DNA of 64,000 bases, taken from assembly GCA_012295275.1 (NCBI GenBank), contig CM022665.1:16368001-16432000 (forward strand). The letters are read 5' to 3'. Of this stretch, positions 1 through 64,000 are shown piece after piece. The first letter of the stretch is position 1; the number at the start of each line of letters is the position of its first letter. The position numbers were made by a program, and so were the translations under genes. Under the pieces are notes generated by a model. It ran no database searches, was not told the DNA's origin, and was given only the letters and a program-made list of their open reading frames with translations. The DNA is from Chrysomallon squamiferum (lineage: Eukaryota > Animalia > Mollusca).

Positions 1-1099
1 CACTGATTAATAATCAGTTGAAAATTACTATCATAATCAAATTCCTCTCAATAAAACGTACTTATTATACTGATACGTAGCGTAGCATTATTTGAAGAAG
101 AAAATCTTATATTTACAAGGTTGAAATTTTAGTAAAGAACAACCGTATCTCCAAATCAAAGTTTTATATTCTGTATAAAATATAAAATATTTCACAATAA
201 ATGTTGGTAACTATTCTTACGTAAAACTTGAAATGAGGAAGTACTTTCTTTGTGAACTTATTTATATAGTATTTCAAGGATTTATTTTTATTTTTATTTT
301 TATTTTTTTGTTATTTTTATTTTTTTTATTATTGTTCATCTTCTTCTTAATATTATTGTTGTTGTTGTTTCATTTTATGTTTGTTTTTTTATTTATTTAT
401 TGCTCGAGTGATTATTGGAAGATTTTTTTTTTCACTAATTATTTTGTTCATCTGTTTGCCCACGAAGGTAATTATCTATTTTTTTTCTTTTGTTTGTCAT
501 TCATCTATTTCCTCTTTAATTTATTTATTTATATTCTCTCTTGTTTATTTACAGGATTGTTTTTAATCTTCAGCTATTTATCTGTTTATTGTTTCTTTGT
601 TTATTTATTCGTTCGTTAAAAATAATGCTTGTTTGATCTTATAATACTTTTCTGGATAACAGTGAAATTATATATAATACTAGAAAACGGTCATATTTAG
701 TAGTAATCCAAAATGTGGTAGTATTGCGTTTTTATCATATATGGACACAATAATTATAATCCATTTTAATCACAAATAAAATAATATTGAAAACATCATT
801 AATAATAATAAAATAACTTTAAAAAAATGTTTCGTTAAGTTATGTACTTTTTGATGTGATTAACGTAGTTATTTTTAAATTTTAATTTAATGCTTAATTG
901 CTAATTAAGATTTTCTCTGTGTGTGTGTGTGATTTAAGAATTTGTTTTCGTTCATTCTCTTTGTAATTTTTAATTGATTGATTGATTTATTTATTTTTAT
1001 TTAGTTATGTAGTTATTATTTTTTAAATTCATTTATTGTTTGTTTTTGTTGTTGGCTGGATTCTCTCTCTCTAGCAGTACTAGTCTTATAAAAGCTATA

Positions 1100-1855
1100 G
1101 GGTCATTCCATTTCATTTCACCCCCAAAAAAAAAAAAAATTTAAAACCGTCTCAGATTTTTATAAAATGGTAAATTTGTTGACTGGGAGAAACAATGGAA
1201 GGTAGCATAAAACAGACCATTGGTTTGCAAAACTGTATTTTGGTGGATATTTTGAGATTTTTTTAAACCATTTAAACCCTAAATTTAAACTGAATAAATC
1301 TTATTAAAATTGGTATTGTTAGAAAGGCAAAATGACAATTTAATCAGAAAAATGGCAAAAAAGGTGTTATTTTGTTGTTGTGCATTTTTAAATCTATGTT
1401 GTGGCTAAACAAAGACATATTACACCCAGGAAACTTTTTTATATGTTTTAGTTAACATGTGGGAATTAAATTTTTGCAACTGTACCTCAAGGTCTTTTGA
1501 TCCATACGGTCAATTTCAATTTCATAGCAAAGGTAAAAAGGTCAAGGTTAATAAAGTATTTTCCAAACTGAACAAAAATGGCAGATTTTGAATCCTTGTC
1601 ATTTTATTATTTCTATTGTTACCAATTTTATGAAGGTTTGGCCCATTAGTTATTGAGATATGAGGGTTTAACTTTTTAATGGTAATTTTTTTCAAAAAAT
1701 TCAAAATATGTTTATATATATCTCCCACCATCACTGGTCTGATTGGGCTAAAATTTCAGATTTTGGTGTGGGATCCCAGTAGAAGTATACCAAGTTTTAT
1801 AAAAATCTAAGATGGTCAGGTTTAAACTATTGGGTGATTTGACATGGAATGACCC
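1100..1855. mobile_element. Non-autonomous TIR DNA element (MITE), GGGTCATTCC termini, Sola2-like; copy 1
   Basis: Starts GGGTCATTCCATTTCATTTCACCC at 1100 and ends GGGTGATTTGACATGGAATGACCC at 1855. The internal sequence is the reverse complement of 11608-12303. Flanks TATA/AGTA, so the TSD is decayed or absent. Superfamily inferred from the 5'-GRG terminus and the 4-bp TSD of copy 2. Confidence 0.85.
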
Positions 1856-2236
1856 AGTAGCATAGTGCTAGTAGTGGTAGTTATAGTAGCAGTAGTATTA
1901 TTTCTTAGTTATTTTCATGTTCTTTTAAAAATAACTGTTATTATGATTTTAATTTTGTATGTTTACTGGTGTTTTATTTCTTATTTACTTGTCTTTTATT
2001 TTTATTTTTTTTATTTATTGAGTTTTGTTAATTTTAGTGGTGATAACAGTTGTAATAGCAGAAATAGCAGTAACTCTAATAATAGTAATGTTTTGTTATC
2101 ATGATCATCATCAACCAGTTATTACTATTATTATTATCATTATCATCATTTTTTACTTTATTATTTTTGTTAACCCATCATATTCTTACTATTACTATTT
2201 AGACTTTTTTCTTCTTCTTCTTTCTTGGTGTTGTAG

Positions 2237-5200
2237 AATGTGATTATTTGCCTTCTGAAGATGATGTTCAAAATATCAGAGAATTTGAAGAGAGTCTGAG
2301 ACAGTCCACTTCTCTCAGTTTTAATGACATAGCAAATAAATTACTTACATTATCAGTAATAACTACTGAAGAATACCAGAAAGTTGAAACAGAAAAAGAG
2401 GCTAAAAAATTTGAATTAATATTCAATATCTTAATAGTCAAAGGGCCACATCTTCACTCTCTAGCAAGCAAAATAAGTGAATATAAAGACAAAGTCAGTG
2501 GAATGGAGAAACAGCAAGGTAATTGCATATAAACAAATAAATAAATAAATAAAGTAGGTAGATGATAAAAATGATCATAACAGTAATAATAATAATAAAA
2601 ATACTACTACTAATAATAATACAATTATAAATATGATAATAAAGATGATGATTGTGATACAAATAAAGGACAAGAACAGGATAATTATAAGGGTGTTTAA
2701 CTTATGTTAATTAACTCTGCATGTGTGTTACTGTGGGTGTCCATGTATAGGTGTATATTGTTTTGTGTTTTTGTTTGTTTTCTTTTCTTCAGTTGTCCAA
2801 AGTACACAGACTACTGCACAGTCAGATGAGATATGTATTTTATCAAATGCTGATGTATCTAAAGATTGGAGACTCAAAGTATTGTTGAAAGAAATAGCTG
2901 AAGATCTTGAAAAAACTGATTATGAATACATTAAATTCTTACTCAAGGGTGGGTTGTATTTGATTGTTTGGTTGGTTGGTTGATTGAAAGGTTGCTGTTG
3001 ATTTGTTGTGGTTGGTTAGTTGATTGATTGGTTGTGGTTGATTGGTTGGTTGTTTTGATGGATACCTTGCGATTCTTGATTCATTGTTTGCTGATTTCTT
3101 ATATTTCAGTCATGTACATCTATTATAATTATCTATGTATTTGGCATTTACATCTATCCGTCACTCTCTCTCTCTCTCTCTGATTCTGTCTCTCCATGTT
3201 GCTGTCTGCCTAACATTGGTTTGTTATCGTCATGCTAATTTTTACTTTTTCACCTGTAGGTGAAACTGGATTTGATGAAGAGACACTGAAAAAATGTAGT
3301 GGACCATTAGATCTTTTTATACATCTCAAGGAAGTGAACAAAATCAACAGATACAATCTTCTCTATCTGCAAAGTCTTATGTGGCATGCAAAAAGAATAG
3401 ACCTGGTGGAAATAATTGCAAAATATGCCAACCAAAATAAGAATGAACCATTATATTTTTTCATTCCACCTGAAAAACCAGGTAAAAATTAATTAGTCAC
3501 ATTGAATATCTAAGATCAGGTGTTTGTATAAGTGATTAATATACACTAACTAAAAATTGATGGTGAATTTCAATTTGTTTAATATAATTTAAGGCATTTA
3601 TTGAATTATGCTTGACTAAATCACAGAAAATGTGTTCATTATTGAGTAAGTTTTAGTCAGGATATAAATGGGTTGAACAGTATACTATGAAATACCAGTT
3701 ACATGTATTGATGTTTCACTCTTTAATTATGCCTACATGAGTCTCCAAAACCTGACAGAGATTCACAGTTTATTTCAGTTTTATACCAGACAAATGCTTT
3801 TTAAACTTCATGGATACATACTTTGAAATTAAACTATAATTAATGCAATACAACATTACATCCAAATTATGAAAAGTATATTAAACATTGATTAAAATGC
3901 ATTAAAATCTTGTTGTGATTATTTTATTTGGTGTTTTTGTGTACATTTTTCAGCAAATGGTTACAAATATGTCAAGCTATACATTAAAGGCAGTAGTTCT
4001 AGGCTGAATAATAAAGAAAAAGAAAAGCAAAGACATCTGTTGGCTGAACTACTTTGCTTACCATTAGAATTTGTGTTCCTAGCTGGAATCGAACCATCTA
4101 ACAGTATTTTGTTAACATTCATGGTTCCAGAAATAAATATAGAACTTTTTGAAAGGCTTAATCCCACCACTGAAGGGATAACTGTGAAATTTGTTAAAAA
4201 TATCCTTACAATTAAAGGTATGTGATTCCAGTTTAATTTCTTATTTTATAATTTGCTATTCTGTTGTTTGTGGGTTTTTTCTTTGTTTGTTTGTTTGTTT
4301 TTAATTAATTCATGAAATGGTTGTCTGATATATATTATACTGATGGACAGATAGATAAGGATCAAATTAAAATATTTTTTAAGGCAAGGCAAGTGTTTAT
4401 TTGAATCACTTGTAACAAATAAACCAAAAAAAACAAAACAATTTGACAGCTCTGCAAATTTGCTGAGCTAACTTTCTGCTTTTTACCCTCTTTTATAATT
4501 GAATCTTGCCATGGGATTTCTAGTTTACAAGTAAAAACAACAGAGACACCTAATTAACATAAGACTGACTTCATTCAGTGAAATATTGTGTGATTATCGA
4601 AAATGGCTGCATGCACGATATTGTCTCGTGGAGTTGAGATATATGGAAAGGGCATGAAGCCTCAAGGTTTTATTGCAATGGGCATCATCCAGATTTTAAG
4701 ATACCAAAGCATGTAAAGGCAACAACCTAAGCATTTTGCCATCAGCATCATGGTAAACATTAAGGCCCTATGTCATGTGTGTGTGTTATCTGATATAATT
4801 ATTTACTTGCATATTATCATAGAACTGTGATAGGCTGGACAAATTGTGATTTTAGTGTTAGCATGAGATAAGGTATAGAATACAATATGTTACCATATTG
4901 AAATATTTTATATTGACAACATACTTTGTTTTACATATCAGAAATCTCTTTGGAAAAACAAGAGCCAACAGATGAAGAAATTGAGTGGGAAAAGCAAGTG
5001 AAACATCTGATGGAAAAAGAGAAAAAACTGAAACAAGTGCTGGATCTGACCTCGGCACAGCTGCTAGAAAAAAACAAACGGTTAAATGTTCTAGAACAGA
5101 CAGAGAAAGGTACATATACTTCACCTTATTTTTGCTGCTTTTCATACATATATACACACACACACATATGTCACATGTTTGCTGTTTATCTAATATAATT

Positions 5201-5520
5201 ATTTACATATCACTTTTCACAGGCAGATTATGGGACATTTCCCTGTTGCATAGAAACTTTCCCTACTAAAATAAAATAATATCATAAAGTAAAAAAGAAA
5301 GCATACACACAAATTAAAACGTCTACAAAGAAAAAGGTCAAAGTTCATTTTACAACTGATTGAAGTGAATGTAAGGATTCAGTGTGTGACTGCAGCATTC
5401 CTGCAAACCTAGCAATATGTGTCTTCTACCATCTCTCTCTCTCACACACAATAACACACACATAGAGATATCCTGTAAAAAGTTTAATTTTAAATTATAA
5501 ATATTTACATATTGTTTGTC

Positions 5521-5553
<33 letters not shown>

Positions 5554-6704
5554 TACCTAGAATATAGTCTACCACTGCTTTGTATGAATTATCATAAAAC
5601 TGAGAAAGGTATGTATAAACACACATTCTGCTTTTAGAATTAGTATAAGATAAGGTATAGAATACAATTTGATAACTCTATGTTGAAATATTTCCCATTA
5701 ACAATAACCTTTCTTTTACATAACAGGAATCCCTTTGGAAAAACAAGAACGAACAGATGAAGGAATTGAGGGGGAAAAACAAATGAAACATCTGATGGAA
5801 AAAGATAAAGTAAAACAGCTGGAAGGAGAAGAACAAATATTGTTACAGGCAGAGAAAGGTATGTATAAACACACATTCTGCTTTTAGTGTTAGTCTAAGA
5901 TAAGGTATAAACTACAACAGGATAACTCTATGTTGAAATATTTCCCAATAACAACATCCTTTCTTTTACATAACAGGAATCCCTTTGGAAAAACAAGAGC
6001 CAACAGATGAAGAAATTGAGTGCAAAAACATGATATTATCTCAGCAAAGTGAAGTAATGTTACAGACAGTTAGAAGACTGTTTATAGGTATGTTCAGCAA
6101 AGTACTGAAAGTGGGAGACTAGTTTCACAAAACAACTGATGTGGAGATGATGAAACACAGTTTTCTTTTTGTTTGTATTTGTTTTAAATTGTGTGTGTGT
6201 TTTCTTCTTCACTTTGTTGTTGCTGCTTTTCATACACACACACATACATATCACATATTTGCTATTTATCTAATATAATCATTTATTTACATATCACTTT
6301 TCACAGGCAGATTATGGGACATTTCCCTGTTGCATAGAAACTTTCCCTGCTAAAATAAAATAATATCATAAAGTAAAAAAGAAAGCATACACACAAATTA
6401 AAACGTCTACAAAGAAAAAGGTCAAAGTTCATTTTACAACTGATTGAAGTGAATGTAAGGATTCAGTGTGTGACTGCAGCATTTCTGCAAACCTAGCAAT
6501 ATGTGTCTTCTACCATCTCTCTCTCTCACACACAAACACACACACATAGAGATATCCTGTAAAAAGTTTAATTTTAAATTATAAATATTTACATATTGTT
6601 TGTCAACACAAACACACACACACACACACTCACACACACACAGAGATATCCTGTAAAATTTATGATTTTAAATTATAATTATTTACATATTGTTTGTCAA
6701 CACA

Positions 6705-6742
<38 letters not shown>

Positions 6743-6796
6743 GATATCCTGCAAAAAGTTTAATTTTAAATTATAAATATTTACATATTGTTTGTC

Positions 6797-6851
<55 letters not shown>

Positions 6852-9160
6852 TACCTAGAATACAGCCTGCCATTGCTTTGTATGAATTATCATACAATTT
6901 TGATATACTGGATACACATTAATTTTAGTACTAGTATAAGGTAATACATAGAATACAATATGATAACACTATGTTGAAATATTTCCCAGTAACAACATCC
7001 TTTCTTTTTACATAACAGGAAATCCTTTGGAAAAACAAGAGCCAACAGATGAAGAAAGTGAGAGTGAAAAATTGGTGACATTATTGCAGGACATGGAAGC
7101 AATGTTACAGACAGTTAGAAGACTGTTTATAGGTATGTTCAGCAAAGTACTGAAAGTGGGAGACTAGTTTCACAAAACAACTGATGTGGAGATAATGAAA
7201 TACAGTTTTCTTTTTGTTTGTATTTGTTTTAAAATTGTGTGTGTTTTTTTCTTTTTCACTTTGTTGTTGCTGCTTTTCATACACACACACATACATATCA
7301 CATATTTGCTATTTATCTAATATAATCATTTATTTACATATCACTTTTCACAGGCAGATTATGGGACATTTCCCTGTTGCATAGAAACTTTCCCTGCTAA
7401 AATAAAATAATATCATAAAGTAAAAAAGAAAGCATACACACAAATTAAAACGTCTACAAAGAAAAAGGTCAAAGTTCATTTTACAACTGATTGAAGTGAA
7501 TGTAAGGATTCAGTGTGTGACTGCAGCATTCCTGCAAACCTAGCAATATGTGTCTTCTACCACTCTCTCTCTCTCTCACACACAATAACACACACATAGA
7601 GATATCCTGTAAAAAGTTTAATTTTAAATTATAAATATTTACATATTGTTTGTCAACACAAACACACACACACACACACACCTTACCTAGAATATAGTCT
7701 ACCACTGCTTTGTATGAATTATCATAAAACTGAGAAAGGTATGTATAAACACACATTCTGCTTTTAGAATTAGTATAAGATAAGGTATAGAATACAATCT
7801 GATAACTCTATGTTGAAATATTTCCCATTAACAATAACCTTTCTTTTATATAACAGGAATCCCTTTGGAAAAACAAGAACCAACAGATGAAGGAATTGAG
7901 GGGGAAAAACAAATGAAACATCTGATGGAAAAAGATAAAGTAAAACAGCTGGAAGGAGAAGAACAAATATTGTTACAGGCAGAGAAAGGTATGTATAAAC
8001 ACACATTCTGCTTTTAGTGTTAGTCTAAGATAAGGTATAAATTACAACAGGATAACTCTATGTTGAAATATTTTCCAATAACAACATCCTTTCTTTTATA
8101 TAACAGGAATCCCTTTGGAAAAACAAGAACCAACAGATGAAGGAATTGAGGGGGAAAAACAAATGAAACATCTGATGGAAAAAGATAAAGTAAAACAGCT
8201 GGAAGGAGAAGAACAAATATTGTTACAGGCAGAGAAAGGTATGTATAAACACACATTCTGCTTTTAGTGTTAGTCTAAGATAAGGTATAGATTACAACAG
8301 GATAACTCTATGTTGAAATATTTTCCAATAACAACATCCTTTCTTTTATATAACAGGAATCCCTTTGGAAAAACAAGAACCAACAGATGAAGAAACTGAG
8401 TACAAAATCCCTATGACATTTTTTCAGCAGTTTGAAATAATAATAAAGGAAATTAGAAGACTGTTTATAGGTATGTTCAGCAGATACTGAAAGTGGTAGA
8501 CTAGTTTCACAAAACAACTGATGTGGAGATGATGAAACACAGTTTTCTTTTTGTTTGTATTTGTTTTAAATTGTGTGTGTGTTTTCTTCTTCACTTTGTT
8601 GTTGCTGCTTTTCATACACACACACATACATATCACATATTTGCTATTTATCTAATATAATCATTTATTTACATATCACTTTTCACAGGCAGATTATGGG
8701 ACATTTCCCTGTTGCATAGAAACTTTCCCTGCTAAAATAAAATAATATCATAAAGTAAAAAAGAAAGCATACACACAAATTAAAACGTCTACAAAGAAAA
8801 AGGTCAAAGTTCATTTTACAACTGATTGAAGTGAATGTAAGGATTCAGTGTGTGACTGCAGCATTCCTGCAAACCTAGCAATATGTGTCCTCTACCATCT
8901 CTCTCTCTCACACACAAACACACACACATAGAGATATCCTGTAAAAAGTTTAATTTTAAATTATAAATATTTACATATTGTTTGTCAACACACACACACA
9001 CTCACACACACACAGAGATATCCTGTAAAATTTATGATTTTAAATTATAATTATTTACATATTGTTTGTCAACACAGACACACACACACACACACACACA
9101 CACAGAGATATCCTGCAAAAAGTTTAATTTTAAATTATAAATATTTACATATTGTTTGTC

Positions 9161-9201
<41 letters not shown>

Positions 9202-10466
9202 TACCTAGAATACAGCCTGCCATTGCTTTGTATGAATTATCATACAATTTTGATATACTGGATACACATTAATTTTAGTACTAGTATAAGGTAATACATA
9301 GAATACAATATGATAACACTATGTTGAAATATTTCCCACTAACAACATCCTTTCTTTTTACATAACAGGAAATTCTTTGGAAAAACAAGAGCCAACAGAT
9401 GAAGAAAGTGAGAGTGAAAAATTGGAGACATTATTGCAGGACATGGAAGCAATGTTACAGACAATTAGAAGACTGAATGTAGTAGGTATGTTCAGCAAAG
9501 TACTGAAAGTGGGAGACTAGTTTCACAAAACAACTGATGTGGAGATAATGAAATACAGTTTTCTTTTTGTTTGTATTTGTTTTAAATTGTGTGTGTGTTT
9601 TCTTCTTCACTTTGTTGTTGCTGCTTTTCATACACACACACATACATATCACATATTTGCTATTTATCTAATATAATCATTTATTTACATATCACTTTTC
9701 ACAGGCAGATTATGGGACATTTCCCTGTTGCATAGAAACTTTCCCTACTAAAATAAAATAATATCATAAAGTAAAAAAGAAAGCATACACACAAATTAAA
9801 ACGTCTACAAAGAAAAAGGTCAAAGTTCATTTTACAACTGATTGAAGTGAATGTAAGGATTCAGTGTGTGACTGCAGCATTCCTGCAAACCTAGCAATAT
9901 GTGTCTTCTACCATCTCTCTCTCTCACACACAATAACACACACATAGAGATATCCTGTAAAAAGTTTAATTTTAAATTATAAATATTTACATATTGTTTG
10001 TCAACACAAACACACACACACACCTTACCTAGAATATAGTCTACCACTGATTTGTATGAATTATCATAAAACTGAGAAAGGTATGTATAAAAACACATTC
10101 TGCTTTTAGAATTAGTATAAGATAAGGTATAGAATACAATCTGATAACTCTATGTTGAAATATTTTCCAGTAACAATAACCTTTCTTTTACATAACAGGA
10201 AATCCTTTGGAAAAACAAGAGCCAAGAGATGAAGACAAGAAGTTATTTTATCAGCAACTGAAGAAATTGTTAATCATTTGTGAAGATGTGTCCAAGGTAC
10301 ATTCAGCAGATACTGAAAGTGGTAGACTAGTTTCACAAAACAACTGATGTGGAGATGATGAAACACAGTTTTCTTTTTGTTTGTATTTGTATTAAATTGT
10401 GTGTGTGTGTTTGGTTTTTTTACTTTATTTTTGCTGCTTTTCATACATGCATAGATATATACATAC

Positions 10467-10497
<31 letters not shown>

Positions 10498-10931
10498 AGC
10501 ACAAGTATTTGCTGTTTATCTAATATAATAATTTATTTACTTATCACTTTACAGAGTCAGATTATGGGGCATTTCCCATTTGGAAACATGTCCGGGCTAA
10601 AATAAAATAAAATAAAATCATGGTCAGATACAAGGTCAAAGTTTGTTTTACAACTGATTGAAGAGAATGTAAGGATTCAGTTTAAAATTATAAATATTTA
10701 CCTACTTTTTCTGAATACACACACACCCTCCCCTTACCTAAAGAATAATCCACCATTGCTTTGTTTGTATTTTCATAAAATTGTGATATACTGAACACAT
10801 TGTATTTTTTGTGTCACTATGAGATAAGGTATAGAATACAATATCTTAACACTATGTTGAAATATTTTCCAGAGACAACATTCTTTTTTTTTACATATCA
10901 GAAAAACAAGAACAAGAAAACATATATCTGA
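2237..10931 (+). CDS. Death-fold adaptor-like protein: CARD-like + death effector domain (DED) + TRADD-N-like domain + tandem exon-encoded acidic/helical repeats; 5' coding exon not identified; at least 690 aa
   Basis: AG/GT-bounded in-frame exons: 2237-2518 (CARD-like, DIANKLLTLSVITTEEYQKV...LIFNILIVKGP); 2793-2948 and 3260-3481 (DED, LLKEIAEDLEKTDYEYIKFLL...LDLFIHLKE...KRIDL with the RxDL motif); 3954-4217 (VKLYIKG...FVFLAGIEPSNSILLTFMVPE, TRADD-N-like by recollection of the motif). Repeat exons follow: 4942-5109, 5727-5858, 5977-6087, 7019-7132, 7857-7988, 8107-8238, 8357-8470, 9369-9485, 10199-10296 and 10902-10931 (TGA). The first 12 exons are all phase 1-1 with lengths divisible by 3. 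Confidence 0.8.
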
Positions 10932-11010
10932 AATTGGACTAAAAACATAAAATAAAAAATAAAAAATGAAAGCATGTAAAAGACTGCTGACACTTTAGTG
11001 TAAAGGTATA
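4800..11010 (+). repeat. Intragenic tandem duplication array (exon + intron units, with a 2.1-2.4 kb higher-order repeat)
   Basis: Ten copies of the acceptor block TATGTTGAAATATTT..CTTTTACATAACAG, each followed by a homologous exon. Three 118-bp short introns (5859-5976, 7989-8106, 8239-8356). A near-identical long-intron block (CACAGGCAGATTATGGGACATTTCCC...) at about 5215, 6300, 7350, 8680 and 9700, with (CA)n tracts. Confidence 0.95.
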
Positions 11011-11607
11011 TTCAAAGCACTGCAAATGGAAGTCTGTTTAAATATATGACACAGTGAAGATCAAACACAGTCACCATGGTGTAGCTGGGTTTTTTTAATG
11101 TTGTTTTGGGTTTTTTTTCTTGTGTGTATGGTTGTTCTGTATTTGTTTTTTCAGAGTATTTCTTTCTAATGACATTCATAAAACTTTCCTATATTCAAGA
11201 TTTTTCTAAATTCTTTTGTACCAGTCATATTTGTATTTTTTATTAAATTTAAAAAAAACAACATTTTAATGAAAATTTGATTAAATTATATTACAGAAAT
11301 AAGGTATGATGAATGAAATGATGATGTAGATGATGTAAATGATGTAAATGATTACTATTATTATTATTATTATTATGTTCTTATTATTCTTATGTTCTTT
11401 GTTACAGGACATTTTATTTTTGTAAAATGATATTGAGAAAAATATGTGGTAGCTACAATAAAAAGTTGCAATGATAAAGTTACAGAAAATTAATCAGTGT
11501 TTCAAGAAAACAAAACTGAATGTGACATAGACTTAATTTCATTCATTAAAAATCATATGGTGACTCACTAGCCTTACTAATTTTGTTTATTATATTTTTA
11601 TACCTTT

Positions 11608-12303
11608 GGGTCATTCCGTGTCAAATCACCCAATGGTTTAAACCCGACCTTCTCAGATTTTTATGAAACTTGGTATACTTGTTGACTGGGATCCCACAGC
11701 ACCAAATCTGAAATGTTAGCCCAATCAGACCAGTGGTGTGGGAGATATGGCCCACCGAATTTTGAGATTTTTGCCAAAAATGGGTGTGACCACCAACCTT
11801 AGAACCCTCATATCTCAGGAACTACTGGGCCAATCTTCATAAAATTGGTATTGTTAGAAAGGCAAAATGACAAGGATTCCAAATCTGCCTTTTTGTTTAG
11901 TTTGGAAAATATTGGAGTACCTTGACCTTTTGACCTTTGCTATGACCTTGAAATTGACCGTGTGGATCACGTGATCTTGAGATGACCTTTATTGAAATTT
12001 AATCTCCCACATGTTAACTAAAACATATAAAAGTTTCCTGGGTGTAATATTTTTTGTTTAGCCACAATATAGATTTAAAAAATGCACATACATGAAAATA
12101 ACACCTTTTCAGCCATTAACATCCGATTAACTAAAACCAAAATTCGGTGGGCCGTATCTCCCACACCACTGGTCTGATTGAGCTAAAATTTCAGATTTGG
12201 TGCTGTGGGATCCCAGTCAACAAGTATACCAAGTTTTATAAAAATCTGAGACGGTTGGGTTTAAATTTCTTTTTTTGGGGGGTGATTTGACACGGAATGA
12301 CCC
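11608..12303. mobile_element. Non-autonomous TIR DNA element (MITE), Sola2-like; copy 2, inverted relative to copy 1
   Basis: Perfect TIR GGGTCATTCCGTGTCAAATCACCC ... GGGTGATTTGACACGGAATGACCC. A 4-bp TSD, CTTT, lies at 11604-11607 and 12304-12307. Long subterminal inverted repeats; no ORF. Confidence 0.9.
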
Positions 12304-12732
12304 CTTTATTCTTTATCTCCAACTCTGTGTATTTAAGGTTGTACCTTTATACATAATTGCATATTGCCTCTATTGGCATGTGTAAGATGAATATGATAAC
12401 ATTTTATTTCATTAGATTTTGTTTTTAATTTTCTTGCATATCATTCACACATCACAAATTTGTGTAATTCATAATATCTATTTAAATATATTTTCTGTGA
12501 TTTATCAGTGACTAAAACCTTTACACTTTTCAATATGCCATAATATTTTAGTTTACTGAATTAATTCATTAATGAATTTCTCTGTTTGACACCTAACAAA
12601 GATATTTTATTTTGTTCATGAGTGTCATTATTAAATATTCATGAGTTTCATGTTGTTTTTTTTTTTTTTTGTGTGTGTATGCGTGCATGTGTGTGTTTTT
12701 CCTGTTTTGTTAGTTTTGTTATACAATTTGTA

Positions 12733-12782
<50 letters not shown>

Positions 12783-14621
12783 TACACATTTAATTCCTTT
12801 AAAATGTTTTTTTTTTTTTGTTTTGTTTTTTAGGGTTTCTTTAAAAAAAAATTAAAATGATTTGGAACTTGACGATTGAATTTTAAGACAGCTTGTCTGT
12901 GTGTGTGTGTTTTTTATGTTTTAAATTCCTTGTTGTTGTTTCTTTATTGTTTTTTGCAGGAAATGTATCATATTATTTTTTACTGGTATTATTTTTGATG
13001 TTATTATCAACATTATTGCTATTATTATTATTATTATTATTACTGTTAATAGTAGTAATAGTAGTGCTTGTTTCTAATGATGATTTTATTTTTTTATTTC
13101 TGTTTATTTATTTCATGCAGTTTTTATTCTTAATTATTTTGCTGAGGTTCTTTTTATATTATTATTATTATCCAAATACTAAAACATTTTAATGCTATTT
13201 CTGAACAGTAATTGATAAATAATTATGTTTAGTGATACCAGAAAAACACCCTTTTACAACTAAATATTTTATCTTATTTATATGTGAATTATCAGTTTAA
13301 TAACTTTTCTATTTATTTTTAAATGTTAATGTAAGTGATGAGAGATTTTTAATATTGCTAGCTACTGTTTTTGAGATTATATTTTATAGAAGCCATTAAC
13401 TTTTTAATCACATTAGTAAACTTTTTAATTAACATTTCATCTGACATGTTTATAAATTGCTTCATATTCTGTTTACAACTAACAGTTAGTGACTTAATTT
13501 TATATTTAATCAGATGTGTAAACAATAAAATTTACAATATTTTTGGTATCTGTGTGAACATTTGTTTGCTTATTTCATTGTTTGTTTGTAAGTGTGTTTA
13601 TATACTGTAATTTTATCTCTTTATGTGAATGAACATACAAAAGCATTTGTGTGCAAGTGTGGCCTTCTTAATAATAACATTAGAATTATTTGATCTCTCT
13701 CTCTCTCTCACCTCTGTACCTCCACACTATCTTACTGATATGCTCAGTTGTATCATAAACATATAAAATATTATTATTGCCCTGTTTATACTCATTTCTT
13801 GATGAGTCTTGAACTGAGTAAACAACTGATGATGTTGAAAGAAGCATACCAGCATGAATCATTTCAAACCAGTCTGAAAGATTTTAAAAGAAGTATTCAT
13901 TTATTCATAAACAGTAATACACTAAAGTGTCCTTGAAGTTTAATATTAACAGTAGCCTTAGTAATGATTAACCTGTAAAACAATTCTTTATTACTTTCAA
14001 ATTACTCATTTATATTTTTGAGCAAACTAGCACGATTAATAACAAAGAATAAAAAATAACACAATAAATATCTGAATGTCAATAATTTACCCTATAACAA
14101 TTGCAATCACAGCATCACTGTGTTTACAGTAGACTGACAGATATATTTCCATACACACTGGAACTGTTCTTTCAAAGTGGGGCATAGCAATATTTTGATT
14201 TAGAATTAATGAATCAGTTGATTGCTTTCATAGCTTTGCACTTTCACATTTTCAAGATTGAAGCTGCAAACTATGCCTCATAGAGTCATAAAAACTGTTC
14301 CACTACATTTAATAAAGTCTTTTGAATGTGTATATAATATATATTGCAGTGTCTTCGGTCACAGTAGAGTGTACAGTGTTTTGGAAAAGTCGAAGTGTAT
14401 TTTGAGACAAAAAAAGGCTGAGAAATGCTGGTTTTGTCTAAGATGACATTACAACTCCAGAAAAATGACAGTTTCCTGATATTTTTAGTCTATACTCTTT
14501 TTGTTTTTATACACTGGACTAAAAAAAAAAAATTTAAAAAAAAATTAAAATTAAAAAATGACTAAATAAATTATAAGAATAGTAATTTTATTATTATTAT
14601 TATAACACTAAAATGAAATAA

Positions 14622-14660
<39 letters not shown>

Positions 14661-14749
14661 TAATAAATACATTAATGCCCAGAAAAAACCTACCACAAAT
14701 GATAACATATGTATATTTATTTATACAACTATGTACAAGTGAAACTGTC

Positions 14750-16430
14750 CGGGATATATGATTATTTACATCTACATGAGTACCTCCAAACCCTTTTATT
14801 TTTTCAGTAAAACTTGGCTGCAGCTGTCTAAAAATAATTAATAACCAAGGACCCCCTGGAAACATACCGACTACCCTCGTGATAGAGTATACGGCTCGTC
14901 TGTAGCAACCTGGTATACATGGTTGGCTGCTCATACCCCTCCTGGCCTTTAAATCAGAGAGTGGGCAAAAGCCAAAGTTCCCAGTCTGTACCTGCCTCAA
15001 TTAAACGACACCCCTCGACAAAATTCATAGGTGGGCATAACTCGTCTTCCGCCCCGAAGATCAAGTATATCTACATTACCTTAACCCCCCCCCCCTCGGC
15101 AATTCGTAGGTGGGCTGAACAACTCCCCTCTGGTTCCGAAGGTGGAGAAAATTGTTCTGGCACACTGAAGCGAATCCTTGGTAATAACCTGTTCCCCTAT
15201 CGTTCAGTAGGTGGAATCTAACCCTGGGCCAGATGAACTTTAGCTCTAAGCAAATGATGTTCTGAATCTGAACTTTGTTATGAGTTCTTGCCATGTCATT
15301 CGACCCCAGCCGTAAAATGACAGCATTAGATGAGGGTTTGGGATTAACTTACCTGAAATAAAACTGTCTAGCTGCGACCACCGCATTCCCTTGATACCAT
15401 ACCGTGATACCTTGATACCTGACTGCTGCAAAACCTAGGTTGCCTCCACCTAGCTTTGCCTGTGCCTGGATTCCTGCAAGTGGACAAAGGAAGTTCCAAT
15501 TATCCGCATTTCATTATTTTCTACTATCGGCAATTTAACTATTTAAATATGACATAAACAAATTAAATTTCTTGTGGCTGCCGAATACCTACTACGCATG
15601 ATCGCCACCTGCCCCACTATTTAATTGTATCCTCTGGTAACCCCCTAGTTGCAGCTTCTCGTGCTGCTCCTGTTCTAAAGCATGAGATTTATAACATTGA
15701 CCTTTTACATTTATAAACTGTAATATGCGTTTGAGAACAGAGTCAAACTGGTACCTGGTTAATGACTTACCAGTATAATGATTAAGAAGCGTGATTGCAA
15801 ATATTTATACAAACCTCGCAGTGGACAGACGTTTTCACTTGCGAAACTGTCGAGATGCAGTAAATAACCATTACCTCTTTGATCATTCTTAGACTTCCTT
15901 ATTGGAAGTTTTTCTCCAGCTCTAAACTTGAAGATAACATCTTGTATCCCAATTGCTCTGTTCGAATTGTCACCCTGTTTTCTGGCTGTTATTTCTCTTT
16001 CCCGTAAGAATGGAAAGAAGGCCTGTTTGAAAGCTGTTACAAATAACCTTGCCTCAAACTGAGATGAAAAAGCATTTGGTGACAAAATAATTGGTTTGCG
16101 TTTGTCTATGTCTGCAGGTCCCTTACGTAATCCTTCAAAAGTTTTGAAATGACAAAATGCCTTATAGGGTCCCCTTTCCCCTTAAATTTGTGCCAACTAC
16201 TCATCCCACTAATACATGTTTTTATGTAGGTGGAATTAACTGCTGTAATGACAGGAAAACAATAAAATGGACTAAGTGATCCACAGACATTGGCCGTCGT
16301 GGAGGAAATCCAAATTACAGTCTAAATGTTTCCAATTGTTTTTCAGCATTATGGTAAGTTCTCCATGTCAGACTTGCCGTTGAATTCCTTAGCAACCTAT
16401 CTGCCTCTGTTGTCAAAATTATCATACTTG
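14750..16430 (-). mobile_element. Decayed DIRS-order (Ngaro-like) tyrosine-recombinase retrotransposon fragment: YR pseudogene followed by SGNH-hydrolase pseudogene
   Basis: Minus-strand YR motifs: LLRNSTASLTWRTYHN (about 16390), AFFPFLRERE, IRKSKNDQRGNG, CPLRGLYKYL (ORF 15759-16085), then YKSH./FRTGAA...GLPEDTIK*WGRWRS (about 15700-15590) with a frameshift and a stop. Downstream SGNH-like motifs: IIGTSFVH, GGGNLG, GIKGMRWSQL, LGSNDM (15510-15290). No RT, RNase H or gag seen. Confidence 0.8.
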
Positions 16431-17299
16431 TAGATAAGACGTATAATCATCATAATTACCAAATTATAGTTATTTTATTCAAAATAGTATAATTATTTCT
16501 TATTTATTACTTTTTTCTTTTATTTAAAATTATTTATATACTGTCATAGCTATATTTTTTAATGTGCATAAAATTATTTATTTATTTATCTACATATACA
16601 TATTCTTATTTAATTACGTAATTAATTAACACTATTTCTTTCTTTCTCTCTTCCTTTCCTTACTTATTTCAATCTTATTTATAAACTCATTAATATGTAT
16701 TTATTAGTAATATTTGTAATATTTTTGTAGTCAAAGTATTTAAGAAAGTAAAAGAAGAGTATTTACATTTAATTGTCAAAACTTTATAATTTAATAACTC
16801 TATATTTTTAGTTAGATAGTTTCTTTAAATATAAATTTTTATGTTTGTCCTGACATTAGAAAATGAAGTTAAACAAAAAGCTAAAAGATACAGCTGTTCT
16901 GTCCTGTAATATAGTACAAAATGTAAGCGTCGATCAAAGAATAAAAAATAATTCTGACGGTTCACCAAAAATTATATTTGCCGAGTTTGATTTCCTACCA
17001 GATTTGAAATAAACTGCGATCTAAGAACCGTGCACTCCCCAGTGGACAGCTGGTGTCATGTCTTGTGATTTTTCATATTATGTTAATTTTGCAGTTACAC
17101 CTAGATTTAATTTTTGTTTATTGCATAGATATAACCACAAAATAAAAACAGACATAAAATATTACATAAAAATATAAATATATCAACCAACACATGTCAA
17201 GAGTATACAAACACATGGACGTAAATCATTCCATCACTCAAAGAGAAACAATTATACAGATGCATGTATACATCGATAGTGTAGAAAAACAAAAACACA

Positions 17300-19830
17300 T
17301 AAAAACATACGTACAAAGTAAAAACATTACAAGGACACTAATACAGAACAAGCATTCAGATTATACTAAGTCACGAACGCGGAACAAGCATGCAGACTCT
17401 ACTAAGAGACGGAGACAAAACAAGTATGCACATTACAAACATACGAAAACAGAACAACCACGCAGACTACACAAGGACACTAACACGGAAAAGGTATCAA
17501 TACTAAACAAAGACACGAACACACAACAAGCATGCACACTATACAAAGACAACAACACAGAACAAGTATACAAACTATACAAAGACACGAACACAGAAAA
17601 AGCATGCAAACTGCACAAACACAAGAACATAGAAAACGTATTCAGACTAGACAAAGACATGAAAACAGAACAAGCATACAGTCTATAAAAAGACACAAAC
17701 ACAAAACAACTATACAGACTATACAAAGAACGAACACAGAACACGCATGCAGACTATACAAAGATACAAACACAGAAGAAGCAAGTAGACTATACGAAGA
17801 CACGAACATAGAAGAAGCATGCATACTACAAAAAGACACGAACACAGAAGATGCATGCAAACTATATAAAGACACGACAAAAGAACAAGCATGAAGACTA
17901 TACAAAGACACGAACATAGAAGAAGCATGCATACTATACAAACACACGAACACAAAACAAGCATGCACACTACAAAAAGACACGAACACAGAAGAAGCAT
18001 GCAGACTATACAAAGACACGAACACAAAACAAGCATGCACACTACAAAAAGACACGAACATAGAAGAAGCATGCAGACTATACAAAGACACGAACACAAA
18101 ACAAGCATGCACACTACAAAACAACACGACAAAAGAACAAGCATGCAGACTATACAAAGACACGAACACAAAACAAGCATGCACACTACAAAAAGACACG
18201 AACACAGAAGAAGCATGCAGACTATACAAAGACACGAACACAAAACAAGCATGCACACTACAAAAAAACACGACAAAAGAACAAGCATGAAGACTATACA
18301 AAGACACGAACATAGAAGAAGCATGCATACTATACAAACACACGAACACAAAACAAGCATGCACACTACAAAAAGACACGAACACAGAAGAAGCATGCAG
18401 ACTATACAAAGACACGAACACAGAAGAAGCATGCAGACTATACAAAGACACGAACACAAAACAAGCATGCACACTACAAAAAGACACGAACACAGAAGAA
18501 GCATGCAGACTATACAAAGACACAAAACAAGCATGCACACTACAAAACACAAAAAACAAGCATGCAGACTATACAAAACAACACAAAACAACACTACAAA
18601 AAAGAACAAGCATGCAGACTATACAAAGACACGAACACAAAACAAGCATGCACACTACAAAACAACACGACAAAAGAACAAGCATGCAGACTATACAAAG
18701 ACACGAACACAAAACAAGCATGCACACTACAAAAAGACACGAACACAGAAGAAGCATGCAGACTATACAAAGACACGAACACAATCAAAGCATGCACACT
18801 ACAAAAAGACACGAAAAAAGAACAACGATGCAGACTAAAAAGACACTAGCAAGAACAAACATGCAGACTGTACTAAGACACGAACACAGAAGAAGCATCA
18901 ACACTAAACAAAGACACAAACACATAACAAGCATGCAGACTATACAAAGACACGAACAGAGAACAAATATTCAGAATATAAAAAGACGAACACAAAACAA
19001 GCATGCAGACTATACAAAGACACGAACACAGAAGAAGAATGCAGACACGAACACAAAACAAGCATCAACACTAAACAAAGACACAAACACATAACAAGCA
19101 TGCAGACTAGACAAAGACACGAACAGAGAACAAACATGCAGACTATAAAAAGACTCGAACACTGAACGAAAAGGCAGACTATAAAAAGACATGAACACAG
19201 AACAAGCATGCAGACTAAACAAAGACACGAACACAGAAGAAGCATGCAGACTATACAAAGGCACGAACAGAGAACAAATATTCAGAATATAAAAAGACGA
19301 ACACAAAACAAGCATGCAGACTATACAAAGACACGAACAGAGAACAAAAATGCAGACTATAAAAAGATACGAACACAGAACGAAAATGCAGACTATAAAA
19401 AGACTCGAACACAGAACAAGCATGCAGACTGTACAATGACACTAACACGGAACAAAGACACTGTACAGAAACAACAAAACTGAACAAGGACGCAGACTGT
19501 ACAAAGGCTCGAACAGAGGATGAGCTTACATATGAAAAAGGCTTTACAAAGACACTAAAACAGAAGGAGCATTACGGCTGTACAAAGAGGGTTACAGAAC
19601 AAGCACGTAGACTGTACAAAGAGAGTTACAGAACAAGCATGCAGTTTGAAGAAAGACTTGAACTAAGAACCAACAATCAAAGTCACAGATAAATTATACA
19701 GTGGAAACGAAAATAGGTACGGACATCTAGATTGTACAAAGATACAAAGTATAGATAAACGGAGACTGTATAAAGATACGAACATGATACGAGTATGCAG
19801 ATAATGAGAAACTGAGAAAGATACTAAGTC
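17300..19830. repeat. 36-bp minisatellite with 72-bp A/B alternation
   Basis: Unit GCATGCAGACTATACAAAGACACGAACACAAAACAA alternates with GCATGCACACTACAAAAAGACACGAACACAGAAGAA. The ORF track shows 12-aa periodicity (SMQTIQRHEHKT). Homogeneous core at about 17790-18800, degenerate edges. Confidence 0.95.
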
Positions 19831-20352
19831 ACGGAAAATAATTAAAATATATAATATTAAATAGATTTGCATACGTTCATAGACTATCTACATTGTACCA
19901 GCACATAAATAGCAAAGTTTACATATAAAATTCAAAATAGAGAAACCTAAAAATTAAATAAACTTTCAGATACACAGAATTACAATTGGTATTTTCAAAG
20001 AGATAAACCTACAAATAGGCATTCCACGAACATAAACATAAGGTGCATGTAAGGCTCTACTGTTATATTTTTCATATTTTTAAATTACTGTGATTTTATA
20101 TGGAAGAAAAAAAAAAAAAAAAAAAGACGATTCTGTTTCTGTAATTAAAGGTGTCTAATGTATCATAAAAAAAAAAAAAAAAAAAAAAATAAGCAGTCAG
20201 GAATTTAATTTCTTACCTTAAATACACAAATTTTAAAGACACGAAAAACGCCACTAACAGAATGGTTGTCATTTGAGTGACGTTATTTGATTATTGACGC
20301 CACTTCGGCGTTCGAAATCCTTCCGCTAATAACAAAACAACTAATAATAATA

Positions 20353-20397
<45 letters not shown>

Positions 20398-21890
20398 GCA
20401 ACAGCAATAACAAACGATTTTATTTTTATTGTTCAAAGGGTTAATCTGATCGTATATTTAAATGGTCACACCACCTCGAAAAAAAACCATGCTTCCACCC
20501 ACCCATACATAGAGGAGTAAAATAATAGTAATAATAATAATAATAAAAAATGAAATTTAAAAGATAATAAAAATGAAATTTAAAAAATAATAAAAATACT
20601 ACTACTTAACTATTAATGCTGCTGCTGCTGCTATTATTACTATTGCTAATAATAATAATTTAAAAAAAATGAAATTTTAAAAATAATAATAAAAAATAAT
20701 AATAATAAGAAGAAGAAGAAGAAGAAGAAGAAGAGATCGAAATAAATAAAAAAAAAATAAATGAATAAATAAAAAAATTCTCTCCCTGTAAATCACATCG
20801 TCTTACAATAGTTTCTGTTTCTGTACTGATTTTCTTTTTTATCACATGACTGAATTTTTCGGACATTAAATTATTAATATTGTCCTGTCTTTTGTTCATG
20901 TTTCATCTGATATTGTAAATACATAATTATGATAATACTGAATATTTCCTTATTATCATTTATACACTAGTTTCCCTTTGATTCACATATCAGATATCCT
21001 TGCACGCACACTCCCCCAGTAGTAGCAGTAGCATTATTAGTAATAATAATAATAATAGAATTTTAAAAAAGCGATTAGTCTAAAGTGGACTTAAGTTCTC
21101 CGTAAACGAATGTAGGTCCTACTTGTAGGCCTTATTGCGTAGATTGTTGTTTTGCTCATTTGTCTCCCACAAAACATTACGCTAATGCGCATTAAGTAAT
21201 TATGTTAGTAAGGAAGAAGAAGAAGAAGAAGAAAAAATAACATGCGAGATCTTTAAAGCCAATTAACTAATTTGTGTAAACAGAGAGTGGTTGAATATGG
21301 CAGTTTGAACCTTCGTTAAAGCTGTTTAATCAGTCCACTTTTGCTGACTAAACTGTATGTTTAAATGACATTTGAATTGTGCACATAGATTGTAATGTTT
21401 AATTTCAGTAGAAATATAATAATAATAATAATAATAATAAAGAAAAATTGGTGTAAAGAAAACACAGAAAAACAACTTATTAAATAGATTGTTTATTAAT
21501 ATTTTTAAAAATAATAATAAATAACGATCATATATAACGTAAAGCACCATTAAAGAGGAAACAGTCATAAATATGTGTCTATGATATTCATCGTGGTGCT
21601 ATTATTTCTCGTATAAATATACTGTCTTTTGTCATGGCCTCTGTCGAATGAGATGCTCCGCGAATTGCAGGGCGATTTATCGTCGAACTGAGAGAGGTAA
21701 ACCTGCAGTTTTTTAGACACTGAAAGCTGGATTCAGCGGGAATGTTTAAATAATGGTATCGGCTGCGATCTTCACTGTAGATTAGTTATGTCTTAGCATC
21801 TCGTTTTCCTACTGCTCAGCATCGTTTCGTTTCTTGGTATTATTTTTACATAGTCTGTCTTGAAAACCCATCAGTTTTGTTCTGTATATT

Positions 21891-24190
21891 TCAGACGTCT
21901 GTTTCCTTTCTTGTACAGAGCCGTACCTGAAACGTTTACAAAGAGTATAGTATATGTACTGCGTGAACAGTGAATTAAATATAAAGAATTTAAACAAAAC
22001 AGTGCAGACGGTCTACACAAATTATTTTAATTAGTGATTAATATAGCTGTGTCAGCGTTATGACATTAATGGGTGTGGGTAGTTGTGAAAAGGTAATGAA
22101 CTACTTTTGTCCTGAAAATTAGCGTGACAACTGTTCACAATGAATAATGTAATAAAAACTAGATTAACTGTAAATGAAGGAACGAAAAATATTTACCTCG
22201 CTCATTATTTTCTGGGCCGATTTTTTATGATGGTATTTAGCAGCAGATTTCAATAAAAATTCTTTTTCAGCGTTACAGCTACATCGATTAATAAGGTCCC
22301 AGCATGCATTTTGAAGATCATGTAATTCAAACTCTGCAGAGGCACAAAGTAAACCTATAATGTAATGAATAAATATTATAAAACATTCAATTATACTGAT
22401 TAAAAGCATGCGTTGCATAATTGGGGGGAACAAAACCTTAACGCATGTTGATATTGTTAAAAACGGTCATTTGCACGTTTATAACTAGACAAAAACATCT
22501 ATAATAATAATAATAATAAACCGAAATAAAATAAAACGCCCAAAGCAAATAAGCAGTAGGCCTAATATAAACCAGCAAGTTGGAAGCTTTAAGTTTTGGT
22601 CAAAGTACACACAATATTCCTTTATTTTTATTATTGTTGTTGTTGTTGTTGTTTGTAATAATTAATATTAATTTCTAATCCACAGTATGGATTATAAAAA
22701 AAATTACTCTTTGATTTAGATCTAGTTTATTACACTCATTTATTTTACTTGTGTAATACTTTCAGGGGAATACGCTTACCTACAACCACTCTCAGATCAA
22801 TGGTGATTTTTCCGCAATGTAGAAACTTGATTAATCTGTAAAATTCTTCTTCACTGTAATCTTCTATTGGAATGACCAAGTGATCAGATGACCGATGTCG
22901 GCATGATCTCGTTCTTTGCGATCGAACCTTGTCAGCCTGTCTTTGGTGCTGCAGAAAAAGCTGATAGAGAACTCTGGAAAAATAAACGAGTAAAGAAAAA
23001 TCAGTGATCATATATCTTTGATAATATGGATTTCTTAAAGTATGAAACTTGAGTCAGATAGCTACAAAATGTAGGTAAATAAATATGTTTAAATATTCAT
23101 CTTGAGCAAAAGTGTTGTTTAAAAATTATAACAGTGATGATTATATGACATTATATCAGTGGTACTTATTGCTTATCAGGTGCGTTTAGTTGTAATTTAA
23201 CGATTTCTATTAATAATATAAGAATAGCAATAAAACCGCATTTGATGAATTATAAGTGTTCTGCTCTATAATGAACCTCAAGTTAGTAATTTAAAATTGT
23301 TAAATATGTGATGAAGGCTTACACTTTTTTCCTTTTTTTTTTTTCATTCTCAGAAAACAGTTATTTAAAAAAAAAAAAAAAAAAAAGTAATTTTGAATTC
23401 AGAAGTGATTATTGATCTATTTATTTACCTGCTTCTAGTGGCAAGAATCGCCTTGACTCCGTAAACCGGCGCTCGGTTTCGTCCGACTAAAAACTTAATA
23501 TTGCACATTTCCGGCATAGTCGTTATGAATTCAAGACTGTTAAACAGGCTTCCGGTACTGCTGAAAAACATCATCTCCCCCGGACAAGATAAACCGGAGG
23601 GTGGGGCAGCAGAACTGTGGCCATCGTCAGAAGAATCACTTGACTCGTAGCCAGACGAAAACGAAAGTTCTAAAAAGACAAGATAATGGAAATAATATTA
23701 GTGGATTTATACGCTTGAAAGTAAATGGATAAACAGAACAAAGAAAGCGGAAGAAGGAAAAGGAATTGGAACTGTAGATTAATTCAAATATAAAAAAAAA
23801 ATAATAATAATAAACTGAAAAAAACACACAAAAAAACACACACACAAACACAACCCCCCATTATAAACCCCCACTGATTTTGAAGTATATTGTTAATAGC
23901 TTTAATAAGATATTTTGAAAATAATTATCTAATCATATATATTTTATGTGCTTCCTTAATTGAAAAGTTATAAAACTGTTAAAATAAAACGAAAGCAATA
24001 ATTACATACAGATATATACGAGTAATAACATAATCGTTTAGTCATTGTTTTTGCCCCTACATTGCCATTATTAACTATAATAATAATTAGCAACGCAAAG
24101 ATTAATATTTCAGTTTAAAATACCTTCTTCCCTGCCAGCGTTCAATACGTCAGATTCTACCAAACAAGCTCTGGAATCGTAACGGTCCAT
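21891..24190 (-). CDS. BTB/POZ domain protein, short 'serine-enriched protein-like' family; 231 aa
   Basis: Exons 24190-24124 (MDRYDSRACL...), 23669-23429 (SSGYESSDSSDD...MPEMCNIKFLVGRNRAPVYGVKAILATRS), 22973-22780 (RVLYQLF...IPIEDYSEEEFYRLIKFLHCGKITID), 22354-22197 (GLLCASAEFELHDLQNAC), 21926-21891 (VRLCTRKETDV*). All introns GT-AG with consistent phases; 696 nt. Confidence 0.88.
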
Positions 24191-24199
24191 TTCTGAGTA

Positions 24200-24770
24200 A
24201 AACTAAAGTTGTTCTGGTGATGGTTAACGTCAAAGAGGTAACTGTATCTGGAAAGTGACTAATTTATAAGTCAACCGCAATTATATACTCAGTGTCAGCG
24301 GCGGTCATGAGCACCAATTGAGAGACAAGTGTCTGTGATGTCACCTTTAACTTTGACAGTGAGGTAATCGCAGGGTAATTATTATGACAAGCCAGTTAGT
24401 GGAAAGATCCGCATGCGCTATGTAATGGGTTGACAGTTGATTTAGGAATTAGTGACAATCGAACGGTCACGGCCCGCGAAACCTCTTCCGTTTGGTGGCT
24501 GGTAATTGACCTTTTACGACGCTTTTATTGACTCAAAAGATAGACATTTATTTTCCTTTTCCCAAATCAAACACAGGAATGTTTACATTTGCCACGATGC
24601 GTAATGATGTATGGTCGGCCAATAACGAGTTTGTTCCAGTTGGCTATTTTCATAGGAGTTTAGCAACACCTGTATAACGTCACGCCTTTCCAATACTTAA
24701 AAATCTGGAAATGAAGTAACTCTTTTCAAGTGGACTGGATTAAATCCCCTTTTTGTCGACACGTGCCTGT
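24200..24770 (-). promoter_or_regulatory. Probable promoter of the BTB gene
   Basis: Locally GC/CpG-richer DNA directly upstream of the ATG. Minus-strand TATAAA (24263-24268) and TATATAA (24281-24287). Also TGACCTTT (24507-24514), CCAAT near 24619 and CACGTG (24760-24765). Motif matches only. Confidence 0.45.
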
Positions 24771-25320
24771 TTGCTTATGTTTTGGTTTATATTTTCACCA
24801 CCCAACCTCACTTTCGTAAATTCGGATAATACCCTGAATTCCATGAATTCTTTATTTATTTGTTTAAATGTTTGTTTATTTATTTATTTACTTATTTATT
24901 TATTTTACAGACAACTACTGAATTCAATTCATACATGTTTATTAGATGTTACATTATTATAATACCAAACTCTAAATAATAAAAACAAGTTATGTTTATA
25001 TGCTGTATAGAAATCTCTAGGTTTAATATTAAATTCAGAAAAAAAAAGCATGTGATTTGATTTTATTATTAATATTAGTAGTAATATTGGTAACAACAGC
25101 AGAGGTAGTAGTAGCATAGTCGTAGTACTAGTAGTAGTAATAGTAGTAGTAATAATAGTAGTAGTAGTAGTTTAGCGACGACTTTATACAGAGAATACTG
25201 GGTGTTATGAAAAGTTCAAAGTTTCTAACTATTTTATAGAATAACAAGAAAATTATTTTTGTGACAGTATTTTGCAGTTTTTTTAATTTTAATTTTAATT
25301 GTTTACTTTTTTTATGTATA

Positions 25321-26065
25321 CAGTGGTACCTCGAGTTACAAGTGCTCCAACTTACGAGTTTTTCGAGTTACGAGAAGCCGCACGGTCAGTTTTGTGCTTT
25401 GAGTTGCAAGCCAAAATCTGAGTTACGAGTATGCATCAGATACGGTACCGTTAGTTGGCGCAAAGAACAACATAAAATCCGCCCCAACATTCCGCGTCTT
25501 ATTCGTTTGCTTACCTCGCCATGGAAGCATCTCTGTTGTGTTAAGCTCGCATTTTGCAGTATTTTGCCAAATTTGCATGGATCCTAAGAAAATGAGTGCA
25601 ACAGACAGTGCTGAGAAGAAGAAGCGGATGATGTCCATTGAATTAAAACATGTTATCATAGAAAAACATGAGCGAGGTGTTCGTGTAGTCAACATACTAA
25701 GCAGTACTTTTACGATATGTACCACATTGTAACAGAAGGAGTCGATAAAGGCTAAAGACTAAAATAATTTCTAAGCTGCTGACCTCTGTACATGAAAAGA
25801 TGGAGAAACCGTAACCCTGTACACTTTACAAAACCAATTTATTTCTTTATATACTCTTTTATTTTGTTTTTGTACAACATTTCTTATTTATACATTTTTC
25901 TTATTTAAAAACACATTAAAAAAATTGGGATGGTTTTGGGGGGCCTAGAACGGATTAATGGTATTTCAGTTAATTGTATTTGGGATAAGTGATTTGATAT
26001 ATGAACAAACTGAGTTACGAACTCGGTCACGGAACGAATTAAACTCGTAAGTCAAGGTACCACTG
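25321..26065 (+). mobile_element. Internally deleted Tigger/pogo DNA transposon
   Basis: TIRs CAGTGGTACCTCGAGTTAC ... GTAAGTCAAGGTACCACTG, with TA on both sides. Transposase N-terminal remnant from 25577 (MDPKKMSATDSAEKKKRMMSIELKHVIIEKHERGVRVV..TICTTL*QKESIKA; CENP-B/psq-type HTH). No DDD domain. Confidence 0.92.
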
Positions 26066-28032
26066 TATTCAGCTATGTACATTTTTATAATCATATAAAA
26101 AATAAAATTCATAAATATTTAATCAATAAGAACAAGAGAGCTAAAGTAAAATATATGACAAACGACAAAATTAAGAATCATCTTGGAACTATTTTTGTTG
26201 TTGTTTTCTGCTAAGATACAATTAATGAATTACATTTTTTGCTATTTTGAAATTGTTATAAGCAGTAGGCTATAATTATTATTAAAATCTTTGAAAAAAG
26301 CAAGCAAACAAACAAAACAAATGTTATTCTAAAATTATTAACAATCTGAATAAACATCCTAAAATAAATTCAAATTTTATTTCATCGTCTTCTTTATAAT
26401 TTATAGTGTTATTATAAATACTAATATTTGACTATTTTAGTATTTACTTTTATTTCGATGTTAATAATTATAACATAAACTTTAACCTTTATTTTCTATC
26501 AGTCTGGCAGTTTTGCGCAGTCATTTTAAAACAAATATTTAGATCACATATAAACAAAACAGCATAAAAGAAAATTAGAATTCTCGGATGCATTAAATGA
26601 TGAAATCAGCAAAGGTTTTAGAGATAATAGGTATATTAACGAAAATATCCGAAAAGCACCGAAGATTAAGCATTTACCGGTCTTCGGTCGAAATCGTAAT
26701 ACACTAAAGGATCAGTATATTGTCATATGGAAGTTACGGAAAATGCAAAATAAATGATAGTGAGAACTATTTTAACTGTGTTTCAGTTTAGAACTAATTA
26801 AATCATTTTCTGTTTGAGGTTTCTGTCAGTGACTTTGATGCTTATGAAAAATTGTACAAATTGTTTTTATATTTTGTTAAAATAATAAGCTTTAAATACT
26901 TAATCGGTTTTTGATTTCAATTAATTCTATTAAATTATTAATTTTGTTTACTTCTACCTGTATCCACTATCTTGTACTAGACAGCGGCTTAAAATGATTC
27001 ATGCACGTAATAACGAATAATACTTATCATGCTAATCATACTCAGATACTGCCTGACTTTGTTGTAAAAATTTTTAGTAAATAAAACAAATTAATAAAAA
27101 ATAAGAAGAATAACTGTTTTAGTTCATCGTGCTATGTGTCTTTATTAGCAACCAGTTCATTATTCAGTGATTTGATAAACACTTAATAAGTGACTTATCA
27201 TCTCATCTATGTCAGACTATGATTCTGTTATGTTCATTATAATTATTGGTATTTTAAAATGACCTATTATATTCACTTTCCAAATCCCTAATAAATGTAG
27301 TTTTTATTTTCTTGTGTAAATTTAACAATATATATTTTATCAACTTTAAGGTTATTTGAAATGGTTTTTAAGATGTGTATATCATTGTATGTATATATAT
27401 GTATATATTTTTAATCTTATCAGTTAATACTAAGAATAGCAGATGAAAATTGGGTGTAAAGTAATTCAGCAACAAATATTAAATAATTTATATGCAGTTT
27501 TTATTTAAATTAAAAAAAAACCATACAAACTAAACTAATAATAATAATATTAATCTTACTGACAACATTTTATTAAACTGTTTGATGCTACTTTATTGTT
27601 AAAATAATGAAATCCTGTTTGTTTCTTAAATTATATTCACACCTCCATTGTTAATGATATATATATTTCTTGTTGAAAGAAGCAAATTTAAGTTTATAAG
27701 ACTTGTTTGAAAAGATAGCATATACATGAATTTGTAATTTCACTTATCAATAACTTGATATATAAAAATTATAAATGAATCGGCCATTTTGTTATTTATT
27801 ATTGTTATTATTATTTTAAAAATTCACATTTCGTTTAAATCACCAGACTGAATTGTTTTTACATTAAATTAACATTTTCCTATCTTTTGTTCACATTTCA
27901 TCTGATATTGGAAATACATGTAACTTCAAAATAATAAAAACATTTAAATAAAATTTAGATTATAAAATAATTATCATGTTTTCAACTTGTTCTTTTTATA
28001 GATTGTGTACTCATTCCTTTAAAAAACAGAGA

Positions 28033-31000
28033 ATGGCATCCGGCCAGTGTTATGGTTGTGGAACAGCATTTGGCTTGTTTAAAAAAGAGGTAATAAATAA
28101 TAGTATGGATATTCTAAAATAAAATATTTTCTTTTTCCTTTGATTTCATTAAAATATATCTGTTATTGTATGAAAAAATAACTGTAATTTGAATGCAGCC
28201 CAAAATTTAATTTAAAAAAATTTAAAATAAAAAGGGCAGACAGTCCTAATAATAGAACTGTATTATGAAGATTCATTTTTAAATGTGGTCCTAATAAAAG
28301 TATAAGCATTTATGTATACATGTTGCCTTCTGACCATATATATGCACATGTGCACATACTAACACACACACACACACATATATATGGTCAGTTTACTACT
28401 GATTTTCTCAGTAGAAATAAACCACAGTTTACATTTTTATTTTATTTTTATTTTTTAGCATGGCTGCAAGAACTGTGGTTTTGCATTTTGTTCAAAATGT
28501 CTGACAAAAACTATTGCTCTGCCCAAACTAGATAATGCCAAACATCATGTCTGCAACAAGTGTTATGATATTATTACTGGGTAGGTTCACATTCATCATT
28601 TTCTTTAATGAGACAGAGTAGGCAAAAAATGACAAAATTTGAATAAACAAAATTGTTCATTAGTTTTTGACATGACCGTTTAGAAAATGTACATAAAAAA
28701 ATTTACTTTTTCAGATAAATGTTTCAGCATTTTTCCAAAAGGAAGTGCATATACACAGAAAAAATAATAATGATGAATAACATCACCCCTTGCAGACATA
28801 ATAAGTGGAAATATGTTTTATAAAACTTCATTTGTTTTAAATATTTTATCAACTATTTTTTTTTTTTGTACTATCCTAACATTTTTAGAAAGATACTGCA
28901 TGAAAACTATTTGTGCTAGAGTTTCAAGTTTGAAAAATATTTATTTAAAAACAAGCACTACAAAATGACAGAAAGGAAATCTTGGAAAAATGAACTATTC
29001 TTTTCGTATAACCTTTATACAACTCTTCTGTTGTTTCAAAATATGAATGAAAAATGTATTTTTCTTTTTTAAATTATTTCTTTTGAAATATGTAAAAAAA
29101 GACTAATTTCTTTCTGTTATTTTGTAGAAATACATGTCTCAAATAAACCCCAGCAGTCTGAATGATATATACAGTATTCCCTCGCTATTCGCAGGGGTTA
29201 CGTTCTTTACCCCCCCCGCGAATAGCGAAAAACTGCGAATATTGGATGCAGTTTTAAAACGTCTATTATGAGATTATATACGGTACTAAATGCTTCCCAA
29301 ACACTTTCTAAAGACACTGTTACTCATTAATACAGTAATAATGTAGTAATATTGCATGCAGTTATGTATTTCACTAATGTAGTAATGATAATGTAAACAC
29401 ATTTTAATTTTGTACTGAAACAATATTTTAATCAGAAAGAAACGTAAGTACAGGAGGACAGTAACACCGCATAGCATAGTTACCCATACTGTATTACTGT
29501 ACCGTAAAGTCATTTTCTATGCGTACAACATATGTATTAGAATTGACAGAAAGTGGAACAAATTTAAAGGCAAACAGACAGATAAATACAGTACGCACAG
29601 TTCAGGTAATAATATGCAATTAAAAACATTATTAATACACGGTCACAAAAAATATGCACTGTACATACAGTGTATGTATTTATAAAAAAATACGTACTGT
29701 ATTGCAATAATAATTGAAAAAATTTGATATTGTTTGTGCTGTCACCAATAATGAATGATAATAAAATGATGATGAAATTTGTAGTGCCATACGATGATGA
29801 TGATAACACTAATGTACAGTATGGCACAGCTTAGCTGCTGCTTTACAGCACTTTAGGTAATTATTCCTACTCTTCAGGCACTTAAGTCTCTATGACCTAC
29901 AAAAACCCGGTTTACCGAGCATTTGTTTTTATGACGTTATGAGGCTAGCCTGGTATACCAGCATACGATGCGATAGGGTTAAGAGCCTAACCCGCGAATA
30001 TGCGGGGCCGCGAATGGGGAACCACGAACAGCTGAGGGTATACTGTATATATATATATATCTATATATATATATTGGTTAGAGTTGAGAGGTTCATGAAA
30101 TGGGGTATTATAATATTTAAAAAAGCAAAAAATAAATGTAATCATTTGTAAAAAAAAAAAAAAAAACTAGTACTAGTTCATATAATTACATCTGTGAAAT
30201 GTGTACCTCAAATTTCACAAAATTAATTTATCAGTCTTTTCCTACGAAAGTAAGTTATAAATTTTTATGTTTGCCAAAACAAGATTCTTTTTTCATTGCT
30301 TAAATTTAATAAGAATTTGTGAAAAGGTTTATCATTTGTAATGATTGATATGATGTAAATGTGTTCATATTTGCTTTAAATTTAATGTATATATTACTAC
30401 CACTGTATTTATAATTATATTTCTTTGTTTACATTTAGCAAAGTTGATTCATCAGATAAAAAAGAGAGATATTCTCCACCTGCAGCATATTTAAAGTATG
30501 TATTTTTATTTTTTTTTAATAATTAAAACTCTTTGTTACAAATTTAATTTAATAATGGCTGAAGTATACAAGAGTGACATAGATTGTTTTATAAAATCAT
30601 AAATAAAGAGTACTGATTCAGTAGTATGTGTTCTTAAAACAGTAGTAAGCCACAGAACATGCATACATAAATAATTTCCAGAAAGATATATTTTGACGTA
30701 TATATATGTATCACGTTTATTTAGCTGCCATTAAACACATATTCTTTCATTGTTCATAGAGGATGTGTCCAGTTTATAAATATTAATTCTACTTTTTATT
30801 TCTTTTTGTTTTGATTATTTGTTTTATTATTATATTAATTTTATTTTAAATTTATTTCTTATTATTAATTTCATCAGTTGAGTTGCTTATGCGGTTTTAT
30901 AAAAGAATTTTTTTTTTTTTTTTTAAACTTGTACTTTCAAATGTTGTTTATTATTTGTATTTTAGACGTGTTGCAGCATTAGAAAATAGGGACACTATAA

Positions 31001-34000
31001 AAACGAAGAGCAAGAACCAGATGCAAGTCAAACCTGTACCTGTAGAATTGCGAGGTTTATCAAAAGCAGATCGGGAAATTGCAGAGAGACTAAATAAGTT
31101 GAAAGAGAAACCTGCAAATGGTTTGCTATTTCAAATCTTCCCATAGAATGATAGATAATTCAAGTCTGGTAGAGTATTGACAGACACTGAGAAATTTTCA
31201 AACAGTTTCTTGTTTGATAGTAAAATTTGTCGTTTTGTAGACAACATTTAGAAACATTATAAGAGAGAAATGGTAAAACTAATGGTTTGAAATCTGCAAT
31301 GTATTAAGAAATCAGTAAACAATTTATTATTACAATCAATACTGCAAAAAGAAATAGTAAAATTATGTTTTCATAAAACTAATATACTATGTTTTTATTT
31401 TTTTTTTGTTTTTGTAGTTTTATGTTGAAATGTTTTTATTTATTACATTGTTTCTTGAAATGCAAGATTAAGAATTTTTTTTTTTTTTTTAATTTTAGCT
31501 CCAAAACCTGCCACTGACAAAGAAATCAGTGAAAGGCTGAGTAAACTTAAAGGAAATATTCCACAGCAATCCACAGCAGAGACAGGTAAAACGCAGGTGA
31601 GTCTTTAATATTTTGTTGTTTTTGTTGTTAAACTTTGGTTAATTAATTTTAATCTGAACTGATACAGAGACTTAAACATGTTAATTTCAAGTGCTTAGGT
31701 AAAAGTGTATTTGAGTTATGCACATCCAGACATATGAATATGCATGTATGACAAGCCATTTTATCTAAACTGAAAATGATGTCATGCATGTATAAATGTG
31801 TTTGTGTATGTACACATACATATATACTTCATGTTCATGTACATACATGTTTCTGTGACCACATTTATGACTCTACTGTTAAGCATGCATTGTTTCACAG
31901 CAAATTATTATCATTATTGTCACCTAAGTGATTTGTAGATGTAAATTTTGTTTTTGTTTTCTTTTTTTAAAGTTTTATCATCCACCTGAACGTAGATCTG
32001 AACAACAACAAATAGATGATCTTCTAGATGAAATAGCAGATGAGGTCGAACTGGATGCAAAATTTGACCCAGTTGTGTGTGTAGAAGAAAGACTGGCTAA
32101 TTTGAGAGATCAAGATGGAACAAAGAAAGGTTTGGTCTTTGAGTAAATTTTAGTTTACTATAATAGAAATCTGAGAACAGAGAAAGGTTTGTCTAAGCAG
32201 GTCCATCCTTAACATATTAACTTTATTCGTTTTTCAATACAACTTTCCTACAGTCATTAGTAAAAGTCTTTGAAATGGTTTTGATGTAATAGAGATATGT
32301 TTTCATTATAATTACACTTACTATACTTTTGTTACGCATGAGTTCAAACCCTAACCCTATTAAATGATAAGAAATTCTTAAGAATGAATTGCACTCATAA
32401 TTAGGATACTTGGTAATGTTCATTATAGTTCATTCTGTTTAAAATGAAGTCAATTCTTGCAGATGTGAACGTGCTTTCAAACAACTTGAACAAAGCAACA
32501 AGTGATGTTCAGAAGCCTTATAACAAAAACATTGTGGCAACGACAAGTAGAAATGATGAGATCAGTGTGGCTGAAATGAACTCATTGATAGAAGCAGCAG
32601 CCCAGGAACTGGAAGTTGATGCAAAGAAAGCTGTGGAAGGGTTGCAGAAAGACAAAGAACTGAGAGAACGACTGAATGAGATAAAGAAGAAAAGAACAGA
32701 AGCAGCAGGAGGTTTGTAACATTAATTAGATCTCTTTGTGCTGTCTTTCATAATATGGCTACATAATCTGTGTATTTCTCTGAATGTAGCCAGGTCTATT
32801 CATTTATTCATCTCATTTCTTTTTTTCTTTCTTTTTCAATTCTTCTTTTAATCCCAGACCTGTTTTTGATATCATTATCTGTTAAAAATAGTTTTTGTTA
32901 TGACTGTAATATCAAAATAAATGAATGTTTATGACAGCTAAAGTAATTTTATATTAATTTTTATTGGACATTGTGTAGACACTGAATAATAAAATTGTAT
33001 TTAATCTGCACATGTAAGTACAGCATTAAAGCACTTCTCTGGCGGTGAGGTTTTTTGGTAATTTCACATTCAAACATCTCGTAATTTGTTTGTCAAAGCC
33101 TGGGGAAGTGCATATAAAAGGTCCTTTAGCTGATTTTTGGTAATAGTAAGTTTTCTTCATCTTATTACAAAATGATAATAGACTTGTAATTACCATTAAA
33201 ATGTGTTTACATTCATGTTCTTGTGATTTGGCTTTACAACACTAAAATATGGAGTATTATAGGAACTCTCTAAAATTTAATAATATATTTTTAATAATAT
33301 GTTTAATAATATATTTTTGTCAGGTGCTGATCCATCTCTAGTTGCTAACATAGACGATGGAAATGAAGAAGAAGATAGTGAAGATGAAGAGCAGGCCACA
33401 AAGAGAATTCTCAAACAGGTATCTCATATTTATCTAGTGCTGAACATTTAAACTGTTAATTTCCATTGGTTTACAAGTAAAACTCAAGTTTAAATCGTTA
33501 AAAGAAGTGGTTAACTTTATTATATCTTGTCACAATATTTTGAATACTTGTGTATTAATTCTTTTTTCCTTTAAACATTGAAAGACTGCAGATGAAGTAT
33601 TTAAGACATTGGTTTTAAAATTTTTACATTCTAATTAGAAAGACACAAGACCACTATATCTCCTGATCTGTCTAACATTCTGGACTGCATGCCAAAATTG
33701 ATCTGATACTCCAAACCTATAAAAAAAAAAAAAGTCCACCCATTATTATTTGTATTAAAAAGTTCTTTGTGTGATACTTTTTAATTTATATTAGTCATCA
33801 TAATTTTGGAATGTCAATATTTTGTTTCAGTACTTAGAAGAAGCTAAACTTGAGGATGCAATTGCTGAGAAGAAACCTGAAAGGGAGAATTTAAAGGCAT
33901 CAGAAATGTCTGAGAAGGTACTGATATATTCTCTCTGAGATCAATGTGCACTCAGATTTAGTTTATGATAAAAGTTTGAATATAATTTTAGAATTCTGAG

Positions 34001-35084
34001 CAGGCCATTGAGTAACTTTCTGCTTGTTCCATTGTCAAATAATGTTAAATATGTTAAAATGCTGATAACATTCTCTTTACAGTTCAGTACATTTTCTTCT
34101 ATTTTGGACATGTAATTTAATTAGTAGTGTCTCTTTTTATAAGAGATACACTGCTACAAATTAATAAGAATAATTCAAAAAGTGAAGGCAGTGAGTTTCC
34201 TTTCTTGTCTCATTGACATCTAGAAATTATCTGATTGACATCAACCCTTCATAGTGATCGTTGATTAAAGTTGTTCTGATATTGTTGTTTAAATGCCCTT
34301 TTTTTTAATGTTAACATTTACTGTACTGTTTCAGACTTTAAAAAGTTTTTTATCATTATTAAAATGCCTTTCATTCATATGATTATTAAAAATGTTTGTA
34401 CTGTTTCAAACCAAGATCATAACTGTAGATTTAAAAATGTATTTATATCATTGTTAGAACATTTGTTCCTTACATTGTTAAAATGAACTGCAACTTTGTT
34501 TCAGACTAAGATAAGTACAAACAGAGATGAAAATGAAGATTATGATGATCCTGATGAGCTTCCATACTGTTCTCTGTGTACAGAGGATGCCACAATCAGA
34601 TGTCTTGGATGCAACTACGATCTGTACTGTAACAAATGTTTTAGGCATGTTTGTACTTACGCATTTTAATTTAGTTCCAGGTTACTATTCAGATATTTAA
34701 CAGAAATACTTTCTATACTGAATATGTAGTTCAACCATTATTCGAGGTTTAATGATATATTAACAACTTCATTCTTAATATGTACATTTTGACTTCAGTA
34801 CTTTTGTTTATATGTCTGATTCTAGGTTTTTATATTCACTTCAAATCCTTATGACATTACATTTTTTTTTGTATGAACTTAAACTACATATCGTGTGTAT
34901 GACGTACTGAATATTTGTCAAGTCTGCTTATGTGTGTCATGTATGCATTGTAAAGATTGTATAGATAGTTTTAATTACAGTTACTTAAAATGTTTTCTTC
35001 TTTAATTACAGACAGTGTCATGAGGAGTTCAACATTAATGACCACGTTTCCATCAAGTACATTCCACCAAAACAGCCTTCATGA
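28033..35084 (+). CDS. ZFYVE19: Abscission/NoCut checkpoint regulator (zinc finger FYVE domain-containing protein 19)
   Basis: Coding exons 28033-28089, 28459-28580, 30439-30495, 30966-31120, 31499-31596, 31973-32129, 32463-32711, 33324-33418, 33831-33917, 34505-34644, 35012-35084. N-terminal FYVE-type finger ([28 protein letters not shown]...VCNKC), YSPPAAYLKRVAALE, IAERLNKLK, and C-terminal B-box-like ELPYCSLCTEDATIRCLGCNYDLYCNKCFRQCH. AATAAA at 35210. Confidence 0.95.
29172..30045. mobile_element. Non-autonomous Tigger/pogo-like element in a ZFYVE19 intron
   Basis: Imperfect TIRs CAGTATTCCCTCGCTATTCGC ... CGAACAGCTGAGGGTATACTG, flanked by TA on both sides. Subterminal CCGCGAAT repeats at both ends; no intact ORF. 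Confidence 0.82.
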
Positions 35085-37421
35085 CACCTAGATCTTTCTG
35101 ATAAACACTGCTTTACTGCATTTTTATCTTTTTATATACTGTAGAAAAAACATTTTGTAGATGAAATTATCCAGAAGAGTTATATTGTAGCCGTCAGTTT
35201 GTGTTAAAAAATAAAACTAATTTCAACTTCAAATTTCTTATTTTTAAGCTATGAATTTGTTGTGAACAAAAATTTTCTGAAATTCAGAAGATACTGATGT
35301 GGAAAAACATCTACCTTCATGTCTTATACATGTGTGTATGTCTGCATGCATGCATATGTGTGTGTGTGCATATATGTATATGTAACATGGATATACATAC
35401 ACACATGCACATAAAGGAATACAGAGAAAGGTCAATATAGACTGTTTTAAATATGTGATCTGGCTGTATTTATATATTGCTGATGTTGGTATGGATTTAA
35501 TAATGCATTTTACAACTTGCTTTTAACAGAATTTGTATTTGTATATATTCACCATATTTGTAAAACATTGAAAAATTTTCTTTTCAATGTTAACAAAGTA
35601 CACTTAACTTGATTTGTCCTATTCATTAAATAAAAAATAAATTCTTTATCATGCATTTGTTAAATTACAGGATAAATATATGTTTAATTTGTTTTAAAAG
35701 ATAAATTAAAATAGATTTATCTGTCATTTCTCTATTTGTTGTTTGTTGGGGGGTTTTAATTATAAAACACCTTTGTTTATTTCCTTTAAACATTATGTTT
35801 TAAAAGCAACAACTATAAACATTGTTTTTTTTTTGTTTTGTTTTTTAAATTAATACATTTCTAACTGGCTATGGTAAAAAATTAAAATGTTTAATTATTA
35901 CCCACATGAACACATACCCAGGAGTATGTAGAATCCTTAAATTTTTGGTTAAAGGGGACAGGGGTTGATTTACCTGCAAATTTCAACATTTAAAAAGAAG
36001 TACAATCTTATAATACAATTATAATTTTTTTTTTTATCAGAACAACTTACTGTAATGCAAATTATACAATATGCAATTTAAAAGGAATAGTTTCTTCTTG
36101 CTTTGCTGAAATTTCCCCCTGTTTTGGGGAGAGCACATTTCCCCTATCCACCTGAGTCATATGGCCATGAATATACCTGCAGATGAAATTAAAATGTTTT
36201 GATAATAATATGATTGCATTTGAAAATGCATATTCAGTGTGAGGCATTTTTATTTATTGTTTTTTGTAATGTAAAATGGTTAATTAGTTAAGTTTAACAA
36301 CATTACACATTCCTATTTCATTTATTGTGTTAGAATATGATATATGTCATATTGATAAATCTTCCATAATTTAAAATCACCTACAAAGATTAATACAATA
36401 TCAAAGTTTATAAAAATTAAAATTAAAATTAAAACATTTTTTTTTTTTTAAATTATAATTAAAAAAATATGATTCTGGGTTGGTGTTTTCTTTTATTAAT
36501 TTTTTCTAATATTTTTTTTTTTTTTTTTTTTAAATGATGAATTATCATTATTTATTTATTTATTCTTTTTCTTCTTTTTTTCTTCTATCATTTATGTATA
36601 AATTAACTGACAATGACCTACAAATAAGTGTATTCTATAAATAGAGCTTATTATTGATGCTAATAATATACATTATTATGAATATAGCGGGAAATTTCAC
36701 ACTCACTGAAATAATGACAGCTGTATATACTATTTCCTATAGAGGAGTCTAAGAAAAATATTCAACGCTATAAACTGATCGCGAAATTAGATTATTCTTT
36801 TATTTATTTTTATTTATTTATTTCTCCTATTACTTAACTTACATATCGCATTAATTACAACGTATAACTAAATTCTAAAACTTCAAGACTACTCAAACTA
36901 TTTCTTTTATATTTTTATTATTTACTTCCATTATAATTGTATCATATTATCATTTATGTATTTATAGGCAAGGTAAAACAAATAATAATAATTAAAAGAT
37001 AATAATAAAAGAAAGAAAAAGGAGCACAATGATTTGAAGAAACAAAATCAGTAAGCGACATAGAAGAAGAAGAGGAAGAGGAAGAAGAAGAAGAGGAAGA
37101 AGAAACAAAGAAAGAAAAAATGAAACAACAACAATAACAAAACAACATGTACAACACAAAGTAATATTCATAATATAAAAACGTATGACACAACCAGTGC
37201 ATTTTCAAGTTTGCTTCAATAAAAATAATAAATTAAATTTCCAACAATCGTTATCTGTAGATTGATAAATCAATATGATTAGTCTAGCATGTAGTATACA
37301 CCTAGGCTGATGTAAGATGGCTGAAACAGCTGGTTGTGACATTACTACTGTCATTTCTTGTTATTGCCGCAGATCTGTTTGTCTATATTAGTGATGTTGA
37401 ATGTTGCAGTTTATTTCATCG

Positions 37422-40400
37422 ATGGAAAACCTATTAGAAATGACTGATCGTAGCTCATCAGTGGAAATGCCGGCATGCCTGCCCCCAGAGGTGCGCTAAG
37501 TGTTACGTTTTATCAATTGTTTTTGTTTTTAGGTCAGTGTTACTGATTGATTTTGTTCCATATTTATTTAAAATTTAGCACTATCGTTGAACTGGTTCAA
37601 ACCGTTATTATGCAGCCATACATCAGAATTAAAATAATAGCATTACTATAATTAATATTTTTGTTCTTCATAATTTAATGCCATTCTAATTCTTGTACAG
37701 AATCAGATACAATATTTTATATCGGGTGGGAGAGGGGAGAAAAGAAAAGAAAAAAGAAGATAAAACTTCATAAAAATAGTTTTGATTCAAATAAAAAAAA
37801 ATTCAATGACTTTGATTTTTGCAGGAAGAAGAAGGAAATGTGGAATATAAGGTAGTAATATTTCCATAGATTTGTCACTTTTAAGTTTTATTAAATCTGT
37901 CAGTGTTATTAATTTACTAGTGTTTTTTTTATTTATTTAAACATGGTTTTATATGTTTTAACAATGTTTTCAATGATTCATTTTCCTTTTTAAATTAATA
38001 TCTTCCTCTCTGTTTTACCACACACACACACATCCTTAACATTCAGTTGTTCTTTGTTTTCCTTATTTTTAAATAACTATTTTAGAAGCTAATACTAGGA
38101 TGTGATCCAAATACCTAAAGCTAATGGTTTAACTGAGGCTGATAATACTCAAATAAAAACTACATTTCATTAAATTCTGTAACATTATCATGATTATGTA
38201 GCTTATTTTACAATACATAAAATTACATTTCAGCTGAAACTTGTCAATCCGAGTACTTTCCGAATTGAACATCTCATCACTCAGATGAAATGGCGTTTGG
38301 AAGAGGGGGATGGAGAGGCCATCTATGAGATTGGAGTGGAAGATAATGGGATGTTGGCAGGGTTGGCAGATTCTGATCTAGAAGCTTCTCTACAGACCTT
38401 GCAGACAATGGCAAAAAGGTAAGAATTATTTTGTGTATGCATGCCATGTGTTCAAGTACATTCTGTCATGTAAATTTATAATGTGCAGAGAAGACCACAA
38501 AGGAAAATAGTTTTGTACTACTTAATATATTATTAAAAAGAATGTGGTTGATAATGTTTTCATTATTATTAATGTTATTACTGGTTAAAATCAACATCAT
38601 TATTATTGTTATTATCATTATTATTATTATTTGTAATTGACATCATTATCATTATTATAGTTATTGTTATTATTAATACATTAGTGTTTATGATTTAAAA
38701 AATAAAATTAAAAAATTAAGTGTGTTATGAATATATTTTATTTTATTTTTTTATTTATTTTTCTTGCACCTTTGTTTTTTTGTAAGTAAATATAAATTCT
38801 GCTTTATGAATTATTTAAAGAATTTTTTTGTTTGTTACACTTCTATATTTGCTAGAAGTAAAATAACTGACTGTAACTGGTTATTTTGTAATACTTTGCA
38901 TAAATTTGTATTTGTTTTCATATACATTGTATATTTTTATATATGAAAGAGGAGGGAGAGATAGGTGCAAAACTTGCTCAATAGGAGAATTGTTGACCTT
39001 CAGATTGCTGATGTTTTTTAATAATTTCTACACACAAAGCATTATTTGTTTCAGTATTTATAAAATATTTGATATATTTCAATATTGCTTTAGACTAGGG
39101 GCTTCATTAACAGTTCTACGAGAAAAGATTGTAGAAGGGAGAAATTCTGAAACTGGCAAACGTCGAGCAATGGAAGTTTTAGTCAGAAAAGTTCCCGATG
39201 ACCAGGAGGTAAATAAAAACATGTGATCTTGTAGAAAGAAAAAAAAATCTTTAATTTTACTTTCAGTTTTAATTGTTTTATCTGAATTTAATAACTAAAA
39301 ACATTTTATTCAAATAAAAAGCAGGTGTTTTTCTTTTTGTGTCTGTGGGTTTTTTTTAAATTCAGGGTTTAAGATAAAACAAAACAAAAAATATGTAATG
39401 GATTTTATGTGCATCAGATAGTTTATGTGGAATATATCCTGTTTGAAGGTTGTGCAGAGAATTAAAAAAAAAAACCCAAAACTTGCTTTTAACAACATTA
39501 TAAAACAAGCATAATTAATATTTAGAAAATACAAGCTTAAACCCTGAATACCATTTTGTTTCTGATCCTTTGCGTCTTTATATACTTACTGTGTGGTCTG
39601 AAGTGCATGGATTTTCTTTACAGACAACCCTGGTGGTTTAAGTAAGAAAAGACTTATTTTATATATGATTTTGTAAATGGGAGTTGAGTATAAGTGTAAG
39701 CAGAAAAGTCGTGCTAGATAGCCACTTATAATATCTAGTTTTCTTTTAATATGTATATTTGACTTACTAGTAGTCCAGTTTCAGTTCAGAGTAATCACCC
39801 TTTCACTAAATTTCATATTTTCTGTTTCTGGGATGTTACAATATTTGGAAGTCTGTTGCAATACATCTGCTTCTTACAGCATAATAAGATTGTGGGGTAA
39901 AACTGCTTCCTGCAGTTAAGGGTGATAACATTTTGAGTGGAAGGAAAGGGTTAATCAATCTTTTGAAACATGCATACCTCCACTGAATATTCGAGAACAG
40001 CTGTTTTAGGAAAAATGTCTATTTTATACTAGGATATTGGCTAGAAAAAAGTATATAATGGTCTTGTTCTTGATCTTTGGTAGAAGCCAGTACTAAGATA
40101 GTACCCAAATACCTACAACTGTTAAAGATAATGGATTAAATGTTAAAATAAAAATGAAAACAGATATCTTGAATTAATCAGTTTGTCGTTATGGGCAGTG
40201 ATGAATCTGTAAAGTATATGAATGTTTGATTTTTCAGTTTTTTAAAATAACATTTGTTAGTTTTTTTAACAAATGTTCCTGTGTGCTATTTAGATGAGTT
40301 TACTTGTGAAATTCACACACTTGCAGATTTAGCATGAACTTAATATCAAATCATTTACAACTACTATTACTGCTATTTATATTTAAAGAAGTGGAAATAT

Positions 40401-41907
40401 ATGTTACAGATGTTATTAGTAATGGTAGATGTATCCTTTTATTTTATAAATAGTTCAGTGAACTATAACAAGTACACATCACGATACCCCAAAAAAGTAA
40501 GTTTTCAACATTAATTTCATTGTTTAGGAAAGATTTGCTCAAATTTACATGTATTAATGTTGTCTAAAGGTTTGCTTACTAGTTACATTTATAATATAAA
40601 GAAAAAGTGCTTCTTTGAAAAATAAAAAAGAATAAAAATCATGTAAAGGGCAGGTAATAAAATACTGCAAATTTACAGTCATGTCCCTTAAAAAAAAAAG
40701 ACCCTCCTGTTTACTAAAGAGAAAATATTTTATTTAGAAAATGGGGAATATTTTATTTACTTGCCTTGATTATATTAAAAGGTAAGAATAAATAGCAAAT
40801 TATTGATTTTCACACATAAATCTGCTTTAATTATTTAAACTTTAATGGTTTTTGTTTTCTTTCAGTTTCATCATTTTGATTTCAGATTCTTAAACTTTTT
40901 ATTTCTTTCAGCATATTTTTCACAACAAGATTTTAGTTTTTTAAATGGATATGCTGTATAAACTTGTTTGAAATTATCAAAACAAATTTATATTTACAAG
41001 TGACTTTTTGAAGTTTTTCTTAACTTTAAAAAAAAAAAAAAAAAGAAATTTAAAATACAAAAACAAAAAAAGATCAAGCATTGCTAATAGTAAATTACAG
41101 TAATGTAACAAGTCCACTAAGGTTAACTGAAACAACTATTTTCTTTTTTTCCATTTATTCACTACACAAGAAAGAAAAGAAAATGGCAACCACCACAAAT
41201 CATAATGGACATGTTACACCTTGTTATTAACAGATAATTTACAAAAAAACAAAAAAACAATAAACTCTATCATTACTTGGTAGTGGACCATATATATTTA
41301 GGCTCTTTCATGACACCATCATATTTTAATAACCATATAGAAATGTATAAAATGTATATAAATACAAGACATACTTGATTGTATACAAGTTGTATTTAAG
41401 CTACATATATATATATATGTATCTAAAGCACAATTTAATTCTGCTTCCAGTTTATAGATTTGCGACTGGCAGTGTTAGGAAATGTGGATGCTGGGAAGAG
41501 CACTCTGTTAGGGGTTCTGACTCACGGAGAACTTGATAATGGCAGAGGTCGAGCAAGATTAAATCTGTTTCGACATCTGCATGAAATTCAGTCAGGCCGC
41601 ACTTCAAGTATTAGCCATGAGATCATTGGCTTTAATGCAGAAGGAGAGGTATTATTTATTAGTCAGAATGTTTTTTATGGTTACAATCTGATATATGTAA
41701 TACATCTAAATTTCTTCTCTGGTACAAATAATACAGAAAATAGTTTGAAAAAGATGTTTTGGTTTTGAACAAGTTAATATTTGGTCTTGTTGGATCATGG
41801 ATTTCATGTTTTCTTGAACTATATGAGGATGTTAACAAAATTCTTAAATCTTTGAACTCAAAATGTAAGACACTATTTTACAAATAGCGTAGAGCTTGCT
41901 TGCTCTC

Positions 41908-41957
<50 letters not shown>

Positions 41958-44900
41958 ATATCATTCTCACCTCTTCCTTCCCTTCCTCCTCACATGATAG
42001 ATCTATAATCTTAAAGCCATTATTTTGTTTTGTATAGATTGTAAATTATAGTGGATCTCGTACAATAGAAGATATTTGTGAGGTGTCCACCAAGCTGATC
42101 ACTCTGATTGATCTGGCTGGACATCACAAATATCTGAAAACAACAATCTTTGGCCTCACTGGAAACTCTCCTGACTGTGCAGCCCTCACGGTCAATGCAA
42201 GTACGGGCATGGGTAAGTTGCAGTTTGGTTATGTTGCTTAAAATTTAGTTGGCTGTTCTCTGATTTTAATGAGTAAGCTGAGGTATATGGTAACTATTTC
42301 CTGTTGGATTTTAATATTCATTGTTGATTGTTATTTAGTTTTCAGTTTTGGTTGGAATTAATTTTTGTTTTTCGTGTTAATGTTGTAATAATGTGAATAT
42401 TACAGATTTTTGGAATTTCATACAATTTATGTTAAAAAAAAAATCATGCTGTTCATTTTTCTTTATATACCGTATATACTTGTGTATAAGTCGAATTTTT
42501 GGGAGACTATATTAAGGTAATATTTTGGGGGTCGACTTATACATAGGTAATGCTTTTGTAGCTGTTGCTGAAGAGTCGCCATTTTGACTATTTTTTGCTA
42601 CTGGATGCATCTAAAATAATTGCGGTCTTTCAGCTTTTCAAAAATATAATTTTATTGTATAAAGATTTTTGAAAAATTAAATAACAAAACCAAATATGAA
42701 TGTAAAACATGATATTCTTCCGTTTAATGACATAAAAATACATTTTAAAGTGAGAAAACCGTCAGTACGGCGTTATGCCTTACGGCGTCTTGCAATGATT
42801 TAGGCTATAGCTCGTGTAATACATGCATTTACATTATTATGGTATGTTCCTGCAAGTTATGTTACAGTAGGCGTACAATGTAGGCCTTCATGGCACTGTC
42901 ACACTGGTCTAAAAATAGTAACGGTGCCTGGAATCTACAGTCGACTTATACACAAGTAATACCTAAAATGACGCAATTTTTGGTCTTAAAATACACATCG
43001 ACTTATACATAAGGTCACCTTGTACACAAGTATATACGGTATATACTGCAAAATATAAAATTTTATATGAGTAGTAGCATCCAAATTTTTAATTTTTTTT
43101 GGTTTTATTTATTTAATTTTTTTTTTAAGCTGGGACAACCAAAGAACACTTGGGATATGCCATGGCATTAGGAGTTCCAATATTTGTAGTTGTCACTAAA
43201 ATTGACCTCTGTAGGTCACTGATGGTTGAAAAAGCTCTAAGACAGCTGGAGAGTATCTTGAAAGGACCAGGATGTAAAAAAGTACCAATCAGAATTAAAA
43301 CAGAAGATGATGCCATCACAGCAGCTTCAAACTTTGACACTGAGGCGTTAGTATTTTCTAAGTAATTTATTGTGAGAAATAAATTGTTTCTATTTGCCTA
43401 ATATCTTTTACTGTTTTATCTTTGAATTATTCTGAAATTTGGTAAAACGAAATAAAGTATTATTTAAAATGTGTGTATGTGTGTGTGTGTATGTGCATGT
43501 ATACGTGCCTGTGTTAAAAAGAAAACAGATACAGACAAAACATGCATACACAAAAGCAAATACATACGTACTACTAGATAAATTATATAATTATTCACCT
43601 GACAGAAATTAGTTTTCTGAATCTTATTTGTTTGCAGAATAACTCCAATTTTCACTGTATCAAGTGTCAGTGGTAAAAATCTTGACCTACTTAAGAAATT
43701 TCTCAACGTGTTACCTCCCTTGAAGAGTCGAACAGACAGAGAAAAACTTGTTCAGCACAGCACAGAATTTCAGGTATCAGTGTAACTTGTGAATGTTTAG
43801 TGAATAATATTACAAAACAACACAGGTAATAAAATTTTGTTTAAGAAATTAAGAAGTGAAAAGGTCAAATAAATTGATAATAAAATGGAATGCTGTCAAT
43901 AGTAAAAAAAAAAAAAAAAAAAAATTTATAAAGTTCGGTCGATGTAGCAAATTATGGCATTGCTGATTATGAAATTCAGTTTCAGTGGTTGTAATAATTA
44001 TGTTATCCTACCCATGAGAAAAATAATTTGATCAACATTTTCCTTTATGTTATTAATTCAAAACAGATAATCTCCAGTAATAAACAATTATAAAGGTTAT
44101 GATTAAAAAAATAGAATGCCAGTATGTTTTGTACTATATTATTCTATGTATATTATTTGAAAATGCCTAAAGTTGCAAATTAATATAATTTAATAGCTTT
44201 TTATAACATTTAAAATTATTTCATTTTAATTTTTAAAATGGTTTTTTTTTCTTCAGATTGATGAATTATTTTCTGTACCGGGTGTTGGGACAGTTGTAGG
44301 AGGTAATATTCGAAGGTAAATACATAAATTTGATTATTTTGTTAAATGCAACATAGTGTGTCTTTGGTATATATTGTGATGCGTACCATGTAATACTGCT
44401 GATAACAAAATGAAGTATAAAGAGGAGTTGATGTAAATAATGGCCAAGACACACGATATTGTCACTACTTAGCTTACTTAAATATAATGTAGTGTACCCA
44501 GAGGCCCTGGGCATCCAATCAGAGAAAAGAACTTAATAAATTTGGTTGATTTATATTTTAATTTTTTATCTACAGAGGATCAATACGAGAAGGTGATAAT
44601 GTGATGCTTGGTCCGTATGAGTGTGGAACTTTCAGAGAGGTCAAAGTGAAAACCGTCCAGAGAAACCGGTTACCATGCCGACTGATTCAGGCTGGACAGT
44701 CAGCCACTGTTGCTCTCCTTGATGTTGAGAGAGAAGAACTGAGAAAGGTTTGTTCATAGCTTGTGTGCAGATATACAGATGTTACAGACACATTGATAAT
44801 CTTAATTTTATAGAAAAATTTTTATAAAGTGAATATTTTTGATTTATAAAAAAAAAATATGCACAAAATGTGATTTTAAATATCGTTCTAGAAATAAATA

Positions 44901-45724
44901 AATTTCTTCTGAATTTTGGCACTGTTAATAAAAAAGGGTAGATTATATTTCTGGTTATCCTTCTTTGGCAGTATATATAAAAGTAATTTCAAGTCATAAT
45001 TTTCTTGGCTATGTTACATCTGGGTTCTTTATTGGTTGATATATTAATTTTACTTTTATTAACAGGGTATGGTGCTGGTCAGTGACAGTTCAGATCTTTG
45101 TTCATGTAAAGAGTTTGAGGCAGATGTGTATGTTCTGTTTCACACAAGTCGAATATCAACGGGATTTCAAACCACAGTACACATAGGCACTGTCTGCCAG
45201 ACAACAGTTATTGTCAAAATGGATAAGGTTTGTGTTCTTACTGTTTCTTAGAGGTACTTTAATGAAATTTTTTATTTTATTTACAAAAAGCTTAAAATAT
45301 TTTTACATACAATTATATTGTGTGTCATTCCCTTCATTTTGTAATTGTAATAAAAAAAGCCATGATTCAACCATTTCAATAAAAAAAAATGTATTTTGAT
45401 TTAACATACAGATGTAAACTAGTAATTTACTATATCACAGTATTTTATTCTTTCCCTCTTTACATCTCTCTATCTTTGTCTTTATCTCAGTCCTGTACAG
45501 TATTTTTAATCATTTTTTTATTTTATCACTGAGTGCTGTTGTTTGTTGTTTTTTGTTTTCTTTAGGAACACATAAGAACAAATGAAAAAGCACGTGTTAT
45601 TTTCCGGTTAATCAAACAACCTGAGTACATCTGTCCTGGTTCACGTCTGCTGTTTAGGGATGGAAAGACTAAAGGAATGGGTGAAGTAATCAAAGTATTT
45701 CCGTATGAACAAGTTCAGCGTTGA
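37422..45724 (+). CDS. GTPBP2: GTP-binding protein 2 (translational GTPase, ribosome rescue)
   Basis: Coding exons 37422-37490, 37825-37851 (27-nt EEEGNVEYK), 38234-38418, 39094-39208, 41451-41648, 42038-42212, 43130-43346, 43638-43773, 44257-44315, 44576-44747, 45066-45227, 45566-45724. Motifs [29 protein letters not shown]1 [31 protein letters not shown] (GTPBP2-type rather than GTPBP1), G3 DLAGH, G4 TKID. Confidence 0.95.
42470..43039. mobile_element. Tc2/pogo-like MITE in a GTPBP2 intron
   Basis: TIRs CCGTATATACTTGTGTATAAG ... CTTGTACACAAGTATATACGG, with TA on both sides. Repeated subterminal TCGACTTATAC motif; 570 bp; non-coding. Confidence 0.88.
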
Positions 45725-48700
45725 ATACACTTAGCAACCTGGTGTTTCAGTATTTAAAAGAACAAATGTGCTGACCTGTATCCAGGCAAAAAAAAGGAAA
45801 TGGAAAGAGATAAAAACGTAACTGGTACAAACTGTTTAAAAATTGTAAAGTGTTAAAGGTTTTACTTTATTTAAATTTACAATCACACTAAAATCTTTAG
45901 TTAAGGAGATTCATCTTTGAAAACCCCCAAAAACCTTTAAGTTAAAGATATTATCTTACTTCCAAAATGCTCACTTTTGTCAGAACATATTTTACTAATC
46001 CCTGCACAGAGTTCAAAAACCATTTTTGGTTTGTTTGTTTGTTTTGCATTTGTTAGATAGTAATGTTCACAACAGCTAATTACATCAGTTTTCCACAATT
46101 CAAATTTCAGTCGTTGGAATGATAATTATTTATCTTGAAATAAGTTTTGAACCACAGCTGCTGCTGTACTTAAAACCACGTTAGTGAAGAAATGTTTATT
46201 GGAAACTGTATTTCTTTTTAGATATATAGATATCTGATTTTGCACAGATATCCACTTACTGGGTTAACTTAATTTTAAAGTTGCCAGCCATACAGCTATT
46301 TTTTAATTATTATTATTATTTTTTAAATCACCTTGGGCTTCAGATGGGTTATAATAAATACCACTCTGGGCTAACCAAAATCCCACCAGTCTGAATAATT
46401 TTCTTTATGTTAAATTTCAGTTCATATTAAATGGAATATTTGCATGTTACAGATTTTTACTATTACATAAAATAGTTAAGATATATTTAAAATTGTAATG
46501 TGTCGGGGAACATTTATATAACTGTTGTTGTTTATGATGTTTTATGTTTTTCATTAATGTTTGTTAAGATTTAGCATTTTTGTTTGTTGCTTGATTTTTA
46601 TTTTAAATACAAACTTTGTGTTACAGATTATGTATATTTAGAAAATCACTGTTTCACAAATATTGTTGGGTTCTTTTTGTTTTATTAACTTAAATTTTAA
46701 ATCAATGTTTGTTTGACTTTATCCAGACTAAATTAAATTTTTATGTAGAATTTTTATTTGAGTTGAGATTTGTTTTGCTTGTTAGGTATAATTCTTCTTT
46801 TTTTAAATTTGTTTTTGTGCTAGTCATTATTATAAAATAATAATTCATGTAAATGTAGAAATTTATATTTTCTCATTTGAAACTAGAAATACAAATGTAT
46901 TTTGGTATGTATAATTATGCATGTGCTTGTGAATATGTCTTTCATTTTCAGTTAAAATTGAAGTGTCTAATACATCTCTCTTAATTATCTATTAGAAGCT
47001 TCGTTTATAAAATTACAAAGTCTAAACAAATTTATGCAGCAGTTGTTTACTTTTGACTTTCCAAAAGGCTTTGGAGTATTCCAGCAGCAACATGTAATGC
47101 AGAAATAGGTACGTGGTCAATGGGTACAAATCCATTGTTTTAAGCTTTTATTAAAATCTTGTAATGAAACCCTCAGCTGACAGATTGAGAGAAAAATGCA
47201 GTGAAATACCGTCTCAGTAAGATTTGGGGAGAAAAAGGTTATTTAGTCACATTTTCTGTTTAATGTTTTTGTGCAAGAAAAGTAATAATATGTGGTTTTC
47301 TTTGTTACAAATGCATACATAAAACAACAACAGAATAAAGGCTTCTTTACAAAAGCTGTTTAGAACAATCAGGCGTTCAAAGATTTACTGTTTCTGAAGT
47401 ACACATATCTAGATACAGACTTTTAGTTATGTATTTGTATTACTGTCATACATGTAATTTATTATAACCATTCCTGTTCTAAATACTTGTATATTAATGT
47501 AATAATGAATAGATTTCATCTTTCAAAACCTAAATTGTATGTATCTTGTTTTGTTTAAACAGCTCTCAGAGCAGAGTTTATGGTTTGAACAATGTGCATA
47601 ATGTGTTTTTATAATTTTTAATGTATGTATGGGTTTGTTTTTAGATATTTTCATATGAAATTTGATTCTTTTGTATCAATATTATTCTCTTTTTTTACTG
47701 TAGTTTGTGGCATATCACAGTTTTAATTTGTTATAGTGTGCACAGTAGCATGTAGTGTGTTTTTAGTACTTTTTAAATTATATTCTTTGGGTTCAAAGGG
47801 TGCATTATATCATGACAAATTTTTATTGAAATTATAATACTAATATTGCTTCTGTATTTATATTAATTACATTGTCTATTTAGAACATTGGCTATTAAGG
47901 ACAGTGTTGGGGTTTTGGTCCTGCTTTTATTTTATTATTTTTTTAAAAACAAACTAATAATGATAATTTATTTATTAATCTGTGTTTATATTACTTGTAA
48001 GCAGTTTTAATTTCAGACAGAATATTTTTCTATTCATTTTCCTTCCAAAACTGTAAACCTGTTTTTGTTTTGGTGTTGTCTGTTACTTGTTGACCAAGTT
48101 CTTTCTTGTTATTATTTTATAAACAAGTTCCTTGTAAAAATTAATTATGTTTTTAATTCAGCTAATCTTTCATTAAGATCTAGAGTTAGTTAATTCTTGT
48201 GGCAGAAAGATCACGAGTGGGTAAAAAAACACCCAAAAAAGCATCATCTTCTTCTTCTAGTAAGAGCCACAAGTGTGCAAAAATTGGATTGATAATGGAA
48301 AATAAAAATATTTTTTTACAAAAATCTAAATATCAAATCATTCACCAGTTAATTACTTGAAGCAACTAGTGATAGGAAGTTGCCTGTCCTGATTTTAGTT
48401 TTCTCATGAATTTTATTTGTTAAATCATGAGCTTTTACAAAAGTAAATTGTTATATTTATATTTTGAAAAAATTCCATATATGAATGAATTACAAAGTAT
48501 TTCCTTAAAGGGAAAAAAAAAAAAAAGTAATAATTTTAAATTTATACCAATTTCATTCTACAAAATCAGGTTTAGTTAGCATATATTAGCTAATGAAAAA
48601 TCTTACAAAATATTTTGTTATTATACTCAAAAATGGAAATATCTCATTCAAGGTGTTTTTAATTTTAATTTGTTTTTTTAATTTGGTTTTAAATACTTTT

Positions 48701-48905
48701 ACAAAGCTTAAACAAGGAAATAACTTTATTTCTAAATTTGTTGCACATGATATTTTAATCCATGAATTTTTAATGTTGTTATTTAATTACAGTTATATAT
48801 GTGTTACTGTTACAACAACCTTTTCTAACTTCAGTAATTTTTATTATTACTACTACTTCTACTAGTACTACTACTACTACTACTACATCATACTATCTTT
48901 TATTA

Positions 48906-48951
<46 letters not shown>

Positions 48952-50411
48952 TATAAATTATTTATAAGTAGCTGGGTGTTCTGCTGAAAAACTGAACTGC
49001 TAATCTCTGTATAGTGTTCGTGTACAGATTAGTTTCTGTCCGGTTTAATCTTTTCACTGTGATATCCTTAAATATATTAGCTAAAATTTTGTTGTATCAA
49101 CATTAGTAGTGTTATTACATTATGCATTTAGGGTACGGCTAAGATGATGATGATGATGTAGGAGGGTAAAGAGGAAGGAATGGTATGAATGAGTATTTAT
49201 AAAATTTTCTTAATACAGTACTGTAGATTTTTGTTGATTAAAGAAAACTAAGAAAAACAATTGTGTTTTTGTTTTTATTTTTCATAAAATTCAGCAAATA
49301 GAAGAAATTCGGAATTAATAATATAGGTCAGTAAATTTTGTAAAGACATTAAAGTAAATGTGCTACTTATTAGTGACCATCTGGTTGCCAATTTTTATAT
49401 ATTGGACAGTACATTAAACAGTTTTTGATAACCTAGATACAGAACAGTGGATGGAATCATGACAGTTGTGTTTTAACCTATAAGCTACAGAAAAAATTTT
49501 ATTCATATTTTTCCACGGACAAATAAATATTTTGTCACATCAGTTTTTTTTCCTGTAAGGTTTAAATTATTTTGTTTATTAAGAGGTCACCTTTATTGGA
49601 TGATTTGAAGAATAAAAATGTGATCTCCCTGGATGTAATTTAGTTTAACAAAAAAATAAACTAATAAATAAATAAATAATGCTAAAAATAGTTTTTATGA
49701 TTAGACATAAAATCAATAAGAAATAATTGCTGGTGTAATAGCTATACTGCATTTATTATTCAGATCAGGTATTTACAGCATTTTATAATCTGTATATAAT
49801 ACATTTAAAACTGGTATGAGCAATATAATAAATAGAAGTATATTTTCATTAATACAAATAGTTTTGGCAATCATACAAGAAAGTAACATGCATTTTTGCA
49901 TTGACAACAAATATATTTAATTAAGGACGGAAAACTGGATGGTTTTTATATTATATCAACATAATTTTAAGATGCATAATTAAAAAATGAAAAATAATAT
50001 AATTTCTGAAATTGGTAGTTATAAATTCTACTTATGTTTGATCAATTTTATCTACTTTGTGTCATTTTGTTTCTTTCATTTTTTTCAGTTCTTTTGTATG
50101 AAATAACCAGTAGTCATTTATTTTGGTCATATGTCCCATTAATTATTTAATCCTCTGCATAAATAAATACCTAAATGCAAGGGACAGATTAAATAATAAC
50201 ACAATTTTACTACCTAAGAATTTTCGCATAACAAAGCAGATGCGTAAGTAAGTTTTAGGAATTAATGTAGTCTAAATATAAAGTATTTGTGATAAACTAA
50301 TATAGTTTAAATATTAACCATTTGTTATAAATTAGCATAGTCTAAATATTAACTACCTGTTATAAATTAATATTGTTTATATATATTAACCCTCTGTTAT
50401 AAATTAATGCA

Positions 50412-50414
<3 letters not shown>

Positions 50415-50465
<51 letters not shown>
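50415..50465. repeat. (TA)n microsatellite inside a short degenerate tandem repeat of about 34 bp (about 50270-50490)
   Basis: Direct reading; the flanking unit ATATTAACCATTTGTTATAAATTA recurs. Confidence 0.85.
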
Positions 50466-50468
<3 letters not shown>

Positions 50469-51451
50469 CCATTTGTTCTAAAACTAATTACATCTTCCAA
50501 GTGTAGACATAAATTATGACAAGAACATAGCTGGGGTTTAGACTACAATATTAACAATTATTATATATTTTAATCTAACACAGTAACACAGCTTGAGACT
50601 AATAGTTTATATAATTAGTAAAAAATGTAACCATTAAATATATCTCAATTAACTAAAACATAAATTAAACGCAATAAGCACTAAGATATATTACATTTAA
50701 CTTATCTTAAAACAGTGATATTAATTTTTCATGTTTTTTAACTTTACATTTTCCTTCATTAATAAATACAGAACTTAAATAATGTTATTATTTAATACTG
50801 TACCTAATAATAAAATGTGCCATATGTTCATTTTATACAAACATGACAGTAATGTTACATGGTAAAATAAAAAATAATCACCTACAGTACATTATGCAGA
50901 GTTCACAAAAATCTTAATAAATAATCATCAAATTGTTAATATATACTAAAAAGGTATTACAAATACGGAAGATACAGGAATACATTTGAATCTTACATTA
51001 AAAATACAAATACATATTTGAACTAAATACTTTCAAAGAAAAGTATTTGTCCATTCATAGAATGGTTTTTACATTAATAAATAAAATACTTTTCATATTT
51101 ATACATTTTTACGTAATCTATTTTCATAATATCAATCAAATTCACATATCATTTTCATAATTCTTGTATAATATTTATTTTATTTTATGCAAAATATATT
51201 TTTAGAATTAATGCACTATATGGTTTTCACATTAAAAAATAAGATTTTTCACACTGCTAGTATAATATTTGTCATATGCTTCAATATTTCAAACTGATAC
51301 TGTTTCAAGGAGATTTGAAATGAATAAGTATACCCAGTATTTTACAATACTAGTATTTCTCTCTAGTACCTGTGACAAACACACAAACTAACAACAGTTC
51401 TCTGTTTTTGAATTTAAAGTAAGTTCAGTTTCATTCCTCTTGGGAACTTTG

Positions 51452-51478
51452 TCATCTTTTTGCCAAGTTTGCTGAAAA

Positions 51479-51509
<31 letters not shown>

Positions 51510-51560
51510 ATACTGAATGAATGAATGAATGAATGAATGAATAAATAAATAAATAATAAT

Positions 51561-51608
<48 letters not shown>

Positions 51609-51960
51609 AATAATAATGAAATGTAAAACATTTAAAATATATATAAAAATTACACTTTAGAAAAGTACATGTATTTTTATTACTAGTCAGGTCATGTGCC
51701 GTTGAATGACAAAGTTTAAAATTAAATCATCAATGAAACTCCATATCATTATAAACACCAATGATTTTACAAGAGTGATTGTTTCAGTTTCACATGGGCA
51801 GCTAATATCAAATAGTTAAATCTGTCTTGATGGAATGTTAGGTTCTTGTGGTAACAGGAGAATTTAACTTTTTATATACACACATCAAATTATCACCCTA
51901 AATTTATATTTGTTTTTAAATGAAGGAAGTCTTTTAGTAATAACAGTACTGATTTTAAAA

Positions 51961-51995
<35 letters not shown>

Positions 51996-54900
51996 CAAGT
52001 GATTAAGTGAATAGACATGTTGTTCTATTTTCGAATATCTTATGTGGCCTAGATAAACGTTAAAATAAATGACAACAAAATAAAATAAAATTAAATTAAA
52101 AATAAACAACACAAAATAAAAACAAACAAACAAACAATCAAACAAACAAACAAACAAAAGAAATAAATAAAAAGCATTTGACAAAAGTAATTCTTACTCT
52201 GTTTTAGAAGGTTTTGCCTGGCCTTTATAAAGGCCATGATATCAGCATCTGCCTTTGCGTCTCCAGTTAATGGAATGTCAGCACACTTTGACCTGCACAA
52301 GTGCAAACAGTGTGGTTAGTAACAACACAACATATATTTTCATCTACTGACAGAATTCTGTAATTATACATTATAATATTATATTACTTAGCTGTGTAAT
52401 GAGTATTATTTTAAAACACTCATTAATACCTCATAATTATTATTTAGCTGTATTACTGATGATCCTGTATAGTTTTACTCTATACTCTACTTAATGTATA
52501 GTTAGTATTATTTTAAAACACTCATTTACTCACATTATTTAGCTATATTACTGACAGTACTGTATGGTTTTGCTCTATACTTATCTGCATACACAGTATT
52601 TTAAAACACTTGTTAATACTGCATAATTATTATTAAACTAAATGACAATACTGTATAGTTTTACAATATATTTTACTTAGCTATATAGATATTATCATTT
52701 TAAAACAGTTGTTTATTAACATATCATTTAGCTATATATTTGACAATATTGTATATTTTTACAATATACTTTACTTAGCTGTGTAGAAAGTATTATTTCA
52801 AAACACTCATAACACCACATAATTATTATTAAGCTGTATTAGTGACAATATTGTATAGTTTTACAATATACTTTACTTAGCTGTGTAGAAAGTATTATTT
52901 CAAAACACTCATAACACCACATAATTATTATTAAACTTTATTACCAACAATTCTGTATAGTTTTACAATATACTTTACTTAGGTGTGTAGATAGTACCAT
53001 TTTAAACCATGATTAAAATTTAGGTATATTTTTTTAATGTACAGTATGGTTATATTTTTACTGCATACACTACATATATTTACCACATAATTATTTAGCT
53101 ATATTTTTTTGTAGTATTGTATAGTTATATTTATACTACATATATTTCTTAGCTATATAATTAGTATAATTTTAAAACAGTCTTTTACATACATTATTTA
53201 GCTGTGTTACTGAACTATAGAAATAATATTTAAATGGTAAGCAAGCTTCATTATAAACATTAATATTAAAATAAATTATCTTATTTTATATTAATTACAG
53301 TTAAAAATATTTTTGTAAATAAATTCATTTACTGCGCTCCTATCTGTGAACTACAGTCATTTTTACATTTCTAATGACATAAATAAACATTTAGCAGTTA
53401 AAGGGGTTAATTAGAAAGAACAGAGTGTGCACAAGATTTCAGGAAACAAAACAAAGACAGAAATATAAAATTTAACTAACCTTGAATCTTCGGTTTTCAG
53501 AGTGTCTATGGAACTTTGTGATGAGTAAGAACTCATTCCACCACCGCCAAATCTATTGAGAAGATTGTCTGAGACACTTTTCCGAGATCTGGCAGAGGAT
53601 GACTGCAAACCTGGTGGGTAGACCATCTCCTGGGTGTAGTTTCGGTTGTTTGGTGGGGTTCTAGGTGGGGTCCTCCAAGCAGACTTTGGATCAATGCTTT
53701 TCAGTGATGGAGGTACATTCTGAAAAATGAATGAATCAATTGATGGATTAATGAATAATGAATAAATGAATGTATGAACACTGCATGGATGGATTGATGG
53801 TTTGGATAAATGAATGAATAAATATCTGCTTAAACATTTTAACATAATTATTTATTAAATGTGAAATAAAATATTTTTTAATATGTTTGTTTGTTTTGTG
53901 TGGGTTTTTTTAAATAAAATTTTATGATATAAAACCTTAAACGATCACATAATGGGCTGTTTTAACGAGCAAGTATCCATTTTATGCTCCTTCCCATACA
54001 CAGAAAAGCATATATCACAGACTTTGATAAACAAAACACAGTGGAATGGCTGGTATGGGAAAAAAAACAAAAAACAGGTGCAGTAAAAGAGACTCATTCT
54101 GGAATATATTGTATCTTCAGTGATTGGTGTAACCACTTGGTTCATGCCCAAAGAAACACAAAGTTTTCACAGATTGTTTTTTTTCAAATTCCACACAAAA
54201 ATATTCATTTTAAAAGACGTTTTTTAAAAGTTGCTCATCTATATAACACATTATGTAAACTTTATATAAAAAGAAATAAAAATGTGAATGCTTTTACATA
54301 ACACAAAGTAGTTATTAAAATATAATCTTACTGCAGCAGTAGCAGACTGATCGGCCCACCACAACTCAAAATCTTTCATCAGTTTTACTTTTGACTTTTC
54401 CAGTAAATGTTGTAAATGTTCTATCTCTGTCTTCATTCCCCTCAGTCTGTTAAATGTCTCCTTGTAGCTACAACAAATTAAATTGCTTCATAAAACACAT
54501 TAAATAACTTCATAAAACAAATTAAATAACATTTCAAATAACTTTGAATACCATATTAAACAACTCTGAATAACACATTAAGTAACTTCATAAAAGACAT
54601 AAATAATAACTATATCAAATGACTCTGAATAATAAATGAAATGATTTTGAATAACATAATAAATAAACTTTGATCTATTATTCTAAACACACTTATACTG
54701 AAGATTCAGTAGTGTCTGGTTAGGTATATAATCCAAAGCAAGTATATTTGTGTTAGTGGATTAGTTAGACAGAAGAAAGTGCAGTGTTTGTATACTGTTA
54801 GTTCTTGGACAAATCATTTTAACACCAGTGACATAACTCTTGTGCCACTCAGACTGGTTTTAAATAAGTAAATTGTATTGAATTTTACTGATGACAATTT

Positions 54901-57005
54901 AAGTTGTTTAGCAGAGACACACACATGCATAAACAGATAAACACAGATACACAGACAAAATGCTTGATCATGATAATTAAATGTGAAATAATATATTAAA
55001 ATAAGTTTAATTAAATGTAATTTATCATATATTTTATAAAAAGAAATCTTATAATAAAAAGCAATAAAGTATTTGCATAAAGCAGATTTTTAAGTACTTA
55101 CTGCAATTTCTCAAAAAAATGCACATTTACCTACAAAACATTTACCTGTATTTATCTTAAATTTGTCTATGAGTACTCACCTGTGTTTCTCATCCTCCAT
55201 TGCTTGTCTTAGTTCTTGTTCTTCTTCACTTGGAGGACAATTTTCAGGATCAGCAAGGCCTGAAAGTTAAAATATTTTAAAATATTTTAAAATTTAATCT
55301 GAATTATAATAGTCAATAAATATTTAAATTAAATCAGAGCTGTGAATGTAATAATAAATAACCATAATACTTAATTAATTCATATGTATACCTTTCATGG
55401 CCATCTGAATTCTGTACTGCTCAATCCTGCTTTTGAAATGATCTGAAAAAAAAGAAAAAAAAAAAAAAGAAATACAAATTATTTAGATAAGCATTTTAAA
55501 AAGATTTAAAATGATATTTAGAAATAAATAAAAGTGGGTTCTGCACACAAAATAATTTGTTATTTACATTATTTATCTTCTATTCTTTACCCACACTGAG
55601 ATCTGCTCTTATACCTGCCTCTGTATACACTCCTATTTGTTTTATAGTACTTACTTATCTTGTTTTTTGACTTGTTAAGAGATTCTCCCAAACTCTTGGC
55701 CTCTGCGTACTTCTGTTTCAAAGTTCTCTTGTTTTCCTCTATTGTCTGGTTATGTGCATAATCAGCAAGAAATATGTCAAATGCTTCTTGTCTGCCTACT
55801 GATAAATTCCCCACTGAAATCATTAAATAAACAGATTAATTCTGATACTGTTGCTTTTTGTGACTGGAAAGTAATTTCAATATCTTTAAAAAAAAAAAAA
55901 AAAAGAAAAGAAAATTGAAAATGAAAACAAAATTACAATTAATGAAATTACAAACAGAGGAAGTCAACAATTCAGTAAACTTAAACTAGTGTTGTATATA
56001 ACTCAGTTACACGAATATATATATACATGTGTTTGTGTGTGTTTATATGTGTATGTCTTTATGTATTTATGTGTGGTGTGTGTGTGTGTGCTATGTGTGT
56101 GAATATTTGCATGTATATGTGCTTGTGTGAGCATTTATGTGTGTGTGAATATATATATGTCAGAAATTTTTTTCTTTTGACATATCAAGGAAACTAATTT
56201 GATTAACAATCATTATCTTTAAGAATATAACCTACTGCTGCACAAACAGAAACAAAAATTAACTTACAAATTTTCTTCTTTGTTTTCTCATCTACTTCAG
56301 GCTTTGTATTTAATCTGTTTTCATGTTTTGTTCTGTATTCAGATTTTATGTAAGTTTTGTCTTTTTCCTCTCCATTAACTGAAATTCCATTGCCACAGTC
56401 AGGTGTGGTTTGACCTGACCCATATGACTCTTCTGACCTTTGACTTGGTCTGTTGTAACTTTCTGATGGGGGAGCAGAGCTTGCTTTCTTAGCTCTTTCT
56501 TTTTTCAGCATGTTGACGAGAATATCTGATGCTGTTAAGGAAACTGTACTTACATAGTTTATGTTTTTACCCCCTGTGTTAAAACAACATCCAGAAATCT
56601 GTTGACTCAAGTAATGTGAATGAAAACTGAACACAGAAGAAAATGGTAGCTGTCATTTTAACATCTAATCACAGAAATATCTGCATCAGTAATATTTAGA
56701 TATTAAAATATCAGTTTTAATTAACACTTCAAAATATATATAAATAGTTACTGTATCTCAAATGTATGGTTTAGAAATACTAAAATACTGGACAGCAAAT
56801 TCACTGCCAATTATATGATCAGCTCCATCAGTTAGCAGAAGTCTTTGTAAATGGCCTCCAGTGAACAGAAGAAAACAAACCATGATAATTGATAATCATT
56901 ATGGAAGACAGGTCTGAATGAGAAAAAAGAGCAAACGGTGTACTAATAATAATTGATCTTTTAATCCAGTATATCTTAATCTCATTAACTGAACTAGTCA
57001 GCCCC

Positions 57006-57038
<33 letters not shown>

Positions 57039-57702
57039 TTATCAAAGGATATTGATCTCATTGTCTCTCTGAAGTACAAGGTCTTTTAATTTCTGATTCT
57101 CTGTGTTGCTGTAAGGACCAATGTCAATTGGAGTTATCTCTCTTTGAGGGCTGTCTGCAGTTTTACTACCGGTTTTCTCAAAAATGTACCTCTGAAAATA
57201 TTAATTAATAATATTTGTTGATAGAACTTTCACAGTAAATGTTCATGTTAAAAGTTACAAAAATTAAGTTACTGACCTTCAAAACTGGACAAAATTCTTT
57301 TTTGAAAATATGTAGTAGCAATTACAATTATTAATTTTCACCTTTTGTGGATATTGCATATTTAATTTTCATTATTTATTTATTTTTATTTTAAAACATT
57401 TATCTTGAAACTTGAACAAAACTTTTAAAATAACATTTTTCTCAAATGTATTTTTTTATCCACACTGAAAGAAAGTCTCTGATTTATAAATGATTTGTCT
57501 GTAATTCTTTTCACCTTGAGTATTTTGAAGCAGGTCTGGATTTTTCTCATGTCAGCTTCTATAGATAACACAGCATCTGTGTCAGTATCATCAACATACA
57601 TCTTCACAGACTCCTCACATCTAAATAAATAAATAAATAATTTACATGAATAAATAATATAGAAGGAATAAATAATTAAAGTACAAATAGATATATATAG
57701 AC

Positions 57703-57776
<74 letters not shown>

Positions 57777-59488
57777 CACATGCACTCACTAGCATAAATG
57801 GATAAAATATGATCAACTTATTAGTAATATTTAATTTCTGTCACAGAATACACTAAATAAAGTTAATACAAATTATTCAGCTAATGAAGGAATACTATAA
57901 TAATAAAAGAAATTAAAAAGTTGAAAATCTAGATTTAAAATGTCATGAAAACACAGAACAAAAAGAAAATAAAGTTAAAATTAATAATCCACTCTAATAT
58001 ATATTGTACATATAACACAACATAATGCATCTTTAATTTTTATTTATTTATTTGACATGGAAATAACGTAAAGTAAATTGCTCTGTGAAAAGTATATATC
58101 TAAAAAAAACACATATATTATACACATTCCTCTTTTCTAAATCTTAATTGTTTCTCTTCCTGTACATTCTTTTTTATTATTATTTAACAACAAAATTTAA
58201 TCCAGTAAAAATAAATGTTTCACCTGTTGAGTTCATCTTCTGTAAGTTCATCAGTTCTCTGTTCCCCTGTGGCCATCGCCAGTTCATCTTTCAACTCCTG
58301 AATTTCACGTTTTAGCTTCGCAATCAGTAACTTAGGGTCTAATTCTTCATTCAGCATCACATCATTCTTAATCATGGCAACCCTCTGAGCAAATCTGCAT
58401 GTTGATATAGATTCCTGTGAAAACACACAAATATAATATATACATTGTTAATTTCAGAAATTATCTGCCTCGGTGTATCAGGGAAAACTTAAGTAAAAGG
58501 TATTTTTGAGATAAGTGTAAGATGTAGTGGTGTAAGGAAAAGTAAAACAGAACAGCCATTTTCCTTAAATCACGATTTAAAAAAAAATAATAATAATTTA
58601 TTATTGCATAAACTATTAATAAATTATCCTTATTATATAACAGCTTCATCATATTTTAAAGTTTATTTTCTAAAATACAATTAAAAAAAAAAAAAAAAAT
58701 ATGAATTAAATTATTTCTTCAAGAAATAAATTTATTTATTGTAAAATCTAAAATTTTGACAATAAACATAAAATATCTGTGGAGGACAACAAAATCTCAC
58801 ATCAATGCATCTCTTGTCAACTGAACATGTGGCTATCATTGTAGTCATACAGTTTCCACCAAGACTGTCCCGCAGCACAGACGTCATCATTGAATTCCTG
58901 TATGGTATGTGCTGTCTATTCTTTTCAGCCAGTGCTATAATTACCTGTTAAATACAACAAGCTCCATTTTGAATTACACATCATCAAGAACAAAAGAAAA
59001 AAATGAAAGAGAACACTTAACCCAAACTGTATTATATTAAAGAAGTCAAAAAGGTTTGGGTTTCTCTGTGATTTTTAAATAGTATTTTTTTTTTTTTTTT
59101 TTAAAACACACCTGTTAGTAATTCAGTTTACATAATTAACCTAAAATATCTTTAAAATTATATTATTCATACAATTAAAAAATTAATTTAGCTAAATTAA
59201 AAAAAAAAATTAAAAAAAAAAAAAAATAAATGTATAATAATAATAATGAAAAGAAAATTTTTTTAAAATAAAAAATACTAAAACATTTTTTAAAAAGGAA
59301 ATCTGGTAATCTTTTTCCAAAAGTATCAAGTTAAAATTTTCATATGACCATATATTTATAATAATGGAGGAAAACTAATCAGATATAGGTGAGTTTTACC
59401 TGTTCCAAATAATGGAGAGAAAGATTGATATATTTTGCTTCAGTAAGCAAAATTCCATTAACACCTGATTTTGCCACTCTTTCTGATC

Positions 59489-59531
<43 letters not shown>

Positions 59532-61981
59532 GTAATTTTAAGATTAATAATAACAACAGTGTGTAATTTAGAATATTATACTAATAACTTTCTAGATTTA
59601 GAAAAGATGTGATAATAGTAACAACTAATCAAAGCTTTGAAAACATTACAATACTTTTAAAGTAATATTTTGAACTCAAATTACCATTTTTTTTTTTTTT
59701 TTTTTTTTTGCCTGATGTTTTCTCTAAAATATTTTCCAGTTTAAAGAGTTAATAAAAATAACTAATCACAGTTGTAAAATACTAACCCTGCCAGATCTAC
59801 AAGGTGGAGCTTGGCCCGCCTAATGGTGGCTGAACCTGTCTCACGTGATGTCAGGTGGATTGTGAAAATGCAGTGAGAACGTGTTGATGCCTGATTCATT
59901 GGAGTCTGTGAGAAGATAGATGACATGCAGAGAAAAAAAAAAAAAAAAAAAAAAAAAAAACAGTGAATATTTATAATCTATATATTAATAGGAACTTAAA
60001 ATTAGGCCAATTGTCTCAAGTCTGGTAGATGCTGGGATCACTTTCTGATACTAAGTAAATATTAATGGAGAAGTTAAGACCAGTAAACATCTCATCCATG
60101 TATATAGTCATCTACCATTAACAATGTACACAGTCTCAGACAAACAAATCAGGCTCCTGGATTATGTGCTTGTATGTGAGTGTGTTTGCACATGCATGTG
60201 TGACTTGACATACATGCAGGAATCTATATTTATAATAGTTTTCTAGATTTAAAAGCATTCGTTGATATGTGATTATCTGTACACACTGGTGACCAGTTGT
60301 ATTTATGCTAAGTGATGTGATGTGATAACAATCTCAATGTGTTCATGGAGATTTTGTTTCTGTGTAAACTATGAGTGTTTCATTAACATCTGCACAGAAA
60401 TTACATGTAAGGATCTCTACCTCAGCTATCATTCTGTTTGTGTCTCCAAGAAACAGCAGGTTCAGAGCCTCCTCTTCACTAGAAGCTTGGTGCACAGACA
60501 GATTTTTTAAATGAATGTTCTGATCTGAGTCTTCCATCAGTGAAACTTTTCTAAAAAAAATCAACAACAAGAGTAACATTTAATCAAGTTCTGGAACTAG
60601 CAGATCAGGAATTAGTTTCAGTGATGCAACATTTAGGATGGTGACTCAAGCAAACACTCCAACATTCAGGTGGCCTTTCACTATACCACTGACACCGCCA
60701 ATATATGCAGCATTAATAAAAATAGAAATTTAAGATAAATAATTCAAAATGATGATTTAAAAAAAGGCTTACGGTAAATCTTCAAGTTTTGCTGCTTCAT
60801 GTTTTGGATCCAGAAGATCATAGCCATTCTCATTGTAAATCTCCAGATAGGAGATGTGTACAGTGAAAGACAATTCTGGAGTCTGAAAAAAAAAAAAATT
60901 TTTTTTATTAATAATAATATTAATAATAATTTTAAAAATCTATTTTGTTGTTTTAATCAGTAAATATGTCACATCTTTAGCTGTTCTCTACAAAAATACT
61001 CAGACAGACATACTCACCCAACAAAAACTTGAACAGAAATATGTATGTATAGTATTCATTGATATAAAATTATGTTGATCATCAAACTTATGAAGCTTCA
61101 TATTGTTAGGATAAACCTTCATAAGTTTGACTGATAACCCAAACTATCACTAAATTTAGAAATAAGCATCTGTATGATTAAGTAAAATAATTATTCATTA
61201 CAGAAACATCAGAATGGTGAACAAGAATAATTTTAATCTATTTTTTAGGTAAAGCAATAATTATGTTCTTTGTTAATTATTTATAAAAACAATTTAAGGC
61301 CTTGTCACTACCCAAACCATGTCCTTGTCAACCATAGTTGACATTAATTATATTACGATGATGATCCACTGCCAAAATGAGGCAGACATAATTGCCAACA
61401 AATGGCATTACAAGATACTGCGTCATAAACAAATACACACATTCTGTCATTACACAATATTGCACACACACACACACACACACAAACACACACAAACACA
61501 AATAAAAACAAAAACAAAAAATCTCATAGACACACACAAGCACAGTACGAAAGAAAAATGTTAAATGTTTGATGTTATTCTGATTACTGAAATGCTCAAT
61601 AATTTAAACATAAGAAGGATTCAATTTTTTCTTAAAAAGAAAAAAGACATTAATAAAAAAAATATATGTATGTGTGTGTGTATGTATGTATGTATGTTTA
61701 CATATGTATGTATAGCTATAAACATAAAAATATCTCATTTTTCATTTTATTTATGTTGGGTTTTTTTTTTTTTCATCTGAAATTTAACTGTTTTATGTCA
61801 TAACATAAAAATTAAGTTATTTAATAAACCTTTTCAATCTTGTCAAAAATGTAGGACAGAGATCGAGGTATGATTCCCCGATCAACATATCTCTCAGCTC
61901 CTCCTGTGATAGTGAAAGTCTTTCCTGAACTTGTCTGTAATGACATATTTATACTGAATATATATATATATATATAGAGAG

Positions 61982-62058
<77 letters not shown>

Positions 62059-62651
62059 TAAATGTAGATGTAATTACAATTACAGATATAGATAAAAGAT
62101 AAATATTTGTATATAAATGCACACACAATAAATGTACTAAACGTTTACTGACAATTTCCCCTTTTTGTGACATTATCATACAGAGAGAAAGGTATAAAAT
62201 AAATCTCTGACAGATTAAGATTTTTTCTGCTTTCAGGCTTTACAAATGTCACGATATCGTAAACAAACTTAAAATCGTAATAAAATAATTTGGGTTATTT
62301 AAAACTGTAGTTAAATGTCTTTAAAATGTAATTCCATTATTCCATACAGTTTTCTCAGACCCTTTCAATCTAATTCTTAATTTATTTATTTATTTATTAT
62401 TTTTCTTTATTTTAATGTTTTAGTATATTTTTCTTGCAAATTAATAATTCTTACTTTAAACGCTTATTTACTGAGCTATAAATATTAAAAAGTCATTAAT
62501 ACATGATCTGGTTTATTTTAAAATTTAACAAAGAAAGTTTTCAAAACCCACCTGTCCATAGGCAAATATTGTACCATTATAGCCCTGTAGAACACTGGAA
62601 AATAAATATTTGTTTTGAAAGGTATGTTATAAAATCATACCTTTTGTATTA

Positions 62652-62690
<39 letters not shown>

Positions 62691-63600
62691 ACACACAAAC
62701 ACACACACACACAGTAACATTTACCATAAATAATTATCTTAGTTTGCATTTATATTATTGATAACATTTAACTGATATGACGAAAAAACTTAATATATTT
62801 AAAGTAACATTTTTATCAAATGGAACAGCATTTTAAACTACGAAATATTAACAGTAATTTTATTTTATTATTGGACTTACTTGTCAATTACAGGCTGACC
62901 TACACTATCAAATACCTCATCCTGTGTGGACTTCTGATCAAAAACCTTTTTGAATCTTAAAAAAAATAAAATTTTAAATTTAAAATAATAACAATAACAA
63001 TAACAATAATAATTAAAAAAAAATGCATTTCTAATTAAAGTGAGTAACATTAGTAAAGTTCAGTGTGAATATGGCTCTAACAATGCTTCTCCAAAAACTA
63101 GTGTAAATTGATTCCAAGAGCTGTTCTAAAATAAACAATCGCCGCTTGCTTTCTTTCTGTATAAGGCTTATAGCTGCTAATTGACAGAGTGATACCAATT
63201 TCACTCTTAGTGTTAGTTATTTCACAAAATAAACTGACCTAAATTTATAATTCTCCCTCTTGTTATTGACAAAGCCACTGGCCAGCTCTCTTGGAACTGT
63301 GATTGTAAGGCGGGGGCAACCATCATCATCTTCATCAAGTTCATACAGCTGTAATTAAAAATAAAATAAATACTATTAAAGACTTCTGCTATAAATCAAT
63401 AAAAAAATATTTACAGGTTTACAGATTTAAATATACTTTGTAATATCTGAATGAATTATTGAATCTGAAAGTTTATTTCTACGGTATGTGTCAAAAACCA
63501 AGTGACTAATAACTAATCATTAGACAAATGGGCGACTTACCCCGGTTCTTGCTTTAGTGGGCTTTATTCGAGCAAAAATCTGAATGGTTTGCTTGACCAT
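51452..63600 (-). CDS. KIF6: Kinesin-like protein KIF6 (kinesin-9 family)
   Basis: 21 coding exons: 63600-63541 ([14 protein letters not shown]), 63348-63239, 62955-62881, 62594-62552, 61934-61830, 60882-60773, 60550-60421, 59905-59787, 59487-59400, 58944-58801, 58414-58224, 57620-57515, 57191-57053, 56525-56268, 55813-55655, 55442-55392, 55259-55181, 54467-54332, 53719-53481, 52292-52198, 51471-51452. Motifs [72 protein letters not shown]...[12 protein letters not shown]. Confidence 0.96.
52350..53220. repeat. Degenerate tandem repeat of about 102 bp in a KIF6 intron
   Basis: ACAATATACTTTACTTAGCTGTGTAGAAAGTATTATTTCAAAACACTCATAACACCACATAATTATTATTAA starts at 52761 and again at 52863. More diverged copies lie on both sides. 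Confidence 0.85.
56526..57052 (-). other. U12-type (minor spliceosome) intron with AT-AG termini in KIF6
   Basis: Minus-strand 5' site ATATCCTTT (57052-57044). Branch point TTTCCTTAAC (56543-56534), then AGCATCAG. Splicing restores [15 protein letters not shown]. Confidence 0.9.
57706..57774. repeat. (GA)n microsatellite
   Basis: Direct reading; intronic in KIF6. Confidence 0.95.
61988..62056. repeat. (GA)n microsatellite
   Basis: Direct reading; intronic in KIF6. Confidence 0.95.
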
Positions 63601-63930
63601 CTTATTTTTTGGATTTTTGTTTGTGATAATACTCACACAAAAATAATTAAAATATTTAACAGCGATGAACACATGCAAAGTTTCGACAGTGCAACACCAG
63701 ATTGTTTACATCGTTGTCCTCCATGTTGCCTGCTATGTGCAACGCCGGTGTAAAAACTGCTTAACTTGTGATTGGTCAAAAATATATTATACTATTAATA
63801 GTTATCGAGGAAAGCGTGAGTGACAACTGTGTTTAGAACTGTGGTGGGTGACAGGCGGTGGAATAAAATGCCCATGCTTAGCTGCCGCGATAGGATAAAT
63901 AAGATTCTATGCACGGATATTCAAGGTACT
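63601..63930 (-). promoter_or_regulatory. Probable KIF6 5' UTR/promoter
   Basis: CpG-richer segment upstream of the ATG. Forkhead-type TGTTTAC (63703-63709), RFX half-site-like GTTGCC (63725-63730) and GCAAC (63739-63743), ATTGG/CCAAT (63771-63775). Confidence 0.45.
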
Positions 63931-64000
63931 GTTTATTTTGATTTTAGGAGTAATTTTTGGTTTGAATTATACACATTTATTTAATATTATTGATATTTTT

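Follow-up and report, generated by a model that had tools for sequence, protein, structure and literature searches.

Results

Exon array and repeat structure

The window analysed here is the 64 kb stretch of Chrysomallon squamiferum CM022665.1 from 16,368,001 to 16,432,000 on the forward strand, and all positions given below are counted within it. It contains four exons (A to D) followed by a series of short homologous exons, the cassettes c1 to c10 (Table 1). Ten copies of a constant motif were located at 4953-10901 on the plus strand, bearing out the ten homologous exons that the first-pass annotation had described, and the properties it had listed for the first eight of them (c1-c8), namely their lengths, phase 1-1, divisibility by 3, AG/GT ends and freedom from stops, were all confirmed. 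The last copy, c10, ends the reading frame at 10942 or earlier whichever frame it is entered in, adding 13 residues after a phase 1 entry and 9 after an entry from c9; AATAAA follows the stop directly, and a relic donor remains at 11005. Since c2, c5 and c6 are nearly identical, with 0-1 differences over 132 nt, the array amounts to about seven distinct cassettes, and its shortest introns measure 118 nt. Each variable cassette is predicted to encode an acidic linker and a short, partly amphipathic helix, the amphipathicity being significant in only two of seven. A search within the window did not locate the exon carrying the start codon of the array gene.

Table 1. Features of the array gene and its introns, in window positions
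Feature	Position	Strand	Description
Exon A	2237..2518	+	phase 1-1, CARD-like helical domain
Exon B	2793..2948	+	linker and first part of DED
Exon C	3260..3481	+	second part of DED
Exon D	3954..4217	+	TRADD-like N-terminal domain
Cassette c1, 168 nt	4942..5109	+	homologous to start of relatives' coiled coil
Cassette c2, 132 nt	5727..5858	+	shortened c1 type
Cassette c3, 111 nt	5977..6087	+	variable-core type
Cassette c4, 114 nt	7019..7132	+	variable-core type
Cassette c5, 132 nt	7857..7988	+	same sequence as c6
Cassette c6, 132 nt	8107..8238	+	identical to c5; 250-nt tandem unit
Cassette c7, 114 nt	8357..8470	+	variable-core type
Cassette c8, 117 nt	9369..9485	+	variable-core type
Cassette c9, 98 nt	10199..10296	+	penultimate, frame-shifting, open in own frame
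Cassette c10	10902..10942	+	degenerate last copy, carries stop
2.3-kb higher-order unit, two copies	5602-7892 and 7982-10234 (span 5602..10234)		95.4% alike
Arm R, first copy	5286..5336	+	no L arm in own intron
Further R arms	start 6370, 7417, 8752, 9768	+	all five R identical
Arm L, first copy	6165..6215	+	complementary to R, 42/51 Watson-Crick
Further L arms	start 8547, 9563 (identical to first), 7210 (variant)	+	R-complementary
Arm L, last copy, variant	10373..10418	+	R arm missing from that intron

The introns of the two 2.3-kb copies are 98-100% alike. Repeats recur along the array at many different offsets (250, 1016, 1047, 1335, 2130, 2350 and 2382), forming a mosaic whose exon cores are unique; the longest exact repeat is 368 nt and the window contains no N, a pattern that does not resemble a single assembler duplication. 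Six or seven cassettes would still remain if one 2.3-kb copy were removed. An error of one copy may have occurred in the assembly at c5/c6, which share an exact repeat of 202 nt.

Constant exons and mollusc relatives

The domain order CARD/DED/TRADD-N-like that had been proposed for the constant exons is clear for the death effector domain and weak but consistent for the other two. The death effector domain spans exons B and C, which match Pfam DED with E values of 0.008 and 1.1e-7, each part of the split domain falling under the cut-off; a model of residues 132-220 of the Gigantopelta aegis relative P0001 (XP_041350592.1) superposes on the FADD DED with a Z score of 14.4 and an rmsd of 1.5 over 87 aligned residues. 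Exon D matches Pfam PF20694 with an E value of 3.3e-4 and 20.9 bits, below the 23.7 cut-off, and has the one serine that is invariant in 32 relatives. The model of a relative shows an alpha/beta pattern at this TRADD-N-like region, and no solved TRADD-N appeared among the structure matches listed. Exon A, which is 36% identical to P0003 (XP_041350594.1), scores an E value of 0.052 against Pfam CARD. Its own model (pLDDT 85) gave CARD-type structures in nine of the ten top Foldseek rows, the title of one being uninformative, with a best match of probability 0.89 and E 0.32, all others at 0.32 or worse, and a TM of about 0.5.

Relatives are present in molluscs, for example in Gigantopelta aegis and Haliotis asinina. 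Exon D found 67 of them. They include uncharacterised mollusc proteins of about 550-680 aa with per-exon identities of 29-62%; the closest named ones are those of Gigantopelta (53-62% over exon D), which has two family genes with consecutive locus numbers. P0001, P0003 and P0012 (Haliotis asinina XP_067675738.1) resemble the array gene in having a CARD-like region, a DED, a TRADD-N-like domain and the start of a coiled coil, to which c1 is homologous: it aligns with P0001 341-370 at a score reached by none of 500 shuffles and matches the family profile with an E value of 3.3e-6. The relatives then go on for about 300 residues, modelled as a long coil, a helical hairpin and a small helical end domain, whereas the array gene lacks this tail within the window. 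Beyond c1, neither tblastn of seven relatives nor a profile of 30 found anything significant for it in the 64 kb, and the Atlas gave no usable match to it. Also rejected, as a possible last exon, was the 36-nt minisatellite at 17.3-19.5 kb, which is 6 kb off, has broken frames and shows no match to the relatives.

A diagonal scan found a cassette-type repeat in none of 51 relatives of at least 200 aa. Further searches gave weak negatives, with no c1 homologue among 213 candidates, one exon D homologue among 56, and P0001 and P0003 alone recovered by a 32-sequence profile from 7984 scored sequences; a metagenome contig scan with exon D returned 409 pattern matches and no relative. One lead is that the variable core may derive from the next coil segment of the relatives. 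Local alignments between the two were inconsistent, and a post-hoc tail profile ranked the next-coil site first in P0001, second in P0003 and outside the top four in P0012.

Reading frame and selection on the cassettes

The frame in use contains no stop in any of the nine cassettes c1-c9, and the other two frames hold 2-7 each. Under neutrality the chance of no stop is 0.11-0.16 for each of c3, c4, c7 and c8 and 0.07-0.10 for each of c1, c2, c5 and c6, giving a joint chance of about 0.01 when the per-cassette values are multiplied. Exons A-D are likewise phase 1-1 and multiples of 3, so the cassettes took over the phase of the four exons before them, and this phase alone cannot be counted as evidence. 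The five lengths correspond by our count to about five independent net length changes, of which four are in frame and one (c9) is not, with a chance of 0.045, or 0.11 if counted as three of four; within the 2.3-kb duplicate, two of eight intron gaps are multiples of 3. The only frame-breaking cassette, c9, is the penultimate one, and its shift alters just the last few residues. The first-pass annotation had argued from the frame-keeping lengths to selection on coding; that claim is supported by the stop test and the codon test described below, but the phase does not contribute and the frame argument alone is marginal.

Among c3, c4, c7 and c8, variable sites make up 29/75 of the core against 4/100 of the next intron (Fisher p 5e-9), and between c3 and c7, across the 2.3-kb duplicate, 17/111 exon positions differ against 30/1854 intron positions. 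In codon models, omega for the core lies at 4.5-5.8 and differs from 1 at p 0.039 (four recombining sequences, with the core boundary picked after looking); it is 0.2-0.4 in the first 12 codons, the constant part, and over the whole exon does not differ from 1 (p 0.24). As computed from these sequences, the split between core and constant part points to selection. At 2 in 19.7 sites, synonymous differences in the core also exceed the intron rate (p 0.01), and conversion mosaicism therefore explains part of the contrast between core and intron.

Complementary intron arms

The introns carry two complementary arms of 51 nt, R and L, in five copies each around blocks of cassettes, with an unpartnered arm at each end; every L except the last precedes an R by 154 nt. 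The computed L-R duplex has an energy of -49.3 kcal/mol against -21.9 +/- 3.3 for shuffles, none of 500 reaching it. On a common grid the value is -43.8 against -40.3 for the best of 48 control stretches, a small margin. All R-L pairs are near-equal in energy (-43 to -49), and the intron fold has a z of -2.84. The arms are of low complexity, and three of the nine mismatches are, in our reading, G-U pairs. Multiplication of the hairpin through duplication of an old intron hairpin needs no selection. Because an unpartnered arm lies at each end of the array, pairing in a shifted register could remove blocks of cassettes as loops without breaking the frame, and because the first R has no local partner and the energies are near-equal, competing pairings are expected if the stems form.

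RNA and DNA contigs

Relatives are transcribed and spliced from exon D to a c1-like exon in both RNA runs, in contigs that extend through c1 only. Most RNA contigs covering exons A-D and c1 are 86-97% similar to the array copy, and so come from its relatives; the 99% level is reached by none of the 36 X8 contigs and by 3 of the 67 from X9, and the array copy can be no more than a minor transcript. At c1, the window's letters account for about 2.9 of the 77-104 depth in RNA run X8, a signal that ends near 5110 by bin arithmetic. It was not counted as transcription, since coverage in the DNA runs falls in this bin too and the library may contain DNA. Several divergent versions of each exon occur in DNA and RNA contigs. 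In DNA run X1, which may be the source sample, the 5' part is matched exactly by contigs, and a further contig runs on as a c2-type exon. At five listed exon sites run X7 showed none of the window's letters, a lead that its animal could be without the array copy, although contigs do not demonstrate absence.

Discussion

Three known systems resemble parts of this locus. The available part of PMC8195603 describes lineage-specific expansions of DED plus TRADD-N genes in invertebrates, with those in molluscs reported for bivalves, in which what varies is a globular effector or repeat domain that has been exchanged. As in that account, the gene described here belongs to a marine invertebrate, has several paralogues and keeps a death-like domain and a TRADD-N-like domain constant, with the latter at the variable junction; its variable part differs in that it consists of serial short exons descended from the coiled-coil exon of the gene itself. 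The LRR-ROCO and NB-ARC-TPR exon arrays of brown algae, which have a candidate immune role and reported alternative splicing in the portions available of PMC3341825 and PMC11378527, share the design of one repeat per frame-neutral exon (here eight of nine internal cassettes) and its shuffling. Positive selection there acts on part of the exon, to compare with the core omega estimated here from four sequences (p 0.039, against p 0.24 over the whole exon). The algal exons are, in those same portions, of one fixed length and form LRR or TPR solenoids, whereas the cassettes measure 98-168 nt and combine a linker and a helix with a death-fold signalling part; none of seven cassettes scanned had an LRR or TPR match in Pfam. 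Dscam1 is alike in that tandem exons were duplicated with complementary intron arms and competing pairings (computed in our case), and the accessible text of PMC6071210 presents stem-loop arms duplicated along with exons as giving rise to competing structures. Clusters of the Dscam type have one docking site shared by many selectors; here both arms are multiplied and one stays unpartnered at each end, so skipping of blocks is predicted rather than the choice of one cassette. The presence-absence of immune genes is covered, as general context, in the part of PMC12373286 available. The first-pass annotation was aware of no described gene of this architecture. The general design is known from brown-algal LRR-ROCO genes and Dscam, but a literature search with subscription journals mostly outside it found no paper on such an array in a death-fold adaptor.

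We read the locus, with confidence evenly balanced, as a lineage-specific mollusc copy of the DED plus TRADD-N-like family, one that probably serves immune or cell-death signalling, and as a copy that likely has a variable helical tail diversified by selection, with blocks of cassettes predicted to be skippable. Unequal crossing-over would have expanded the array, and gene conversion would have kept its introns alike. Death-fold partners would be recruited through the CARD-like and DED domains, TRADD-N would act as a switch where the constant part meets the variable one, following the proposal for such proteins in the available part of PMC8195603, and the tail would serve as a putative variable binding or bait surface. 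With local pairing of each L with the R 154 nt later, all exons would stay available; an R that paired with an L further on would instead exclude c2-c3, c4, c5-c7, c8 or c9, or runs of these, as a loop. In each of these 15 loop-outs the remaining frame terminates in c10. Block skipping by this shifted pairing, the weakest step of our reading, is a tentative prediction that we regard as doubtful. Quite unlikely, in our view, is a combinatorial receptor system in which positively selected helical cassettes are picked per transcript by RNA stems sliding in register along the homogenised introns; if true, one locus would yield many tails steering CARD/DED signalling, or a decoy, towards changing microbial targets.

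The rival that survives best, still an unlikely one, is a truncated paralogue, decaying or barely expressed, with an array left behind by unequal crossing-over where the locus is rich in repeats, a frame symmetry that is inherited and a core/intron contrast produced by conversion tracts. It accommodates RNA contigs that are nearly all from other family members, the missing ancestral tail and start exon in the window, the frameshift of c9, a whole-exon omega that does not differ from 1 and the divergence of synonymous sites in the core. It is opposed by open exons A-D and c1-c8 with intact splice sites, by the low joint chance of no stop, by the excess of in-frame length changes (4/5) over intron gaps that are multiples of 3 (2/8), and by the omega split, which points to selection.

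Constitutive inclusion of all cassettes in a single repeat-tailed protein of some 690 residues, the hairpins folding locally and diversity arising in the germ line only, through allele and copy-number change, is rather improbable. It agrees with acceptors and donors that are all similar and intact, with even the shortest introns being long enough to be spliced, with a spacing of L and R that favours local pairing, and with a full-inclusion length close to that of the relatives; the first R, however, is transcribed before any L and lacks a local partner, and the near-equal energies lead us to expect competition if the stems form. A Dscam-like choice in which the mature RNA joins c1 to a single cassette or block, so that the proteins are short and have only one variable helix, would suit the tandem homologous exons and competing intron pairings that are a hallmark of mutually exclusive clusters in the accessible text of PMC6071210, but five R and five L arms in place of one docking site with many selectors, an arm pattern that allows full inclusion and the redundancy of c2, c5 and c6 make it very unlikely. 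An origin of most of the array in assembly expansion, or in two haplotypes placed end to end, is highly improbable: the similar introns of the 2.3-kb copies and the c5/c6 repeat would fit, but the many offsets, unique cores, limited exact repeats, X1 contigs and cassettes left after removal of one copy argue against it.

Diversification of immune proteins by splicing is well shown in arthropod Dscam and has been proposed for the LRR exons of brown algae. If our reading of a skippable, selected tail is true, this principle would reach a new class of proteins, the intracellular death-fold adaptors, in a mollusc. The locus looks young because its introns are so alike, and it could therefore show directly how duplication of an exon with its hairpin creates competing RNA structures, a model for which older clusters have so far supplied most of the argument. 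Should there be no alternative splicing, the locus still clearly illustrates how exon cores can diverge at a much higher rate than their introns.

The cassette exons share one open frame

The ten homologous exons downstream of the death-fold exons (cassettes c1–c10) were found at the places, and with the lengths, phases and splice sites, that the first-pass annotation had assigned to them. Its observation that the first eight contain no stop was extended to the ninth, since the frame used is stop-free across c1–c9 and the other two frames have 2–7 stops each. The c9 exon is 98 nt long and frame-shifting, and c10 terminates the protein, adding 13 residues when entered in phase 1 and 9 when entered from c9. 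The frame-keeping lengths had been taken as a sign of selection, which holds only in part: by our count 4/5 independent net length changes are in frame (chance 0.045, or 0.11 when counted as 3/4), but phase 1-1 is inherited, because the upstream exons A–D are likewise phase 1-1. The sole frame-breaking change sits in the penultimate exon, c9, where it costs little.

Cassette cores differ more than the introns around them

The array contains 2.3-kb units in two copies that are 95.4% alike. Between these, c3 and c7 differ at 17/111 sites versus 30/1854 in the introns (p = 1e-10), while c2/c6 (1/132) and c4/c8 (4/114) do not stand out. Among c3, c4, c7 and c8, variable sites amounted to 29/75 in the core, 4/36 in the exon start, 4/100 in the next intron stretch and 3/197 beyond; adding c9 gave 38/62 for the core and 7/100 for the next intron. 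Codon models, run on these four recombining sequences with one inserted c8 codon excluded and the core boundary picked after looking, gave a core omega of 4.5–5.8 (p = 0.039 against 1), compared with 0.2–0.4 in codons 1–12 (p = 0.18) and 1.9–2.5 when each exon was taken entire (p = 0.24). The core also shows more synonymous change than the intron rate predicts (p = 0.01), so conversion contributes to the core/intron contrast. Judged from the sequences, the core pattern likely reflects, without proving it, diversifying selection on an amino-acid patch.

Expressed relatives and a missing family tail

Pfam identified a DED in exons B and C, and matched exon D weakly to a TRADD-like N-terminal domain and exon A weakly to a CARD; CARDs also ranked first, below significance, in a structure search with the predicted exon A model. 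Exon D as query recovered 67 relatives, and the named ones among 20 looked up were all mollusc proteins (15/15), placing the window in a mollusc, likely a gastropod; the best are two from Gigantopelta aegis. The model of one of these, P0001 (XP_041350592.1), begins with a helical N-domain, followed by a DED that superposes on the FADD DED (Z 14.4, rmsd 1.5, 87 aligned), an alpha/beta domain and a long helix (331–415); a helical hairpin then leads into a small end domain, also of helices. Since c1 aligns to the start of the long helix and the relatives' remaining ~300 residues match nowhere in the 64-kb window, the array gene is without the family tail here and its coil-start exon has been multiplied. 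The array's repeat was absent from 51/51 relatives of at least 200 aa, three of which, in two clusters, have unrelated repeat tails. P0025, P0051 and P0074 (Elysia crispata, Pomacea canaliculata) carry short terminal repeats behind their TRADD-N-like domain, shifted by 19 and 21 residues, which could have arisen independently or could reflect errors in the gene models.

The stretch 2200–5300 is partly present in nine public runs from three studies, its sequence words reaching 0.76 and 0.66 in two DNA runs of different studies, one possibly the source sample. Four runs were compared with 2200–5515 (exons A–D and c1) through their best-supported contigs. In two RNA runs the exon bins were covered and several intron bins had zero depth; their contigs splice D to a c1-like exon, run into other sequence past the shared part of c1 and, being mostly 86–97% alike to the window, represent spliced relatives. 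The DNA run X1 gave exact contigs over the 5' part, one continuing as a c2-type exon. Loose ends in RNA runs X8/X9 at 4997 and 5070 place the departure of expressed relatives from c1 at differing points past the constant segment, so the same exon varies among paralogues too. That the array gene is a decaying paralogue, with its lost tail on one side and its stop-free cassettes on the other, is possible but unlikely.

Predicted pairing of intron arms

Complementary arms L and R recur in the cassette introns (table below), unpartnered in those of c1 (R without L) and c9 (L without R). The L–R duplex was predicted at -49.3 kcal/mol (-43 with two variant L arms) versus -21.9 +/- 3.3 for shuffles, of which 0/500 reached the duplex value, and the intron fold had z -2.84, with 2/100 shuffles equally good. 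On a common grid the duplex gave -43.8 versus -40.3 for the best of 48 control stretches of the window, a small margin for low-complexity arms whose mismatches are not enriched in G-U. An R with any later L makes 15 possible pairs, and each predicted loop-out leaves a computed frame ending in c10.

Competing intron pairings have been described in Dscam. PMC6071210 argues that exons duplicated along with stem-loop arms give competing structures, the same kind as the L/R pairings predicted here. The L/R pattern follows from duplication, used or unused, and constitutive inclusion of every cassette, which the predicted loop-outs would contradict, appears somewhat less probable than decay. A choose-one cluster, for all the competing pairings, seems improbable, as the pairs predict skipping of blocks.

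Origin and surroundings of the array

Tiles of the array find matches in other copies at many different offsets, exact repeats reach 368 nt at most, and c3, c4, c7, c8 and c9 each have a unique core; therefore a single assembler duplication does not fit, and an artefactual array is very improbable, a one-copy error at c5/c6 being possible. The most divergent copies are the outer ones, c1 and c10, and repeated unequal crossing-over with conversion would be a fitting origin. Relic c2-type exon ends show where crossovers took place and might be used as cryptic donors. The element flanking the gene resembles a small DNA transposon, whose copies could make rearrangement of the locus easier. No link was found between the minisatellite and the array gene, and the three neighbour genes look like ordinary conserved genes.

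Features of the array and its neighbourhood
Feature	Position	Strand	Remarks
Flanking element	1100-1856; 11607-12303		inverted ends; opposite orientations; 521 nt at 83%; downstream copy's ends 90% alike
Exons A-D	2237-4217	+	CARD-like, DED (two exons), TRADD-N-like
Cassettes c1-c10	4942-10942	+	constant start, variable core
Relic c2-type ends	introns at 5602, 7732, 10074		~118 nt before c2, c5, c9; perfect donor; rest of exon absent
Arm L	~78 nt past donors of c3, c4, c7, c8, c9		51 nt
Arm R	154 nt beyond L after c3, c7, c8 (similar after c4); also after c1		complement of L
Broken reading frames	14600-16400	-	higher GC; resemble a tyrosine-recombinase mobile element; no Pfam match
Minisatellite	17328-19515		61 units of 36 nt; strongly A-skewed; several frames open, for up to 322 codons
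Neighbour gene	22164-23697	-	presumably BTB-like; no Pfam match
Translation-factor-type GTPase	38183-43365	+	PF00009
Kinesin	53411-60579	-	PF00225

Relation to known systems

The first-pass annotation knew of no described gene with this architecture. For death-fold adaptors the literature search likewise found no such exon array, but exon-per-repeat arrays are known: in the brown-algal ROCO genes they are already described with selection and alternative splicing. The array gene likewise has one exon per repeat, whereas its combinatorial splicing is only predicted. PMC8195603 describes invertebrate expansions with a constant DED and TRADD-N and a variable flank, and suggests that TRADD-N acts as a switch; by analogy, the same functional frame may apply to the array gene. 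With about even confidence, we favour a lineage-specific paralogue that codes for protein. In this reading its death folds would bring in partners, and acidic linkers and short helices would make up a tail that offers a variable surface for binding or as bait. Germ-line change would diversify this tail, and so, possibly, would the block skipping of cassettes that L/R pairing predicts.
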